NCBI GenBank assembly: GCA_964553025.1
Contig: CAZKJF010000018.1
Coordinates: 1,641 to 65,640, forward strand
Reading direction: 5' to 3'
Source: an uncultured Candidatus Saccharibacteria bacterium
Lineage (GTDB): Bacteria; Patescibacteriota; Minisyncoccia; 2-02-FULL-40-12; GWA2-44-9
DNA length: 64,000 nucleotides
The notes below the pieces were generated by a model. The model was given only the letters and a program-made list of their open reading frames with translations, did no database searches and had not been told where the DNA came from. Numbering within the stretch: the stretch's first letter is position 1; each line of letters begins with the position of its first letter. Position numbers and translations under genes: made by a program. Positions 1 through 64,000 of the stretch are shown piece by piece.

Positions 1-467
1 GCCGTATCTTTGCCGTCTACTTTGATGATTTTGTCGCCCGTAACGATACCGGCTTTCTGCGCCGGACTGTCTTTGATCGGCGCGACAACAACCAGCACGC
101 CGTCCTTTTCGTCCAATTCGATACCGACTCCGCCGAACGAGCCGGAAATCTGCTCTTGGAATTTTTGGCTCGTCTCGGGTTCAAAAAATACGGTGTAGGG
201 ATCCCCGAGCGAATTAACCATGCCACTGATGGCGCTGTAGACCATTTTTTGCAAATCAAGCTTGGATTTGTCGACGTACTTGTTTTCCAGGATATTCCAG
301 GCCTTCCAAAATTCGCTGAAATCAACGTTTTGGACGTTGCCCGTGTCCTGATTGATCAGCGCCTGCACGCTTGCCGCTTTGGATTGATGGAACTGGGAAA
401 ATTCAAACCCGCCGCCGAAGCCGATGACCAAGGATGCGATGATGACAATGGGAAGAAATTTTTTCAT
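1..467 (-). CDS. C-terminal processing (S41/CtpA-like) peptidase, N-terminal part; CDS runs off the window 5' edge
   Basis: Manual minus-strand translation from ATG at 467: MKKFLPIVIIASLVIGFGGG... contains a signal/TM segment and a PDZ-like block (GGVGIELDEKDGVLVVVAPIKDSPAQKAGIVTGDKIIKVDGKD). The reading frame stays open to position 1. The ORF track omits it because it is truncated. Its ATG overlaps the upstream GT2 stop as ATGA. Confidence 0.75.
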   Translation of the reverse strand, partial: MKKFLPIVIIASLVIGFGGGFEFSQFHQSKAASVQALINQDTGNVQNVDFSEFWKAWNILENKYVDKSKLDLQKMVYSAISGMVNSLGDPYTVFFEPETSQKFQEQISGSFGGVGIELDEKDGVLVVVAPIKDSPAQKAGIVTGDKIIKVDGKDT

Positions 468-1273
468 GAAACGTGAGTAAAACGCCGGGTGCCGTATTTG
501 CGGAAATAGCGGATCGCGTCTTTGATGTGCTGGCGCGTTTGGCGGTTAACGAAAACGTCGAAGATGCCGACGCGGCCGCGCGATTCTCGGTGATGGTAAT
601 GAAACATCTGCGCTTCGGGAATATACGCGACGGCGTATCCATTGTCCCAAAATCGGCGCGGCCAGTCAACGTCGCTTAGATATAAAAACATGCTTTCATC
701 CATGGGGCCGACTTTTTCCGCCGCCGCCTTGGTAATCATGAAGGCGGAACCCGAGAGCCAGTCAACGAGAGTCGGATGCGTAAGGTCCCGATCGTTCATG
801 AAAAAATCGTTCATCGATTTTTTCATGAACGGCAAAAGGCCGAGCGGTGTCCGGCGCGACAAAATAGTGAGCGGGGTTACATATCGAAAGCATGACGCTT
901 GCGGCGTACCGTCGAAATTTAAAAGTTTGGGGCCGGCCATGCCTACCTCGGAATGGCCGATTAAATATTTGTGGAGAATCTCAAAACTGTTTGCCATCGG
1001 GATGATATCCGAGTTCATGATGAAGCAGGTATCGCCGCCTGCGGCGGCGATACCTGCGTTCACTCCTTTGGTATACCCGATATTTTCGGCAAACGGCAGG
1101 TATTTCACGGACGGAAATTCTTCAGTAACCACGCTTCGCGTCCGCGGGCCGGCCGCCACGTCGACCACCAGGATTTCATGGGCAAAACTCGGCGTGATCG
1201 CCCGCTGGATTGACTTCAAGCATAATCGCAAGAGTTCAGGCTTTTGATAATTGACGATAATGATCGAGAGCAT
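464..1273 (-). CDS. glycosyltransferase family 2
   Basis: N-terminus MLSIIIVNYQKPELLRLCLKSIQ plus DxD context typical of GT2. Sits in the tightly packed minus-strand operon. Confidence 0.8.
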   Translation of the reverse strand: MLSIIIVNYQKPELLRLCLKSIQRAITPSFAHEILVVDVAAGPRTRSVVTEEFPSVKYLPFAENIGYTKGVNAGIAAAGGDTCFIMNSDIIPMANSFEILHKYLIGHSEVGMAGPKLLNFDGTPQASCFRYVTPLTILSRRTPLGLLPFMKKSMNDFFMNDRDLTHPTLVDWLSGSAFMITKAAAEKVGPMDESMFLYLSDVDWPRRFWDNGYAVAYIPEAQMFHYHHRESRGRVGIFDVFVNRQTRQHIKDAIRYFRKYGTRRFTHVS

Positions 1274-1274
1274 G

Positions 1275-2324
1275 TTAGTTCAGGATCGTCTGGAACAGCG
1301 ATTTAATCTGATCGAAATTCCCGCCTTTGGGGGTCAGGATATAAATACCGTTGGCATCCTTGCCTTGATCGACAAGATTGTCGGTCGAGATGATATATTT
1401 CTTCATAGCCGCAAAGTCAGCCGTTTTGGCGAGCGTCACGAAGTTCTTAATGTCAAATACGCCGATGTCAGTGCGAATGTTGCTGCGAATGGTGTTGAAT
1501 ACGGAAATTGTTTTGAGCGGATCGCTGAAGAAATTCAAGGATAAAAGCTTGTCTTTGAGGGCGAACATGACCTGCTGCTGCCGGCGGGACCGGTCGAAAT
1601 CCGTGGAAGAATAGCGAGATCGGGCATAATAGAGCGCGTTTTGACCGTCCAAATGATTCGGTCCCGCCGGCAGCGAGAACGGATATCCCCACTGCTTGGG
1701 CTCACTGAAGGGCTGGTCCAGAGTTACATCGATTCCGCCGACCGAATCAATGATTTCTTTAAACGATGAAAAACTGAAAATCACAACGTTGTCAATATAT
1801 ACGCCGGTAATCTGCGAAATCTTATCTTTGATGAATTGGAGGGAATTATTGGAGTGGCTCAATCCGTATTCGTACGCCTCGTTTAATTTATTGTCGTTGT
1901 CGCCGTGAGTCCAGACAAGCAGATCGCGCGGGATCGAGATGAGCGAGGATTTATGAGTTTTTTTGTCGTAACTCAATACTTGGATCGAATCGGTCAGCAG
2001 CGCTCCCCCATCGGCAGCATCAGGATCGTCTTCGCCTCGCATGCCGAGAATTAAAACATCCAGACGGTCGTCTTCTTTTTCCGGCATGACATAATCGCGG
2101 CTCTTGGCGACAGGCAGCTTGTGAGGGTCGGTGTTTTCCGTTTCATTGCCGAATAGTTGTCCGATATTAATGCTGTGCGAGCCCGTAATTAAAAGATTGC
2201 CGATAATAACGGCGACGAAGACACCCAAAATCCAATAACCCACAGGCGGGATGGAAAGGCGTCGAAGCCATGATTTTCTGGGCTGCGGGGGCATGCCGGG
2301 TGAGAACGGCGGAATTGGAGCCAT
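1275..2324 (-). CDS. LCP family (LytR-CpsA-Psr) cell-envelope polymer transferase
   Basis: N-terminal TM followed by an LCP-like core (LILGMRGEDD...ALLTDSIQVLSYDKKTHKSSLISIPRDL). 1-nt gap to the downstream GT2. Confidence 0.7.
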   Translation of the reverse strand: MAPIPPFSPGMPPQPRKSWLRRLSIPPVGYWILGVFVAVIIGNLLITGSHSINIGQLFGNETENTDPHKLPVAKSRDYVMPEKEDDRLDVLILGMRGEDDPDAADGGALLTDSIQVLSYDKKTHKSSLISIPRDLLVWTHGDNDNKLNEAYEYGLSHSNNSLQFIKDKISQITGVYIDNVVIFSFSSFKEIIDSVGGIDVTLDQPFSEPKQWGYPFSLPAGPNHLDGQNALYYARSRYSSTDFDRSRRQQQVMFALKDKLLSLNFFSDPLKTISVFNTIRSNIRTDIGVFDIKNFVTLAKTADFAAMKKYIISTDNLVDQGKDANGIYILTPKGGNFDQIKSLFQTILN

Positions 2325-2330
2325 AAGAGA

Positions 2331-3374
2331 TTAAACGAAAAATCGGTGAATTTCCTGACCGGACGCGCGGGCGGATTTCATGATCGCCCGCCGCTTGTGA
2401 AGCATTCGCGGGATACCTTTCAAATAACGCGGCAGTTCGCCGAAGACTTGCGGTTCAAACAGCAGTGTATAGGCCAAGACGGCGATTTCGCGCGCGATGA
2501 TATAGGGCGCGTCCTTCAGAACATTCATTATATAATCGTTTTTGATCCGTGTCCATCGGGTATTGCGCCATTCCAAACGCCGCTTTTGGATGGGAATTTG
2601 TCGTCGAATACCGGTTCGACGGATTGAGCTTACCACCCCCGCGGCGTGGCTTTTGGTTGTTTGGCGGTCATGCCAGGCAATGATTCGAGGATCATAGACT
2701 TGTTTCCAGCCGGCGATGCTGATGCGCCAGGCGACATCCAGATCTTCGCCGTACCAGAACAGGTCGTGATCAGCGATCTCACCCAAAACGTGGATGCTTT
2801 CCAAAGCCGCCCTGCGAAAAACCGGAACGGCGCCTTCGACCCCGAATATTTCGCGGTAGGCGCCGAACCGCTCCCCATCCGGCTGGCCGTGGCCGATATT
2901 TGCCACGCGCCGCGAACGTTCGATCTGAAAGCCGCACGTGTCGATAATTTTCCGAGGCAAATTATCAGCTCGCTCTAAGTCAGCAATCGCGTACTGATAG
3001 ATTTTGGCTTGGAGTCCGCCTACTCGCTCGTCGGTATCCATAATCTCCAGCGCGCGGGCGAGGAAATTTTCTTCCAGCATGACATCGACCGACAGGAATA
3101 CTACGTACGCTCCCCGCGAGCGTTTCAGCAGCAATTCCTGGCCGCCCCACATGCCGTGATTTTCGCGGCTCTTGATAAACGAGACCGGCGCCTGATTGCC
3201 GAATTCTTTTTGCCAGTATTCGATGACCTCTTGCGTCCGGTCGCTCGATCCATTATCCAAGATAAGGATTTCAACGCGGCCCCAATCGACGCGCTGGCTT
3301 GCCAGCGCGTCGAGACAATGGCGGATATATTTTTCCCCATTGAGAACTACTAGTTGTACGGATATCGTACTCAT
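2331..3374 (-). CDS. glycosyltransferase family 2
   Basis: N-terminus MSTISVQLVVLNGEKYIRHCLDALASQ...ILILDNGSSDRTQEV. Overlaps the upstream gene by 4 nt. Confidence 0.8.
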   Translation of the reverse strand: MSTISVQLVVLNGEKYIRHCLDALASQRVDWGRVEILILDNGSSDRTQEVIEYWQKEFGNQAPVSFIKSRENHGMWGGQELLLKRSRGAYVVFLSVDVMLEENFLARALEIMDTDERVGGLQAKIYQYAIADLERADNLPRKIIDTCGFQIERSRRVANIGHGQPDGERFGAYREIFGVEGAVPVFRRAALESIHVLGEIADHDLFWYGEDLDVAWRISIAGWKQVYDPRIIAWHDRQTTKSHAAGVVSSIRRTGIRRQIPIQKRRLEWRNTRWTRIKNDYIMNVLKDAPYIIAREIAVLAYTLLFEPQVFGELPRYLKGIPRMLHKRRAIMKSARASGQEIHRFFV

Positions 3375-4930
3375 GCCAGGTTCTTTTCTTCCGCGAACAG
3401 AATTCCGAGAACCACGCTGAAAAATAGGAGCGCGCGCTCATCAAATAACGCTACATCAGTCATCAGATATGCCAGAACCCACGGAATTGAGATTAAACCC
3501 GCAGCATAGTAGGCCGAGAAAAAACCGTTTTGGGATGACCGGAATTTCAGATACAGTGTTTTCAAGATCAGCCAGACAAGATAAAGAGCAGCCAAAAGAG
3601 CCGGAATTCCCATCTCGGCGGCGATGTGAAGATAGATATTGTGAGCCGAGGAACCCGCCCGCGAGAGCTTAATGTCTTGATCCAAAACGACCGGGAAGTT
3701 GCCAATGCCAACGCCCAAAAGGGGCCGAGCTTCGATTGAAGAGAGCGTTTGTTTCCAGATTAGGATGCGCTGGGCATTGGATGTCTCGCCGAAATCAAGA
3801 ATTGATTTAATCCGTTGTTGAAGCAGCAACGCGTTGCCCTTGGAAACGAGAAATTGGGGCGAAGCGAAAATCGGGTACGCGATGCTGAATAGAAGAATGA
3901 ATATTGTCAGGTAGGATGCGACATATTTGAAGACATTGCGAGTCGGAAGCGGCACGCGCGTGTGGCGTATGAGCCAGATGACCAAGAAGCTCCAAACGAC
4001 GACTGCGGCCGCGCCCGCCCAAAACCCGCGCGTGCCGCTTAAAATCACGAACAAGAATATTGCCGGAATCCAAAGGACGGCCAGACTGCCGCGCGTTCGA
4101 ACCATGCTCCAGAACCGCTCCGCCCGCGCCAACGGTTTTTGGATGCTCCAGGCAAAGAATGCCGGCAAGCCGAGTAAGAGAAAGATCGGAAAAGAATGCG
4201 AATCCGGGAAAAGCGAGAATACGCGCAGTGAGAGCTGATCGCCGAAATACGCGAACCAGGTATTGCCGACGTGCGTTGCGATATAGGACCACTCGGTGCC
4301 GAATTGCCGAAGCTGGATTCCCTCGCCCCAGATGCGCATAAATTGATAGATGTCGACCAGGTATGTCGCGCAAACTTGGATTATTCCGACTGCCAGCGCG
4401 ATAATCACTGGCACCGTGAGGTTTCGAATCAGGCGGGCCGGCCGCCGGCCCGCCTGATTCCACGCGACGACTCCGATCAAAGCCGCATTGACGAAATAAA
4501 TTATTCGCTTCAGGCCTGCGACTGGATCCGGTGAATGCCACAGCGACAGGAAAGCCAGCAATATAAGCGCGTGGAGCGCGACTGCTGCCGGGTGTTTGTG
4601 GAAAAATTCGTGCGGATGATTGATCGCTAACTTCAATTCCCCGACCAGATAGCGCCGGGTTTCCGGCGCAAAGAGCCATTTGCAAAAAATAACGATTGAA
4701 AACAAGCGCCATTGATTGAAATTATCAAACGATGCGGTAAGCGGAATTGCAATAAAAAGCGGGATTGAGCGGACAAAAAAGACTATCCCATCTTCCAGAT
4801 TCATCAATGCCAGAGCGACGATGAGGATTCCGGTTTCCCAGATGACCAGCGACCGCGGCGCCAGCCCGGAAACGACAAGGCCAAAAAAAATCAGGTGAGC
4901 GATAAATAATGAAAGAGAAAATTTCTTCAT
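3371..4930 (-). CDS. O-antigen ligase / polymerase-like polytopic membrane protein (Wzy/WaaL family)
   Basis: 519 aa with more than 10 predicted TM helices, embedded between glycosyltransferase genes. Overlaps both neighbours by 4 nt. Confidence 0.55.
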   Translation of the reverse strand: MKKFSLSLFIAHLIFFGLVVSGLAPRSLVIWETGILIVALALMNLEDGIVFFVRSIPLFIAIPLTASFDNFNQWRLFSIVIFCKWLFAPETRRYLVGELKLAINHPHEFFHKHPAAVALHALILLAFLSLWHSPDPVAGLKRIIYFVNAALIGVVAWNQAGRRPARLIRNLTVPVIIALAVGIIQVCATYLVDIYQFMRIWGEGIQLRQFGTEWSYIATHVGNTWFAYFGDQLSLRVFSLFPDSHSFPIFLLLGLPAFFAWSIQKPLARAERFWSMVRTRGSLAVLWIPAIFLFVILSGTRGFWAGAAAVVVWSFLVIWLIRHTRVPLPTRNVFKYVASYLTIFILLFSIAYPIFASPQFLVSKGNALLLQQRIKSILDFGETSNAQRILIWKQTLSSIEARPLLGVGIGNFPVVLDQDIKLSRAGSSAHNIYLHIAAEMGIPALLAALYLVWLILKTLYLKFRSSQNGFFSAYYAAGLISIPWVLAYLMTDVALFDERALLFFSVVLGILFAEEKNLA

Positions 4931-6912
4931 ACGAGAGTTTTTACGATTGTAAGCCAGCGCTCGGTAAATTTCAGCCAGGAATAGCGCGCGCCGTGCGCAG
5001 GGCCTTCTGTTTTAATCCTATTCACTTTCGCCGTGTCCGTCAAAGCTTCCCGCATTGCAGCCGCAATGCGGGAAGGGCTGGCCTCGGTCGCATAAAACGC
5101 ATTATCTTCGAATAGTTCCCGCCCCAATTCGTTATCGGCGATAATCGGAGGTACTCCCAGCGCAAGTGCTTCCATCGGCGGCAAACCGAAAGCTTCACGA
5201 TCCGATACGTACAGGAGCGCCGCGGCATTTCGATATAAAACGGCTAATTCTTCTTGCGGCACATAATCTCGGTGACTTACCGCCTCGCGGCCAAGGGTTA
5301 AATTCACGGTTTTGACGATATAATCAATTGTCGGCGTTTCATATTTGTCGGGGCCAATCGTAATCAATCGGAAACTCGAAAATTCTTTGCCGATTTCTTT
5401 GAAAGCAAGGATCGTCTCTCGCAGATGCCGCCGCGGAAATGCTTGGCCGACGTACAGAAGATATGGATAATCAAGGACGGTGCCGCCTTCTTTCAGTTCT
5501 TCAATGTCTACGCCGAGCGGGTTGGCGATGATGCGTCGGGGATTAATGCGGTATAACCGCGCGACGTTTTTCTTTGAAGTTTCAGAAATGGTCATCACGC
5601 GCGACGCGCAATGAGCTGTCCACCAGCCGAAGATTCGATACGCCAGTCGGTAGCGGAACGGTAATTTCCCCTCGTGAGCCTCATAATAAATATCCTCGGT
5701 CAGAAGCGCGAACGAACGATTGAACGCGATGATCGGCAGCATATAGTTTGGCCAGAACATTACATTCAGACGCTCAAACCAGAGCTTAATCGGAAGCAAG
5801 AGATAGTAATAAATCGGGAACAGCCGCCGCCGAAACAGCGGGACGGGCGCAATTTTTTTCTCAAACATGGGTGATTTTAAAAACGGCAGATCAGGCGCTT
5901 CATCTTTGAAGTACAAAATAAATTCAAATGTTTCCGCCAGCTCGGGCTGCGCGGCGATTTGCTCGAGTAATTTAATGATCATTTTTCCGACTCCCCATAC
6001 TGGATTCTTGCCTTCGATTGATTCGCATTCGATGCCGACGCGGATTTTGGCGCCGTCGCCGCGATAGCCGACATAGAAGTCCTTGAAGCCAGCAAGAATC
6101 CCTTTGGAAGCTTCTGCATTTCTGCCCAGGAGTATCTTAAGCCATTGTTTCATTGCCACCCACCCGCTCCAGGGCACTGCCAAAAGAACTGCCCACAAGG
6201 GGCCGTGCTTGAAATTAAAGCGCAGCGCGCTGCGATAATGATGGCGAAATAAAAACGGCGAACCCATTTTGCCGGTAACTGCCGAAACCGCGTGGCGGAC
6301 TACAACATCATCGGTCAGGGTAAGCGGAATGCCGGCCCGATAGGCGCGAATGGAATAGTCGGCGTCTTCAAAATATAAAAAATATTTTTCGTCCAAGCCG
6401 CCGATGGTCTGGTAGGCGCGGCGGGATATAGCCATTGCCGCTCCGATTGCATAGGTATCGGGACCGATCCGTTCCGGTTTGTGGATATGCTGAAGCGTCG
6501 GTTTCAGCCACTGAATACTGCCCCCGTAGACGGTTCGGGAGCCCTCGTTGATAGCCAGGCCGACAAGCCCGTCTGAAGGGCCTAAAACGCCCTTCAGACG
6601 GGCGATAAAGTCAGTTTCGACCCAAGTGTCAGGATTGATCAGCAGAACCCAATCAGCCCCCTTTTTAAAGGCTTTAGCGAGGCCAAGGTTGCTGGCACCG
6701 GCGAAGCCGAGATTTCGAGGGCTGGAAATCAGATCAACCGAAGAGAAGTCTTGCTCAACCGCATGTTCGAGTTTTGTCCGGTCATGAGGCTTAGAATCAT
6801 TGTCCACGACAATCACCTCAAAGCTTGAATCGGTTTGATCCCGCAAAGATTTCAGGAGACGCAATAGTTCATCTGAGCCGTTGTAGTTGACGGAAACAAG
6901 CGATACTTTCAC
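4927..6912 (-). CDS. bifunctional glycosyltransferase (N-terminal GT2 domain fused to C-terminal GT4/GT1 domain)
   Basis: N-terminus MKVSLVSVNYNGSDELLRLLKSLRDQ..FEVIVVDNDS matches GT2. The C-terminus ...EALALGVPPIIADN...ELF is a GT4-type Rossmann motif. 661 aa. Confidence 0.7.
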   Translation of the reverse strand: MKVSLVSVNYNGSDELLRLLKSLRDQTDSSFEVIVVDNDSKPHDRTKLEHAVEQDFSSVDLISSPRNLGFAGASNLGLAKAFKKGADWVLLINPDTWVETDFIARLKGVLGPSDGLVGLAINEGSRTVYGGSIQWLKPTLQHIHKPERIGPDTYAIGAAMAISRRAYQTIGGLDEKYFLYFEDADYSIRAYRAGIPLTLTDDVVVRHAVSAVTGKMGSPFLFRHHYRSALRFNFKHGPLWAVLLAVPWSGWVAMKQWLKILLGRNAEASKGILAGFKDFYVGYRGDGAKIRVGIECESIEGKNPVWGVGKMIIKLLEQIAAQPELAETFEFILYFKDEAPDLPFLKSPMFEKKIAPVPLFRRRLFPIYYYLLLPIKLWFERLNVMFWPNYMLPIIAFNRSFALLTEDIYYEAHEGKLPFRYRLAYRIFGWWTAHCASRVMTISETSKKNVARLYRINPRRIIANPLGVDIEELKEGGTVLDYPYLLYVGQAFPRRHLRETILAFKEIGKEFSSFRLITIGPDKYETPTIDYIVKTVNLTLGREAVSHRDYVPQEELAVLYRNAAALLYVSDREAFGLPPMEALALGVPPIIADNELGRELFEDNAFYATEASPSRIAAAMREALTDTAKVNRIKTEGPAHGARYSWLKFTERWLTIVKTLV

Positions 6913-6988
6913 CCGTCTACCATAGCAAAAATCGCCCTTTTTTTCAATAAAAATGAAATCCCGCCGGCGAAGCCGGCGGGCAGACTCA

Positions 6989-7432
6989 CTATGACGGAAA
7001 CATTGCCATGATGTCTTGATTGATAATGATCAGGTCTACGAGCGATTCCGTCTCCACATTCAGGCGATGCGCCCGAACGACGATAAAGCGGAATATCGAG
7101 ATTTCGACGGGATCCCCGGTGATGCTGGCGCTTTCAGCGCCGTCATCATATAAACTTTCAAAATCTTCTTTCAGCAGCGAACGCTTGAGACGCTCGAACA
7201 CAATGTGGGCCGTGTCAGGCTTAGCCATTACTTCGGCATCCACGCACCGGAGGCAGGCCGTTGTATGATCGGAAAAGCCCGTGTGCGGAGAATTGTGCTT
7301 CTCGCAAAAAAGTCTGTGCCTTTTAGCGCACGGTAAGCACGCGCACGCTTCCAGGCCGCCGTCATCCCAATACGGAATAAGAGCGATCTGGCGAGCATCC
7401 TTCTTGCAGAAGACGCAATCCGTAAAAGCCAT
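6989..7432 (-). CDS. hypothetical Cys-rich (putative zinc-binding) protein with acidic C-terminal half
   Basis: Ten Cys within the first ~70 aa (CxxC, CAC, CxxC ... CxxC). I recognise no family. Confidence 0.4.
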   Translation of the reverse strand: MAFTDCVFCKKDARQIALIPYWDDGGLEACACLPCAKRHRLFCEKHNSPHTGFSDHTTACLRCVDAEVMAKPDTAHIVFERLKRSLLKEDFESLYDDGAESASITGDPVEISIFRFIVVRAHRLNVETESLVDLIIINQDIMAMFPS

Positions 7433-7473
7433 AAAGAACCCTACTCAACTTATACCCCACTTTTTAAAAATAA

Positions 7474-8586
7474 TCAAGATGTAATCTCCAAGATTTTTTT
7501 GTGGAAGGATGCGGCGGAAAATTTTGAAGCATGATCTTTGATCGCTGCCGGATCGTAATTGGAGTAATTCTCATTCAATCGGCGAATGCCGTCAGCCAGG
7601 CCTTCCGGAATCGGGTCGTCAAAAAACTCTCCAGTCATGCCTTCTAGAACAGTTTCCGTAGCGCCTCCTCGACGCAAGGCCAGAACCGGTTTGCCGAATG
7701 TCATAGCTTCGACGGCGGTAAGGCCGAAATCCTCCTCTTGGGGCATGATGAATGCCCGGCACGATGAATAAATGGCGGCAAGCGTTACATCGTCCACTGA
7801 ACGAAGAAAGGTAATATTTTTGCCGGCCAGCTGTCGAAGTTTTTTACGCGCCGGGCCATCCCCTACGATAACCAATGGATAGCCGAGCTTGTTGAACGCC
7901 TTGATTGCCACGCCAATATTCTTATACTCATACAGCCGCGCTACAATTAGGTAACACTCTTTCGGCACAGAATCTTTCTCTCCGCCAGGAATTCTATACG
8001 GTTCGGCGTGAGAAAGATTCTGTGCCGAAATTGATAGTTCAGTTGTAGGCGGATGAATGACGATAGCCTCGCGGCGGTAATACTTTTTGATGCGGGCAGC
8101 GACGGTTTCGGAAATCGCCACAAATTGATCAACTCGGTCAGCGGCCGGCCGATCCCACAATCGAAGCGCATGCTGAACCAGCCGCCCTGGCCACGAATTG
8201 TTTTCGGCCGCATATTCGGCATGCCGATCCCAGAGCTGGCGGCTCGGACTGTAGCAATAGCAGATATGCCGCGTTGAAGGCTTTAGGATAAGGCCTTTGG
8301 AAAAAATAACCGATGAAGAAATTACGGTATCAAACTCGCCCAGATCGAACGATTCAATCGCGACCGGCATCAGCAGGGCAATGAGCGGATACAATCGCGT
8401 AATAAGGGGAACTTTTTGCAGGAAACTCGGCCGGATATCGGCATCAGGCAGAAATTGGCGAACGAACGCCGGGCGATAGAACAGCGTGTAAATCGGCGCG
8501 GAAGGATATGTCCGATGCAGCTCCATCAAGACTCGCTCGGCGCCGGCCAGGTCTTTGATCCAATCGTGAACGATTGCCAGTTTCAT
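7474..8586 (-). CDS. glycosyltransferase family 4 (GT1 superfamily)
   Basis: MKLAIVHDWIKDLAGAERVL... and a C-terminal EDFGLTAVEAMTFGKPV motif typical of GT4. Confidence 0.8.
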   Translation of the reverse strand: MKLAIVHDWIKDLAGAERVLMELHRTYPSAPIYTLFYRPAFVRQFLPDADIRPSFLQKVPLITRLYPLIALLMPVAIESFDLGEFDTVISSSVIFSKGLILKPSTRHICYCYSPSRQLWDRHAEYAAENNSWPGRLVQHALRLWDRPAADRVDQFVAISETVAARIKKYYRREAIVIHPPTTELSISAQNLSHAEPYRIPGGEKDSVPKECYLIVARLYEYKNIGVAIKAFNKLGYPLVIVGDGPARKKLRQLAGKNITFLRSVDDVTLAAIYSSCRAFIMPQEEDFGLTAVEAMTFGKPVLALRRGGATETVLEGMTGEFFDDPIPEGLADGIRRLNENYSNYDPAAIKDHASKFSAASFHKKILEITS

Positions 8587-8624
8587 TGGTTTTCAGTATA
8601 GCGAAAATAGCATCCTTTTCTAGC

Positions 8625-8652
8625 TTGATTTTAAAGAAAGTTTGGGTATAAT
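8625..8652 (+). promoter_or_regulatory. sigma70-like promoter TTGATT-N16-TATAAT, TSS ~6 nt before the ATG at 8666
   Basis: TTGATT at 8625-8630 and TATAAT at 8647-8652, read directly from the sequence. Confidence 0.45.
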
Positions 8653-8665
8653 ATAGAAGTTCTTT

Positions 8666-8983
8666 ATGGATACCTCGGGTATCGGTTTTCCGGATTGCCG
8701 CCGAACGTCGTTGATCGAGTTTATTTCTTTCTCCCGCGTCTGTCTGAATAATTTCAAGAGCAAGGACGCGCACATGCAAGAGGAGGCCCAAACGCGGCAC
8801 CAAGAAGTCATCCAGCAGATATTCAGCGATACCGTGCCCGTGCTTGATACGCTGTTCATCAACCTGCTTGAACTGAAAGATATCTATTTGTCGCCGAAAG
8901 CGGAGAGCAAATATCGCTTGTTTCTGGAATTCGTCGCCAACCCCCAAGCCCTGCCCTTTCGTCCGGCACCGCCGCAAAAATGA
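8666..8983 (+). CDS. hypothetical small protein (105 aa)
   Basis: A good promoter sits upstream and a perfect bidirectional hairpin terminator lies immediately downstream. I recognise no family. Confidence 0.45.
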   Translation: MDTSGIGFPDCRRTSLIEFISFSRVCLNNFKSKDAHMQEEAQTRHQEVIQQIFSDTVPVLDTLFINLLELKDIYLSPKAESKYRLFLEFVANPQALPFRPAPPQK

Positions 8984-9006
8984 AAAGCCCGCTTCGCGGG
9001 CTTTTA
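8984..9006. terminator. bidirectional rho-independent terminator (GCCCGC-loop-GCGGGC, A-run/T-run flanks)
   Basis: aaaagcccgcttcgcgggctttt lies between the convergent 8666..8983 (+) ORF and mreB (-). Confidence 0.6.
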
Positions 9007-9008
9007 GA

Positions 9009-10016
9009 TTACGATCGGCGGGCCATGATGTTCTTCTTGTAGGCGTCGAGGTTTTCCAAGACGATGCCGGTCCCGCGAGCCACGCAGAATAGCGGGTCGT
9101 CGGCGATGCGCGCTGGCACGCCGGTTACTTTGGTAATGAATACATCTATGTTTTTCAGCAATGCGCCGCCGCCGGAGATAACGATCCCCTTATCCATAAT
9201 ATCCGAGCAGAGCTCGGGCGGCGTCACTTCGAGAACGCTTTTGACGATCTGGATGATCTCCCGCAGCTGATCGTGGAGCGCTTCGGTAATTTCATTGGAG
9301 GAAATTTCAATCGTTTGCGGATATCCGGTCGTAAGATCGCGGCCCTTGATGCTGATTTTTTCTTCGGCAGTCTGCTTCATGGCGCTTCCGATATTGATCT
9401 TGATCAATTCAGCTGTGCGTTCGCCGATCGCCAGGCTGTGCTTCTTTTTGATGTATTCAACGATTGCTTGGTCGAATTTATTGCCGCCGATGCGGACGGA
9501 TTGGGAACTGACGATGCCGCCCAGCGAGATCACGGCGAGTTCGGTCGTGCCGCCGCCGATGTTGAGGATCATGTTGCCGGAAGCGCTGTCGATGGGGATT
9601 TTGGCGCCGATCGCAGCCAAGACAGGTTCTTTGACGAGATAGACGGCTTTTGCGCCAGCATGGAGGGCCGCCTCGATTACGGCTCTCCGCTCCGTCGACG
9701 TGATTCCCGCCGGCACCGAAATTAAGACTTCGGGCTTCATGAAACTTAAAAACCCGCCGGCCTTTTTAATGAAATATTTGAGCATTGCGCCGGTGACGCG
9801 ATAGTCGGCAATCGCTCCGTCTACGAGCGGCCGCGAAACGATGATGCTTTCCGGCGCACGGCCGATCATTTCTTTGGCTCCGTTGCCGACGGCTAGGATT
9901 TTATTGTCCAGCACCGAGATTGCTACCACTGAAGGTTCATTAATGACAATGCCCTTCTGGGGCACGAAGACGACGGTATTGGTTGTTCCCAAATCGATGC
10001 CGATACTCCTTGCCAT
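9009..10016 (-). CDS. mreB: rod-shape-determining protein MreB (actin-like ATPase)
   Basis: MARSIGIDLGTTNTVVFVPQKGIVINEPSVVAI... and other actin-fold motifs throughout the protein. Confidence 0.9.
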   Translation of the reverse strand: MARSIGIDLGTTNTVVFVPQKGIVINEPSVVAISVLDNKILAVGNGAKEMIGRAPESIIVSRPLVDGAIADYRVTGAMLKYFIKKAGGFLSFMKPEVLISVPAGITSTERRAVIEAALHAGAKAVYLVKEPVLAAIGAKIPIDSASGNMILNIGGGTTELAVISLGGIVSSQSVRIGGNKFDQAIVEYIKKKHSLAIGERTAELIKINIGSAMKQTAEEKISIKGRDLTTGYPQTIEISSNEITEALHDQLREIIQIVKSVLEVTPPELCSDIMDKGIVISGGGALLKNIDVFITKVTGVPARIADDPLFCVARGTGIVLENLDAYKKNIMARRS

Positions 10017-10075
10017 AGTAAAAAATTATCTCAATTACTCTAGCTTGTTTCGCCCTAGAATGCAAATAAAGAGTG

Positions 10076-10084
10076 TGGTATAAT
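10076..10084 (+). promoter_or_regulatory. extended -10 promoter TGgTATAAT
   Basis: tgtggtataat at 10074-10084. The track ORF start at 10073 lies inside this box, so the real start is more likely ATG 10103. Confidence 0.4.
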
Positions 10085-10102
10085 AGTGTTCTAAGCTTTT
10101 CT

Positions 10103-10978
10103 ATGCACCGCACGACGCGCCGAATTATCTTCTACATTTGCCTTTGCATCTTTGTCGCCGTCAGTTACGTGGTTATTTTGTACGCCCAGGGCTATCGATA
10201 CAGCTTTGCTGAAAGCCGATTTACCCGAACCGGAGCTTTAGACGTGAAAGTAAATACCCAAGCCCGAGTGTATATTGACGGCGAAGATCGGGGTGCAACT
10301 TCGTTTTTGAGCAACGTCGGCGGCGTCGACGGCCTTGTACCCGGTACCTATACGTTAAGCGTGCGCAAAGACGGCTACTCGGTTTGGCAGAAAAAAGTAA
10401 CGATTGAGGAAGGGTTCGTTCAGCATTTTCCGCATGTGTTGATTTTGCCGCAAACGGGGCAAGATGCGGAGAATGTCCGCCAGGAAATTACCGCCTTGCT
10501 GTATCCTCCGATACCGTCGCCGACTGCTTCCGCTTCGGCCTCGCCGGGTATTTCTCCTTCCAAAACGCCGAAACCGACTGCAACCAAAAAACCGACGATC
10601 TCGCCCAGTCCCACTGCCACGCCGTATCCTTCAGCCCCCTTCTTTATTGATAAAAATACGCTCTATGTCCAAGGCTCGGATCAGCCTCAAGCTATCGCCC
10701 AAAACGTCTCCACCGCGTATCTTTCAGATGATCATCAAAAAGTAATGTGGATTTCGGGCGGACAGGTGTGGGTGTATTGGATTTCCGCTGCCGATTATCA
10801 GCCGTTCCATGAAGCCGGCGACATCGCGATGATCGCCAGTTTTAAGTCCTCAATCAAAGCTATTGCCTGGTTTCGGGATAGCGATCATATCGTCGCCGAT
10901 ATTGGGACAAGCGTCAGCCCGCTCTATAAGATCGTTGAACTTGATACGCGCGGCGGCTTGAATACTATCAGCTATTAG
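10103..10978 (+). CDS. membrane-anchored PEGA-domain protein with PT-rich linker
   Basis: N-terminal TM helix, a PEGA-like block (VDGLVPGTYTLSVRKDGYSVWQKKVTIEEG) and a Pro/Thr/Ser-rich stretch. Start moved to the second Met because of the promoter. Confidence 0.55.
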   Translation: MHRTTRRIIFYICLCIFVAVSYVVILYAQGYRYSFAESRFTRTGALDVKVNTQARVYIDGEDRGATSFLSNVGGVDGLVPGTYTLSVRKDGYSVWQKKVTIEEGFVQHFPHVLILPQTGQDAENVRQEITALLYPPIPSPTASASASPGISPSKTPKPTATKKPTISPSPTATPYPSAPFFIDKNTLYVQGSDQPQAIAQNVSTAYLSDDHQKVMWISGGQVWVYWISAADYQPFHEAGDIAMIASFKSSIKAIAWFRDSDHIVADIGTSVSPLYKIVELDTRGGLNTISY

Positions 10979-10990
10979 GTTTGCTGCTGT

Positions 10991-11028
10991 CCATCAGAAA
11001 AGGACCCGTACGGGTCCTTTTCTGATGG
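10991..11028. terminator. bidirectional terminator, 18-bp perfect stem
   Basis: ccatcagaaaaggacccgtacgggtccttttctgatgg lies between the PEGA gene (+) and rpsI (-). Confidence 0.7.
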
Positions 11029-11042
11029 AGACTGGCGGCTTG

Positions 11043-11591
11043 TTAGCGCTTGTTCCACTGCGGAGACTTTCGGGCTTTCTTGAGGCCGTACTTGCGGCGC
11101 TCTTTGGCGCGCGGATCGCGCATCAGGAATTGAGATTTCTTGAGCTTCTTGCGGAAGTTCAGATCGAATAACACCAAGGCACGAGCGATGCCGTGTTTAA
11201 TGGCACCGGCTTGGCCGGCAATGCCGCCGCCGTTGACGACGACGGTCGCTTTGAAGCGATTCAGTGATTTGAGTTTGCGAAGCGGCGATTCAACGATGTA
11301 TTGCAAATTCACGTCCGAGAAATAGTCAGTGTAGTTCTTGTCGTTCACCGTAACCAGAGCTTTCTCTTCGTCGGCGGCATCAGTTGATTTTTTGGTAAAT
11401 AATCGGACGCGGGCGATCGATTCCTTGCGGCGGCCGACGGCTTCATAGTATTTCTCTTTGCCGCCTTTAGCGTCAGTATCGGCTTCGAATACGGGCGCGG
11501 CTGCATCCATGTCGGAATCAACGATAACTTCTTCGACCTCTTTCTTGGCCGGAGTCAGTTTTTTGGGTTGTGCGGGTTTGCGGGGTGGCAT
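11043..11591 (-). CDS. rpsI: 30S ribosomal protein S9 with ~45-aa Lys/acidic N-terminal extension
   Basis: Core GRRKESIARVRLF...GGGIAGQAGAIKHGIARAL...KKARKSPQWNKR matches S9. The extension may reflect a later start (internal Met, M28). Confidence 0.85.
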   Translation of the reverse strand: MPPRKPAQPKKLTPAKKEVEEVIVDSDMDAAAPVFEADTDAKGGKEKYYEAVGRRKESIARVRLFTKKSTDAADEEKALVTVNDKNYTDYFSDVNLQYIVESPLRKLKSLNRFKATVVVNGGGIAGQAGAIKHGIARALVLFDLNFRKKLKKSQFLMRDPRAKERRKYGLKKARKSPQWNKR

Positions 11592-11593
11592 GA

Positions 11594-11935
11594 TTATTTA
11601 ACTTTCAAATTCTTGATGATTTTATCGCGAGTTTTGTTTTTCGGCAACATCCGATAGACGACATGGCGCAAAACTTCGGCCGGCGATTTTTCCCAGCGCT
11701 GACCAAGCGTGCGGGCGCTGATGCCGCTGTGATAGCCAGAATAGCGATAATACATTTTATTGTTGAGCTTGTCGCCGGTAAATCGGGCCTTGTCGAGGTT
11801 CTTCACGTGGACTTCGATCTGCGGAGTCTGATGAGGCGTATAGGCCGGCGTGTGCTTGCCGCGCAAAACACTCGCCGCTTCGGTGGCAACGCGACCCAGT
11901 GCTTTATTTGTTGCGTCGATTTCGTACGTAGTCAT
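11594..11935 (-). CDS. rplM: 50S ribosomal protein L13 (short form, 113 aa)
   Basis: ALGRVATEAASVLRGKHTPAYTPH...YYRYSGYHSG...RMLPKNK matches L13. Confidence 0.85.
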   Translation of the reverse strand: MTTYEIDATNKALGRVATEAASVLRGKHTPAYTPHQTPQIEVHVKNLDKARFTGDKLNNKMYYRYSGYHSGISARTLGQRWEKSPAEVLRHVVYRMLPKNKTRDKIIKNLKVK

Positions 11936-11937
11936 GG

Positions 11938-12285
11938 TTATTTCACAAGCTGAATTAAGGCCATTTCTGCGCCATCGCTTTTGCGCTGGCCGAGGCGGAT
12001 GATGCGGGTGTATCCGCCGGCGCGGCTTGCCTGATCTCTGGCGATCTCATTCATTAATTTTTGAACGGCCTTCGGTCCCAATTCGGCTGCCAGTTCGCGA
12101 CGGGCATTCAAATTCTGGCGTTTGGCGAGGGTGATCAAGCGGGCGATCTCTTTGGTCAAAGATTTGGCTTTGGCTTCGGTAGTTTTGATCTGGCCATGAT
12201 CAATCAGCGCCGTTGCCAGCGATTTATAGAGTGCGTTGCGGAGATTGCGCTCACGGCCGAATTTTCGATGATTTCCTCGTCGCAT
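11938..12285 (-). CDS. rplQ: 50S ribosomal protein L17
   Basis: MRRGNHRKFGRERNLRNALYKSLATALIDHGQIKTTEAKAK matches L17. Confidence 0.9.
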   Translation of the reverse strand: MRRGNHRKFGRERNLRNALYKSLATALIDHGQIKTTEAKAKSLTKEIARLITLAKRQNLNARRELAAELGPKAVQKLMNEIARDQASRAGGYTRIIRLGQRKSDGAEMALIQLVK

Positions 12286-12288
12286 GGT

Positions 12289-13026
12289 TTATTTGGTTTT
12301 CTTTTTGGTCGCTGCTGTAGACGGTTTCTTTTCTTTGACTTCCGGAATGGCGACATCGGAGACGGCTTTAAAATGATCGATTAAAATTTCAGCGGATTTC
12401 TTGAGGGCCAATTCCGGTTCCAGCGAACCGTCGGTTTCAATTTCCATCGTAATCTTGTTGAAATCAATGCGCTGGCCGACGCGGACGTCTTCGATTTTGA
12501 AGTTAACCAATCGGACCGGCGAGAAAGCAGCATCAATGGCGATGACCCCGATGGCGAGTTTTTCCTTCTGGCGCTGTTCAACAGGAACATAGCCGACGCC
12601 GCGTTCAACGTCGATCTCCATCGAGAATTCAGTTTTCTTGTCGGTAATCGTGGCAATATGCTGATCTTTATTAATGACTTCCACGTCCGGCGTGGTTTTG
12701 ATATCAGCGGCGGTAACGGCTTTTTCGCCTTTGACTTCGAGCGTAAGCTTGGCCGACGCTTCCCCGTGCAATTTAAAACGGATCTTCTTAAGATTCAAAA
12801 TAATTTCGATCACGTCTTCCAGGACGCCGGGCATGCTTGAGAATTCATGGTCAACTCCTTTGATCTTGACCGAAGTGATTGCCGCGCCTTCCAAAGATGA
12901 CAACAGCACGCGTCGAAGCGGATTGGCGATCGTTGCACCGTAGCCGGGCATCAGCGGTCCGATTTCGATCGTGGCCTTGCTGCCCTCTTTAGCGATTACT
13001 TTGATTGTATCCGGTAACTGTATCAT
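12289..13026 (-). CDS. rpoA: DNA-directed RNA polymerase subunit alpha, N-terminal domain only (no alpha-CTD)
   Basis: MIQLPDT...IEIGPLMPGYGATIANPLRRVLLSSLEGAAITSVKI matches the alpha NTD. Only 245 aa, ending in a Lys-rich tail. rplQ starts 3 nt downstream. Confidence 0.85.
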   Translation of the reverse strand: MIQLPDTIKVIAKEGSKATIEIGPLMPGYGATIANPLRRVLLSSLEGAAITSVKIKGVDHEFSSMPGVLEDVIEIILNLKKIRFKLHGEASAKLTLEVKGEKAVTAADIKTTPDVEVINKDQHIATITDKKTEFSMEIDVERGVGYVPVEQRQKEKLAIGVIAIDAAFSPVRLVNFKIEDVRVGQRIDFNKITMEIETDGSLEPELALKKSAEILIDHFKAVSDVAIPEVKEKKPSTAATKKKTK

Positions 13027-13080
13027 GGATTTGAGCTGGTATATGGATTAGTAATCTCGCATATATCCGCTTGTTATATT

Positions 13081-13716
13081 TTAACGGGAATAAAACTCGA
13101 TTATGGCTTGCAAGTCGTTGACGCCGATACCGCTTTCTTCGGGGGTCGTCATGCCTTTCACCGTCGCCGTCATCGTCTCTTTCTTTAATTCAATCCAGCT
13201 TGGCGCATCATACTTCGCCAGCCACTGCGGGACAAGATTCGTAAAGTAAGCGGCTTTTCGGCTTCCTTCTCGAACGGTAATGACATCGCCGATGCGGACA
13301 CGGAAAGACGGAATATTGACCTTCTCGCCGTTGACCAGGATATGGCCGTGATTGACGATCTGGCGAGCTTGGTCGCGAGACTGGGCAAGACCCATGCGGA
13401 AAACGACATTATCCAGGCGGTGCTCAAAGGCATTCAAAATGGTGCTGTAGGGTTCCTTTTTGGTGGCAACGGCTTTTTTGATATAGGCCTTGAACTGTTT
13501 TTCCAGCAAGCGATAGATGTTCTTTACCTTTTGCTTGGACTTCAGCTGGATTGCGTATTCGGAAGGCTTGCGGGAAGGTTTGCGGCCGTTAATACCCGGC
13601 GGATACGGTTTTTTGGTAATGGCAGTTTTGCCGTTTTGAGAACGTTCACCCTTGATGAGAATTTTCTCACCGATTCGTCGTTCTATTTTTTCTTTTGGTC
13701 CTGTATAGCGTGCCAT
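13081..13716 (-). CDS. rpsD: 30S ribosomal protein S4
   Basis: MARYTGPKEKIERRIGEKIL... matches S4. Confidence 0.9.
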   Translation of the reverse strand: MARYTGPKEKIERRIGEKILIKGERSQNGKTAITKKPYPPGINGRKPSRKPSEYAIQLKSKQKVKNIYRLLEKQFKAYIKKAVATKKEPYSTILNAFEHRLDNVVFRMGLAQSRDQARQIVNHGHILVNGEKVNIPSFRVRIGDVITVREGSRKAAYFTNLVPQWLAKYDAPSWIELKKETMTATVKGMTTPEESGIGVNDLQAIIEFYSR

Positions 13717-13725
13717 AGTGTGTGA

Positions 13726-14166
13726 TTATACGCGGCGCGGTTTCTTGCGTCGGACGCCGTTGTGGGCGATTGGCGTGTTATCCTGGATGGACATTACGTT
13801 CAAACCGCTGCCCGCGAGTCCGCGGATCGCGGACTCGCGGCCCGGCCCGACGCCTTTCACGACGATTTTAATATTTTGCAGATTATATTTCTTGGCCTTT
13901 TCGAGGCAATCCTTTGCTACTAGGTTTGCGGCATACGGAGTGGATTTCTTAGTACCCTTGAAGCCCAAAAGACCGGCTGAAGACCAGGAAATAATCTGGC
14001 CCTTGCTGTCGCCGATAGCGATAAGCGTGTTGTTGTATGAAACGTTGATATGAGCGGTCCCGTTCAAAACCTGCTTCTTGGAAGAAGCCTTCTTGGGAGC
14101 TTCGGCGACCGCCGGAGTTTCCGCGGCCGGAGCGTCTGTTTTCGTGATTAATTTATTCTTTCCCAT
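13726..14166 (-). CDS. rpsK: 30S ribosomal protein S11
   Basis: GTAHINVSYNNTLIAIGDSKGQIISWSSAG...GFKGTKKSTPYAA matches S11. Confidence 0.9.
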   Translation of the reverse strand: MGKNKLITKTDAPAAETPAVAEAPKKASSKKQVLNGTAHINVSYNNTLIAIGDSKGQIISWSSAGLLGFKGTKKSTPYAANLVAKDCLEKAKKYNLQNIKIVVKGVGPGRESAIRGLAGSGLNVMSIQDNTPIAHNGVRRKKPRRV

Positions 14167-14181
14167 GTGTTTGAATCAGGT

Positions 14182-14568
14182 TTATGTCTTTTCAGCTGAC
14201 GGTTTGCGACCCGAACCCATTGTCTTGCGGACGTTGCCGCGCGTGGTGCGGGAGTTGGTCTTGGTGCGGCCATGGAGCGGGAGACGACGCGCGTGGCGGA
14301 CGCCTTTCCAAGCCCCGATTTCCTTGAGGCGTTTGACATTCTGGCTGATCTCTCGGCGCAGATCGCCTTCCACGCGATAGCCCTTTTCGATGATTTTTTG
14401 AATTTTATTCAATTCCTCGGCGGTCAAATCTTTGGCGCGCTTGTCGAGGTCAATGCCGGCCGAGCGGAGAATTACCGTCGCAGCCGTGTGGCCAATACCG
14501 TATAAATACGGCAAGGCGTACTCGATCTTCTTATTATCCGGAATATTGATACCGAGAATTCGTGGCAT
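14182..14568 (-). CDS. rpsM: 30S ribosomal protein S13
   Basis: MPRILGINIPDNKKIEYALPYLYGIGHTAATVIL matches S13. Confidence 0.9.
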   Translation of the reverse strand: MPRILGINIPDNKKIEYALPYLYGIGHTAATVILRSAGIDLDKRAKDLTAEELNKIQKIIEKGYRVEGDLRREISQNVKRLKEIGAWKGVRHARRLPLHGRTKTNSRTTRGNVRKTMGSGRKPSAEKT

Positions 14569-14572
14569 GGAT

Positions 14573-14686
14573 TTAACCTTGGCGCTGCTTATGTTTGGGA
14601 TTTTTGCACACGCAATACAGGCGTCCCTTGCGGCGCACTAACTTGCAGTTATTGCACATGGGTTTTACTGATGCGCGTACTTTCAT
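14573..14686 (-). CDS. rpmJ: 50S ribosomal protein L36 (37 aa)
   Basis: Absent from the ORF track. Manual minus-strand translation gives [37 protein letters not shown] with the C-x2-C...C-x-C zinc-ribbon pattern of L36. It lies between infA and rpsM, as in the canonical operon. Confidence 0.85.
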
Positions 14687-14691
14687 CTCAA

Positions 14692-14982
14692 TTAATTGCG
14701 ATATACGATCCGGCCCCGCTGTCCGTCCGGAGAAAGCTCCATGGTAACGCGATCGCCGATCATCACTTTAATATAATTCATCCGCATTTTACCCGCCAGG
14801 TATGCCAATACTTCCCGGCCATCCTCGAGCTGGACTTTAAAAGTCGTATCGGGGAGAGCTTCGATAATAATGCCATTGATCTTTTCTTTTTGCGGGTTTT
14901 GTTGGCTTGGCACCGTGGGTGTATGGCTCTTTAAAAAAGAAAGGCCATCATGCGTGGTGGCTCTGGTAACGGGGGCCGCCAC
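14692..14982 (-). CDS. infA: translation initiation factor IF-1 (true start probably internal, around 14910)
   Basis: Core [62 protein letters not shown] is an S1-like OB fold matching IF-1. The first ~25 aa of the track ORF are unlikely to be real. Confidence 0.8.
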
Positions 14983-15082
14983 TTAGTAATCATGGGTCCC
15001 GTGGAGAAACTCTTGCCTGGAGGCCGTTATTTCAACTCCAGTATCTTAGCAAATAGGCCATTTTCTGTCAATGGGGATATCG

Positions 15083-16924
15083 CTAATAGCTGAAATTGAT
15101 GTGGACTTTGTCGCTGTTTTTAGGAATCGAACGGACCCAGAGCGGCCGGAGGACAACGTTGGCCGAGGTGATATTCGGCAGGTTTTCTAAGTAATTCTTG
15201 ATGTCCTGGTCATGTTTGCCCAGGAGTTGGGCAGTCAGTTGGCCGGCGTCGATTTTGGCGTAAGCCCGGCCGGTAACGGTGACCGTCATAGTAAGCGTTT
15301 TGGCAGCCGGATCGTAATGATCATTGCTGTAGGTAACCGTAATTTTGCCGGGTTCGACATGAAGGCCGTTCTTGGCGTCCACATAACCGGCGATTAAGGA
15401 TTGAATATCAGATTCGCGGAAACCGACGGCAGTTACAGTGCCTTTGAGCGTCATGGTGATGGTATCGGCGGCTTCATCAACCTCGGCCGAAACGGTGGGC
15501 GCGGCAATTTGAATGTCTGATTGGCCGAGCACTTTCAATCCGCTGGCCTGGGATCCAAGTTCATCCTGAACTTGGGATTTTAGCTGGTCGGTAAGCGTGG
15601 CTTTCAAAATGTCGTAATCGCTCTGGGTTACGACATTCGCTTTACCGCTCGTACCGCCTTTCATGGGAGCGGCGGCCTTACCGTAAATTTTTTGGAATTT
15701 GGTCGCATCCCCTTTTTCCTGAAAAGCAGGGATGGTGAACGTGCCGGCGGCGACGTTGTAATCAGTGCCGGCTTTGTCCGCGATGATCTGAACGTTAACA
15801 GTTCCCGGCGTGGTTGCATTCTTGGCCGCCGGCACGTTCACATTCGTTAAAGTGCGGAATACGTGGCCGTCAGAAGAAGTAAAGCGCGTTGTTGCAATCA
15901 ATGATTGGGCGGCGTTGGTTTCATTATATATCGTAATCGTGCCTCGTGCTTTCTGAGCTACGTCTTTTTGGCCGGTCGTGGCGGCGCTTTGGGAAACTTC
16001 TTTTTGAACCGTGAAAATCTGGCCCGGGATTTTCATGCCCGCGGCGTCAACCGTAGCGATATTCTCGCCGGCGGCGACATTCAAAGCCAAATTAATCGGT
16101 GTGCTTTGGGGCTCGACGGTGACTTGGGCGCTGCCGGTAGTCATATAGAGTACGCCGGCGGCGGCGGCGAGCAGGGCGACGGCAAACGTCGCAATCAGGC
16201 GCGTACGCATGCGGCGCCCGGACTTGGGCGGGACGCTTGCGGGCGCAATCCTGGTTTTCAGGCCGGCTTTCTTGGCGACGAATTCAGGCCGCCACATGCT
16301 TTCAACGGCATCTTCATCGATACCGCGTTCAGCGGCGGGAATGTGGTGAACTTCGAGATTTTGCTGTTTCTCCCGGGTTGCGGAAATCTTAACCGGCTTC
16401 TGGTCTTCAATATCGTCAGTATCAATAATTTCCTCCATCCGTCGGGCAACAGCAGGAACCGTTTCGGCTTCGCCCTCGTCAATGTCTTCTTTGGGAGTTT
16501 CTTCTATTTCGGGTTCAGATTGATCTTCGGCAACTTCTTGTTCATCGGCTGGATCCTCCTCTGTTTCTTCAACTGCGATTTCATGCTTGGCCGGCGCAAC
16601 TTGGTAGAATTCTTCAATCTGATTGACGACGTTTACGGAGTTGGATTTTTTGCGGCTGGATGATGCGGGCCGGGACAGTAAAACGTCAAATCCGTATTGT
16701 TTGGCGATTTCATTAACGTCAGGATTCGAACACAGAAAAGAAACCGTCTTTTTGATGGAATTGGCTTCTTCTCGGAGCGTAGCGAAGTGAGCTTCTTTTT
16801 GGAATGCTTTGGAACGTTTGGGCAGGACGAAGATTACTTCAGCAGCCGGCGTAGACTTGAAGATATCAAGGATTTCGCTAAAGGAGTCGTCCTTTAAAAC
16901 ATTGATAATCTTTGTAGAAGCCAT
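15083..16924 (-). CDS. hypothetical bitopic membrane protein (613 aa): N-terminal cytoplasmic domain, long acidic linker, one TM helix, large extracytoplasmic domain
   Basis: Acidic stretch EETEEDPADEQEVAEDQSEPEIEETPKEDIDEGEAE and TM segment LIATFAVALLAAAAGVLYM. I recognise no family. Confidence 0.5.
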   Translation of the reverse strand: MASTKIINVLKDDSFSEILDIFKSTPAAEVIFVLPKRSKAFQKEAHFATLREEANSIKKTVSFLCSNPDVNEIAKQYGFDVLLSRPASSSRKKSNSVNVVNQIEEFYQVAPAKHEIAVEETEEDPADEQEVAEDQSEPEIEETPKEDIDEGEAETVPAVARRMEEIIDTDDIEDQKPVKISATREKQQNLEVHHIPAAERGIDEDAVESMWRPEFVAKKAGLKTRIAPASVPPKSGRRMRTRLIATFAVALLAAAAGVLYMTTGSAQVTVEPQSTPINLALNVAAGENIATVDAAGMKIPGQIFTVQKEVSQSAATTGQKDVAQKARGTITIYNETNAAQSLIATTRFTSSDGHVFRTLTNVNVPAAKNATTPGTVNVQIIADKAGTDYNVAAGTFTIPAFQEKGDATKFQKIYGKAAAPMKGGTSGKANVVTQSDYDILKATLTDQLKSQVQDELGSQASGLKVLGQSDIQIAAPTVSAEVDEAADTITMTLKGTVTAVGFRESDIQSLIAGYVDAKNGLHVEPGKITVTYSNDHYDPAAKTLTMTVTVTGRAYAKIDAGQLTAQLLGKHDQDIKNYLENLPNITSANVVLRPLWVRSIPKNSDKVHINFSY

Positions 16925-16968
16925 GTATATAAGTTATTCTAACAGGTTTTTCAATTATAGCGCAAGAT

Positions 16969-17913
16969 TCAATTATTTGCCAAGACGGCCAGGGCCTGGC
17001 TGGCGTTTTTGGTCAGCATCAGCTGATCTCGCAATTCTTTGGCTTGGGGCCAGCCGGCGATGTATACCTTATAGAATCGCTTCAGAACGTCGTAATGCTT
17101 CTGTTCGCCCCAGAGTTCCATGAAGAGTTCAACGTGGCGACGGCACAATTTGATGCGTTCGAAAGGAGTTTTGGAGGCGGGATCGACGGTCGGATCAAAC
17201 AGCCACGGATTGCGGAATATCGCCCGTCCGACCATGATGCCGTCTAGGCCATGCTGATTAGCCTTCTCGATACCCTCTCGATGCGAAGCAACGTCGCCGT
17301 TAGCGACAACAGTGGTATCATATGATTTGGCCAGGCGAGCAATCTCACCTGCTAGCTCCCAATGGGCCGGGACTTTTGACATTTCTTTCATAGTCCGGAG
17401 ATGAACGATCAGCGCCGCGGCGCCCGCGGCGAGGATGTTTTCAAGCCATCTCATATCCGGTTCATTGAAGCCGAGCCGGGTTTTGAGGGAAACCGGCAGG
17501 CCGCCGGCGCCGCGTTTCGCAGCTTCAATAATCTCCCGCGCCAATTCCGGCGTTTTGCAGAGTGCGATTCCCGCTCCTTGTTTAATAACTTTGCGATCAG
17601 GGCAGCCCATATTGATATCGATGCCGTCAAATCCCAAATCCTTAATGAGCCGCGCGGATTCAAAGAAGTGCTCCGGATTATTGCCGAATATTTGGGCGAC
17701 AATCGGCCGTTCATTTTCTCGAAAAGCAAAATGCGGCAGCAATTTTGACTGGCCCCTTTCCGAGCATAAACCCGCCGCCGATACGAATTCGGTATAAAAA
17801 ACATCCGGCCGGCCGCACTCGGCCACGATCTGCCGGAAGGCCATATCCGTCACATCAGCCATCGGCGCCAGTGCGAAAAACGGCTTTTTAAGTTCCTGCC
17901 AGAAGTTTGCCAT
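16969..17913 (-). CDS. tRNA-dihydrouridine synthase (Dus family, TIM-barrel flavoenzyme)
   Basis: FFALAPMADVTDMAFRQIV...GIDINMGCP... matches Dus. Confidence 0.85.
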   Translation of the reverse strand: MANFWQELKKPFFALAPMADVTDMAFRQIVAECGRPDVFYTEFVSAAGLCSERGQSKLLPHFAFRENERPIVAQIFGNNPEHFFESARLIKDLGFDGIDINMGCPDRKVIKQGAGIALCKTPELAREIIEAAKRGAGGLPVSLKTRLGFNEPDMRWLENILAAGAAALIVHLRTMKEMSKVPAHWELAGEIARLAKSYDTTVVANGDVASHREGIEKANQHGLDGIMVGRAIFRNPWLFDPTVDPASKTPFERIKLCRRHVELFMELWGEQKHYDVLKRFYKVYIAGWPQAKELRDQLMLTKNASQALAVLANN

Positions 17914-17915
17914 AG

Positions 17916-19610
17916 TTAATTCACCACCGCGCGGATGCGGCGGATGCCGGCGGAGACGGCTTCTTCTTTTTTGATGGTGAAAATGCCGATTTCGCCGGTA
18001 CGGGAGACATGCGGTCCGCCGCAGAGTTCCTTGGAATATTCGCCGATTGAGTAGACCGTCACCCGTTCCGGATATTTTTGCTTGAAAAATGCCAAAGCTC
18101 CCGATCGAAGGGCCTCATCCGAGCTCATTTCCCTCTTGGTAACGGGGACATCTTTGATGATCAGGTCATTTACCCATCCTTGAACAGCCAGCAATTCTTG
18201 ATCAGTTAATTTTCGGGAAAAATTAAAATCAAATCGTAGCCGTTCAGCCGTGATATCGGATCCGTTTTGGCGAACTTCCGGGCCAAGAACAGCGCGAAGT
18301 GCTGCCTGAAGGAGATGGGTGGCGGTGTGGAGGCGGGTTTTGACGGCCATTTCAGCCGCGTCGGTGGCGGTCAGATCGCCTTCTTTTATAATGCCATGGC
18401 CGCCGAATTTCTTTTCGGCACCGGCGCGGGAAATATCCTGATGGCGCTTGCGTTCAGCCTCGAATCCCTCGCGAGTCACGCCTTCGGCTTTGGCGCCGGC
18501 GACTTCTTTGATTACTTCAAACGGCAATCCGAAACTTTCATAGAGCCGAAAAGCCGATGCATCGTCCAAGCCGGAAGATTTTTCGAGCTCCTTGATGCCG
18601 CGTTCAAGCGTGCGGGAAAACTTTTCGATTTCCCCCATGACCGTATCGGCTATTTTTGTATCATCAGCTTCATTGAAGCCATATTCTTTCGCAATTGATT
18701 CGAGGATTTTATAGATGTCGATTTTCAAGCCTTTTTCGTAATATAGTTTTTGGTACACGGCAATCCGCCGGATTAGGCGCCGCAAGACATACCCCTGGTC
18801 TTTATTGTTCGGAGTGGCGCCGTCATGGATAAGATGAGCGATGGCCCGAGAGTGGTCGGCAATGACTCGTTTTATTTTTTGCTCTAATTCGGCCGGTAAT
18901 TGATCGAAGATGTAATCAAAAAGATCGGTTTCGAAGATATTTTGCTTCTTTTGAACGACCATGGCCAGGCGTTCCAGGCCCATCCCTGTATCAATGCCCT
19001 TGGTTTGCAAGGGCTTATATTGTCCGCCCGCGGTTTTATAGAATTCATTGAATACAATGTTCCAAACTTCAAGACCGTTCACATAAATCTCAGTCGTCGG
19101 CCCGCAGGGACCTTCTTCGCCTGTAGGGCCCCAGAAGTTATCCGCGCGGCCGGAGTAGACGATTTTGAGATTCGGATCAATGGATTGCCAGATTGATTCC
19201 GATTCAGCGTCCATCGGGACGGTTTCGTCGCCCGCAAACACAGAGACAGAGTCGATCGCCAGACCCATTTCTTTGGTGATGAATTCATGTGCATAGGAAA
19301 TAGCTTCTTTTTTCCAATAGCCGCCGAAAGAAAAATTGCCGAGCATTTCGAAAAACGTCAAATGCGAGCCGTCGCCAACTTCGTCGATATCGGAAGTTCG
19401 GAGGCATTTCTGGATCGAAACCGTATTCAAAGACTCGAAATCTTTCTCTGGATCGGCGCTGCCGGTGTAGTAGGGCTTGAACTGCTGCATGCCGGCGGTC
19501 GTGAACAGAACCGAGGGATCGGTCGGCAGGAGAGATGAAGACGGCACGGCAGCATGGCCTTTGCTTCGGAAGAATTCGAGGAACTTAGTCCGGATATCCT
19601 GATGAGTCAT
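17916..19610 (-). CDS. alaS: alanine--tRNA ligase, short form (catalytic plus editing domains, C-Ala domain absent)
   Basis: N-terminus MTHQDIRTKFLEFFRSKGHAAVPSSSLLP..FTTAGMQQFKP. The editing-domain motifs HTATHLL and CGGPHV sit near the C-terminus. 564 aa. Confidence 0.85.
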   Translation of the reverse strand: MTHQDIRTKFLEFFRSKGHAAVPSSSLLPTDPSVLFTTAGMQQFKPYYTGSADPEKDFESLNTVSIQKCLRTSDIDEVGDGSHLTFFEMLGNFSFGGYWKKEAISYAHEFITKEMGLAIDSVSVFAGDETVPMDAESESIWQSIDPNLKIVYSGRADNFWGPTGEEGPCGPTTEIYVNGLEVWNIVFNEFYKTAGGQYKPLQTKGIDTGMGLERLAMVVQKKQNIFETDLFDYIFDQLPAELEQKIKRVIADHSRAIAHLIHDGATPNNKDQGYVLRRLIRRIAVYQKLYYEKGLKIDIYKILESIAKEYGFNEADDTKIADTVMGEIEKFSRTLERGIKELEKSSGLDDASAFRLYESFGLPFEVIKEVAGAKAEGVTREGFEAERKRHQDISRAGAEKKFGGHGIIKEGDLTATDAAEMAVKTRLHTATHLLQAALRAVLGPEVRQNGSDITAERLRFDFNFSRKLTDQELLAVQGWVNDLIIKDVPVTKREMSSDEALRSGALAFFKQKYPERVTVYSIGEYSKELCGGPHVSRTGEIGIFTIKKEEAVSAGIRRIRAVVN

Positions 19611-19650
19611 GATCCTTGTAATCTATCAAAATAAGGGCTTTTAGACAATA

Positions 19651-19675
19651 CAAAAGGGCCTTATGGGAAGGCCCT
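19651..19675 (-). terminator. hairpin terminator (AGGGCC-loop-GGCCCT followed on the minus strand by TTTTGTATTG)
   Basis: aagggccttatgggaaggccctt, downstream of the small GC-rich ORF. Confidence 0.45.
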
Positions 19676-19921
19676 TTGCCGACGGCGAATGCGGCGGGAA
19701 TCGTGCGGTTCGATGCCGAGTTCAGCCAGGCGTTTGACGGCCCGGGCGTGGAGCGCATCGGCGCGAGCCGCGCGAGCGTGTGAAGCGCCGCTCGCGGTGA
19801 GCGGATGTTCTTCACGCCGGACTTCGGAACGCGGAGCGGATGAAGCCGGTGCGGCGGGTTCGGAAGGAAAGATTTTGCGCGTGAGAGTTTTGATCCGCGC
19901 CAGAATTTTTTTCTTCGGCAT
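19661..19921 (-). CDS. hypothetical small Arg/Ala-rich basic protein (86 aa) in a locally GC-rich (~65%) segment; coding status uncertain
   Basis: Has its own sigma70-like promoter (TTGCAT-N17-TAAAAT on the minus strand, 19965..19937), the ORF MPKKKILARIK..., and a terminator hairpin. Confidence 0.3.
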   Translation of the reverse strand: MPKKKILARIKTLTRKIFPSEPAAPASSAPRSEVRREEHPLTASGASHARAARADALHARAVKRLAELGIEPHDSRRIRRRQRAFP

Positions 19922-19996
19922 AAGGTTCTGATTTTTATTTTAAGTTCAAAGAAAATCTCATGCAACAAAAATCTGCGGATAACTTCAAAAAAAAAT

Positions 19997-20018
19997 CGCC
20001 GCGGCGAATGCCGCGGCG
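19997..20018 (-). terminator. rho-independent terminator (9-bp GC stem, T-run on minus strand)
   Basis: cgccgcggcgaatgccgcggcg preceded on the plus strand by aaaaaaaaa. The 20022..20393 ORF ends immediately upstream. Confidence 0.65.
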
Positions 20019-20021
20019 GAC

Positions 20022-20393
20022 TCAACCGTTCGAAAGATCAGGCTGGTCGAAAAATTTTTGAATGAGATCGGGACGGATGCCGTAGAGCAATCCTTGAATC
20101 CAGGATCGGTCTCGATACGATAAGCCGGCGTTATTGATAAATCTGATGGCGTCGGCCACCCATAATTCCCGATAGAAGTAAACGATCGTTTCTTGTTCGT
20201 CGACTCTGGGAAGCCAACTTACCCCCATCAGCGCAGCCTCCGCGTTGATCTCTTTGAGCGTCTCATCAAGGCCATGCGGCACTCCGATATCGGCGAGCGG
20301 CTTAATGCCTCGGCTGACGGCCCAGATCGCTATCGAAGCTTGTCCGGCAAGGTACGAAGTTGCGTTTATCGGCCTGAACTGACCTGTCTCCAT
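20022..20393 (-). CDS. hypothetical protein (123 aa), co-transcribed downstream of the helicase-nuclease
   Basis: 24-nt gap after the helicase gene and a terminator follows. I recognise no family. Confidence 0.45.
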   Translation of the reverse strand: METGQFRPINATSYLAGQASIAIWAVSRGIKPLADIGVPHGLDETLKEINAEAALMGVSWLPRVDEQETIVYFYRELWVADAIRFINNAGLSYRDRSWIQGLLYGIRPDLIQKFFDQPDLSNG

Positions 20394-20417
20394 GCGTGCT
20401 GAGGCGAGTATAGCAAC

Positions 20418-23297
20418 CTACATCAGCCGCCGCAAGGCGCAGAATTCGCAGTCTTTATCGTCGCATGAACTGTCGAGAAGTTTTCCGGATTTAACAGTGT
20501 CGATAAGGAGTTGGACTTCTTTTTTTAGAATTTCAATGTCCGATGTTTCGATAGGAAGGGAAACAATCGGGCAACGCCCCTTGGCATCCGGTTTGATAAA
20601 TACGAGCGCCGGTTCAATCGTTTTTTTGGCGGCGCGGGGATCACCGAGTACTAATAGCTTATAGAACACTAACTGTCGGAAATAATTGCCATCATCGGTT
20701 TGGGTCTGGCCTTTGATTGCATTCACGCTCATTGCTTCGCGGGTCTTATAATCATAGATGCTTACTAAAGTACTCGATTCGATAACAGCATCAAGTTTGC
20801 CGTGTAAAAGCAACTCTCCGAACATGGTTTCTCGGCGTGTTTCAGTCGCGATAGCGCCAGATTGTCGTACATGGGCGGCTAATGCGGCTGCGACGATTGG
20901 CGCATCTTCTAATAAAGCTTCCAATGCAGGAGCTTTTTCGAAAGATGGCAGCAGCGAAGTTGAAAAATATTCTTTCACCACACGGCTGATGGTTTCGCCT
21001 ATCGTGTCTTTGGTTTTATGGGGAAGATGCCACACTGCGGCCATGGCTTCGTGCATGGCATTGCCTTTTTCGGTATTGAGGGTAGGAGCTTCGGGCAATC
21101 GGAGAATACTTTTGTAAAAAAACTTGGACGGGCAATCGCAAAAGTGATTCAATGCGGTGACTGAAAGTCCATTTTCATAGAGTACTTTCTTGGCCAGTTC
21201 GGCTGCTTCAGCGCGGCGTTTTGATGCGCGATTCATGCCATGCGGCACCGTCTGTTTCATTGACGCGGGAAGATCGGTTCGGGAAATTTTAGTCTGATCA
21301 AGTTCAGAAATAAATCGCAGCGGCGTGAGCTGACGGCTGGCATCTTCCAATGGAGAAATAATTATCAAGCGTGATCGGGCGCGAGTCAGCGCGACGTAAA
21401 ATAATCGCCGTTCATCAAGAATATTTTCGCCCTCATCGGCCTGACGCGGCAATACAAAATATTCTCCCCGCGCTCGGGGCAGCCAGGATTCTTCGACGGC
21501 GTACGGCAAAAAAACGTTATCAAACTCCAATCCTTTGGAACCGTGAGCTGTCATGACTCGGATCGGCGCCGCCGCGGCGCCGATCGAGATCTTGATGGTT
21601 CGGCTTCCCGCCGATGTTTGATACTCCAGCAATGACCGTATCAATTCAAGCGGATTATCAGGATTTGCCAGCGCAAGCTCGCCCGCAAGCGATATAATGC
21701 CGCGCCAGATTTGAGCTGCAACCGGATCGTGCTGCGCAATGCGAGTAAGGCCGGATTCGTCGCCGGCCATAATAAGATAAGCTACAGCGCCGGAATGATT
21801 TAATTCTTTGCGCAATGCCGCAACGGCTGGAATTTCCTTTTCAACATCTGCCACGAGTCCGGCTCGGAGAGATTTCACGAGTCGAATCTGTTCATCAATT
21901 GCAAAGTCCCATAACCCGCCTCCAATGCATTGCGCAAGCGACTCGACATGAGCGGGATTTGCCAGAAAATCAATCAGAGCAAAGAAAAGCCTGCCAAACG
22001 GATCAGCAAATATATCGCTCCCTCGTTCGGCGTATGCCGGTATCTCGTACTGATCAAGCAATGATAAAACTCTTTGCAGATCGCTATTCCGGCGGGTGAT
22101 GATCGCAGTCGTTTGCTTCGGATGATTATGAAGGATCGTCTGGAGCTGGGCGGCAAGATATTCATCTGCTGCCAGGTTATTCCCAGCTACCACGACATCG
22201 ACGGATTCAGTATCTTTTCGATCTGCTTCTAGGCGGATTCGAAGTTCTCTGTATTCATCCGGCGCATAATTATGTTCAATCATTGCGAAACTGGCATCAA
22301 GAATATTCTGGTGAGAGCGATAATTTTTCTTTAATCGAATGAGTTCCATTCCCTGCCATTTTTTTTGGAAACTCATAAAGTTTTCAACTGATGCACCTTG
22401 AAAGCGATAGATTGCTTGCTTTTCATCCCCCACCACAAATAAATTCGGACTATCAAAAAATTCCGCAATTAAACGAATAAGCAGATTTTGAGCATCATTG
22501 GTGTCTTGGTGTTCATCGATGAGAATATATTGGAATTTTTCTTGCAATAAGCGCAACAATAACTCATCCTGTCGGATTTTTGCAATTACTTCGATGATTA
22601 AATCATCGAAGTCGATTTTTCTCTGTTCGCGTTTTGCCGTCTCGTATCGGTCGTATATTTCAGAAAAAAGTATCGTCCGTTCGCATTTTTCAATGCGTTT
22701 GAGACCCTCCGCTTTTACCTTGCCCTTTGTTGGGCCACGGGTAGATTTCCATTCATCAGCCGTTTGAATGCGCTTGATTTCATCATATGCGAATGATCGA
22801 ACTATTTCAGGGGTCCAGGCTTCAGACTTACAGTCGCCGATTGCCCCGATAATCTTAGGAACGAACAAATCGGGATCTCCGGCAGGGCGCAGATTGTAAA
22901 ATTGCTTATCTTTTAAAATCTCACGTATGATTGTTTCGGCTTGGATTTCAGTTAGTTGTTCGGCTCGGGCGATATGAGGGAAATGATCATCAAATTCGCT
23001 GATGATCGATCTCGCAAAACCGTGATAGGTGTGTAGGCGGACACGATCAGCTGGCCCACCCATGATGAGCCGTAAGCGGCGGCGCATTTCTTTAGCGCCG
23101 GCTTCGGTGAACGTAAGTGCCAGAATATTCTCCGGCTCGGCTTGAGTTTTACGGAGAATGTTGGCGATTCGAAGGGTAAGAATCTGGGTTTTGCCGGTGC
23201 CCGGCCCCGCCACGACCATCACCGGGCCTTCCACTGCATCCACAGCTTTCTTCTGCTCCGGGTTCAGCTGGTTGTAGTACATTTCAAAGTCGGCCAT
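20418..23297 (-). CDS. UvrD/PcrA-type SF1 DNA helicase fused to a C-terminal PD-(D/E)xK nuclease with Cas4/AddB-like Cys cluster
   Basis: Walker A VVAGPGTGKTQIL and UvrD-family motifs throughout the helicase part. The C-terminus has FCDCPSKFF ... IYDYKT ... SSCDDKDCEFC, giving 1+3 Cys around a D-x-K nuclease motif. Confidence 0.75.
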   Translation of the reverse strand: MADFEMYYNQLNPEQKKAVDAVEGPVMVVAGPGTGKTQILTLRIANILRKTQAEPENILALTFTEAGAKEMRRRLRLIMGGPADRVRLHTYHGFARSIISEFDDHFPHIARAEQLTEIQAETIIREILKDKQFYNLRPAGDPDLFVPKIIGAIGDCKSEAWTPEIVRSFAYDEIKRIQTADEWKSTRGPTKGKVKAEGLKRIEKCERTILFSEIYDRYETAKREQRKIDFDDLIIEVIAKIRQDELLLRLLQEKFQYILIDEHQDTNDAQNLLIRLIAEFFDSPNLFVVGDEKQAIYRFQGASVENFMSFQKKWQGMELIRLKKNYRSHQNILDASFAMIEHNYAPDEYRELRIRLEADRKDTESVDVVVAGNNLAADEYLAAQLQTILHNHPKQTTAIITRRNSDLQRVLSLLDQYEIPAYAERGSDIFADPFGRLFFALIDFLANPAHVESLAQCIGGGLWDFAIDEQIRLVKSLRAGLVADVEKEIPAVAALRKELNHSGAVAYLIMAGDESGLTRIAQHDPVAAQIWRGIISLAGELALANPDNPLELIRSLLEYQTSAGSRTIKISIGAAAAPIRVMTAHGSKGLEFDNVFLPYAVEESWLPRARGEYFVLPRQADEGENILDERRLFYVALTRARSRLIIISPLEDASRQLTPLRFISELDQTKISRTDLPASMKQTVPHGMNRASKRRAEAAELAKKVLYENGLSVTALNHFCDCPSKFFYKSILRLPEAPTLNTEKGNAMHEAMAAVWHLPHKTKDTIGETISRVVKEYFSTSLLPSFEKAPALEALLEDAPIVAAALAAHVRQSGAIATETRRETMFGELLLHGKLDAVIESSTLVSIYDYKTREAMSVNAIKGQTQTDDGNYFRQLVFYKLLVLGDPRAAKKTIEPALVFIKPDAKGRCPIVSLPIETSDIEILKKEVQLLIDTVKSGKLLDSSCDDKDCEFCALRRLM

Positions 23298-23343
23298 ATG
23301 AACTCAGTGTACTGATTTCCGCTGAATTCCGCCAGAAGCGAAA

Positions 23344-23363
23344 GACCGCCCTTCGGGCGGTCG
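23344..23363 (-). terminator. hairpin terminator for the Cys-rich ORF
   Basis: gaccgcccttcgggcggtc followed on the minus strand by TTTCGCTTCT. Confidence 0.4.
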
Positions 23364-23387
23364 AAATAATCGGGTCAGGCATTGAAT

Positions 23388-23660
23388 TCAGGCAGCTTCC
23401 TTCAGAAGTCTTTTGGCCGACTCTATGCTCATCTTATGGCAAGCGACAAGATGATCTTTCATCCGGCCCGCCAGAATGGCGCGACCGCAGCAGCGGCATA
23501 GTCCATCACAACACGGCATCGCGTGGACAATGTCTCGATCTTCGGGGGGCTCAAAAATATGGATCGGCGCCGACATGAAACGATCATACGGGCCGCCTTT
23601 TCGAATGACTCGGTCATGGCAATCGCAATAGCATTCGTGAGCGCAGGTTACATGACTCAT
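23388..23660 (-). CDS. hypothetical Cys/His-rich metal-binding protein (90 aa, 11 Cys)
   Basis: MSHVTCAHECYCDCHD...MPCCDGLCRCCGRA...VACHK, with its own terminator. Confidence 0.45.
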   Translation of the reverse strand: MSHVTCAHECYCDCHDRVIRKGGPYDRFMSAPIHIFEPPEDRDIVHAMPCCDGLCRCCGRAILAGRMKDHLVACHKMSIESAKRLLKEAA

Positions 23661-23695
23661 AAAGAACTCTCGTTAGTATATTCCTCGGCCCGCGA

Positions 23696-24730
23696 ATGTC
23701 AAAAATATTGGCATCAAAACTTGCTGATTATCGGAATATAACGTATAATATATCTGCTATGCTGATTGATGATATTACAATTCGCGTTGTTGCCGGCAAA
23801 GGCGGCGACGGTACCGTCTCATTCAACAAAAACATGATGTCGCTCGGGCCCTCGGGAGCCTCCGGCGGCCGCGGCGGCGATGTCTATGTCGAAGGTATTT
23901 CCGACCTGGGCGCTTTGACGCGGCTTCGCCATGCCAAAGTTTTTCGCGCCGCCGACGGCGGCGTCGGCGGGCGCCAGTTCAACGATGGCTCTGACGGAGA
24001 AGATCTCGTTATTCCCGTCCCCGTCGGCACCGTTGTCCATAACCTGGAAACCAAAGAAGATGTTGAAGTGACCAAGATCGGCGAGAAAATCAAAATTGCC
24101 CGCGGCGGCCGCGGCGGCAAGGGTAATTTTCATTTCCGATCTTCGACTAATACCAGCCCCAAGCAATTCCAAGAAGGCCTGCCGGGAGAAAAATTCAAAA
24201 TCCGTCTCGAGCTCAAACTGATCGCTGATGTCGGCTTTATCGGCTTGCCCAACGCCGGCAAATCGAGTTTGCTCAATGAACTCACGCGTGCCAAAAGCAA
24301 AGTTGCCAATTACGCGTTTACCACCTTGGAACCGAATTTGGGCGTGTATTACTCCCTGATTCTAGCTGACGTGCCAGGAATCATTGAAGGCGCGGCCGAA
24401 GGCCGCGGCCTGGGCTTGAAGTTTTTGCGGCACGTGGAGCGGACAAAAACTCTCTTTCATTTAATTTCCGCCGAATCGGATGATCCGGTCCGAGATTACC
24501 GGATCATCCGTTCGGAATTAGGGCGTTATAACCAAGAGCTTCTGAACAAGAAGGAGTATCTGTTTGTCAGCAAATCGGATATTGTCGCGCCTGAAATCCT
24601 CAAAAAAACCCTCACTGCGCTTAAAAAATTGAATTCTTCCATCGCCCCAATTTCCATTCATGACGTCGATAGCCTCAAAGAAGTTCAGAAAATATTGAAC
24701 GGAATTGCAGATCAAAAAACCGCGGCCTAG
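23696..24730 (+). CDS. obg: GTPase Obg/CgtA (alternative start ATG 23758)
   Basis: Gly-rich Obg fold ITIRVVAGKGGDGTVSFNKN...GGRGGDVYV and G-domain GLPNAGKSSLLNELT...NYAFTTLEPNLGV. Confidence 0.9.
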   Translation: MSKILASKLADYRNITYNISAMLIDDITIRVVAGKGGDGTVSFNKNMMSLGPSGASGGRGGDVYVEGISDLGALTRLRHAKVFRAADGGVGGRQFNDGSDGEDLVIPVPVGTVVHNLETKEDVEVTKIGEKIKIARGGRGGKGNFHFRSSTNTSPKQFQEGLPGEKFKIRLELKLIADVGFIGLPNAGKSSLLNELTRAKSKVANYAFTTLEPNLGVYYSLILADVPGIIEGAAEGRGLGLKFLRHVERTKTLFHLISAESDDPVRDYRIIRSELGRYNQELLNKKEYLFVSKSDIVAPEILKKTLTALKKLNSSIAPISIHDVDSLKEVQKILNGIADQKTAA

Positions 24731-24743
24731 CCGCGGTTTTTTG
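24713..24743. terminator. bidirectional terminator; both convergent stop codons lie in the CTAG loop
   Basis: aaaaaaccgcggcctagccgcggtttttt: the obg TAG (24728-30) and the minus-gene stop (24727-29) share the palindromic loop. Confidence 0.7.
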
Positions 24744-25137
24744 ATCTCGGATACGAAAAGATGATCACCAGTGCTCCCGCAAGATCGGCAATCACGTCGC
24801 CGATGGTGTCCAGCGTGTCTCCGCCGTAGAAATATTTTAAAAACCAAGGCGCATACATCGGCGAATATACGGAAGACAGGTGTTCGGCGAGTTCCCAGAG
24901 CAAACCGATAGCGAGCACCAGACCGGCTGTCAGCAGCCAGGATTTTTGAACATGAAACGTCGGTTTTCGCGCCCGCAGGCATTCAATGCAAAACCACGCG
25001 GCGATCCCGCCGCCAAAGAAATGGAAAATTTTATCCAGATGCGGAATGTATGCGTAGAGATTGAACGCTCCGACGATGAATACGACAACAACGATAAAAA
25101 GACCAGCGACAAATATCGGAGCTTTAAGAGATTTCAT
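24727..25137 (-). CDS. small polytopic membrane protein (possibly VanZ-like)
   Basis: Four predicted TM segments. Last gene of the ECF-sigma/ABC operon. Confidence 0.5.
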   Translation of the reverse strand: MKSLKAPIFVAGLFIVVVVFIVGAFNLYAYIPHLDKIFHFFGGGIAAWFCIECLRARKPTFHVQKSWLLTAGLVLAIGLLWELAEHLSSVYSPMYAPWFLKYFYGGDTLDTIGDVIADLAGALVIIFSYPRSKNRG

Positions 25138-25899
25138 TTAGATTCGGCGGTAGCTGCGGACACCGAGGGGAATAAAGACAGCCAAGATCGCGATAATCCA
25201 CAGCAGCGCGTACCATACATTATCGCCCACCGGCAAGCCGAGCGCAAGCCCACGGACAACATTTACGACGTATGTAACCGGCGTATGCTCGGCAAACGCG
25301 CGAATCCAAGGCTTCATAGTCTCTACCGGGACGAAGATCGAACTGGCGAATGCCAGCGGAAATACCCAAATAAATCCGGCAACTTGGGCTGTTTCCGGAT
25401 TTTTAACGGCAAGGCCAATTGTGGCTGAAATCCACGAGAAGGCAAACCCAAACAGAGTCATGAATGCGATTGCGGCCAGGAAGTTGAAAAATCCGTGCTC
25501 AATGCGAAAACCGACAGCGAAGCCCACGCATGTCATCAAAATAATAACGAACACGTTTCGAAGCAAGTCAGAGATGGTTCTCCCGGCCAAAACCGCCGAT
25601 CGGGACATCGGCAATGATCGAAAACGGTCAATCAAGCCGTGAGAAAGGTCCGTTACCAGGCCAATTCCGGTCTGCATCGCCCCGAAGAGCACGGTTTGGA
25701 CAAGAATGCCCGGCAGCAGATAATTAATGTAGTCGCCGGAACCGGTGTTAATTGCGCCTCCGAATACGTAAGTAAAGAGAAGGAGAAACATCACTGGCTG
25801 GATCGTTGAGAATACCAGCAGCTGAGGAACGCGCAGATACAGGAGCATATTGCGTTTGGTCATCAGGCCGATATCCGAAATAGTTTGAGACAGTGTCAT
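25138..25899 (-). CDS. ABC-2 type exporter permease
   Basis: Six TM helices with an ABC-2 topology. 1-nt gap to the ATPase gene. Confidence 0.75.
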   Translation of the reverse strand: MTLSQTISDIGLMTKRNMLLYLRVPQLLVFSTIQPVMFLLLFTYVFGGAINTGSGDYINYLLPGILVQTVLFGAMQTGIGLVTDLSHGLIDRFRSLPMSRSAVLAGRTISDLLRNVFVIILMTCVGFAVGFRIEHGFFNFLAAIAFMTLFGFAFSWISATIGLAVKNPETAQVAGFIWVFPLAFASSIFVPVETMKPWIRAFAEHTPVTYVVNVVRGLALGLPVGDNVWYALLWIIAILAVFIPLGVRSYRRI

Positions 25900-25900
25900 G

Positions 25901-27007
25901 TTATTGGGTGGCGTGGCCGGTTAATTTCATAAATACGTCGTCCAGAGATGGCCGGCGCAGAACAATATCACGAATAGCGAGACCGGCGGCGTCGGCTTCG
26001 CGGACAACGTCAACCAATACGGCCGCGCCGCCGTCAATGGCCATGGTGACAATACCCGTGTCAGCTTCCGGACGGGGCTCATCAGTGCCGAACGGACGCA
26101 GAATATCCGCTGCGCGATCAACTTCAGCGTGATCGGCCACATGCAATTCCAAAATATCCCCACCGACTTGGCGCTTGAGCTCGTCAGCCGTGCCGTGAGC
26201 GATAATGTGGCCATGATCGATTACGAAAATTTTGTCCGCCAGCTGGTCAGCTTCTTCGAGATATTGAGTCGTCAGGAGGACCGTCGTCCCTTGTTGGACC
26301 AAATCGCGGATCACATGCCATAAGGCGAAACGGCTGCGCGGATCGAGGCCAGTTGTGGGTTCGTCAAGGAAAAGCACCGTCGGCTTGCTTACTAAGCTAG
26401 CCGCCAAATCCAAGCGTCGGCGCATGCCGCCAGAATAGGTTTTGGCGGAGCGATCGCCGGCATCAACGAGATCAAATTGTTCAAGTAAATCCTGGGCGCG
26501 CTGACGGGCGGTGGCAGGAGAAAAATGATACAACCGCGCGAACATTTCAAGATTCTCTCGACCGGTCAGCATCTCGTCGACGGCGGCGTATTGGCCCGCC
26601 AATCCGATGGCGCCGCGAAGCTGCTGGGCCTGCTGAACGGCGTTATAACCGGCAACACTAATATGGCCGCTGTCCGGAGCCAGTAGAGTGGTCAGAATTC
26701 GAACGAGGGTTGTTTTGCCGGCGCCATTAGGGCCCAATAATGCGGTAACGCCGCCGCGTTTGACTTCCAGGCTGACATTGTCCAAGGCGCGAACGGCACC
26801 GTATGTCTTTACTGCGTTATGTACCGTAATAATCGAGTCTTCGCTGACGGAGGGAATCGGCGTGATTTGAATGGCGCCGCCGACCAGAATATCGAGAATT
26901 TCATGAGTCTGCCACCCTGCCGCCAAAAGGGCCTGGATAATGTCCTGGTTGGACATGCCTCGGCTGCGGGCTTCATGAATGTAAGTAAACAGCGGATGAT
27001 TGCTCAT
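25901..27007 (-). CDS. ABC transporter ATP-binding protein (DrrA-like) with ~50-aa N-terminal extension
   Basis: Walker A GPNGAGKTTL, signature SGGMRRRL and Walker B LLFLDEPTTGLD. An unusual N-terminal helical extension MSNHPLFTYIHEARSRGMSNQDIIQALLAAGW precedes them. Confidence 0.85.
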   Translation of the reverse strand: MSNHPLFTYIHEARSRGMSNQDIIQALLAAGWQTHEILDILVGGAIQITPIPSVSEDSIITVHNAVKTYGAVRALDNVSLEVKRGGVTALLGPNGAGKTTLVRILTTLLAPDSGHISVAGYNAVQQAQQLRGAIGLAGQYAAVDEMLTGRENLEMFARLYHFSPATARQRAQDLLEQFDLVDAGDRSAKTYSGGMRRRLDLAASLVSKPTVLFLDEPTTGLDPRSRFALWHVIRDLVQQGTTVLLTTQYLEEADQLADKIFVIDHGHIIAHGTADELKRQVGGDILELHVADHAEVDRAADILRPFGTDEPRPEADTGIVTMAIDGGAAVLVDVVREADAAGLAIRDIVLRRPSLDDVFMKLTGHATQ

Positions 27008-27062
27008 AAAATGAAAAATATCCTAAGAGTATAGGATATTTACCTTTAAAATGCAACCGAAG

Positions 27063-27791
27063 CTATTGGCTGATTTTGACTTGGATAAGGCAGCGGGTTT
27101 TGAGCCAATCGCGGGTGTTTGAATCGCGTGTGGAGACAAGATGATCTTGGACGGCCTGATTGAAGCGAGTGCAGACTTCAATCTTCCGATCGGAGCCGTC
27201 CGGCGTTTGAACATGTTCGGCCCGCTCGATCGCGCGATCCACTTCATCACGGAAGTCTTCGTTCAATCGCTGGATCATCTGGACGCGTTTTTGCGCCGAC
27301 GCCGGCAAAGGAGGGCGCGACGCCGAAGCGGTTACCGTTAGCACGGTCATCGTGGGAGCTGCGGTTCGGCTCAGCGTCGGCACAGACGTTGTTGCCGCCG
27401 CACGAAGCGCTTCCAATTCACGCAAACGCCGCTGGGCCAAGTCTTCATGGAGTTTTATTTTTTGTTCATCGCTCAAGGTCAAATCTAAACGCACTTGCTC
27501 ACTGACTCGTTTGAGCGGATAGAGGACATTATCAGTCGAGACGTCGGCATTATCAGCCAATGCCGCCAAACCGCCGGTACTGATAACAACCACAAACAAC
27601 GCAATGAACGCATAGCGCCAATAGCGGGCATGAGCCATCATTCGCGCAGTCGAATTTCCATTCATGGTTCGGACTGACTTCAAAAATGACTCGCGCGCCG
27701 AATCGAGGAATTCTTTTTCGGGCTGAAGGGCGTGGTGAACGCGACTCTTCAAGCGCCAGTGCCGAACGATGTCCTTAAAAGCCTGAATCAT
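27063..27791 (-). CDS. putative membrane-anchored anti-sigma factor
   Basis: Overlaps the end of the ECF sigma gene by 17 nt. Has a cytoplasmic N-terminus, one TM helix (YAFIALFVVVISTGGLAALA) and an extracytoplasmic coiled region. Confidence 0.55.
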   Translation of the reverse strand: MIQAFKDIVRHWRLKSRVHHALQPEKEFLDSARESFLKSVRTMNGNSTARMMAHARYWRYAFIALFVVVISTGGLAALADNADVSTDNVLYPLKRVSEQVRLDLTLSDEQKIKLHEDLAQRRLRELEALRAAATTSVPTLSRTAAPTMTVLTVTASASRPPLPASAQKRVQMIQRLNEDFRDEVDRAIERAEHVQTPDGSDRKIEVCTRFNQAVQDHLVSTRDSNTRDWLKTRCLIQVKISQ

Positions 27792-28320
27792 AAATTTTAG
27801 ATATTTTTTTCTTTAAGCGATGGATCATAACGCGCAAATTAGCTTCGGATTTTCCGGTCATAACCGCCAAATCCGCATATGAAACATCTGCGATGAAATA
27901 TGAATGGAATAACTCCCGCTCCTCTTCGGGAAGCTGTTCGGCTATTGCCAACACGCGCTGCATCTCGGCATTGGTCTGGACTTGTTCATTGGGGTCAACG
28001 ACATCAAAGCCGGTTTCTTGCATGGCTTCCAAAGACTGCACGGGTTTCTTTTGTCGAAAAGAATCAATCAGCAGATTGCGAGCGATCTGCCAAAACCAGG
28101 AACTGAAATTCCCGACTTCAGCGTTAAACTGGCCGATGTTTTGAAGCATCTTCGCGAATACCTCTTGGACAAGATCTTGGGCGATCTCTTTCTGGTTTGT
28201 TCGAGAAAGAAAGTAGCGGTAAAAGGAAGTTGCGAATCGGTCAAAGATGGCTGCTCCCGCCTTCTCGTCGCCTTTTTGAAGGCGTTTTGCCAAGGCATTT
28301 ATAGTTGCTGATTCAGACAT
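27775..28320 (-). CDS. ECF-type RNA polymerase sigma-70 family factor
   Basis: Region 2 (FDRFATSFYRYFLSR...EIAQDLVQEVFAKMLQNIGQFN...FSSWFWQIARNLLID) and region 4 (YADLAVMTGKSEANLRVMIHRLKKKI) of sigma-70. Confidence 0.85.
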   Translation of the reverse strand: MSESATINALAKRLQKGDEKAGAAIFDRFATSFYRYFLSRTNQKEIAQDLVQEVFAKMLQNIGQFNAEVGNFSSWFWQIARNLLIDSFRQKKPVQSLEAMQETGFDVVDPNEQVQTNAEMQRVLAIAEQLPEEERELFHSYFIADVSYADLAVMTGKSEANLRVMIHRLKKKISKIYDSGF

Positions 28321-28457
28321 AGATACGATAAAAAGCCAGGTTTGTTACGGGAAATCGACCGGAATTGAGGGTTGTAATATACCATTTTTCAAGCCGTATT
28401 GAAAGGGGACAGGTCGAATTCAGTTCTTTTGAAGATAAACCAACTAATTAACTCTTC

Positions 28458-29120
28458 ATGTTTAAAACAAAAGTTCTGCTTGTCAGTGCGGCAGCTCTTG
28501 CTCTTATGCCTCTTGCAACGTTCGCGCAAGGGATTGACGCTGCGGCTCATGTCCATGTCGGCGGCCGTTTCGGCTATTTTCGCCATGGTATTGCCCGCGG
28601 CATTCATAGCTTGAAAAATGCCGTTGTCGGCACAGTGAGCGCCGTGAACGGTAACGGTTCTTTCACCGTTACGAAAAAGGACGGCTCCGCGGTTACCGTT
28701 ACAACCGATGCGTCCACGAAAGTAAACGACCATGGCACGACAGCCAGCGCCAGCGCGATTACTCTGAATGATAAAGTCGTTGCCGGCGGCACGTGGAATG
28801 ATGCCAAGACGAGTTTGGCTGCCTTGCGGGTCCGCATTGTAGACAACATCGTCAGTCCGGTCGCTGATTTCTGGAAAAATCTATTTGCCGCTCATGCGGT
28901 CGTCGGTACCATTACCGCCATCAATGGCAATGTGATCACAATCGTCAATAAGGACAATGCGACTTTTACCAGCGATATTTCGAGCGCTAAACTCGTCAAG
29001 AAGAACGGCCTCGATAATGCCTCAATCGCCGACTTTAAGGTAAACGATAAAGTCGAAGTCCTCGGTTCGGTTAGCGGCAGTGTTGTTACTGCCCAGGTTG
29101 CCCACGATCTGACGAACTAA
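28458..29120 (+). CDS. secreted repeat protein (DUF5666-like beta-rich domains), divergent partner of the ECF sigma operon
   Basis: Signal peptide MFKTKVLLVSAAALALMPLATFAQG and tandem ~90-aa repeats (VVGTVSAVNGNGSFTVTKKDGSAVTVT... / VVGTITAINGNVITIVNKDNATFTS...). Confidence 0.6.
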   Translation: MFKTKVLLVSAAALALMPLATFAQGIDAAAHVHVGGRFGYFRHGIARGIHSLKNAVVGTVSAVNGNGSFTVTKKDGSAVTVTTDASTKVNDHGTTASASAITLNDKVVAGGTWNDAKTSLAALRVRIVDNIVSPVADFWKNLFAAHAVVGTITAINGNVITIVNKDNATFTSDISSAKLVKKNGLDNASIADFKVNDKVEVLGSVSGSVVTAQVAHDLTN

Positions 29121-29136
29121 TCTGAAACGAAGTCAG

Positions 29137-29172
29137 AAAAAACCAGCGGCCATTTTGGCCGCTGGTTTTTTC
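29137..29172 (+). terminator. rho-independent terminator (CCAGCGGCC-loop-GGCCGCTGG plus T6)
   Basis: aaaaaaccagcggccattttggccgctggttttttc. Confidence 0.7.
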
Positions 29173-29180
29173 TTCGATTC
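29172..29180 (+). promoter_or_regulatory. extended -10 promoter TGcTATAAT driving tRNA-His
   Basis: catgctataatt, 13 nt upstream of the tRNA 5' end. Confidence 0.45.
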
Positions 29181-29192
29181 CATGCTATAATT

Positions 29193-29268
29193 CGAAAACC
29201 ATGGGGATCATGGTGAAGGAGTTATCACAGCGCTCTGTGGCAGCGCGGTCACGGGTGCGAATCCCGTT
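29193..29268 (+). tRNA. tRNA-His (anticodon GUG) with encoded G-1 and C73
   Basis: Manual fold: acceptor GGGATCA/TGATCCC with an extra 5' G pairing discriminator C; U8; D-arm GTGA-AGGAGTTA-TCAC; anticodon stem GCGCT/AGCGC with loop CTGTGGC (U33, GUG); T-arm ACGGG-TGCGAAT-CCCGT; CCA encoded. The T-loop has G instead of U at position 55. Confidence 0.75.
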
Positions 29269-29291
29269 GATCCCCCCATCATTTGATAGTG

Positions 29292-30122
29292 CTAGGGCTG
29301 GAGAATATCGGCGGTGCGGCCGTTGATTGAGACGACGACGCTGTTGAAACCTGGAAATTGCTTAAGGGTATTCGTGATCTCCGAACGAATGGCGCCGACG
29401 CGGCAAGAACCAGCGACGCCTGCCTCCAAATTCTCGTCAAAATCCGCATACACAGTCTGGCCTTTCAGGGTAACGCTTTTTACCGTTACATTATCGGGAA
29501 TCACATCCTGGGCGCCTTTTTTCTTTTCAGCAGAAGTCGGTCCTTTGAGTAATTCAACAACGCTCATGAAGCCAGGCGAAGAGGTCTGGTAGACATCGCG
29601 CGGAAACAGCGTGGTCGTGCTGCAATCGTCTGAAGTTACATAGGCCACATACACAGTACGCGTCGAGATCGTCTTGAGCCGGACATCCACCGCCGCGTAC
29701 CCTTCATAGGTACCATCGCCTTTGGCCGATTCAGCGAGAGCTTCAATTTTCAGATTCATCATCGCGCTGGCCGGAATCGGGAGGCGGACGGAATAGTTTC
29801 CGAACTGGCCGGAATCGGCGGCATCAGTCATGGCATGTACGGAGGCAACGATAGCACCGTTTGCGTCGCGCGCCTGCACGGTAAATTGATTCTCGAATAC
29901 GCGCGCCTTGCCGGTAACTGTGATCACGGGATCAACCGATTGATTCTCGGTCGGTGAGGTAATGGTGATATTGGGCTGGCTTGAAGGACTCGGCGAACGA
30001 GTCAATGCTGCCGTTGAAGACGGACTGGGAGTTGAGGCAAGGTGCGGCTGATATTTCGACCATATCAACCAACCGGCAGCCACAGCTACGATTACTGCGA
30101 TAATGGTAATGAATGTTTTCAT
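29292..30122 (-). CDS. secreted GerMN / Gmad2-like domain protein (LpqB-like)
   Basis: Signal/TM anchor followed by a PS-rich linker and an Ig-like plus GerMN-like C-terminal half (TLFPRDVYQTSSPGFMSVVELLKGPT...VTLKGQTVYADFDENL). Confidence 0.5.
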   Translation of the reverse strand: MKTFITIIAVIVAVAAGWLIWSKYQPHLASTPSPSSTAALTRSPSPSSQPNITITSPTENQSVDPVITVTGKARVFENQFTVQARDANGAIVASVHAMTDAADSGQFGNYSVRLPIPASAMMNLKIEALAESAKGDGTYEGYAAVDVRLKTISTRTVYVAYVTSDDCSTTTLFPRDVYQTSSPGFMSVVELLKGPTSAEKKKGAQDVIPDNVTVKSVTLKGQTVYADFDENLEAGVAGSCRVGAIRSEITNTLKQFPGFNSVVVSINGRTADILQP

Positions 30123-30141
30123 GGGTGTTTTCTTGTTTCTG

Positions 30142-30212
30142 TCGGGACGCCGAGATTTGAACTCGGACTAAATCCTCCCAAAGGACTCGTGCTACCGTTA
30201 CACTACGTCCCG
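30142..30212 (-). tRNA. tRNA-Pro (anticodon UGG)
   Basis: Manual fold of the minus strand: acceptor CGGGACG/CGTCCCG, U8A9, D-arm GTGT-AACGGTA-GCAC, anticodon stem AGTCC/GGATT with loop TTTGGGA (UGG, G37), T-arm CCGAG-TTCAAAT-CTCGG, discriminator A, CCA not encoded. Confidence 0.75.
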
Positions 30213-30224
30213 AACCGTCCTCGT

Positions 30225-30488
30225 TCAACTCTTTCGATTCTGCTCACCCCACCGCCACGCGGCTTTCTCGCCGGTCAGCCAGCAGATGAAGATAAGAATG
30301 GCGACCAGGATAATTTCGTGGACAACAATTAGCGCCCCGATTGCACCGTCCATTTCGTCGGCCACGTCGATCTGGAGCACATTTCTCACCGTCAGAATAA
30401 CAAAAACAGCAAGAATTAACCAGCCCTGCCACGCCGCTGGATACCATCCATACCCGTATCGCTTGGCTTTGAACCAAATTCTTTTCAT
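30225..30488 (-). CDS. small two-TM membrane protein (87 aa) nested between tRNA-Arg and tRNA-Pro
   Basis: MKRIWFKAKRYGYGWYPAAWQGWLILAVFVILTV...ILVAILIFICWLTGE. Its ATG shares one nt with the CCA end of tRNA-Arg. Confidence 0.4.
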   Translation of the reverse strand: MKRIWFKAKRYGYGWYPAAWQGWLILAVFVILTVRNVLQIDVADEMDGAIGALIVVHEIILVAILIFICWLTGEKAAWRWGEQNRKS

Positions 30489-30562
30489 GGTGTCCTCGGA
30501 GGGAATCGAACCCCCATCAAGGCCTTAGAAGAGCCCTGCTCTATCCGTTGAGCTACGAGGAC
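30488..30562 (-). tRNA. tRNA-Arg (anticodon UCU)
   Basis: Manual fold: acceptor GTCCTCG/CGAGGAC, D-arm GCTC-AACGGATA-GAGC, anticodon stem GGGCT/GGCCT (two G-U pairs) with loop CTTCTAA (UCU, A37), T-arm GGGGG-TTCGATT-CCCTC, discriminator A, CCA encoded. Confidence 0.75.
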
Positions 30563-30644
30563 ATGCTGCCAATACTCTACACCAAAACTGCCGTTTCAGC
30601 TAGTAATTTCAACAAAAATTTGCTAGAGTAGCAGAATAACTTTT

Positions 30645-30715
30645 GCGGGATTCGTATATCGGTAATACATGAGTTTTCCAAACTCAAGAGACGGGTTCGA
30701 CTCCCGTATCCCGCT
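30645..30715 (+). tRNA. tRNA-Gly (anticodon UCC)
   Basis: Manual fold: acceptor GCGGGAT/ATCCCGC, U8, D-arm GTAT-ATCGGTA-ATAC, anticodon stem TGAGT/ACTCA with loop TTTCCAA (UCC), T-arm ACGGG-TTCGACT-CCCGT, discriminator U. Confidence 0.8.
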
Positions 30716-30733
30716 CCTTCAGTCCGGCAACAA

Positions 30734-30760
30734 TTGACGCCTTGGTACGTTTGATATAAT
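30734..30760 (+). promoter_or_regulatory. sigma70-like promoter TTGACG-N15-TATAAT; predicted TSS coincides with the rarA ATG (leaderless)
   Basis: TTGACG at 30734-39 and TATAAT at 30755-60. The ATG is at 30767, 7 nt after the -10 box. Confidence 0.45.
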
Positions 30761-30766
30761 AACGCC

Positions 30767-31903
30767 ATGCCGGAACCGTTGGCAGTCCACATCCGTCCCC
30801 AAAACCTCTCTGAATTCATCGGTCAGCGGCATTTGGTTGGCCGGGGCGGGCCCTTGGCTGTCGCCATCGAAAAGAAACACTTATTCTCGTTTATTCTCTG
30901 GGGCCCGCCCGGCGTTGGCAAAACGACCCTTGCCCGCATCTACGCCAAGGCGCTGAACGCCGACTATCACGAACTTTCCGCCGTTTCCGCGGGCAAAGAC
31001 GACATTCGAAAGATCGTAGACCAAGAGCAGACGCTGTTCGGGCCAAAAATCCTTTTTCTCGACGAAATCCATCGCTTTAATAAAGCCCAACAAGATTATC
31101 TCCTGCCCTTCGTTGAATCCGGCCGTTTGACGTTGATCGGCGCCACGACTGAAAATCCCAGTTTTGAAGTCATTTCGGCGCTCTTGTCGCGCTGCCGCGT
31201 ATTTATCCTTGAAGAGCTTTCGGATGAAGAAATGCACCAGATTATCCGACGGACAGGCTTTCCATTAACTCCTGAAGCCGCGGAGTGGCTGGTCGCCATG
31301 GCCGGCGGGGATGCGCGCCAGGCGATTACGATGATCGAGAACACCGCTAAGCTGTATAAAGAAATTACCGTCGAAAATCTTAAAAATACCCTGCAATCGA
31401 AATTTCTTCGCTACGATAAAAAAGGAGAAGAGCATTATAACACCATCAGCGCCTTCATCAAAAGCATGCGGGCCAGCCAACCGGACGCGGCGATGTACTA
31501 CCTCGCTCGGATGGTAGACGCCGGCGAAGACCCGAAGTTTATCGCCCGGCGAATGGTGATTTTCGCCTCAGAAGATATTGGCCTTGAGGATTCGCATGCG
31601 CTCGCGGTGGCCAATGCCGTCTTTCAGGCCGTCGAGACGATCGGCATGCCGGAAGCGGGCATCAATCTCGCCCACGGCGTAGCGTATCTATCCCAGTGCC
31701 CGAAAGCAAAACGTTCTTACGAGGCCTATCTGGCTGCAACGGAAGACGTCAAAAAATTCGGCAATTTGCCGATTCCGATGCTAATCCGAAATCCTGTTAC
31801 CAAGCTCATGAAGGAAGTCGGCTATGGTAAGGGCTATACCCGCTACCCGAAACAAGACCTGCTCCCCGAAAAACTCAAAGGCCGGAAGTATTTGAAAAGA
31901 TAA
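30767..31903 (+). CDS. rarA: replication-associated recombination protein A (RarA/MgsA AAA+ ATPase)
   Basis: FIGQRHLVG...[22 protein letters not shown] and Walker [17 protein letters not shown] match RarA. Confidence 0.85.
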
Positions 31904-31906
31904 CCT

Positions 31907-31929
31907 AAAACCGCGCGAAGCGCGGTTTT
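31907..31929. terminator. hairpin terminator between rarA (+) and hup (-)
   Basis: aaaaccgcgcgaagcgcggtttta. Confidence 0.55.
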
Positions 31930-31961
31930 AGGTTGGTATGTCGGATCCAACATGCCAAGGA

Positions 31962-32246
31962 CTACATGATAGCTTCTTTCAGGAGCTTACCGGCGGTAAA
32001 GCGGGGTTTCTTGGAAGCTTTGATCTGGATTTTTTCACCAGTGCGAGGGTTGATACCTTCGCGAGCTTTGCGGTCAGCGACTTTGAAGATACCAAAACCG
32101 GTAATATTCACCTTGTCTCCTTTGCGGAGAGCTTTGGTGATTTCTTCGGTAAAGCCGTCAATCCACTCGGCGGACTGCTTTTTGGAGACAGCGAAGCGGT
32201 CTGCCAAAATCTGCGCCAATTGAGCCTTTTTGATTGCGTTTGCCAT
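31962..32246 (-). CDS. hup: DNA-binding protein HU
   Basis: MANAIKKAQLAQILADRF...GFGIFKVADRKAREGINPRTGEKIQIKASK matches HU. Strong SD agagagg upstream. Confidence 0.9.
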   Translation of the reverse strand: MANAIKKAQLAQILADRFAVSKKQSAEWIDGFTEEITKALRKGDKVNITGFGIFKVADRKAREGINPRTGEKIQIKASKKPRFTAGKLLKEAIM

Positions 32247-32370
32247 ATAACACCTCTCTTTCTATACTGAACGGGCTTAAAAACCCGCTCAATTACTTGG
32301 TTATTCTATAGCTACTCCCCAATTCTCTAGGTTTTTCGCAATTTTTGCAATACCCCCTGTTTATAACCGC

Positions 32371-33903
32371 TTACCGGGCATATTCGACGGCGCGGGTCTC
32401 ACGGATGACGTTTACCTTAATCTCGCCGGGATATTTCATCTCCTCTTCGATTTTTTTGGCGATATCTTTGGCTAATTTGATAGCTCCCAGATCATCAATG
32501 CGGGTAGGCGTGACGAATACGCGCAGTTCGCGGCCGGCTTGAATGGCGTACGACCGATCAACCCCTTCGAATGAATTGGAGATTCGCTCAAGTTCTTCCA
32601 AACGTTTGAGATAGATTTCGACGGTATCCTTGCGGGCACCGGGCCGGGCGCCGGAAATAGCGTCGGCGGCCTGAACGATGCGGGCTTCCAAAATCGCATA
32701 CGGATACTCCTCATGGTGAGCCTCCATCGCCTGAATAACTTTCGGATCGATGTTGAATTTCTGGAGTAATTTGCGGCCGATCTCCACATGCGTTCCCTGA
32801 ACTTCGTGGTCAACAGCTTTGCCTAAGTCGTGAAATAACGCGCCTTTTTTGGCAACGCTCACATCAGCGCCCAATTCGGCCGCCAGCATGCCGGCGATAT
32901 GGGTCATTTCGATCGAATGGAGAAGCACGTTCTGGCCGAAGCTGGTTCGGAAGGCAAGGCGGCCGAGTAAATAAGTTAATTTCGGATCCACCGGCCCGAC
33001 GCCGGTTTCAAACAGCGCGGCTTCGCCGGCCTCGCGAATCTTTTCATTAATTTCATTTTTGGCTTTTTCAACCATTTCCTCAATCTTGGCGGGATGGATG
33101 CGGCCGTCGGCGATGAGTTTCTCAATGGCTAAGCGTGCGATTTGCCGGCGAACCGGGTCATAGCCGGAAATAATCAGCGCTTCGGGCGTATCGTCAATAA
33201 TTACATCCACTCCCGTGAGGCGTTCGATAGTTTTGATATTGCGGCCTTCTTTGCCGATAATCTTGCCTTTGACCTCATCCGAAGGCAGATTCACGACGGT
33301 CGTCAATGAATCGGCGATATGCGATCCGGCATAACGCTGGATGGCCAGAGTCAGGATTTCCCGGGCTTTCTTGTCGAGTTCCTCTTTGTTTTCGGTCTCG
33401 AGCTTGCGGATGCGCTTGTAGAGGTCGTCTTTGTATTCTTCCTCGATCTTTTGAATAAGTTCGGTCTTGGCGGTTTCTCGGTTCAAGCCGGCGACGCGTT
33501 CCAATTCAGTGATCTGCTTGGCCCGCGTTTCATCGATCTGATGCTTCAGGGCGGTAATTTCAGCGGCTTTGGTTTTCAGGGTTTCTTTTTCCGAATGGAT
33601 CTCTCGGCTGCGCTGTTCAAGCTCGCTTTCCTTCTTGGTTAAAAGGTTTTCAATGCGCGAAAGCTGGGCCATGCGGTCCTTTTCTTCATTCTTGGATTCT
33701 TCTAAGGTTTGGAGCGCTTTGTTCTTGGCTTCCAGGAGAATGTCCTGAGCTTTTTGCTTAGCGTCTCCGAGAATTGTCTGAGCTTTGGATTCGGCTTGGG
33801 TAGCCCGTAATGCGGCGATAACTTGGCGAATAAGATAGCCGGCGACTAAGCCCATTAAACCGGCCAAAATCAGCGCCACAAGGCGTGGAAGTCCTAAAAT
33901 CAT
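32371..33903 (-). CDS. rny: ribonuclease Y
   Basis: N-terminal TM, coiled coil, KH domain ([26 protein letters not shown]) and HD domain ([17 protein letters not shown]...LFHDLGK). Confidence 0.9.
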
Positions 33904-34033
33904 GGTTGTAAGCGGTTACAAACGGCATAAATGACTGGAGATGTCGTTATAACTGGAATTAAAAGATAAACTTGACGCCAGTATACAAAAATCGGCTTAT
34001 TTTATCAACTGAAATCTTCCACAAGAAAAAAGG

Positions 34034-34062
34034 CCGCTGGGTCAATGACCCAGCGGCCAGTC
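34034..34062 (-). terminator. rho-independent terminator (13-bp stem, T6 on minus strand) overlapping the 3' end of the 34042..34419 ORF
   Basis: aaaaaaggccgctgggtcaatgacccagcggcc. Confidence 0.55.
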
Positions 34063-34419
34063 GTCGGAAAATCGGGGCAGCTTTTCTTGCTCGAGGCACC
34101 AGCGCAGAACTCCTTGCGCTCGGACGCGATCTTGATGACACCAAAGCATGAAGATGTTGTAGGTGCTCGGCGCCCAACCGTGGCTGGCAAGCCGATGAGC
34201 ATTGGCGGTTGTGAGGCCGCGCCAGACCAAAGGCGCGACAATCGAGTATCCACGAGCGATAATGTTATCGTGAGGATGCTGGCCGCCGACGCCGGACAAA
34301 GCCCGTTCGCGGACGACATGGAGCCGGATGATCGCGCGCTGAATGTCGGGATTCAGCTTCAAGAATTCGCCTGAAAAATCAAGGGGTTTGAAATTCGACG
34401 CTGTCGACATAATAGTCAT
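34042..34419 (-). CDS. hypothetical protein (125 aa)
   Basis: Minus-strand ORF ending in a strong terminator. Preferred over the antisense 34045..34374 ORF because of terminator orientation. I recognise no family. Confidence 0.35.
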   Translation of the reverse strand: MTIMSTASNFKPLDFSGEFLKLNPDIQRAIIRLHVVRERALSGVGGQHPHDNIIARGYSIVAPLVWRGLTTANAHRLASHGWAPSTYNIFMLWCHQDRVRAQGVLRWCLEQEKLPRFSDDWPLGH

Positions 34420-34481
34420 AAGAACAGGTGGATATCATAGCAGACAATTCTTATTTTGTAAATTTCTGATATACTAAATTC

Positions 34482-36020
34482 ATGAAACCAATCGTTCTTG
34501 CCATTTTGGACGGGTGGGGCCATTCGACCACCCGCACCGGCAACGCGATCTTGAGCGCCCAGACGCCGACGCTCAACGAGATCGTCCATACCTATCCTTC
34601 CATGCTTTTGCAGGCGTCCGGACCGGCCGTCGGCATGACATTCGGCGAATCGGGCAACAGCGAAGTTGGCCACATGACGCTGGGCGGCGGCCGAGTGATA
34701 TTCCAGTACTTGATGCGGATCAATAAGGCCATCGAGAACGGGGATTTTTTCACCAATCCGACGCTCGTCGAGGCCGCCGCCCATGTCCAGCGCCACGGCT
34801 CGACCCTTCATATCGCCGGTTTGCTGACGTCGGGCGTCGTTCATGCTTCCTTCAATCATCTGGTTGCTCTCGTAAAATATGCCAAGACCAATAATATCTC
34901 ATATCGCCTTCATCTTTGGACTGATGGCCGCGATTCCGGCCTCAAAGAAGGCTCCGACTTGCTCAAAAAGCTTTCCGATGAGATCGGAGGGCTGGAAAAC
35001 CTAGCTACCGTCATCGGCCGCGATTTCGCCATGGACCGAAACAACAACTGGGACCGGACCGAAGCGACGTACAACTTGATCGCCAACGCCGCCGGGACCC
35101 AAGTTCCCGATATTTTCGCGGCCATGGGCGCGTACTACAAACAAAACATCACGGACGGCGCGATTCCTGCGACTGTCGTTACCCCATCGCCGCTGAACAG
35201 CGGCGATGGGGTCGTCTTCTTCAATTTCCGCGAGGACTCGATGCGCCAGATCGTCCGTGTTTTCACCGAACCCGGTTTCGATACGTTTCTTAAAAAAGTG
35301 CCTGATAGTCTGTTCATCGCCGGCATGACCCAATATCTCGAAAATCCGCAGCTTCGCGTCATCATGTCTCCGCCGAACGTCAAAAATTGCCTCTCGGAAG
35401 TGTTATCGCTGAACGGCAAAAAGCATCTCCATGTCGCCGAGACCGAAAAATACGCCCACGTAACGTTCTTTTTCAACGGGTTGCGAACTAAACCCTTTGA
35501 CGGAGAAACGGATTTCTTCATTGAATCACTGGAAAATCTGACCCAGCATCCGCAGATGCGCGCCGCGGATATCACCCAAAAAGTTGTAGCCGAAATGGAT
35601 CGGGATTTCTACGATGTCTTTATCGTCAATTATGCCAATGGCGACATGCTGGCTCATTTAGGCATCCTTGATGCGGCCATCCAGGGCGTTCAGGCCGTGG
35701 ATGCTTCCTTGGCCATCTTGAAACAAAAGGTTTTAGAAAAAGACGGGACGCTGATCATTACTGCCGACCACGGCAATGTTGAGGCCATGATCTACCAGAC
35801 CACCGGCGATCGAGAGACGCGCCACGATTCGAATCCCGTGCCGCTGTATCTCGTCGGCGCTCCGTTCGCTCGGTCGCGATCGGACGCGGAAATCGCCCAA
35901 TCTTATGCCCAAGTCAACGGCATCATCGCCGATGTGGCGCCGACGATTCTTGAATTGCTGGGAATTCAAAAGCCGGTCGAAATGACCGGCTCAAGTCTGC
36001 TCGGAATCCTCAAGTCGTAA
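34482..36020 (+). CDS. gpmI: 2,3-bisphosphoglycerate-independent phosphoglycerate mutase
   Basis: MKPIVLAILDGWGHS...GNSEVGHMTLGGGRV... and C-terminal ITADHGN match iPGM. Confidence 0.9.
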   Translation: MKPIVLAILDGWGHSTTRTGNAILSAQTPTLNEIVHTYPSMLLQASGPAVGMTFGESGNSEVGHMTLGGGRVIFQYLMRINKAIENGDFFTNPTLVEAAAHVQRHGSTLHIAGLLTSGVVHASFNHLVALVKYAKTNNISYRLHLWTDGRDSGLKEGSDLLKKLSDEIGGLENLATVIGRDFAMDRNNNWDRTEATYNLIANAAGTQVPDIFAAMGAYYKQNITDGAIPATVVTPSPLNSGDGVVFFNFREDSMRQIVRVFTEPGFDTFLKKVPDSLFIAGMTQYLENPQLRVIMSPPNVKNCLSEVLSLNGKKHLHVAETEKYAHVTFFFNGLRTKPFDGETDFFIESLENLTQHPQMRAADITQKVVAEMDRDFYDVFIVNYANGDMLAHLGILDAAIQGVQAVDASLAILKQKVLEKDGTLIITADHGNVEAMIYQTTGDRETRHDSNPVPLYLVGAPFARSRSDAEIAQSYAQVNGIIADVAPTILELLGIQKPVEMTGSSLLGILKS

Positions 36021-36419
36021 TTTTGGCCGCGGATTGAGCTGTCGCCGCTGGTTTATGATACCGCTCGGTTCGCCGCGGATGCTTCTCAGCCAGATCAGAT
36101 CGTCGTCCAGCCGTCGAACTAATTTCTCAATGGACGGGCCGGACAAACCTCGTTCCCAGCGATACTGGATCAAAATGTTCTGAATGTATTTCGTGCTCAC
36201 TTTCACCGATCCCACTTCGCAAAATGTCATACGCCGAAGATAGTATGTCAGATCGACGACTGTCTTGGGTTTCAAAACCTCGACGCATTTTCGTAAAACG
36301 TATAGTTTGCGAAATTTGGAAAGATAGTATTGGAAATCATCGGAGATTTTTTGTTCGTCCTCTTTCGTCAGAACATGGGGCCCGCGTTGTTGCATGAAGA
36401 ACTGGCCCCAGCGTATCAC
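35991..36419 (-). CDS. hypothetical protein (142 aa) co-transcribed downstream of mnmA
   Basis: 4-nt overlap with the mnmA stop. Its 3' end overlaps the convergent gpmI by 30 nt. Confidence 0.45.
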   Translation of the reverse strand: MIRWGQFFMQQRGPHVLTKEDEQKISDDFQYYLSKFRKLYVLRKCVEVLKPKTVVDLTYYLRRMTFCEVGSVKVSTKYIQNILIQYRWERGLSGPSIEKLVRRLDDDLIWLRSIRGEPSGIINQRRQLNPRPKLRLEDSEQT

Positions 36420-37456
36420 ACAATAATACCACCGCCAAGAAGTTCCCTGCCGCGATAGAACACGGCTGATTGGCCCTGGGTAACCGCTCGTTCCGGTTTG
36501 GCGAATTCAAGCGTGCCATCCTTGGCCAACCGGGCGCGCGCCGAAGGCGCGCGATACCGAACTTTGACATCGAGATTTCCGGCAGGATACGAGCCGCCAA
36601 TCCAGTTGCATTTCTTGACCCGAGTCTCGCTCAATGCAGCAGCAGCGTCTTCGCCGACGTATAAAACATTCTTTGCAACATCTTTGCCGATGACATAATA
36701 CGGCCCGCTTCCATCGGCAATGTCCAATCCGTGCCGCTGGCCGATTGTGTAGTAATACACGCCGTCATGAGCGCCGATTTTCCGGCCATCAAGGGCTAAA
36801 ATCTTGCCCGGCTTGGGTTTAATGTATCCAGTGAGAAATTCTTTCATGTCCAAGGGACCGATGAAACAGACCCCCTGGCTGTCTTTTTTGGCGTAATTTG
36901 GGAGCTTATATTTCTTGGCCAATACCCGGACTTCGGGCTTGGTATAATCGCCGATCGGAAAGATGCACCGCGCAAGCTGCCGCTGCGTCAGCGTCCACAA
37001 AAAATAACTTTGATCTTTGTTGGAATCTTTAGCTTGATAGAGTTTGATTCCGTGCGAAGTTTTTTTGAGCCGCACGTAATGGCCGGTGGCGATAAAATCC
37101 GCGCCGGCCGCAAGCGCTTTTTTGAGAAACAGCCCGAACTTAATCTCCTTATTGCACATGACGTCGGGATTCGGCGTGCGGCCGGCGCGGTATTCGCGGA
37201 TCAGGTAGTCAGTGACGGATTTTTTGTACTCGCGCGAAAAATCCCAGGTTTTGAACGGGATGCCGATCGCCGCAGCCGCGCGCAGCGCGTCCTCGCGATC
37301 TTGTTTCCAGAGACAAACGGGGTCCTCGTCGCCGCCCGGCTGCCACGGCTTCATGAACACGCCCACGACATCATAGCCCTGGCGTTTTAGAAGGGCGGCT
37401 GCAACCGCGCTGTCGACTCCCCCGCTCATCCCCACATACACGAGACCTTTTTCCAT
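36416..37456 (-). CDS. mnmA: tRNA-specific 2-thiouridylase MnmA
   Basis: PP-loop VYVGMSGGVDSAVAAALL followed by ...DVMCNKEIKFG... matches MnmA. Confidence 0.9.
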   Translation of the reverse strand: MEKGLVYVGMSGGVDSAVAAALLKRQGYDVVGVFMKPWQPGGDEDPVCLWKQDREDALRAAAAIGIPFKTWDFSREYKKSVTDYLIREYRAGRTPNPDVMCNKEIKFGLFLKKALAAGADFIATGHYVRLKKTSHGIKLYQAKDSNKDQSYFLWTLTQRQLARCIFPIGDYTKPEVRVLAKKYKLPNYAKKDSQGVCFIGPLDMKEFLTGYIKPKPGKILALDGRKIGAHDGVYYYTIGQRHGLDIADGSGPYYVIGKDVAKNVLYVGEDAAAALSETRVKKCNWIGGSYPAGNLDVKVRYRAPSARARLAKDGTLEFAKPERAVTQGQSAVFYRGRELLGGGIIV

Positions 37457-37493
37457 TCCCTATATTATACTGAAAATCATCGAAACGGCAACC

Positions 37494-38759
37494 CTAGATG
37501 CCGTGTTCCTGGAGCCAGCGAAGCTTCACGAGATATCCTTTGGTTTCAATCGCTAATCCGCCTTTTTTGGAAGTCAGAGCGTTGATCCAATCTTGGATGC
37601 CGCTAATAATTGCGGCGGCCAAAGATTTATGGGCGCGCGTCGGCGAACCGTTATACGAAGCGGCGAGATATTCTTCCAAACGAGGATCTTTCAAAACGCT
37701 TTGGCCGTTGGCGGTAATCAGCGAGGTCAGATTCGTGTCGTACAGCAAAATTGCCGCTTTCATTGAATTTAACTGATCTTTAGCGCCTTCGGTGAAATCC
37801 TTAATTAAATTTGCTTTGGGATATTGTTTAACGATTTGTTTGTATGTTTGGGGCGTAAATTGAACCCAGCCGCAGGCGCTGGAAGAATTGCACGTATTGG
37901 CAAAGGCCAGCGATTGATTGGCGCCGATAATGACGTTGATCCGGTCAACCGTGCTTTGCGGATCAATCATAAATTCGGTCAGGTCGGTCTGCTCCAAATA
38001 CGGAATATGTTCGAAAAATTCCGCGTGCGGCTGCCAGACCGCGGCAACCGTGGAGCCGCTCACTGCCGCCGACGGGACGTCGGCGGCAGTGAGCTCCGCA
38101 AACGCTTGTACTACGACCGAATGCAAATACTGCTTGCCGGCCGAAATCAAATCGGGCGTATGAATATCGGGGCTGTAGGGCGAATAAAAGTAATAATCAA
38201 TATCCAAGCTCGACGTATCCCGATCGGGATAGACGTTTGCAATGATGATTTTGTTGTCCGGTTTCTCAACGCGGTAAGCGGTATTCCAACTGTTCCAGCG
38301 AATGCCGTTCGGCCGCTCTAAAATCGATATATTCCAACCGTCCGGCGCAATCAGATCAGCGCCATGTTTGACGATCGTAATGATTGAGATTTCTCCGGTC
38401 TTGCTATCGAGCGCGGCCAGCGCAATTTCTTTTTCCGGCTCTTTGAAGGTCCGGCTGGTAACCGTGGTTTGTCCCGTCGCCGGGTCTTGGCTGATCCGAT
38501 CTTCAGCGTATGAAATATCCTGCGTCCCGACTTTTAATTTCACATCCGCCAAAAGCTGATGAGCCGCCGCGATTTTGTCTTCAATGCTCCATGAAACCGG
38601 CGCCGGCGTCGTGATCACCGTCGAAATGACGCTCAATTGCCGAGGCGGAATCTTGCCGATGAAGAAAAAAACGGCCGCGCCGAGCCCAAGCACGCCCAAC
38701 AGAAGAACGGAAAGCCGATTCCGTCCCGGCGATGATGGTAAAAAATTCAAATCGGTCAT
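37494..38759 (-). CDS. hypothetical secreted/membrane-anchored protein (421 aa)
   Basis: N-terminal TM anchor. Co-transcribed with the upstream lytic transglycosylase (4-nt overlap). Confidence 0.5.
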   Translation of the reverse strand: MTDLNFLPSSPGRNRLSVLLLGVLGLGAAVFFFIGKIPPRQLSVISTVITTPAPVSWSIEDKIAAAHQLLADVKLKVGTQDISYAEDRISQDPATGQTTVTSRTFKEPEKEIALAALDSKTGEISIITIVKHGADLIAPDGWNISILERPNGIRWNSWNTAYRVEKPDNKIIIANVYPDRDTSSLDIDYYFYSPYSPDIHTPDLISAGKQYLHSVVVQAFAELTAADVPSAAVSGSTVAAVWQPHAEFFEHIPYLEQTDLTEFMIDPQSTVDRINVIIGANQSLAFANTCNSSSACGWVQFTPQTYKQIVKQYPKANLIKDFTEGAKDQLNSMKAAILLYDTNLTSLITANGQSVLKDPRLEEYLAASYNGSPTRAHKSLAAAIISGIQDWINALTSKKGGLAIETKGYLVKLRWLQEHGI

Positions 38760-40069
38760 AAGCTTTTCTCAATCTCGGCCGCAGTGCGCTGGACGGAATT
38801 CGCGTAGGAGTTGCAAGCCGCGGTCGAGCATTTTGAGTTGCCGCTGTAATATGCTTTTGACGCCGCGATTTCAGCAGCCGCCGTTTTGCCGGTTGCACCG
38901 CCATTAGCAAGCTTGATAGCCGCAGCCGTAAAGGCATCTTCGATATTCCAAGGATTGGCAGGGTGGCCGACGACAGCTGTTACCCGATCGACGTACGCGA
39001 TCCAGGTCGAAGGAATGAACTGTGCCGGCCCCATTGCGCCGCCCCAGCCGTATTGCTTGCCGTTAATGAATTGCGGGCAGGAGACCGCCGTATTGTTCGG
39101 ATCCAATCCAAGCTGGCTGGTGATCGTCAGGAAGGGCTGGTGATCGCGCGGGTGCATGATCGCCTGCCAATGTTTAGAGGGCGGGTCTTCCGGCCGGTTG
39201 CATTTGCCGACGTTTTTACCGAGTCCGGATTCGATTTCCAATTCAGCCAGTAAAAACGCCGGCCGAATACCCGCTGAAATCGCCGCGAGATTTCCGTATT
39301 TGATCGCATCGTCCACCGACACGCCATTTTGAGTCAAATACGTAATTTCGCTCTGCAGCCGCGTAATGTCCGTTTTAGATTGGGTCACCAGCTGCTGGAA
39401 CTTCGATTCCTGGCCTTTGGTATCCTTCAAAAGCTTATCTTTTTGAGCCTTGGCCTGGTTTAAACTGTCTTTTTCAAGCTGTTCAAGATTCTGCTGCTGG
39501 CGAAGATCGTCAAGCTGATCTTCAAGTTCGTTTTCTTTGTCTTCCAAGTCCGCGTGGACGGTTTTAATGTTGTCGATCGTGGCTTTAAGGTCGTCCTGGG
39601 TCGTCTCGACGCTATTTAGATCGTTAAAAAAATCGGACAATGTATCATGTTTGAGTAGAATGGTCGTTAAATTTTCTTGATCGTTCTTATAGACCAGGAG
39701 CAAGTATTGCGCCAAGGCCTGCCGGTCTTTTTCAATGCGATTCTCGGCATCAGTAATCTGGCTTTGAGTATCGGCGATCTGGAGATTTGTTTTGCTGATA
39801 GAAATATTCAAACTCTGAATCTCAAGCGAAATCTGGCTGATCTGGGCGTTCAAGGCATTCACTTGGCCTTGCAAGGTCAGGGCTTGGGAATGAATAACGT
39901 CGATTTGCGATTGATATTGATCAATCTGTTTTTGAAGTTCTTCGATCTGCTGGTTCTTGGCCGCGATGTCATCCTGAGTGGCCGCCGAAGCGTTGAAGAC
40001 ATGAAAAACCCAGGCGCACAAAGGCAAAACTAGGGCCAACGTCCAGAGATGATGCATTCGGAACTTCAT
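38756..40069 (-). CDS. secreted coiled-coil protein with C-terminal MltB-like lytic transglycosylase domain
   Basis: Signal peptide, ~230 aa of heptad-rich Q/L/E coiled coil, then a C-terminal ...KQYGWGGAMGPAQFIPSTW... block resembling the GAMGQ.QFMPS motif of MltB-family lytic transglycosylases. Confidence 0.6.
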   Translation of the reverse strand: MKFRMHHLWTLALVLPLCAWVFHVFNASAATQDDIAAKNQQIEELQKQIDQYQSQIDVIHSQALTLQGQVNALNAQISQISLEIQSLNISISKTNLQIADTQSQITDAENRIEKDRQALAQYLLLVYKNDQENLTTILLKHDTLSDFFNDLNSVETTQDDLKATIDNIKTVHADLEDKENELEDQLDDLRQQQNLEQLEKDSLNQAKAQKDKLLKDTKGQESKFQQLVTQSKTDITRLQSEITYLTQNGVSVDDAIKYGNLAAISAGIRPAFLLAELEIESGLGKNVGKCNRPEDPPSKHWQAIMHPRDHQPFLTITSQLGLDPNNTAVSCPQFINGKQYGWGGAMGPAQFIPSTWIAYVDRVTAVVGHPANPWNIEDAFTAAAIKLANGGATGKTAAAEIAASKAYYSGNSKCSTAACNSYANSVQRTAAEIEKSL

Positions 40070-40145
40070 CGCAATAAGTATATCAAAAAAGTGGACAACC
40101 TGCTATGGATATACGCGTAAATGTTTTATACTGTTAATAACTCAC

Positions 40146-42299
40146 GTGAAAAAGTCTGCATTCCTCTCGATTCTGATATGCGGTTTCATCAGTTCGGTTT
40201 TGATATTCCGAAGCGTTCTCGCCGCCGGCAACACTCCGAATCCTCCGCCCGTCCCCATTGCGGCTGATTTGAGCAACGTCACCTTCACCAGCGACGTGAA
40301 CCAGGACGTTCGGAATTGGCCGGCAAACATCAATCTTTCGGTGAGCGTCACCCAGGACAGCGTCAATTTCAGCTACGACAAGCTGGATCAATTCGCGCCC
40401 GTGGGCAATGACAATTCGGTCGGCAACGGCTGGATCTTCTACTACAACGACGGCTGGTACGGCACCACCACCAATCAATTCCGAGCCAATCACGGCAACG
40501 ACAACAAAAGCATTTTCAATGAGATTCTCTGCGGGGGCATTGCCGGCACGCCGACCTTCGGCGGCAATTTCGTTCCCGTCCAAGGCCAGCAATACGGCTT
40601 CATGGTGTCTGGGCAAGCGCGGGCCGGCGCGGCGCCCGCCCCCGACCACGGCAAACTGCGCACTCCCCTGGTCAAGGCCGCCTGGAATTCTTCGATTACC
40701 AGCGGTGATTGCGGACCCGGCTCGGGAGGCGGCGGAACCGGAGGCACTGGCGGCGGCGCCAATGCCGGGGGTGATATCGGCGGCGGGGTGAGTTTGCCGC
40801 CCATAGAGAGCGGCGGTTCAGAAGCTTCCGACGCTACCGTTGGTTTTAACGGCCAAGTCGTATTTAATTCCCAGAACGGCACTTGGATGGTCGTTAGCGA
40901 AAACGCGGGTAAAGAAATTTACGCCCGTATTTTAGACAACAATGGCAACCCTCTCGGCGACATGATCACCGTGGCCCCCTCCGGCTATTGGCCCCGAGTC
41001 TCCTATTCGCCGGACTCGAACAAATTCTTCGTCACTTGGACCACGAGCGTCGCCAAAGACGACGAGATCATCTACGGCCAATTTATAAATCCCGATGGGT
41101 CATTCTCCGGGGCCAAAATTCAGATCGATCGGGGCACGTTTACCCTCGGCACTACTTCCAACAACCCTCCCATTCGCTACGATACCAAAAACAAAAAATT
41201 CGTGATGGTTTACGAGGATCGGGGCAGCCGAATCATCGAAGTTCGATTGGTTTCGGTCTCCATCACCGGCCAAGTCGATCCGCCAGTTGTCGTGACAACA
41301 CCGGCCGACGGTACGTTTAACGGCGCACCGGGCGTCGCGGTCAATCCGGACAAGAACGAATATTGCGTCGTCTATCAGCACGTGCTGGACGGCACCGGCG
41401 TTGAAAACACCAGCGAGGTAACGGTCAAAGCGATCAATGCGGCCACGCGCAGCGTCGGTCCCGCTTCCACGGTTACCAACAACATGTTCTTTCTCTACGG
41501 GATCGACTACAGCACCGTAGACCATCAATATTTTGCCCTCTGGTCAGACTATGCAATCAAAGAATTAATGGGCTCTTTCCTTTCGTCTTGCGCCGCGGAT
41601 CCGAACCAAGAACCCTTTGTTATTTCTGAAAATCCACACAACGGCGTTCTCGTATATAATTCTCAATCCAATACGTTTGGCATGATTACCTTGGATCGCG
41701 ATAATGCGCTTAACCATGTTTATATTATCGACGGCTCGGGAGCAGTCATTGTCAGCCAAGACCTTTTCGGCGGCGGAAAGAACGGCAACTTTACTCCCTC
41801 TATCGGCGCCAATACCATTAACGGCACCTATGCCGCCATCGCGGCTGAGGATTATGCAACCACTAAATTCATTCCTAACGTCGGCTGGCCCGACGTCACC
41901 ACCGGCCGCCGGGCCGGCGGTGCGTTTGCCGGATCAGTCACGCCGCCGTTGCGGACGGAGGGCCTGCCGACGGATCTCGGAGCCATGATTGAATGGATAT
42001 TCTCCTGGTCGCTGCGGATCGTCGGAATCGTGATCTTCCTGCGGTTCTTCTATGCCGGATTCATCTGGTTCACGGCCCGAGGCAATGCGGCTCGAACCGG
42101 CGAGGCTAAAGCCATGATGATCAATGCCTTGTATGGCGTCGTCATCCTGTTTGCCGCGTATATCATTCTGTACAGCATCAATCCCGATTTGGTCGGAAGT
42201 ACGGTGAATTTGCCGGGATTTGGGAATATACAGCCAAATCCTTCTGCTTCTCCTTCTGTTTCAACATCGCCTTCGCCGACTTTGACGCCGGCGCCGTAG
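40146..42299 (+). CDS. large secreted repeat (beta-propeller-like) protein ending in a VirB2/TrbC-pilin-like two-helix membrane module and PT tail
   Basis: Signal peptide, a Gly-rich segment GPGSGGGGTGGTGGGANAGGDIGGG, and ~50-aa repeats (..VAVNPDKNEYCVVYQ.. / ..YSPDSNKFFVTWT..). Ends with two TM helices, IVGIVIFLRFFYAGFIWF and INALYGVVILFAAYIILY, separated by a short loop. Confidence 0.55.
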   Translation: MKKSAFLSILICGFISSVLIFRSVLAAGNTPNPPPVPIAADLSNVTFTSDVNQDVRNWPANINLSVSVTQDSVNFSYDKLDQFAPVGNDNSVGNGWIFYYNDGWYGTTTNQFRANHGNDNKSIFNEILCGGIAGTPTFGGNFVPVQGQQYGFMVSGQARAGAAPAPDHGKLRTPLVKAAWNSSITSGDCGPGSGGGGTGGTGGGANAGGDIGGGVSLPPIESGGSEASDATVGFNGQVVFNSQNGTWMVVSENAGKEIYARILDNNGNPLGDMITVAPSGYWPRVSYSPDSNKFFVTWTTSVAKDDEIIYGQFINPDGSFSGAKIQIDRGTFTLGTTSNNPPIRYDTKNKKFVMVYEDRGSRIIEVRLVSVSITGQVDPPVVVTTPADGTFNGAPGVAVNPDKNEYCVVYQHVLDGTGVENTSEVTVKAINAATRSVGPASTVTNNMFFLYGIDYSTVDHQYFALWSDYAIKELMGSFLSSCAADPNQEPFVISENPHNGVLVYNSQSNTFGMITLDRDNALNHVYIIDGSGAVIVSQDLFGGGKNGNFTPSIGANTINGTYAAIAAEDYATTKFIPNVGWPDVTTGRRAGGAFAGSVTPPLRTEGLPTDLGAMIEWIFSWSLRIVGIVIFLRFFYAGFIWFTARGNAARTGEAKAMMINALYGVVILFAAYIILYSINPDLVGSTVNLPGFGNIQPNPSASPSVSTSPSPTLTPAP

Positions 42300-42316
42300 T
42301 ATTCGACAGACAGCGA

Positions 42317-43294
42317 TTACGAGTTCTCGCAGAGTTCGTGCTTAAAAGATTCGATGGCCGGCACTCGAATCGGGTCAATGCTGCGTTTGTTTGCCAGTGC
42401 AAGCGCGATCCAGTGGGCGCTAATCAAAGAGTGAATTACTTTTTCGATCGGTGTTTCCCCCTCTAGAGGAATTGAATATGATTTCACCCCGCGCGTCTCA
42501 AGAAGTTTAATCGTCTGGGCGATCCGATTCATGATGCGCGGATTTTCCTGATCTTCCAAAATAATGCAGCGGAATTGTTGGGGATTGGCGGCATCAATCA
42601 ACGCTTCAAGTTCGTTGTGATCCAATTCCGGAAACCGATTGCAAAACGCCGGCATTTTGGCGGTTTCGTTCAATATTATTTTCCAACCATATCCAAGCTC
42701 ATTGAAGCGATTCGGAGCGTAGACAAGGGGGATCGAACCCTCCAGATGGCGGACAGCGTCCGGAAGAAATGCCGGCGCCTGGCCGCTGATGCGGCCGCAA
42801 AGAATGATGCTGGTCAAATCAAGCTTTAAAATGCCCGCCAGAGCCATAATTTCGTAGCCAACTGCCAGGCGAGGCACCAAATCGTTGACCGGAAGAATTA
42901 CATGCGGCAAATCGTGTTCTTGGGCCAAGCGGATCAATTCCCCGCCGGAAGCTATAACAGCCAGCGGAAGATTATGCTGAAGCGCCATGTTGGTAGCTGA
43001 AACTGTTTCAGCCGTGTTGCCTGAATACGAATGCGCGATAACAAAAGAGTGGCGCAGATGATCAGGCGTAAAATGCGGCAAATCGTAATCGGAGTGAATA
43101 TGGAGTTCCAGATCCGGGCGATGAATATTCAAAAAATCGGGAGCCAGCCGTGAGCCGCCCATGCCGGCAATGATAACTCGATCAAAATCAGCGGGCAGTT
43201 TGTCGGCATGGATAATTTCGGGCCGGTACGAGAACTGGCGAGGCAACCCAAGAATCATGTCTTCGTATGTCATGAAGGAAGTATACAAAACCAC
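42317..43294 (-). CDS. bifunctional phosphoglucose/phosphomannose isomerase (archaeal-type SIS-domain PGI/PMI)
   Basis: The SIS fold (IIAGMGGSRLAPDF...IAHSYSGNTAETV) matches the PGI/PMI family. Confidence 0.65.
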   Translation of the reverse strand: MVLYTSFMTYEDMILGLPRQFSYRPEIIHADKLPADFDRVIIAGMGGSRLAPDFLNIHRPDLELHIHSDYDLPHFTPDHLRHSFVIAHSYSGNTAETVSATNMALQHNLPLAVIASGGELIRLAQEHDLPHVILPVNDLVPRLAVGYEIMALAGILKLDLTSIILCGRISGQAPAFLPDAVRHLEGSIPLVYAPNRFNELGYGWKIILNETAKMPAFCNRFPELDHNELEALIDAANPQQFRCIILEDQENPRIMNRIAQTIKLLETRGVKSYSIPLEGETPIEKVIHSLISAHWIALALANKRSIDPIRVPAIESFKHELCENS

Positions 43295-43343
43295 AGCGGG
43301 GGCGTAAACGCCCCCGCTGTGGTTTATTTAAACGCCTTGATTA

Positions 43344-43553
43344 TTACATCGCGTTCTTTTTCATCATGCTTTTTCCTGCAAACAAAACAAACAAAGCCGC
43401 TAAGCCAACCAAATCATAGACGACTTTGGTTGCCATGCCATCGCCAAAGATGGCGGTTACCAGGTTCCAGTCCAGCAGGCCGACGAGACCCCAGTTCAAA
43501 CCGCCGATGATCACGAGGATCCATGCGATTTTGCCGAGCATTCTCTCATGCAC
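43344..43553 (-). CDS. DUF378-family small membrane protein
   Basis: KIAWILVIIGGLNWGLVGL...LVGLAALFVLFAGK with a strong SD upstream. Confidence 0.6.
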   Translation of the reverse strand: MHERMLGKIAWILVIIGGLNWGLVGLLDWNLVTAIFGDGMATKVVYDLVGLAALFVLFAGKSMMKKNAM

Positions 43554-43630
43554 CTCCCTTCTTGCTTAGATTGTTTCCTAACCCTGATGCTTTCAGTATA
43601 CCCTATTTGCAAATCGCCTTATGCACAGGT

Positions 43631-44080
43631 CTAGCGCGCGGGGTTCGGAGACGGCAGCATCGGCCGGATTTGAATCTGCTGGGCCGTTACGGTATTGTCG
43701 CTGTTCGTGGTACCCATAACCGAGACGGAATCGCCGACTTTCAAGTCCGACGTCGAGCCGGCTGCTGTTTTAGAGATGTTCGTAGAATTCGAGAGAATAA
43801 CAACGCGGCTCGAACCGTCCGCCAATTTTATCGTCATCTGCGAGCCGGAAATATCGAGAATCTCGCCGAATGTGCCGCCGCCGAACTGAACCGTCCGGCC
43901 GCCGACCATTGCCGTGCCGTTTTGATTGGCGCCGGTCGCCTGGAAACGGAATTGCTGGTTGCCGTTGCCCAAACGCGCAAAGGGCGACTTTGACTGGGCG
44001 TACTTATACCCGCCGAAGAATGCGCCTCCGGCAATCACGACTGCGACCGCGATACCGCCGACAAGGAATTTTTTGTTCAT
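43631..44080 (-). CDS. secreted beta-rich protein (DUF5666-like), last gene of MacAB-like operon
   Basis: Signal/TM anchor plus ...GSQMTIKLADGSSRVVILSNSTNISK...LKVGDSVSVMGTTNSDNTVTAQQIQI. Confidence 0.5.
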   Translation of the reverse strand: MNKKFLVGGIAVAVVIAGGAFFGGYKYAQSKSPFARLGNGNQQFRFQATGANQNGTAMVGGRTVQFGGGTFGEILDISGSQMTIKLADGSSRVVILSNSTNISKTAAGSTSDLKVGDSVSVMGTTNSDNTVTAQQIQIRPMLPSPNPAR

Positions 44081-44106
44081 ATGTTTTGATTAATTTATTT
44101 TTAAAA

Positions 44107-45327
44107 TTATTCGTACCGCAGGGCCTCAATCGGATTCAGTTTGGCCGCGCGGCGCGCGGGATAATATCCGAACACGATCCCGATGAGCGCTGCCACGCCG
44201 AATGCCAGCGCTACCGAATACAATGTGACGGCAGTCTGCAGGGCAAAGAAATGTGCCGCTAAAATCGCGATAATCCAGCCCAAGGCCACGCCGATCAAGC
44301 CGCCGGCGACCGTAAGCATCACTGATTCGGCCAGGAATTGGGCACTGATATCGCTCGCTTTGGCGCCGATAGCCTTGCGAAGTCCGATTTCCCGGGTCCG
44401 TTCGGTTACGCTCGTCAGCATCATGTTCATGATCCCGATGCCGCCGACCAAGAGCGAAATGCCCGCGATCGCGGCCAGAAGGATTGTAAACGTACCCGTT
44501 ACGCTGGACGCCGCAGCGATAATATCCGATTGATTGATGACGCTGAAATCGGCATTCGCCTCATCGGCGATGCGATGGCGGTCAAGCAGCACGGCCGTGA
44601 TGTCGGCCTGGACGGCCGACATCACGTTTTGACTTGCAGCCTGGACGCTGATGTTCGACAGGTACTTGTCCCCCGACAAATACCGTTCGGCGGTCGTGAT
44701 AGGAATATAGATCGCGTCATCGGCGTTGCTTAAACCCGAGCCGCCCTTGGCTTGGGTTACGCCGATAACAGTAAAAATAACTTTGTTTATTTTAATTTTC
44801 TGGCCGATCGGATCGACTCCTTCGCCGAAAAGATCGTCCCGCGTCGTCGGACCCAGCACCGCCACTTTGGAATAACTGCTCAAAGCGCCCTGATCGAAGA
44901 ACGATCCGTCGCCGATTTCAACATTGTGAACGTTTGGATATGCTTCAGTCGCGCCGGTCACGGAGGTATTGGTATTCTGGCCGCCGTACACGACTTGGTA
45001 GCGGCGGGAAATTTCCGGCGAGACGTTAGTGATATTCGAAACCTGGGCCGCAATCGCGTCTGCGTCTTCCTCGCTTAACGTTTCGGCGCTGCCGCGGCCG
45101 GTGCTGACTTGAAACCCAAAACCGCGCTGGGCGCCGGGCTGGACGATGAGCAAATTGGAACCGATGGACTCGATGCTCGACTGAATCGAATCCTGCGCGC
45201 CCTGACCGATCGAAACGAGGCCGATCACCGAAGCGATGCCGATAACGATGCCAAGTATGGTCAAACTCGACCGAGCCTTGTTGACGGTCAGGGCGCTGTA
45301 CGTTTCCAGCATGAGATCTTTAGGCTT
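44107..45327 (-). CDS. ABC transporter permease, MacB/FtsX family (start trimmed to MKPKDL)
   Basis: MacB periplasmic domain and C-terminal FtsX 4-TM domain. With the start at MKPKDL, it overlaps the ATPase gene by 8 nt. Confidence 0.8.
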   Translation of the reverse strand, partial: KPKDLMLETYSALTVNKARSSLTILGIVIGIASVIGLVSIGQGAQDSIQSSIESIGSNLLIVQPGAQRGFGFQVSTGRGSAETLSEEDADAIAAQVSNITNVSPEISRRYQVVYGGQNTNTSVTGATEAYPNVHNVEIGDGSFFDQGALSSYSKVAVLGPTTRDDLFGEGVDPIGQKIKINKVIFTVIGVTQAKGGSGLSNADDAIYIPITTAERYLSGDKYLSNISVQAASQNVMSAVQADITAVLLDRHRIADEANADFSVINQSDIIAAASSVTGTFTILLAAIAGISLLVGGIGIMNMMLTSVTERTREIGLRKAIGAKASDISAQFLAESVMLTVAGGLIGVALGWIIAILAAHFFALQTAVTLYSVALAFGVAALIGIVFGYYPARRAAKLNPIEALRYE

Positions 45328-46033
45328 CATGGCGAGTGGTGATGCGGCGTTTTTGGCGGTTTTTTTCATCGCGGATAATCGCGCCATCCTTAATTTGAAT
45401 AATCCGGTCCGCGTGTTCGGCGATATACTGCTCGTGAGTGATCAGCACGATCGTGCGGCCGGCTTCGTTGAGACGCTGGAACGTGCTCAACACGATCTCG
45501 CCCGTCCTGGAATCCAAGTTTCCGGTCGGTTCGTCAGCCAAGATAATGGCCGGATCATTGACCAGCGCCCGGGCGATAGCGACGCGCTGCATTTGGCCAC
45601 CCGAAATTTGGTTTGATAAATACTGAAAGCGTGATTCGTCCATACCGGCTGCATGAAGCGCTTTTGCGGCGCGCTTAGTCCGCTCAGCTTCCGGCACTTC
45701 CGAGTACAGCAGCGGCAGCGCGACATTCCGGAGCACCGTCGCGCGCCGCAGAAGATTGAATGATTGGAACACAAAGCCGATTTTAGTCTTTCGCACCTCG
45801 GCGAGCTCGTCGTCCGAAAGCGTCGAAATATCGCGACCGGCAAGAACGTAGCGTCCTGTCGAGGGCACGTCGAGCGCGCCCAAAATGTTCATAAGCGTTG
45901 ATTTGCCCGAGCCGGACGGGCCCATGATGGCAACGAATTCACCCTCATCAATTTTAAATGAAACGTCCTTCAGAACGTGGGTTTTTTCGCCGCTGTTGAC
46001 GTACGTTTTGCTGATGTGGGCGCATTCGATCAT
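45320..46033 (-). CDS. ABC transporter ATP-binding protein (MacB/LolD-like)
   Basis: Walker [11 protein letters not shown], signature [14 protein letters not shown] and Walker [13 protein letters not shown]. Confidence 0.9.
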
Positions 46034-46039
46034 AGATAT

Positions 46040-47812
46040 TTATCGGACAAACGTAGCGTTGCCGCCGCCAAGCGATTGGACACGAACAGCGCCGCCGCCG
46101 GTTGTGCCGCCAAAGGCGCGCGTGTTGGTTTGAGCGGTGCTAGAGCTAGAACTCGGCATGATGGTGCGAGTGACAATTTCGTCGCCTTCAGCCAGGCCGC
46201 TTTTAATTTCTGTTTCCGTATCGCCCTGAAGGCCGATTTCGACCTGCTTCATCTCCGGCTGGGCCGGCAAGGCTGCGGAGCCGATGGTCGTCGTGCCGGC
46301 CGCACCCACATCCACGCCAGTAATTGTCTGGACAAACCATTGGCCGTTCGTCTGGCGTACTGCGGTCGTCGGCACCATCAAAACATCGGTGCTCACGCCG
46401 CTTAAGATCGTAACTGTCGTACTCATCCCGGGTTTGACTTTGTCGTTTTCAACATCGAGCGCGACTTGGGCGTTATACGAGACGACGCCCTGGCTGACAG
46501 TCCCAAGCGAGTCGACCGAGATGACCGTCCCGGTGAGAGTAACATCGGGCAATGCATCGAACGTAAGGGTCGCTTTCTGGCCTTCGTGGATATTCGCAAT
46601 ATCAGTTTCGTTCAAAGAAATGTCGGCGATGCTCTTTTGGGTATAGATTGTCGCCACGGTCGTGCCGCTGGAAACGGAATCGCCGCGCTGCACGGGCACA
46701 TCGGCCAGTACGCCGTCAAACGGAGCGCGAACGTACAGATCGGCCAGCGCATCTTTGGCATCCTGCAGCGCGGCCTCTTTCTGGGCTACAGAATTCTGCT
46801 GGTTAGCCAGATCAAGCGGATCGCCGAGCTGGGAGCTTTGGATGGATTGCTTGATACTGCGGATCGAATCGCGCGAACTGGTTACGCTCGACAACCGGCT
46901 GTTAATCGTGCTTGCATAGCCGGCAAGATCGCCCTGATAATTTGTGACCTGCGCAGGTATGGTATTGATGACTTGGCCGTTCGCGCCGACCGTGCGATTC
47001 TTGCTTTGCGCGTCGCTAACCGCATCCAGCAAATTCTGCTCGCTCTTGATGGCCTGGGCTTCAAGCTTCAAAACTGAAATCGTGGTATCCAGCATCGTCG
47101 CAATGGTATCTTCATCGGTTTCGTCCAGGCGGAGCGTGCGATAGGTGGCTAAAGCCGGATCGTACGCCGCGCGTGCGGCGTTATAATCGGTCTGGGCCTG
47201 CGTTGCCAGTGCCTGAATGGCGTCATGTTCATCGGTGTCAGTGCCGTAGTTCGCGTACTGACAGAGATTGGGCGTACAGTCGCCTTTGAGCGTGTTGGCA
47301 TAGAGCACATCGTCGGTGCCCTGCATCACATCCACTAAGCTCAAGAAGGTGCTCGAAATCTGGCTGACCGCGTCGGTATAGCTCTTTGTCAGATTATCGT
47401 CTCGATCTTGCTGGCTTGAAGATTGATCGAGTTGGAATTTCTGCAGGGCAACTTTGGCGTTATCGAGCGCAAGTTGGGCGTCACGGACGTTTTTCTGGGC
47501 GTCGGTGGTATCGAGCTGGGCAATCAGTTGGCCGGACTTGACCGTCTGGCCTTTTTTGGCCGCAACGTACGTTATATCGCCGGACGCTTTGGGTTTAATA
47601 TCAACTTTGTTCTGCGAAGAAATTTGGCCGGCTTCGGTAATGCCTGCCGTCACCGTTCCTTTTTGGACAGTTCCAATCACATACTGCGTCTCGGCTTTTG
47701 AGGTGCTATGGAAGAACCCGTAATACACGGCCACCGCAATAATCAAAACGGCAAACAGCGACACGATCTTATGCCTTCGAACATACGAACCGAACGAAGA
47801 AAAATAATTCAT
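46040..47812 (-). CDS. periplasmic adaptor (HlyD/MacA-like membrane fusion protein) with long coiled-coil
   Basis: N-terminal TM, biotin-lipoyl-like beta strands, long coiled-coil hairpin and C-terminal beta-barrel segments. 590 aa. Confidence 0.8.
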   Translation of the reverse strand: MNYFSSFGSYVRRHKIVSLFAVLIIAVAVYYGFFHSTSKAETQYVIGTVQKGTVTAGITEAGQISSQNKVDIKPKASGDITYVAAKKGQTVKSGQLIAQLDTTDAQKNVRDAQLALDNAKVALQKFQLDQSSSQQDRDDNLTKSYTDAVSQISSTFLSLVDVMQGTDDVLYANTLKGDCTPNLCQYANYGTDTDEHDAIQALATQAQTDYNAARAAYDPALATYRTLRLDETDEDTIATMLDTTISVLKLEAQAIKSEQNLLDAVSDAQSKNRTVGANGQVINTIPAQVTNYQGDLAGYASTINSRLSSVTSSRDSIRSIKQSIQSSQLGDPLDLANQQNSVAQKEAALQDAKDALADLYVRAPFDGVLADVPVQRGDSVSSGTTVATIYTQKSIADISLNETDIANIHEGQKATLTFDALPDVTLTGTVISVDSLGTVSQGVVSYNAQVALDVENDKVKPGMSTTVTILSGVSTDVLMVPTTAVRQTNGQWFVQTITGVDVGAAGTTTIGSAALPAQPEMKQVEIGLQGDTETEIKSGLAEGDEIVTRTIMPSSSSSTAQTNTRAFGGTTGGGAVRVQSLGGGNATFVR

Positions 47813-47909
47813 ATTTAAGATAAGCGGATATACAAATAAAGCCGCGCGAATTGCCGCGCAACCTTATGCACCCTAATACGCAATTCTCCTGGAATCGTTA
47901 CATTCAGGG

Positions 47910-48566
47910 CTATTGGACTGTCGGGAGAGACTGGCAGTCGCGGCCGTTATAATTCACGTCCGAGAGGGACACATAACCGGTAGCGCTGCCCTGGAGCGAG
48001 CCGTCCGAGAGGTCGACTTTAGCCCACGACGAAGCGGAAGTACCGGTTACTCCGGTAACTTTGGTGTAATCGCCGAAATGCATCGTCGCCACGACCGAAG
48101 CCGCAGCTGATTTGCTTGATCGGACCGGAATATCGGCCTGGGCCATGGTGTAGCAGGTAAACGGCGGCAAAGTCGGCATTTCCGGTACGTTATCGCAATC
48201 ACCCTGGAGCTGGAAATCGGCATCGGGCGGAATCCAGCGCAATCGGAACGGTCCGACATTCGGTGCTTGAGCGGAAGCCGGATCAAAGCCGACCCAGCCG
48301 TTGGCAGTCACGCCACCGGCGATAATCTGGTCATCCGAAGTGGCTTGGCCGAACACCGGCGCCTGGGTGCTGGGTCGGCTGTAAACGGTCGTCGTCTCGC
48401 GCAGTACAATATCGCACGAAGACGCGAGTCCCGTCGGAGAAACGCTGGCGCTTGCCGACGGAGTCGGACTGGTGCCGGCGTGTTCCGATCGCGGATTCCA
48501 GTACCATAAATAGAGGCCGGCCAGCCCAACCAATATGATAATGATGATCGAGAAAAGTGTTTTCAT
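47910..48566 (-). CDS. hypothetical secreted protein (218 aa)
   Basis: N-terminal TM/signal and a PS-rich linker. Confidence 0.45.
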   Translation of the reverse strand: MKTLFSIIIIILVGLAGLYLWYWNPRSEHAGTSPTPSASASVSPTGLASSCDIVLRETTTVYSRPSTQAPVFGQATSDDQIIAGGVTANGWVGFDPASAQAPNVGPFRLRWIPPDADFQLQGDCDNVPEMPTLPPFTCYTMAQADIPVRSSKSAAASVVATMHFGDYTKVTGVTGTSASSWAKVDLSDGSLQGSATGYVSLSDVNYNGRDCQSLPTVQ

Positions 48567-48583
48567 ATGTAGAGAGTATATGC

Positions 48584-49930
48584 TTAATATCCGAACTTTT
48601 CAAAGTGGATCCGGGCCGGCGCCACTCCTAAGCCGCTGACGATGTGCCGTATGGCTTCTGTCATGGCCGCCGGGCCGCAAAAATATATATCCCGCTCCCG
48701 ATAATCAGAGACATACTCCTTTATGTGGCCGCCGTCAATACGGCCGGGCTCATGGCTCGATTGATGCTGTTCGAGGAAGAAATAGAGCTTGAACGGATGC
48801 CGGCGCTGGAGCGCGAGCAATTCCTCTTTAAACACGATATCGTGTTCGGTGCGATTGGCGTACAGTAATATCACATCGGCGCCGGCGGCCGCCAACGGTT
48901 CGATCATAGCCCGGATGGGCGTGATGCCGATGCCGCCGGCGATCAGCAGGAATTTGTCAGTCTGGGCGATCTCCCGCGTAAATACTCCCAGCGGCCCGTC
49001 AATGACGACTCTCGTTTCCGCCTCCAGCTTATTGATTCGGGACGTAAAATCGCCCGCACCCCGAATCGTAAACCGAATCTCGCTGCCGCCGGGCGGCAGC
49101 GAGAACGAGAATGGATGGGCGAACAGCATTCCTTTCTGCAAAAAGAATAAATTGGCGAACTGGCCGGGCCGATACCGAAAAGCCGCCAGGTTCCTGCCGG
49201 TTATATAAATAGAGTGGACGTCGGGCGCTTCGCGGACGATCCGATCGATGCGGAATTTAAACCGGTTCAGATTCCAGAGCGGTCTTATGAACCGGAATAG
49301 CACTAGAAGGCCGAACGCACCCCAGGTAATGGATTGCCATGCAAACTTGGCGGCAGGATTGCCGGCGAAATCGCCGAAGTTTGTTTGATGCTCGAGCACC
49401 AGGATAATCGCGGCGTAGACGGAGAGATGGATAAGGTACCACGTTTCGTAGCGATAGCGCCGGTGCAGAAACATCCGCACCGAAGCGATAATAATCGTGG
49501 CGAAAATCACCCAGGCAATAAACGCTTCCCAAACTCCGTCCCAGACGGTAACCAGCGTCCAAGCCTGGCCCCAAAATCCCGTCTGGCTCCAAACTGCGTG
49601 ACCCAGAATGATCAGGAGCGGATGCAGTATCAAGAAAGCCGACAGCGTGAACCCGTTATACTGATGCCAGCGATTCAGTTTATCGTGGCCGAAAGCCTGC
49701 TCGATAAAGGGAATGCGACCGATTAGGAATATCTGCAGGAGCACGCCGGCCTCCGCCAGGAGGCCGGCGAGGCGGCCCAGCGCGACCACACGGGCGCCGG
49801 GCCCGCCCCGGTTCATCAAAGCCCCCCACCCCGGCGGTCCCCAGAAAAAAAAAAGACAGCCCCAGGCCGCCGCGCCGATTGCGGAGATAATTAACCGTTT
49901 TAAGGCAAGTAATCGAGTACATTGAGCCAT
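48584..49930 (-). CDS. NOX/FRE-family flavocytochrome: ferric-reductase-like 6-TM domain fused to FAD/NAD(P)H-binding oxidoreductase domain
   Basis: TM region with His pairs, an FAD motif (RPGQFANL..HPFSFS) and an NAD(P)H motif (LLIAGGIGITP). 448 aa. Confidence 0.7.
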   Translation of the reverse strand: MAQCTRLLALKRLIISAIGAAAWGCLFFFWGPPGWGALMNRGGPGARVVALGRLAGLLAEAGVLLQIFLIGRIPFIEQAFGHDKLNRWHQYNGFTLSAFLILHPLLIILGHAVWSQTGFWGQAWTLVTVWDGVWEAFIAWVIFATIIIASVRMFLHRRYRYETWYLIHLSVYAAIILVLEHQTNFGDFAGNPAAKFAWQSITWGAFGLLVLFRFIRPLWNLNRFKFRIDRIVREAPDVHSIYITGRNLAAFRYRPGQFANLFFLQKGMLFAHPFSFSLPPGGSEIRFTIRGAGDFTSRINKLEAETRVVIDGPLGVFTREIAQTDKFLLIAGGIGITPIRAMIEPLAAAGADVILLYANRTEHDIVFKEELLALQRRHPFKLYFFLEQHQSSHEPGRIDGGHIKEYVSDYRERDIYFCGPAAMTEAIRHIVSGLGVAPARIHFEKFGY

Positions 49931-50541
49931 CCGTTCAATTCATCCTTGGTCTGCACGTAGCCGGCAATCGTGATCGCCGTCCCGACGTGAATTCCCAGAT
50001 GCAAATGCTTCCGTTCGCCGTCTGTTTCCGAACTATAGCCGGTTCCCAGAACCGCGATCTGCCGGCCGTGGATCAATTGGTCGCCGACCGCCGCAAATAC
50101 GCTTGTCAGCCGGACATGGCCGTAAATCACCGTGACGTCCTGGCCGTCTAAAACGCAGCGCTGGACCATCACGCCGCCATAGCCGCTTGCTGTTCGTTTT
50201 TGAACCAGTGGCCCGTCACACAAAGCATATACGGCCACATCTACGTTTTGTTCCGCTTCCGTGGTCTCGAAATCAACGCCGGTATGATAGCCGGTGAAGC
50301 GCTCGGGCTGAACCGGCGAGGAGCCTGGCTTGACGAATATGCCCAGCGGCTTTTTGGTTACCCGGTCGCGGGCATGAGAGATCGGCTCGGCAATCGCTGC
50401 CGCCGGAGCCGACGCGCTTACCGACGGACTCGGCGAGTTCGTCGCACTCGGCATCTCAACTTTCTCTCGGAAGACCCAGAACGCGCTAAACCCGCCCAGA
50501 ACAATAATAAAGCAGGCGATAACTATCCGGCGGCGATTCAT
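49900..50541 (-). CDS. M23 family metallopeptidase (LytM-like)
   Basis: HTGVDF...D...HLHLGIHVG matches the HxxxD / HxH motifs of M23. Confidence 0.75.
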   Translation of the reverse strand: MNRRRIVIACFIIVLGGFSAFWVFREKVEMPSATNSPSPSVSASAPAAAIAEPISHARDRVTKKPLGIFVKPGSSPVQPERFTGYHTGVDFETTEAEQNVDVAVYALCDGPLVQKRTASGYGGVMVQRCVLDGQDVTVIYGHVRLTSVFAAVGDQLIHGRQIAVLGTGYSSETDGERKHLHLGIHVGTAITIAGYVQTKDELNGWLNVLDYLP

Positions 50542-50550
50542 GGGCGAAAA

Positions 50551-51087
50551 TTAATACGAAATGAAATTAATCCCCTGCGGCATCGCGAACACCGATGCGT
50601 CCACGCTGGCGCTGGTGCAAGAATAATTCAAGTTCTGATTGAAGTTTACGCCCTGGTTCGATTGGCTGGAGCTGCTGGAAGCCGAAACCGTAGTCTTCAC
50701 GCCGGTAGCAGACAAGCTGGACCAGCTATACACGTCCGAACCGTTGACCAGCACATATGCTTTCATGGTTTGGCCCGCTGCTGAAACATCGAAATCACCC
50801 CTCAATTTGCCGTTGGAGATATATACAATACCCGAACTGATGTCCATTTCCGTGCTGTGCTGGACCGTGCATTTTACGGAACCTTTCATGGCCAGCAAGG
50901 TCTGCAGCGTCCCGCTCGACGATCCGCTTGCCGTCGGCGACGCTGTCTCGCTCGCGCTCGGAAACGGCGTCGCCGACGGACAAGGATTCGAACCCCCGAG
51001 GTCCGAATGGCCGACAAAATACCAGACACCGGCCCCAATCACCGCCACCCCCGCAATCCACGCAATTCCCATCGCAACTTTTGACAT
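50551..51087 (-). CDS. hypothetical secreted protein (start moved to MSKVAMGIAW)
   Basis: The track ORF (to 51252) would overlap the deacetylase gene by 67 nt. An internal Met precedes the TM anchor. Confidence 0.4.
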   Translation of the reverse strand: MSKVAMGIAWIAGVAVIGAGVWYFVGHSDLGGSNPCPSATPFPSASETASPTASGSSSGTLQTLLAMKGSVKCTVQHSTEMDISSGIVYISNGKLRGDFDVSAAGQTMKAYVLVNGSDVYSWSSLSATGVKTTVSASSSSSQSNQGVNFNQNLNYSCTSASVDASVFAMPQGINFISY

Positions 51088-51185
51088 AATAAAAGAAGGA
51101 TTAGCCGTTTTCTGAATCTTACACAATAACTTCGATTTTGGAAATACCAAAAGCGGCTCTGACGAGCCGCTTTTGGAGCAAGCAG

Positions 51186-54100
51186 TTACTGGCGTTTGTA
51201 TGGGGGGACTTGCGAGAGCGAAGTGTAGGCGTTCGAAGAGAGCGTGTACCACGCGAATTCATTGTTGTTGACGCAGAACACTTTTTTGAAGAATTCCGGG
51301 TCTTGAGCAACGGCCTGATCGCCGGCCATATTGACCCAATGCAGGATTGCAGTATCTTCGCCCGTCACCTCCACCGCGTAGACCTTCGGATCGTTGGTCT
51401 CACAATTTTGGAAGAGGGTCGTGGTCGGAAACGCATCGCGGGCTTCGGGCGTGATAGTCTTCACATTGCTCCAGCCGCCGAGGTGGCCGTAGAAGTTGAA
51501 GATCACGGGATTCAGGAACAGCCGCTTATAGCCGTAAGTATTGATTATATAAATGTCGGGGTCATTGGAGCCAGCGGCGCTGATCATTTGACCTTCGTTA
51601 AGACCGTACTTGCCAAGGTTAGCCGAATCCCCAGTCGTGATACCCAAGACAGTCGGACTGGGCGTAGGTGTCGGCGAAACCACAGGCGTTATTGCGCCGC
51701 AGCCGCCACAACCCCCGCCTCCACCACTGGATAAAGGTTGCGGAGTCGGCGTGGGCGTAGGTGTCGGCGAAGTTGACGCTTCAATCTCATTGCCATACGT
51801 TTCCGGCGAGCCGTGCGATACCGGCCGGAAATAATACGAGGTTGCCGCGGCCAACCCGCTGATCGTCACCGAATGGCTCACAACCAATTGAGAATCTTCA
51901 CCGGTCGTATTCGCATACCCGTAGCATTCGAAAGATGCGGAAGCGACAGCTGTCGGATTGCAAGTGTTCGCGCCGACCGGCTCATGGGAAACCGTATCCC
52001 AGACGACGCGGCTTGTCGCCGGATGAGTTGTAGTCCACGTGATCGTAATGCTGTCCGAGGTGGCAGAAGCGGTTTGTTGGGCAAGCACATGGAGCGTGGC
52101 GGGAATGACGGTTTCAAATTGAGCGGAAGCTACGCCGATATTTCCGGCCGCGTCAGTAGCTTTGAGGGTAAAGATATGGGAACCGCTGGCCGTGAGAACA
52201 GGTTCGAACGGCGAAGCGCATACCGCAAACGAAATAGAATCGATCTTGCATTCGGTCGTTGTCGGACTAGCGTCAGAAACGCTGAACGCCAGATGGGGTG
52301 CGGCGTCGGTGGGACTCGCGATGGGATCAATCGAAACTGCGGGAGCGGTAACATCTTTGTCGCGAAGCGTGATGATACAGGCGGCAGAATGGCCCGTCGA
52401 GAGGGCGCCGACGCACTCGGCTGATCTCGAGGCGGCATAATTGGAAGGTACTGGGGTCGTAATATTCACCGCATACTGTTGATTGGAAGAAATACTGACC
52501 AAGGTTCCCTCGCTGCTGCCGACGAAGGATTGCGGATTGGCAACCACTCCGTCCACGGAAATCGTTAGATCGCTTGGAACCATCGTCCCGCCGAAATTAT
52601 TTTCCACATTCACGGTTACGTTTAGGCTCGGGTCTTTCATTTTTTCCACTCCTTCGGAAACCGTGTACACGGGAATATTCACGGAACGAATGTAATCGAG
52701 AATCGTCCGCAGCATTTCCGGCGTTGCGCCGTACGCCATATCTTCGCTGGTAGATACGCCTTCTTCAATCTGATGGAAAACGAGAATCAGCCAAGTCCGG
52801 TCGGCAACGGCCTGATTGATCCAATTCTTGACCTGGTCGGGTGTAGTATCGGCATTCACCGATTGGCCGTACAGCGCGAACATGTCCACATTCTTGTCGT
52901 TGAAGCCGGGAGAAACGGTGCGGCCCGACGTGTATCCGGCGCCGGCTGAAATTTCTTCAACCGAGTGGTTGTAGCTGCCGTAGGGATATGCGATGGGCAA
53001 AACGGGAGCCAAGCCGCCGCCAAGCAGTTCCTGGCGATTGCCGGAAATTTCCAATGTTGCATCGGTACCGCCAAGCGTGGCCAAATCGGGATGCGTCTGG
53101 GTATGGCCGCCTACCTCATGCCCGTCCGCTTCCAGGCCAGCGACTTGTTCCGGCGTCATAAATATGCTGAATGCTCCGAATGCAACGTCATCCACCGTCA
53201 GCGTCCCCGCTCCGCGAAGTCCGTGAATGACTGTCACCAATTTGGCATCGGGCGGAATATAAATATTGGAAGTTGAATACTGGGTCCACTCGTCGCCCGA
53301 TGAACCAAGCGTCGCATACGGTTTCTTGTCGGAAGTCGCATTGCCGTCGCTATCGATATATTCAAGCGAGCCGCTTGCCACCGTGATTTGAACAAAAATC
53401 GCGGATTGGGTGCTGCTTTTATACCAATCGCTGTAGGAATAAAACTTGTCGGGCAAGATCGTTACGGGCGAGAAATACCAGCCCGGACTGTTGCTGTTGG
53501 TATTGCTTTGATTGGAATGAACTTGTACCGCTCGGCCGGAATGGCCGCCGGAAGAAAGATAGGAAAATGTCGCGTTGGCGCTGCCGGACGTAAGCCAATC
53601 CTTGGGCATGCTTGAGTTTTCCGGATCGACCGTCTCCAATCCGGGGTTCGCAACGCCGAAACCCGACGCGTGAGAAATGATATAAAAGGTTCCTTTGACT
53701 CCCGCCGCGTCCAAAATCGGCTGGGCAATGGTCGCATGATCGGCATAACCGTCATCGAACGTAAGCGAAACAAAGCCGTTAGCGAATGGCACCGGCGGTT
53801 TAACCTGAATTAAACTAAAGTTGTCCAGCGTCAGCGTGCCGGCTGAATAAAGAATATGGTAGACGGTCATGGATGCTGCGCCGTCGGGGACGATAAATGT
53901 TTCGGTAATTGATTTCCAGGTCGTCGTCGGAGTTGCCGGAATATTGTAGAACCCCATGTAGGACAAATGATTGCCGCCCGCGTCGAAAAATTCAGCGGTG
54001 ATAATCGTGGGGACCGACGCCACATAAGCGTCGGAGAACGTGTATTGCCGGCCGGACGTAACGGCGACAGGGTCAAAATACCATTTGGCATCTCCGCCTT

Positions 54101-54767
54101 CATTCAAGCCCGTCGGGTCGCTGTAGACGCCTTGATAGGACGGAAATGAAACGCGGATCGCGTTGCCGTTTGAAATATCGGACTCGGGGCCGCCGGCGAC
54201 GGGATACTCGTAAAGCGGCGCGTTTACGCCCCACTGGGTGCCCTTGGACCAGCCGAGTGGCAGAGACGGATCGGAGCCGGCGGTTTCCAACCCCGGATTC
54301 TTGACGAGATTGGGACTGGGCGCGTTCGGGTCTCCTTCGTCGATGTCATCATAGATAATCGTACAGGTAACGGTATCGTCGGCCGCAATCGATCCGGTGC
54401 AATCAGGAGAGAGCAGTGCTTTGTAGCTTGAGCCTGGGTTGGTGGCGACGATGTAGGCGGCGTTCGGATCGAGCGTGATTACACGTTCGATCGCGCTGCC
54501 GGGAAACGATGACAGGGAGGGATTGGCGCCGGAAACGGTGATGATGAAGTTGCTTTCGATATTCGTGCCGCCATTGTCATTCACGACTGCGGTGATGATC
54601 TTGAGAGTCGCAGGACCCGCCGGTTCGGGTGTCGGGGTCGGTGAAGGACTTTCACTCGGAGTGGGTGTCGGAGTTTCATCGGCGCTGGCGGCGAAGGGGC
54701 TCAAAGGCAGCAGGAAAGAAACCGCTGAAACGACTGCTACTGACAAGAGAAATTTTTTGGTTGACAT
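51186..54767 (-). CDS. giant secreted multidomain polysaccharide deacetylase (NodB-homology domain plus beta-sandwich/CBM/FN3-like modules and PT linkers)
   Basis: Signal peptide; NodB core FVSLTFDDGYADHATIAQPILDAAGVKGTFYII...; numerous beta-rich modules; C-terminal TPTPTPTP...GGGGGCGGCG linker. 1193 aa. Confidence 0.7.
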   Translation of the reverse strand: MSTKKFLLSVAVVSAVSFLLPLSPFAASADETPTPTPSESPSPTPTPEPAGPATLKIITAVVNDNGGTNIESNFIITVSGANPSLSSFPGSAIERVITLDPNAAYIVATNPGSSYKALLSPDCTGSIAADDTVTCTIIYDDIDEGDPNAPSPNLVKNPGLETAGSDPSLPLGWSKGTQWGVNAPLYEYPVAGGPESDISNGNAIRVSFPSYQGVYSDPTGLNEGGDAKWYFDPVAVTSGRQYTFSDAYVASVPTIITAEFFDAGGNHLSYMGFYNIPATPTTTWKSITETFIVPDGAASMTVYHILYSAGTLTLDNFSLIQVKPPVPFANGFVSLTFDDGYADHATIAQPILDAAGVKGTFYIISHASGFGVANPGLETVDPENSSMPKDWLTSGSANATFSYLSSGGHSGRAVQVHSNQSNTNSNSPGWYFSPVTILPDKFYSYSDWYKSSTQSAIFVQITVASGSLEYIDSDGNATSDKKPYATLGSSGDEWTQYSTSNIYIPPDAKLVTVIHGLRGAGTLTVDDVAFGAFSIFMTPEQVAGLEADGHEVGGHTQTHPDLATLGGTDATLEISGNRQELLGGGLAPVLPIAYPYGSYNHSVEEISAGAGYTSGRTVSPGFNDKNVDMFALYGQSVNADTTPDQVKNWINQAVADRTWLILVFHQIEEGVSTSEDMAYGATPEMLRTILDYIRSVNIPVYTVSEGVEKMKDPSLNVTVNVENNFGGTMVPSDLTISVDGVVANPQSFVGSSEGTLVSISSNQQYAVNITTPVPSNYAASRSAECVGALSTGHSAACIITLRDKDVTAPAVSIDPIASPTDAAPHLAFSVSDASPTTTECKIDSISFAVCASPFEPVLTASGSHIFTLKATDAAGNIGVASAQFETVIPATLHVLAQQTASATSDSITITWTTTHPATSRVVWDTVSHEPVGANTCNPTAVASASFECYGYANTTGEDSQLVVSHSVTISGLAAATSYYFRPVSHGSPETYGNEIEASTSPTPTPTPTPQPLSSGGGGGCGGCGAITPVVSPTPTPSPTVLGITTGDSANLGKYGLNEGQMISAAGSNDPDIYIINTYGYKRLFLNPVIFNFYGHLGGWSNVKTITPEARDAFPTTTLFQNCETNDPKVYAVEVTGEDTAILHWVNMAGDQAVAQDPEFFKKVFCVNNNEFAWYTLSSNAYTSLSQVPPYKRQ

Positions 54768-54952
54768 TACGGTAAATTCCGGCAGAGATGCCGGTTCCGG
54801 GCATGCATTTCTAGTGAGGCATATTATAGTCTTTTGCCTTAAATAGTCAAGTATGATGCTGCCGTAACAATCTCAAGGAGAATCAGTATCTACTTCCTGG
54901 CTATCCACAGCAGCGCCTAGAGAAGGCTTATGCATGTGGTACCTTTGAAGCC

Positions 54953-56350
54953 ATGGGAAAAACTCTATTTTCAATGTTAGTAGGGTTTATGAGCCTTGTC
55001 ACATTCTCCCATTACGGCGGCGACTTCCGGACCCACTTCCAACGCGAGATTGTAATACGTCATGTAAATTCAAATCCGACGGCAACGCCGGATTTTGATG
55101 CTGGTCAAATTTCGGATGGCGCCGTAATTTCTTCGTCTTCGTTTGATCCGGCCAATCAAATCGCTCTTTTGCCCTTAACGAAATTACGCAGTTCCCGATC
55201 CCCCGTTTTGCATACGCCGGCGCCGCCCAAACCAACGTTAACTCCAAAGAACATGCCTACCCCACAACCGACTGCAGTACCGACTCCTGCTCCCACTGTA
55301 GTTTTGACGGCGACTCCGCTTGCTACGATTAAAGCCACAATTACTCCCACACCTGTAAACACGCAAGTAGCTTCCGCTCCCACCACTACGCCAAAATCCA
55401 CACCAGCCCCCACTCCCACCAAAACTCCCGCGCCAAGCAAAACACCTACCCCGGCTCCGACTGCAACTCCTAAATCCAGTCCGACGAGAACCCCGACGCC
55501 GTCGCCAATCAAAACTCCCACGCCCACTCCCGCACCATCGCCAACTCCGACTCCCGTCCAGCCGCCCAGCGGCCTAACCTGGGGCGCCTATGTCGGCGAT
55601 GGTTCGGCATCAGCATTTGAATCGCTCGTCGGACACTCCATGGACATGCAAGCGATATTCTCGGCCTGGAACGACGGATTTCCGTCTTATGCTAAATCTA
55701 CAGTCGGCGCCGGCAAAACATTGGTCATATTTTGGGAACAATACGACGTAACTCTGGATCAAATTATCAGCGGCAGCCAAGACAGTGTTATCACTCAATT
55801 CGCCGCCGGCGCCCGATCCTACGGCTCGCCTATTATTCTCGCCCCCTTCCATGAAATGAACGGGAACTGGGACCCCTGGGATGGCACAGTGGGCTCCAAC
55901 ACGCCCGCTAAAGTAATCACTGCCTGGAAACATCTTCGCGACGTGTTCGGCAACGTCTCCAACGTTAAATTCGCCTGGGACGTAAACAACGAATCGGTCC
56001 CCGATACCTCGGGAAATGAGATCAGGGATTATTACCCCGGCGACGCGTATGTGGACTACCTTGCCGTGGACGGCTTTAACTTCGGCAATCCCTGGCAGAC
56101 GTGGGAACAGGTCTTCTCCGATGCGCTCGGCCAGCTCTCGGCTATTTCCTCAAAGCCGATCTATATCCTCTCCATGGCTTCGGCTGATGGCAGCCAGAAA
56201 GGCGCCTGGATCACTGACGGCCTGGGTTCGGCGATTAAAAAATACCCGCAAGTCGCGGGCTGGGTCTGGTTCAATGAAAACAAGGAAGAGAATTGGCTGG
56301 TAAACTCTACGAGCGCGGCTCTGGCCGCTTTCAAGTCGGTAATTCCTTAG
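54953..56350 (+). CDS. glycoside hydrolase (GH26-like, clan GH-A) with ~150-aa Pro/Thr-rich linker
   Basis: N-terminal anchor, a PT-rich low-complexity linker, and a catalytic region with ...ILAPFHEMNGNW... and WVWFNEN. Confidence 0.5.
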   Translation: MGKTLFSMLVGFMSLVTFSHYGGDFRTHFQREIVIRHVNSNPTATPDFDAGQISDGAVISSSSFDPANQIALLPLTKLRSSRSPVLHTPAPPKPTLTPKNMPTPQPTAVPTPAPTVVLTATPLATIKATITPTPVNTQVASAPTTTPKSTPAPTPTKTPAPSKTPTPAPTATPKSSPTRTPTPSPIKTPTPTPAPSPTPTPVQPPSGLTWGAYVGDGSASAFESLVGHSMDMQAIFSAWNDGFPSYAKSTVGAGKTLVIFWEQYDVTLDQIISGSQDSVITQFAAGARSYGSPIILAPFHEMNGNWDPWDGTVGSNTPAKVITAWKHLRDVFGNVSNVKFAWDVNNESVPDTSGNEIRDYYPGDAYVDYLAVDGFNFGNPWQTWEQVFSDALGQLSAISSKPIYILSMASADGSQKGAWITDGLGSAIKKYPQVAGWVWFNENKEENWLVNSTSAALAAFKSVIP

Positions 56351-56793
56351 TTGCAGGCTTCAGCGTCAAGAAGCCTATCGAGAATTTCCTGATTCTGGAC
56401 TTCGCTGCCGGTATACTCGGAGATAGAAAACTTTTCCGCCAGCGCCGCGCGGGAGCTAAAATCAGCCGGCAGGTCTTTTGCGTGCAAATAATCCACGAGC
56501 GAATTTCCCTGGTAGGTTTCCAACTCGGAAATGCAGGTGTGTGATCGATATTTCACGAATGCCGTCGGAATCGGAACGGCCTCCGAATGACCGTCCGTCG
56601 TTTCCCAAAAATCAAGCAAACTTAAAATCTTGTCGGGACGAACGTATCGTTCAACGTGCCGGCTGGCCCGGGAGATATATTTGATATTCGAAGAATTGCT
56701 GGCCAGTCCGGCGCCGATCATAATTCCCGCGGTCGTGAAAACGAACGCAGTGATCAGCACGATGATAAGAATGGGAAGAAACCGGTACTTCAT
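56347..56793 (-). CDS. hypothetical membrane-anchored protein (148 aa)
   Basis: N-terminal TM helix. I recognise no family. Confidence 0.4.
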   Translation of the reverse strand: MKYRFLPILIIVLITAFVFTTAGIMIGAGLASNSSNIKYISRASRHVERYVRPDKILSLLDFWETTDGHSEAVPIPTAFVKYRSHTCISELETYQGNSLVDYLHAKDLPADFSSRAALAEKFSISEYTGSEVQNQEILDRLLDAEACN

Positions 56794-56929
56794 TATTTTT
56801 TCAGGAAATACGTTTCGCGCGCTTTGTCATACGCGCCGCGCGTCTTTTTCCAGCCGATGACGACCAGGTGCACGAGCGTTGAGAGGCCGACAAATGAAAG
56901 AAAGAATGTCATTGCGTACATGTAAGTGT

Positions 56930-57967
56930 TTAAATTTGGACTCGATCGGGTTTGAACCAGACGAGATTTTTTTTGCGAAGGATAACTTCCTTGATGCACT
57001 GCTCGACCAGAATGTATGCGTTGACGTACATCAGGAACATGTACGCAAACGGCGCCAGTACCAGATCAATACGCCGCTCGAAATATGCGGCCAAGATACC
57101 GAAAAGAATTGCGTTGACCAAATACGGGACGAAGAACAATAAGGCCAGCTTCAAATTGATCAGCGGCAGAATGAACATCATCAGAGGGAGAATCACGCCT
57201 TCAATATAAATTAAACCGAGCTCCAGTGCCCCTGCTGGTTTGAAAATAATATCCAAGTGTTTAACGAGATTCTGCCAGCCGCCACCGTACCAGCGGCGAA
57301 GCTGATTGCGGTAGGCATGGAGCGTGGCCGGGTCCTGGGTATTTACCACCGCCTTGCGGTTATACGCGATCTTGTAGCCGGCTTTGTGAATCTTGTACGT
57401 AAAGTCCAGGTCCTCGGTGATCGTGTCATGATCGAAAGTGCAGTAGTCGCGAAAAACTTGGGTTCGGAAGGCCGCTGCCGCGCCCGGGATGACGAACATG
57501 AACCCAATATAGCTTTGGGCCAATTTATGGATATTCTGGCTGATCGAATACTCAAAGGCGCGGCAGCGGGTCAGCCAATTATATTTCATGCTCCGAACAT
57601 ATCCCGACGCCGCGCCGACTGCCGAATCTTTAAATTCTTTTATGATTTCCTCGATGAATCGAGGATCGAGGATCGTATCGGCATCGGTCGTTACCATGAT
57701 GTCGCCGGTTACAAACCGAAGACCGTATTCCTGAGCGCTAGATTTGTTGCCAGTGTTCTTGGGCGTCCGCAGGACCGTAATCCGATCGGCGTATCGAGCC
57801 AGAATTTCCGGCGTCCGGTCTTTGCTGCAGTCATCCACGAAAATAACCTGGTCGGCGGGCCGGGTCTGGTTCAGACAGGACAATACGCATTTCTCGACCA
57901 TTGCTTCCTCGTTATAGCAAGGAATTAAGATCGAAATATTTGGTTTTTTCGTTCGGGACAATGACAC
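56930..57967 (-). CDS. glycosyltransferase family 2, processive (cellulose-synthase-like)
   Basis: ILIPCYNEE...VDDCSKD...TTDADTILDP...QLRRWYGG, with D,D,D and QxxRW motifs plus C-terminal TM helices. Confidence 0.8.
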   Translation of the reverse strand: MSLSRTKKPNISILIPCYNEEAMVEKCVLSCLNQTRPADQVIFVDDCSKDRTPEILARYADRITVLRTPKNTGNKSSAQEYGLRFVTGDIMVTTDADTILDPRFIEEIIKEFKDSAVGAASGYVRSMKYNWLTRCRAFEYSISQNIHKLAQSYIGFMFVIPGAAAAFRTQVFRDYCTFDHDTITEDLDFTYKIHKAGYKIAYNRKAVVNTQDPATLHAYRNQLRRWYGGGWQNLVKHLDIIFKPAGALELGLIYIEGVILPLMMFILPLINLKLALLFFVPYLVNAILFGILAAYFERRIDLVLAPFAYMFLMYVNAYILVEQCIKEVILRKKNLVWFKPDRVQI

Positions 57968-58041
57968 GGATCAGATATATCAAAAAATAAATAGGCGGCT
58001 AAGCCGCCCTATTTATTATCGCAAAATCCCGATTTTGTCAA

Positions 58042-58257
58042 CTATTGGGCTGGTTTTATGAGATCATATAGGAAGAAAGAGACAAATGAAACCAAAAAGC
58101 ACAACGCGCCAAATGTATCCTCGCGGGGCCATGACGCGAAATGCGTCAACGGCAAAGACAGAGTTTCCGGGTGGGTGGACGCGTTGATCGCAATATACAC
58201 CCACCCCAAAAGTCCGAATATGAACAAGGTTTTTGATGCTGATTGAATGAATTTCAT
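58042..58257 (-). CDS. small membrane protein (71 aa)
   Basis: Two predicted TM helices. Confidence 0.3.
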   Translation of the reverse strand: MKFIQSASKTLFIFGLLGWVYIAINASTHPETLSLPLTHFASWPREDTFGALCFLVSFVSFFLYDLIKPAQ

Positions 58258-58266
58258 GATTATAAT

Positions 58267-59574
58267 TTACTGACCGTTCAGGACTTTTTCAAGCGCGTCA
58301 TAAGCCGGCTTCTTGCTGCCGTCATACCTTACCAATCCAAAGAAGTTTTCTTTATTACTACTGTCAGTCCCTACATCTTGGAAAGAGTACCAAAGAAAAG
58401 GTCCCGCCCACGCATACTCCTTATAGTGAGCTAACGCATCCTCCAATATTCTTGATTGCAAATCCTCACTTACATGATCGGCTGCTCCTTCTTTCTTTGT
58501 ATTTCCCAGAATGGCCATATCTCCAGGGCCATTGGTCGGAGCTCCAAATTCTGTAATCCAAATTTTCTTTTGCCCATCACCATTATTCGCCATTATCTGG
58601 TACATCTGCGTCATACCCGGCCATGGATTTCCTGTTGTATTAAAGCTCGGCAAAAAGGGATACGAGTAAGGATGTACTGCTACTCCATCAAAGTATCCTT
58701 TTGCACCATTTGCATACAATTGCTTAACAAAATCAATTTCACCTATATTCCCCTGTCCTGTCATAACCGCAGCCAGACCGCCGGTAAGAACTGTTGCATT
58801 CGGATCGACATTCTTGATTGCAATATAGCTTGCCTTTAATAGAGAGACATAAGAAGACATGTTTACCGTTGGCATCCAGTACCCATAATAGTTCTCCTCG
58901 TTCCAAATTTCCCAAACCTTTACTCCACTAGCTGCATATCTCTTAGCCGCCAAAGAGACAAATTCCGCAAATTGCGAAGGGTCCGCTGGCGCACACTTAT
59001 TTGAAGAGCAGCCAGATGTTCGGGCCCATGTTGGAGTATAGGTCAATAATGCTATTGGTTCTATTCCAAGCTCTTGAGCAACAGAAACAACTAAATCGTA
59101 TCCTGCCCAATTATAAGACTTAGGACCATCTTTTTGAACCAAACTCCAGTCAATATCAAATCTGATCCATTTCACGCCCGCATTCTTCATGACTTGAAAC
59201 CGGGCAGTTAAATCTTTCCGGGACAAAAAAGAAAGACCACCACCGGCCGCAATACCAAAATTGTCTTGCAATGATACAGGCGTATTTGTGTTGGGCACAC
59301 TTGAAGGTTGGGGCAAAGGAGTATTTGCTTTTGAAGAAATTGGTATTACTGTCCTTGCTGGTTTTTGAGGAGATGGCCGAGGGGTCGGAGTCGGCGCAAA
59401 CTGGGATCGATGAGAGAAGAAAGGGTAACGGATCAAGGCCATCGGGCTTTCTTGCTGACTCACGTCTGTTGCGACTTGAGGCATTCTAAAATAAAATACC
59501 CCTAGAACAAGGAGAGTAACCAGGATAATAGAGAGAAAAATCAGTTTACCAAATTCGGGATGTCTATTGCTCAA
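58267..59574 (-). CDS. glycoside hydrolase, clan GH-A TIM-barrel (GH5/GH39-like) with PT linker
   Basis: TM anchor, a PT-rich linker, an acid/base region KVWEIWNEENYYG and a nucleophile region KIWITEFGAP. Confidence 0.65.
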   Translation of the reverse strand: MSNRHPEFGKLIFLSIILVTLLVLGVFYFRMPQVATDVSQQESPMALIRYPFFSHRSQFAPTPTPRPSPQKPARTVIPISSKANTPLPQPSSVPNTNTPVSLQDNFGIAAGGGLSFLSRKDLTARFQVMKNAGVKWIRFDIDWSLVQKDGPKSYNWAGYDLVVSVAQELGIEPIALLTYTPTWARTSGCSSNKCAPADPSQFAEFVSLAAKRYAASGVKVWEIWNEENYYGYWMPTVNMSSYVSLLKASYIAIKNVDPNATVLTGGLAAVMTGQGNIGEIDFVKQLYANGAKGYFDGVAVHPYSYPFLPSFNTTGNPWPGMTQMYQIMANNGDGQKKIWITEFGAPTNGPGDMAILGNTKKEGAADHVSEDLQSRILEDALAHYKEYAWAGPFLWYSFQDVGTDSSNKENFFGLVRYDGSKKPAYDALEKVLNGQ

Positions 59575-60891
59575 AGCTTGATTTTACTTAAATATTGGGC
59601 TATAATAGTAATTACCTATTATAGCACATCCTTGAAAGAAAAGCTTTATAATTTATACCAGGATAGCTTATTCCGTAACTCCTTTTTTCTTATCCTAACT
59701 TCCGGCCTCATGGCTGGATTTGGCTTCTTTTTTTGGCTTATTTGTGCACGTGTTTTTGACGCCAAAAATGTTGGCTTGGCAACATCTCTTATTTCTGCAG
59801 CATCTCTTATGTCTATCTTCAGTACTCTTGGGTTTAACAATGTAATTATTCGTTTCCTCCCAACTTCCCAAAGAAAAGACCATCAAATATCGACAGCCCT
59901 AATTTCAACAGGAATTCTTAGTATTATTGTTTCTGCCCTATTCTGTATTTGGGCAATTTTTACTCACAATTCAGCTTTTACAGCGACTAACGTATTATGG
60001 TTGCTAATTATGACCTTCTCACTGCAGGTCTTCAGTACAACTCTTAACACTATATTCGAGAGTGTCTTTATAGCATATCGTCGTGCAGGATATATTTTGA
60101 CAAAGAGCATCATCTTTAGCACTTTAAAATTAATTATCCTTTTCACTGTCATTGATTACGGTTTTTATGGCATCCTTGGTGCCACTGCTATTTCTACAAC
60201 GATAGCTTGTCTCTTAAGTATCATCTGGCTAATAAAGAAATTTTCTTACCACCCGGTTTTAACTATTGATTCTGAAACAGTTGAAGAAACAAAACATTTT
60301 GCAGCAGGAAATTATCTAGGCACTCTGTTTGGCATACTACCTTCTACAACTTTAATCCTTATTATTTCTTCTCGACTTGGTCCTGAATTTGCTGCATTCT
60401 TCTATATCCCTTCCATGTTTATTACCTTATTGAATGTCATCCCTAGTTCAAGTGCCCAATCTTTCTTCGCAGAAGTATCCCACGATGAACCTGGAATGCA
60501 TACTTACTTTAAACAAACAATAAAACATCTCTTCGGACTTCTTGTCCCGGCTTCAGCCTTAATTATCTTAGCTGGTGGTTATATTTTAAGTTTTTTTGGA
60601 GCTAATTACGCCCAAGCAGGCACAAATCCTCTACGTATCATGGTGCTAGCAAGTTTTGTCGGTGCCGCAAATTATCTTGGAGATACCTTATTGAATATTA
60701 AAAAGATGTCGAGAACATATATATTCATGAATGCTTTGAACTCTCTTGCTATTGTTATTCCAGCTTACATTGTGGCACCTTATGGCCTCGTGACTATTGC
60801 ATGGATATCCCTACTGGGACAAATTATAACATTGGGTATTTACCTAATCATAAACCGGAATCTCCTTATTAGCTTGCGAACAAACTCTTGA
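59560..60891 (+). CDS. polysaccharide biosynthesis flippase (Wzx / MOP superfamily)
   Basis: About 12-14 TM helices with typical Wzx-like topology. AT-rich gene. Confidence 0.65.
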   Translation: MSIAQSLILLKYWAIIVITYYSTSLKEKLYNLYQDSLFRNSFFLILTSGLMAGFGFFFWLICARVFDAKNVGLATSLISAASLMSIFSTLGFNNVIIRFLPTSQRKDHQISTALISTGILSIIVSALFCIWAIFTHNSAFTATNVLWLLIMTFSLQVFSTTLNTIFESVFIAYRRAGYILTKSIIFSTLKLIILFTVIDYGFYGILGATAISTTIACLLSIIWLIKKFSYHPVLTIDSETVEETKHFAAGNYLGTLFGILPSTTLILIISSRLGPEFAAFFYIPSMFITLLNVIPSSSAQSFFAEVSHDEPGMHTYFKQTIKHLFGLLVPASALIILAGGYILSFFGANYAQAGTNPLRIMVLASFVGAANYLGDTLLNIKKMSRTYIFMNALNSLAIVIPAYIVAPYGLVTIAWISLLGQIITLGIYLIINRNLLISLRTNS

Positions 60892-61951
60892 TAGCATTTC
60901 TGGTATTTTCAACAATTGAAGGCCAGTTTAACTTCTCGGCATAAGCCTTTGCGTTTTGAGATTTTTGTTCTAATTTCTCAAGATTTTCAGCTGATTTGAC
61001 CATTGCATCAATCAGGCCATTAGGAGAAACGGGGTTATATTTGTAAACCAAATTGTCAGGTAAGAGAGATAAATCTCCAAGATTGGGCACTATTGCAGAT
61101 CGACCAAAAGAGAAAGAAAGGAGAATTGAACTTGAAGTAGTCACTTTTTTAAAAGGCAGGACCGTAATATTTGCGGCCGCAAAATAAAATTGCAACTCAT
61201 CATCAGGAATTATACCATCATGCCAAATAATTTCATTCGATTCTGACGCCTTATCCAATACTGAACGTAAATGTCGATCCAAACAAAGCCCTCCCACAAT
61301 AAGATGATTATGAGAGCTTTTAATTTTTCTATAAGCGCCCAATAAATCTTCTAATCCTTTATACGGCCTGATACTCCCTATGTAGAGATAAACAAAATCA
61401 CCTAGGGGAATCCGCAACCTTTGTCTACTTTCAAGTCTTTCTGCACCCATTGGATATACTCCAATATAACTCCCAATTGGTACTACAATACTTTTATGTG
61501 GCTTCATTATCTTGATTATTTCGTTTTGTGTTAGAACAGATGGAAATATTACGAGATCAGATTTTTTAATTAAATTAACTCGGGCCTGAAAATCATTTAA
61601 AAACACAGACTCGTGAGGCATAATATTGTGAGCCGTCCATACCAATTTATATCCTAAAAACTTGATCAGAAACAAACAAAATAGATAATACTGATAAAGG
61701 ATTTTCTTTGCAATTCGATTTTGCCAGATTTTTGCTTTGAGAGAAAAGGGGTATACCCAATGAATATGTAAAATTTTATATCCTTGTGTCCTTTTTAAGA
61801 CAAAGAAAACAGGTAAGGAAAATAAATTAAGAGTAGCGCTTGAAGAAAAAGATGGTATATATACAATATTATCACCTCTTTCTCGCATGTGCCGATAGAG
61901 AAGCTCTTGATATGGATTTCCTGTATCTCTAGGGAAAGCAAGAATTTTCAT
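60869..61951 (-). CDS. glycosyltransferase family 4
   Basis: C-terminal GT4-like block ...YIGSIRPYKGLEDLL...; N-terminal Rossmann half. Confidence 0.65.
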   Translation of the reverse strand: MKILAFPRDTGNPYQELLYRHMRERGDNIVYIPSFSSSATLNLFSLPVFFVLKRTQGYKILHIHWVYPFSLKAKIWQNRIAKKILYQYYLFCLFLIKFLGYKLVWTAHNIMPHESVFLNDFQARVNLIKKSDLVIFPSVLTQNEIIKIMKPHKSIVVPIGSYIGVYPMGAERLESRQRLRIPLGDFVYLYIGSIRPYKGLEDLLGAYRKIKSSHNHLIVGGLCLDRHLRSVLDKASESNEIIWHDGIIPDDELQFYFAAANITVLPFKKVTTSSSILLSFSFGRSAIVPNLGDLSLLPDNLVYKYNPVSPNGLIDAMVKSAENLEKLEQKSQNAKAYAEKLNWPSIVENTRNAIKSLFAS

Positions 61952-61953
61952 AA

Positions 61954-62844
61954 TTATTTATGGAGTAAAATTAGAATAACTTTTTTATAAAACCCCAAGG
62001 CATAGATGAGATTCAAAAAAGTTGTTTTAAATGGCTTTTGGCGGATATTTTTGATTATTGGAATAATAATAGTAAGCGGATACCACCAAAAAATAAAAGT
62101 GAGCGGCAAGCCGAGCATCCATGCTCCATATATGATGGGAACGGTATTGTCCCCAGTAATTTTCCAGCGTTGTTTAGGGTGTTTTTTCAAGAGCTGGGCT
62201 TTCGCCATTCCGTATTTGAAAGCTCGCTTCACTTCATCTTTAAAGTTACCCCAATCATGAGTAACAACTGCTTCTCGCACAAATCGAATACGATTACCTT
62301 TTTCTATTGACCGCCATGTAAAATCAACATCGGAACCAAAAGAAAATGACTCATCGAAACCACCTACTGATTCCCAGACACTCTTTTTAAAAGCCAAGTT
62401 AATAGTGGGGCTCGAAGTTAAATAATCGCCTTTTTTATCAGCCGAATTTAAATTTACATGAGTATGCGGACTAAAAGCCTTAACTGATCCCGCCGTCATT
62501 GTTTCTCGGCCCTGGATAATTGGTTCCGTGAGGTTAATAAGCCAATTTTCCGAAGGAACACAGTTTGCATCAATAAAGACAATAATATCCCCGAGCGCAT
62601 TTTTAATACCCATATTTCTTTGCTCTGGAATAGATGCTTTATTCTTAATTACGGAAGGAGCGAAATTAAACCAACGAACCTCAGGATATTTTTTTCTAAG
62701 TGATTCAAACAGGCCTACCCGTGAAGCATCCACAACAATAATTTCGTTGGGAAGCGAACTTTTTTGATACGTCAAAGCATCTAGAGTATTCGCGATACCC
62801 CAGTCATTTTTAACAATTATGATAATTGAAATAACCGGTTTCAT
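61954..62844 (-). CDS. glycosyltransferase family 2
   Basis: MKPVISIIIIVKNDWGIANTLDALTYQ...IIVVDAS...FIDANCVP matches GT2. Confidence 0.75.
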   Translation of the reverse strand: MKPVISIIIIVKNDWGIANTLDALTYQKSSLPNEIIVVDASRVGLFESLRKKYPEVRWFNFAPSVIKNKASIPEQRNMGIKNALGDIIVFIDANCVPSENWLINLTEPIIQGRETMTAGSVKAFSPHTHVNLNSADKKGDYLTSSPTINLAFKKSVWESVGGFDESFSFGSDVDFTWRSIEKGNRIRFVREAVVTHDWGNFKDEVKRAFKYGMAKAQLLKKHPKQRWKITGDNTVPIIYGAWMLGLPLTFIFWWYPLTIIIPIIKNIRQKPFKTTFLNLIYALGFYKKVILILLHK

Positions 62845-62847
62845 AGA

Positions 62848-63948
62848 TTATTTAAATATCTGCGCTGTTTTATTATCGTAAATCTTATTTTTGTTTGCTT
62901 CCAAAAATTTTGACGGATATGTGTAGGCATACTCAGAGCCATTATTATCATACATCCCTTTACCACTGAGGGTATTTAAGTAACTAAGGTAGACATAAGA
63001 GTCCTTACTGATTATTGAGGGTAGTGTCTCAGTAATAATTTTACCCTTACTAATAAAAGAAAAGGCCGTAAGTTGGTGGTATCCCGGGTTGCTCGTAAAG
63101 ATCAAAGAATTATTGTCATAAATATTTTTGAACCACAAAGAAGCTGCTACCTCTGGGGTGCTTGTGTAAAATTTATCATAATCTTCTCCGTAATTATTAA
63201 GGCCGATAGATGGAAATCCCCCGGTTATATTAAAAACAAACCCAGAGTAAAACAAAAACTGAATGCAATAGAGACAAGCCAAAATAAACATACTCGCTCT
63301 TTTACTCTTGATAGTTTTTATTAGGGAAAAACCTCCATAAACACCGCAAATCCCCCAAAAAATAAGGAGTTGGAAATAAAGTCGCTCTAGATTATATTGA
63401 TCCAATGCTTGTGGAATCAAAAGAAATAAAGCTAGCAAAATAAAACCAGAGAACGAAAGCCAAATAAATTCACTTAACTTAAACTTACCTCTATACCAGC
63501 CATATACCAAGAGTAAAACTCCAGCAACAACGAAGATGTTGTTTAACGTAATCTTGGTATATTTAAAAGTCAGGAGTATAAAAGATTTTACTTTTACCCC
63601 AAGAAGAGGTGGAATTTGTTTAAATACAGCAGAACTAATTACTTGGACAGAAATCTCTTGATCATTATAATATCGAAGCGAGGGCTCTTTTTTCTTAAAA
63701 TATTCAGTAGCTTGGGTAATATAGGTCGGCAGATCGACACTGGCTGAATTAGCATATAATGTTTGGTCAATTGCTCCAGTGATTATATCTGATGTAAAAA
63801 TCTTGCTGACATTAGAGGATGATTGATCGATAAAATTTGTAAAATTATTTGAGGTGTGAGTAATGAAAGTATTCCAAACCAATACAGAGCAAACAAGAAA
63901 TATAATGAAAAAAAATGAAATCGTGCTACTAAAAACAACATCGGGCAC
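62848..63948 (-). CDS. polytopic membrane protein, possible oligosaccharide repeat-unit polymerase (Wzy-like)
   Basis: Multiple TM helices, embedded in the GT/flippase cluster. Start near the window edge is uncertain. Confidence 0.4.
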   Translation of the reverse strand: MPDVVFSSTISFFFIIFLVCSVLVWNTFITHTSNNFTNFIDQSSSNVSKIFTSDIITGAIDQTLYANSASVDLPTYITQATEYFKKKEPSLRYYNDQEISVQVISSAVFKQIPPLLGVKVKSFILLTFKYTKITLNNIFVVAGVLLLVYGWYRGKFKLSEFIWLSFSGFILLALFLLIPQALDQYNLERLYFQLLIFWGICGVYGGFSLIKTIKSKRASMFILACLYCIQFLFYSGFVFNITGGFPSIGLNNYGEDYDKFYTSTPEVAASLWFKNIYDNNSLIFTSNPGYHQLTAFSFISKGKIITETLPSIISKDSYVYLSYLNTLSGKGMYDNNGSEYAYTYPSKFLEANKNKIYDNKTAQIFK

Positions 63949-64000
63949 AAGTTTCTTAATTCGCGACCAGCGAGTTACCCAAAAAGAAATCTTGTTTAAA

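Follow-up and report, generated by a model that had tools for sequence, protein, structure and literature searches.

The window, a stretch of 64,000 nucleotides, lies on a MAG contig of a Candidatus Paceibacterota (Patescibacteria/CPR) bacterium, and its high-coordinate end contains an AT-rich block of surface-glycan genes. A Wzx-like flippase of the MOP family is encoded on the + strand at 59632..60891 (Pfam Polysacc_synt, E 3e-12, 47 bits, cut-off 28.2). The protein has ~11 hydrophobic helices, its gene has a GC3 of 0.31, and an alternative ATG at 59560 yields 443 aa. According to a promoter scan, a promoter-like site lies by this gene at 59578-59606. The 3′ end of the flippase gene overlaps by 23 nt that of a 360-aa GT4 (GT-B), GT4-360, at 60869..61951 on the − strand (Pfam Glycos_transf_1/Glyco_trans_1_4, 34 bits, cut-off 27; GC3 0.277). 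Also on the − strand are a 296-aa GT2 (GT-A) at 61954..62844 (Pfam Glycos_transf_2, 44 bits, cut-off 23.3; GC3 0.33), in which a TM scan detected 2-3 C-terminal hydrophobic helices, and a gene for a DUF2206 protein at 62848..64000. The flippase gene is thus convergent with the other three.

The ORF coordinates and Pfam classes of the original prediction hold for the flippase, GT4 and GT2, but it also listed 62848..63948 as a polymerase-like membrane protein. The latter frame is incomplete: it is open to base 64000 and is part of a GT-C gene that extends as far as contig-equivalent position 65106. Of the 752-aa DUF2206 protein, the window encodes the C-terminal 383 residues (370-752), comprising four late TM helices and a C-terminal α/β domain; the N-terminal GT-C core lies outside it.

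On the other side of the flippase gene, the − strand encodes a PslG-like clan GH-A glycoside hydrolase at 58267..59574, earlier described as GH5-like (Pfam GH39/GH5 above cut-off). It possesses an N-terminal membrane anchor, a Pro-rich linker and a TIM barrel; the anchor is present only if translation starts at the TTG at 59574, the start in the source annotation being 59484. The NE and TE(F)G catalytic motifs were invariant in 30 homologues, and the AF2 model (pLDDT 86) best matched PslG among PDB structures (5bx9, E 9e-25, TM 0.68). At 58042..58257, also on the − strand, a conserved ORF encodes a 71-aa two-helix membrane protein with the motif LTHFxxWPREDTFG. It is 83, 59 and 52% identical to ORFs at the same position in the related loci L004, L086 and L088, respectively, and its gene is always directly downstream of the PslG-like gene.

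Beyond the window, the operon starts with genes of host GC, encoding an anchored, DUF1616-like protein of 148 aa and a fusion of an AglJ-like GT2 with a GT4. The low-GC block begins 7 nt after the latter gene, in the order GT2-CE4 deacetylase fusion, GT4, DUF2206 GT-C enzyme, GT2 and GT4. The convergent flippase gene meets the operon end and is followed by the divergent hydrolase and 71-aa protein genes. The block sits mid-operon, with 7-nt and overlapping gene junctions. At its low-coordinate border, a terminator scan identified a GC-rich, bidirectional terminator-like hairpin at 57993..58009 (7-pair stem, 6 G-C pairs, both strands), which separates the block from a host-GC PgaC/NodC-like GT2 gene (GT2-345; 56930-57967). 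Across this border, GC3 is ~0.6 in GT2-345 vs 0.3-0.45 in the hydrolase gene. Neither a tRNA nor an integrase gene nor flanking repeats were detected at the block.

The original prediction of a classic Wzx/Wzy module stands as far as a surface-glycan block with a MOP/Wzx-type flippase, GT4 and GT2 is concerned, but the locus is not a module of the classic kind. Pfam searches of it detected neither a polymerase of the Wzy_C/EpsG type nor an initiating phosphoglycosyltransferase nor a chain-length regulator (Wzz), and Wzy, phosphoglycosyltransferase and Wzz were absent from the 25 Pfam families that were commonest in 107 neighbour proteins of 12 related loci. The analysis covered 77 kb of the genome; an initiating phosphoglycosyltransferase or Wzy could be encoded elsewhere in it.

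The compositional break was substantiated by several measurements. From 1 to 58000, GC was 0.43-0.57 per 1-kb window, with just one value below 0.48; in successive 1-kb windows from 58-59 kb to the window end it was 0.437, 0.403, 0.367, 0.341, 0.372 and 0.339. Overall, GC drops from about 0.50-0.57 to 0.34-0.37. GC3 was 0.28-0.38 in seven adjacent block genes vs 0.47-0.69 in the 47 other contig genes. By our own arithmetic, the probability that, among 54 genes, the seven with the lowest GC3 would adjoin one another by chance is 48/C(54,7), or ~3e-7. Tetranucleotide usage, normalised for base composition, was not uniform: the block profile correlated with that of the host at 0.51, vs 0.91-0.98 for host 8.5-kb windows. 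As predicted, the composition is unlike that of the host-GC glycan operon at 1-6912. The drop had been placed within or after the hydrolase gene and said to continue to the window end. It is real and does reach 64000, but the hydrolase gene itself belongs to the trough in silent sites, having a GC3 of 0.38 despite a total GC of 0.44. On the source contig, the trough spans ~10 kb, from ~58,040 to contig-equivalent 68,174, 4.2 kb past the window end, such that the window contains only part of it. The shift toward AT-rich codons extends to protein composition: FYNKI residues (Phe, Tyr, Asn, Lys, Ile) made up 0.33-0.39 of the glycosyltransferases, flippase and DUF2206 protein vs ~0.25. A related index, FYMINK minus GARP, predicted gene GC across 83 homologues (r = -0.97).

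It is highly improbable that the break is an artefact, either of a chimeric MAG contig joining two organisms or of hydrophobic membrane-protein composition. The sequence is indeed metagenome-assembled, and the flippase and DUF2206 protein are very hydrophobic (FLIMV, i.e., Phe, Leu, Ile, Met and Val, 0.42). However, membrane-protein bias does not explain the drop, because the soluble GT4 genes of the block have GC3 values of 0.28-0.34 and host-GC membrane proteins (Wzy_C, 3371-4930; 25138-25899; 48584-49930) have values of 0.60-0.68; normalised tetranucleotide usage differs as well. The Wzy_C gene belongs to another operon. Moreover, the block in the window is matched by an independent Logan contig, and both junctions lie inside a tightly packed operon and recur in independent assemblies of a sister species, L003 (NCBI GCA_964479865.1 and Logan SRR12170517/16).

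The trough in L003 has the same borders as in the window genome, with an abrupt GC3 step at the same junction in the two genomes (0.74/0.64 to 0.28/0.20). In both the block and its flanks, dN/dS was 0.04-0.13 and dS was saturated. At 4-fold sites under conserved residues, identity was higher than expected from composition, by 0.19 in the block (n=852) and by 0.25 in the flanks (n=1016); GC4 was 0.33/0.30 in the former and 0.71/0.65 in the latter. The window lineage was slightly GC-richer than L003 in block and flanks alike. Because the sister species shares the trough and its borders, and silent sites in the block are saturated and as diverged as those of the flanks, the low GC appears old and not ameliorated, an argument drawn with a simple model from a pair of genomes whose silent sites are saturated. 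In the two-state model, amelioration toward host GC is ruled out, as the back-calculated ancestral GC4 would be negative (our own arithmetic). In principle, block and flanks could be equally diverged by coincidence, had each lineage obtained a substitute block from related donors.

These data bear on the original suggestion of horizontal acquisition and, in particular, on a classic genomic island in which a foreign Wzx/Wzy-type module from a low-GC donor was recently inserted and has yet to ameliorate. By convention, atypical GC is taken as a sign of transfer (PMC3715488), and the size of the GC, GC3 and tetranucleotide breaks, the AT-shifted amino-acid composition and a similar cassette in the low-GC relatives L007 and L088 agree with such an origin. 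In an NJ tree, the DUF2206 protein of the window clustered with other AT-type homologues, a grouping expected with a low-GC donor but one that compositional attraction can also produce. Nevertheless, the block takes the place of the central part of a conserved operon instead of adding genes to it; it lacks mobility hallmarks and a Wzy, and it is shared with the sister species at identical borders and with silent-site divergence as deep as that of the flanks. No donor is in sight, as the nearest non-sister homologues are just 45-50% identical. The block is not a mobile island, and we consider recent insertion quite improbable.

The gene skeleton recurs in dozens of loci in Patescibacteria, Chloroflexota and Actinomycetota: a DUF1616-like protein, GT2/GT4, DUF2206, a convergent Wzx-like flippase and a PslG-like hydrolase. 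Among 82 loci, the Wzx-like gene occurred in 64, GT2+GT4 in 47, the PslG-like gene in 42 (adjoining DUF2206 in 42/82) and the DUF1616-like gene in 38. A flippase homologue was downstream of DUF2206 in 58 loci and convergent in 50 of these. The skeleton genes enclose different glycosyltransferases in every relative, each variable one occurring in only 4-13 of the 82 loci, and the DUF2206-to-flippase gap ranged from 36 to 8583 bp. The 296-aa GT2 is 83-85% identical in L003 but was found in just 11 loci. GT4-360 is a lineage-variable gene: it has no homologue in L006 or in the otherwise syntenic L003, and its best database relative is 67% identical, the next ≤47%, these relatives co-occurring with a different DUF2206 clade. 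Composition also varies, with native GC and unchanged gene order in L006, a shallower trough in L086 and uniformly low GC in L088 and L007. Since glycosyltransferase content differs among relatives, the locus is serotype-like, as had been proposed, the variation being observed between species, in a set of genomes from species other than that of the window.

This mosaicism suits an alternative in which, after their split, the window lineage and its sister acquired new cassettes independently, through homologous recombination that took place in the conserved genes on either side and brought in related alleles from an AT-rich pool of Paceibacteria genes, so that GC would reflect the pool and not the host. 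Identities are uncoupled between genes: 29% for Wzx vs 45% for DUF2206 in L007, 56% vs 36% in L061, and 65% for GT2+GT4 vs 29% for DUF2206 in L090. Overall, GT2+GT4 and DUF2206 identities were uncorrelated (r = 0.11). In L090, the GC step recurs directly after GT2+GT4 (GC3 0.70), and a different low-GC cassette follows. The presence of GT4-360 in the window genome alone of the two sisters and the unusual divergence of the 148-aa gene (55% vs 86-95% for its neighbours) point the same way. We nonetheless regard such repeated switching as rather unlikely: the borders agree to within one gene junction in both species, the silent-site memory is near-equal in block and flanks, the GC-richness of the window lineage in both compartments is as long co-residence predicts, and block and flank genes have diverged from L007 to a similar relative extent.

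The locus is built around an unstudied GT-C membrane enzyme and not the usual Wzy polymerase. None of the papers searched mentions DUF2206; the one that contains its Pfam accession, PF09971, concerns membrane-protein motifs. DUF2206 has a GT-C fold, with ArnT, PMT, AftA/B/D, ALG, PimE and STT3/AglB among the fold matches, and carries four extra TM helices after a mid-protein loop. Pfam PMT_2 was matched by 6 of 28 homologues, none of which contains a WWDYG motif; DUF2206 did not match Pfam STT3, YfhO or Glyco_transf_22. GT4-DUF2206 fusion proteins exist. The GT2 domain of the host-GC GT2-GT4 protein best matched AglJ, Dol-P hexose transferase and PpgS. Because the AglJ match (184 bits) was under the NCBI equivalog cut-off of 325, we infer, rather than assign, initiation on polyprenyl monophosphate. 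Conceivably, though doubtfully, DUF2206 does not handle the flipped oligosaccharide but transfers one sugar at a time outside the membrane, the donor being a polyprenyl-phosphate-sugar that the AglJ/DPM-like GT2 makes. It would then resemble GtrB/GtrC, ArnC/ArnT, CsbB/YfhO or Ppm1/PimE and decorate a wall polymer, glycolipid or protein. The PMT_2 and GT2-domain matches favour this function, as does the use of polyprenyl-monophosphate single-sugar donors by most of the matched GT-Cs (ArnT, PMT, Aft, ALG, PimE).

Overall, the AT-rich stretch is probably the variable central part of a conserved surface-glycan operon that is resident in the chromosome, a segment whose glycosyltransferases are swapped, whose low GC is old and in which a GT-C enzyme replaces Wzy. 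In the proposed pathway, the AglJ-like GT2 would charge polyprenyl phosphate, soluble or peripheral GT2 and GT4 enzymes would extend the lipid-linked oligosaccharide at the cytoplasmic face, the CE4 domain would de-N-acetylate it and the Wzx-like protein would flip it. DUF2206, filling the position of Wzy or a ligase in classic systems, may then perform the extracytoplasmic transfer, polymerising the oligosaccharide or attaching it to a wall or protein acceptor, and the PslG-like hydrolase may trim the product. As in O-antigen and capsule loci, each lineage would have exchanged the glycosyltransferases between the skeleton genes. The low GC is not a residual trace of recent import and would predate the split from the sister species; being old and without drift toward host composition, it suggests that the block is kept at an AT-rich equilibrium of its own. 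Lineage-specific DNA may escape GC-biased gene conversion, selection may favour AT-rich or rare-codon genes, or genes may be exchanged continually with an AT-rich pool.

Among known systems, the archaeal Agl N-glycosylation pathway (AglJ, AglG/I/E, AglR, AglB) shares the AglJ-matching GT2, further GT2/GT4 enzymes and a Wzx-like MOP flippase, the class to which AglR belongs, as well as a large GT-C whose C-terminal domain resembles that of AglB. It differs in the features of DUF2206 noted above (the WWDYG motif, Pfam STT3 and the extra helices), in the sub-threshold AglJ match and in that no glycoprotein acceptor is known here. The three-component GT-C systems (GtrA/B/C, ArnC/ArnT, CsbB/GtcA/YfhO) and mycobacterial PimE/Emb/Aft likewise combine a polyprenyl-phosphate GT2, a flippase and a GT-C acting outside the membrane, consistent with the ArnT, AftA/B/D and PimE fold matches. 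However, the flippase of this locus is of the large MOP type, unlike GtrA or SMR proteins, there are many additional cytoplasmic glycosyltransferases, and Pfam YfhO and Glyco_transf_22 are not matched, PMT_2 being hit by some homologues only. The Pseudomonas aeruginosa Psl operon (PslG, PslK) also places a clan GH-A endoglycosidase beside a MOP-type flippase and several GT2/GT4 enzymes, but it has PslA (phosphoglycosyltransferase), PslJ (Wzy-like), PslE and PslD, without counterparts here, and no GT-C enzyme. The Enterobacteria O-antigen and capsule clusters share the conserved skeleton, swapped glycosyltransferases, MOP flippase and lack of mobility genes. They differ in that the locus described here has DUF2206 and the AglJ-like GT2 in the roles of Wzy and a WbaP/WecA-type initiator, lacks Wzz, varies between species and belongs to a CPR host without an outer membrane. 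The size and pattern of the break match those of Salmonella rfb, in which glycosyltransferase, wzx and wzy genes of 28-37% GC lie in a genome of 51-52% GC, with intermediate values in genes adjoining the flanks (PMC3715488).

The original prediction placed an AT-rich island of glycan-biosynthesis genes at 59500-64000, and the fall in GC content that it described was evident. Over the first 58 kb, 1-kb windows had GC contents of 0.43-0.57, one alone being below 0.48, and from 58 kb to the window end the values were 0.437, 0.403, 0.367, 0.341, 0.372 and 0.339. In a 300-nt profile, a first drop occurred at ~57.9 kb and a second at ~59.5 kb; the low-coordinate border coincides with a GC-rich, terminator-like hairpin (57993-58009). 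The coordinates of the four predicted ORFs were confirmed, as were the domains of three: a flippase on the plus strand (59632..60891; Pfam Polysacc_synt PF01943, residues 38-300, E 3e-12, 47.0 bits against a cut-off of 28.2), a GT4 on the minus strand (60869-61951; Glycos_transf_1/Glyco_trans_1_4) and a GT2 on the minus strand (61954-62844; 44 bits against a cut-off of 23.3). The fourth ORF, also on the minus strand (62848-63948), had no Pfam match, and the three minus-strand genes converge on the flippase gene.

The frame of the fourth ORF was open through the last base of the window, indicating that the window end truncates it. Contig DASZRS010000004.1 (77,311 bp; GCA_035548855.1, proteins named Candidatus Paceibacterota bacterium by NCBI) was identical to the window across 12,047 shared bases, and we appended the 8.8 kb that it holds past base 64000, keeping the window numbering. 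The predicted "membrane protein" proved to be part of a 752-aa DUF2206 protein (62848-65106), of which residues 370-752 lie inside the window. Upstream on the same strand, separated by gaps of a few bases, are four further genes, encoding a 399-aa GT4, a 620-aa fusion of a GT2 and a polysaccharide deacetylase, a 617-aa GT2-GT4 fusion, and an anchored 148-aa protein whose counterparts in relatives have a weak similarity to DUF1616. The return to a GC content of 0.50-0.56 occurs exactly at the 7-nt gap separating the 620-aa and 617-aa genes. Outside the window, at contig-equivalent ~70,560-70,600 (2247-2286 of locus L001), a perfect inverted repeat of 18 nt, looped by 4 nt, occupies the space between the gene for an ECF sigma factor and the gene that opens the glycan operon, and is probably a terminator between them.

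The seven genes with the lowest GC3 of 54 are adjacent, an arrangement with a chance probability of ~3e-7 by our own arithmetic. They encode the GT4 at 60869-61951 (GC3 0.28), the GT2-deacetylase fusion (0.30), the flippase (0.31), the GT2 at 61954-62844 (0.33), the 399-aa GT4 (0.34), the DUF2206 protein (0.35) and a glycoside hydrolase (GH) on the minus strand (58267..59574; 0.38); the remaining 47 genes have GC3 values of 0.47-0.69. By GC3, the GH gene is thus part of the trough, and its total GC content is higher because its amino-acid composition is conserved and host-like. Membrane-protein bias as the cause of the low GC content was ruled out by per-gene GC1, GC2 and GC3 values together with host membrane-protein controls: the soluble GT4s of the block match its membrane proteins in AT-richness, and a GC3 of ~0.6 applies to hydrophobic proteins encoded at host GC, the Wzy_C protein at 3371-4930 among them. 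Nor was the tetranucleotide signature uniform. After normalization for base composition, the correlation with the host profile was 0.91-0.98 for host 8.5-kb windows and 0.51 for the block. Together, the tetranucleotide usage and the protein controls uphold the compositional observation. The sole other GC dip in the window (22001-23000; 0.426) falls within a gene for a 959-aa UvrD-helicase/PD-(D/E)XK nuclease (20418-23297); at 0.47, this gene has the lowest GC3 of those not in the trough.

According to a tRNA scan and Rfam, no tRNA gene lies at the borders of the block, all tRNAs being at 29-31 kb. A repeat search returned no repeat longer than 27 nt, none at the borders, and no significant direct or inverted repeats flanking the block; the annotation for 10 kb on either side includes no integrase or transposase. 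Boundaries of the tRNA or repeat type, which the original prediction had envisaged possibly beyond 64 kb, were thus absent from the borders, and a mobile genomic island was rejected for want of an integrase or transposase, a tRNA insertion site and flanking direct repeats. A cluster of four tRNA genes in mixed orientation (29204-30717; His, Pro, Arg-TCT, Gly-TCC) is unrelated to the borders. A chimeric assembly was likewise rejected, as each junction falls within a run of tightly packed genes and recurs in independent assemblies of a related organism (GCA_964479865.1 and two Logan assemblies). For the DUF2206, GT2-deacetylase and two GT4 proteins (399 aa and 60869-61951), the nearest non-sister homologues are 45-67% identical, so no donor could be named. 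In a neighbour-joining tree, the window DUF2206 protein clustered with AT-type homologues, a grouping that we distrust because of compositional attraction.

The closest genome compared belongs to another species (L003, the sister species; ~76% nucleotide identity), and the variation described here is between species. Synteny with this genome extends across 20 kb and the DUF2206 proteins are 77% identical. It carries the same trough, with the GC3 step at the same junction: GC3 is 0.74 in the window genome and 0.64 in the sister species over the last codons of the GT2-GT4 fusion gene, and 0.28 and 0.20, respectively, over the first 50 codons of the GT2-deacetylase gene. The GT4 gene at 60869-61951 is missing from the sister species; the closest database relatives of its product (67% identical, then ≤47%) occur in loci of another DUF2206 clade. 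Among loci of other relatives, the gene order is the same in L006, which lies on a 1.18-Mb contig and has a native GC content of 0.53-0.57; the trough in L086 is shallower (0.38-0.43 within flanks of 0.51-0.58); and the GC content of L088 and L007 is uniformly low. An arrangement of low-GC genes in the centre, with conserved genes at host GC on either side, occurs in L003, L086 and L090 as well.

Between the DUF2206 and flippase genes, the window has separate GT2 and GT4 genes, L003 a GT2, L006 a GT4, L086 two GT4s, and L088 a GT4 and an ATP-grasp gene. Locus content, far from being identical in all relatives, therefore differs in this interval in every relative compared. The idea of a serotype-like locus gained support accordingly: glycosyltransferase sets differ at the same position, with low-GC genes set within host-GC ones. 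A metagenome scan anchored on the conserved GT2-GT4 fusion found no relative above 71% protein identity. The window organism (L002) and the sister species (L004 and L005, from Logan) were assembled from the runs SRR12170511, SRR12170516 and SRR12170517; because these accession numbers are neighbouring, the two populations, which differ in cassette content, may share a habitat.

Between the window genome and the sister species, block and flank genes shared a dN/dS range of 0.04-0.13, and dS was saturated in both compartments (1.1-2.7). Due to this saturation, we turned to the excess of identity at 4-fold degenerate sites under conserved amino acids. In the block (852 sites), identity was 0.427 against 0.292 expected from composition, an excess of 0.19, with GC4 values of 0.33 in the window genome and 0.30 in the sister species. 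In the flanks (1016 sites), identity was 0.467 against an expected 0.285, an excess of 0.25, with GC4 values of 0.71 and 0.65. These excesses indicate that block and flanks are similarly diverged, with turnover at ~80% of silent sites. The age of the trough matches that of a speciation event deep enough to have saturated silent sites, and yet its depth is equal in both species, which speaks against a recent import awaiting amelioration. In a two-state model with a per-lineage memory of ~0.44, decay toward a host equilibrium of ~0.68 would, by our inference, demand a negative ancestral GC4.

We favour the interpretation that silent sites of the block evolve toward a separate AT-rich equilibrium, since the borders coincide, the divergences match, and both compartments are slightly GC-richer in the window lineage than in the sister species. 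That both lineages re-acquired related cassettes after their split is the remaining alternative. A separate AT-rich equilibrium could arise in lineage-specific DNA that lacks allelic partners for GC-biased gene conversion, an idea said to have its basis in work by Lassalle et al. from 2015. It could also reflect selection for AT-rich or rare-codon genes, or continual exchange with an AT-rich gene pool. Reeves and colleagues stated that the low GC content of wzx and wzy "needs explanation" (PMC3715488), and the two-compartment operon is a simple setting in which to test that question.

An AF2 model of the DUF2206 protein, generated with 28 homologues, had a pLDDT of 86.4 and a pTM of 0.88. In a Foldseek search of the PDB, 20 of the 21 top matches were GT-C enzymes (probability 0.99-1.00), including STT3, AglB, AftA, PglB, DPY19, ArnT and ALG9; the exception, a peptide transporter, ranked 20th (probability 0.16). 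The model thereby assigns the protein a multi-helix GT-C membrane fold. A sequence search against PDB chains gave no match, leaving the fold comparison alone informative. GT-C enzymes typically have a catalytic acidic residue in an early extracytoplasmic loop; in the DUF2206 protein, residues R204, D212 and E216 are invariant across the 28 homologues. The Pfam DUF2206 model spans residues 514-751 only; the full protein and 27 homologues matched this family alone, apart from additional PMT_2 matches in 6 of the 28 (best E 1.3e-6), which the window protein does not share. An oligosaccharyltransferase of the STT3/AglB/PglB type was rejected, as none of the 28 homologues matched the Pfam STT3 profile and none contained a WWDYG motif. 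The ORF at 62848-63948 did not match the Wzy, EpsG or O-antigen ligase profiles, and a Wzy or O-antigen ligase (Wzy_C PF04932 and relatives) was rejected on this ground and on that of a fold unlike WaaL or Wzy.

The DUF2206 family comprises ~3,000 representatives at 50% identity (E ≤1e-30), GT4-DUF2206 fusions included. Some homologues from outside the window (P0105, P0116, P0380, P0414, P0428 and others) carry a fused N-terminal GT4 and are 1,100-1,180 aa long; others have 750-1,000 additional N-terminal residues. These architectures are Rosetta-stone hints that the GT-C enzyme may cooperate with cytoplasmic GT4s. In the literature searched, no paper mentions DUF2206, accession PF09971 occurs only in work on membrane-protein motifs, and DUF1616 is only listed as a Haloferax N-glycoprotein; the same searches returned nothing relevant on oligosaccharyltransferases of the Candidate Phyla Radiation (CPR) or flippases of Patescibacteria.

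By its profile match, the product of 59632..60891 is a MOP/Wzx-type flippase, predicted to translocate a lipid-linked oligosaccharide. A Kyte-Doolittle scan identified ~11 hydrophobic segments, some of them merged, the MOP/Wzx type having about 12-14 transmembrane helices; no NCBIfam equivalog was matched. The modelled GH product has a (beta/alpha)8 fold, and its top structural match was PslG (5bx9; E 9e-25, TM 0.68). In 30 sequences, N195/E196 (acid/base, NE) and T311/E312 (nucleophile, TE, in the TE(F)G motif) are invariant. The structural model and these residues identify it as a PslG-like hydrolase of clan GH-A. Just past the PslG-like gene, in the window (58042-58257) as always in related loci, is a gene for a small membrane protein of 71 aa and two helices, which has an invariant LTHFxxWPREDTFG motif, 52-83% identity and no family assignment. 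The best family for the N-terminal GT2 of the 617-aa fusion, whose gene lies outside the window, was AglJ (TIGR04182; E 4e-54, 216 of 293 profile positions), followed by the Dol-P hexose transferase and PpgS families; its 184 bits are below the cut-off of 325, and the equivalog assignment was rejected. A 661-aa GT2-GT4 fusion (4927-6912) was rejected as a close paralogue of the 617-aa protein, with 25% identity in the GT4 part only.

That 661-aa protein is encoded in a second glycan operon on the contig, at host GC (464-8586, minus strand), in the order GT2, LytR-CpsA-Psr ligase, GT2, Wzy_C, GT2-GT4 fusion and GT4. The genome therefore possesses an enzyme of the Wzy_C type (O-antigen ligase/polymerase family, 519 aa) at another locus, in a separate operon 55 kb from the block. 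Adjoining the trough is a host-GC module (51186-57967; 82-87% identity in the sister species) that encodes a 1193-aa secreted CE4 polysaccharide deacetylase (HfsH/PgaB-like), a GH26 hydrolase, a 148-aa ORF and a 345-aa PgaC/NodC-like GT2, and that may be a synthase-type system for PNAG or a chitooligosaccharide-like product. Within the GH26 ORF, a stretch of very strong negative GC skew (55150-55600; to -0.47) encodes ~150 Pro/Thr-rich residues that link an N-terminal anchor to the catalytic domain; the source annotation contains only the C-terminal 234 aa of this protein, which is annotated as 457 aa in L004 (Logan) and 236 aa in L003 (NCBI). Elsewhere in the window, three large adjacent ORFs (37494-42299; 421, 437 and 717 aa) had no Pfam match at E ≤1e-4, and the alanyl-tRNA synthetase (17916-19610; 564 aa) consists of the catalytic core and SAD domain only. 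Short alanyl-tRNA synthetases are often seen in reduced CPR genomes.

A scan with the DUF2206 alignment, using one genome per species, yielded 293 relatives, mainly from Patescibacteria and also from Chloroflexia/Ktedonobacteria, Actinomycetes and some archaea. Across 82 loci, the proteins co-occurring with DUF2206 were the Wzx-like flippase (64 loci), the GT2-GT4 fusion (47), the PslG-like GH (42), the 148-aa protein (38), the 399-aa GT4 (13), the GT2 of 61954-62844 (11), the GT2-deacetylase fusion (6) and the GT4 of 60869-61951 (4). The Wzx-like gene was downstream of DUF2206 in 58 loci, convergent in 50 of them, at a spacing of 36-8583 bp. Identities of the GT2-GT4 fusion and of DUF2206 to the window proteins were uncorrelated (r = 0.11): in four loci (L039, L048, L049, L084) they were 61-62% and 28-30%, respectively, and in L090 a GT2-GT4 fusion gene of GC3 0.70, its product 65% identical, is directly followed by a different cassette of GC3 0.37-0.50. 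In the 42 loci with full flanks, GC content dipped by 0.02-0.04 from -7 to +5 kb around DUF2206 and was below the flank value at the DUF2206 gene in 93%. The dip of -0.17 in the window exceeds those of all loci in a separate set of 64 with measurable far flanks (lowest -0.15). A census of 107 neighbouring proteins from 12 diverse loci comprised GT4 (35), GT2 (15), Polysacc_synt (12), GH5/GH39 (9 and 4), CE4 deacetylase (7), DUF1616 (7) and pyruvyl transferase (4) domains; Wzy_C, Bac_transf, WecA/MraY-type and Wzz families were not among its 25 most frequent Pfam families.

The classic Wzx/Wzy-dependent module of the original prediction was not borne out. No initiating phosphoglycosyltransferase (WbaP/Bac_transf or WecA/MraY type) was found among the genes within 10 kb on each side, and a Wzy polymerase and a Wzz/PCP chain-length regulator were absent from the locus and from the 25 most frequent families of the census. 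Instead, the recurrent neighbourhood consists of DUF1616-like, AglJ-like GT2/GT4, DUF2206 GT-C, Wzx-like and PslG-like proteins. From the established gene set, folds, neighbourhood and composition, we infer a lipid-linked pathway of five steps. The AglJ-like GT2 would initiate synthesis on polyprenyl phosphate; GT4 and GT2 enzymes, with the CE4 deacetylase domain, would extend the unit in the cytoplasm; the Wzx-like protein would flip it; the DUF2206 GT-C enzyme would transfer or polymerise it outside; and the PslG-like hydrolase would trim it. In the main rival to this function, DUF2206 would add sugars one at a time, taken from a polyprenyl-P-sugar donor, like ArnT, PMT and PimE; ArnT is among its structural matches, and PMT_2 is matched by several homologues. 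In the loci, this GT-C enzyme of unstudied function occupies the place expected for Wzy or a ligase.

It is possible, if on balance doubtful, that two propositions hold jointly. DUF2206 would be the terminal extracytoplasmic transferase or polymerase of an undescribed Agl-like lipid-linked pathway that starts with an AglJ-like GT2, employs a Wzx-like flippase, ends with a GT-C enzyme, dispenses with Wzy and a phosphoglycosyltransferase, and occurs widely in Patescibacteria, Chloroflexota, Actinomycetota and some archaea. The lineage-specific cassette would also be kept at its own AT-rich equilibrium inside a GC-richer operon, for example through the escape of non-homologous cassettes from GC-biased gene conversion. 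If so, the low GC content of glycan loci would be a product of how they evolve and not a sign of foreign origin. The DUF2206 family offers glycobiology and glyco-engineering a concrete target.

In Enterobacteria, serotype-like glycan loci of low GC content are textbook knowledge. The same signature is now seen in a CPR bacterium, whose cell surface probably governs host attachment and exposure to phage. The compositional pattern closely resembles that of Salmonella O-antigen clusters, whereas the enzymes depart from the classic Wzx/Wzy scheme. Closest in logic, despite the failure of DUF2206 to qualify as an oligosaccharyltransferase, are the archaeal Agl pathway and the GT-C three-component systems.
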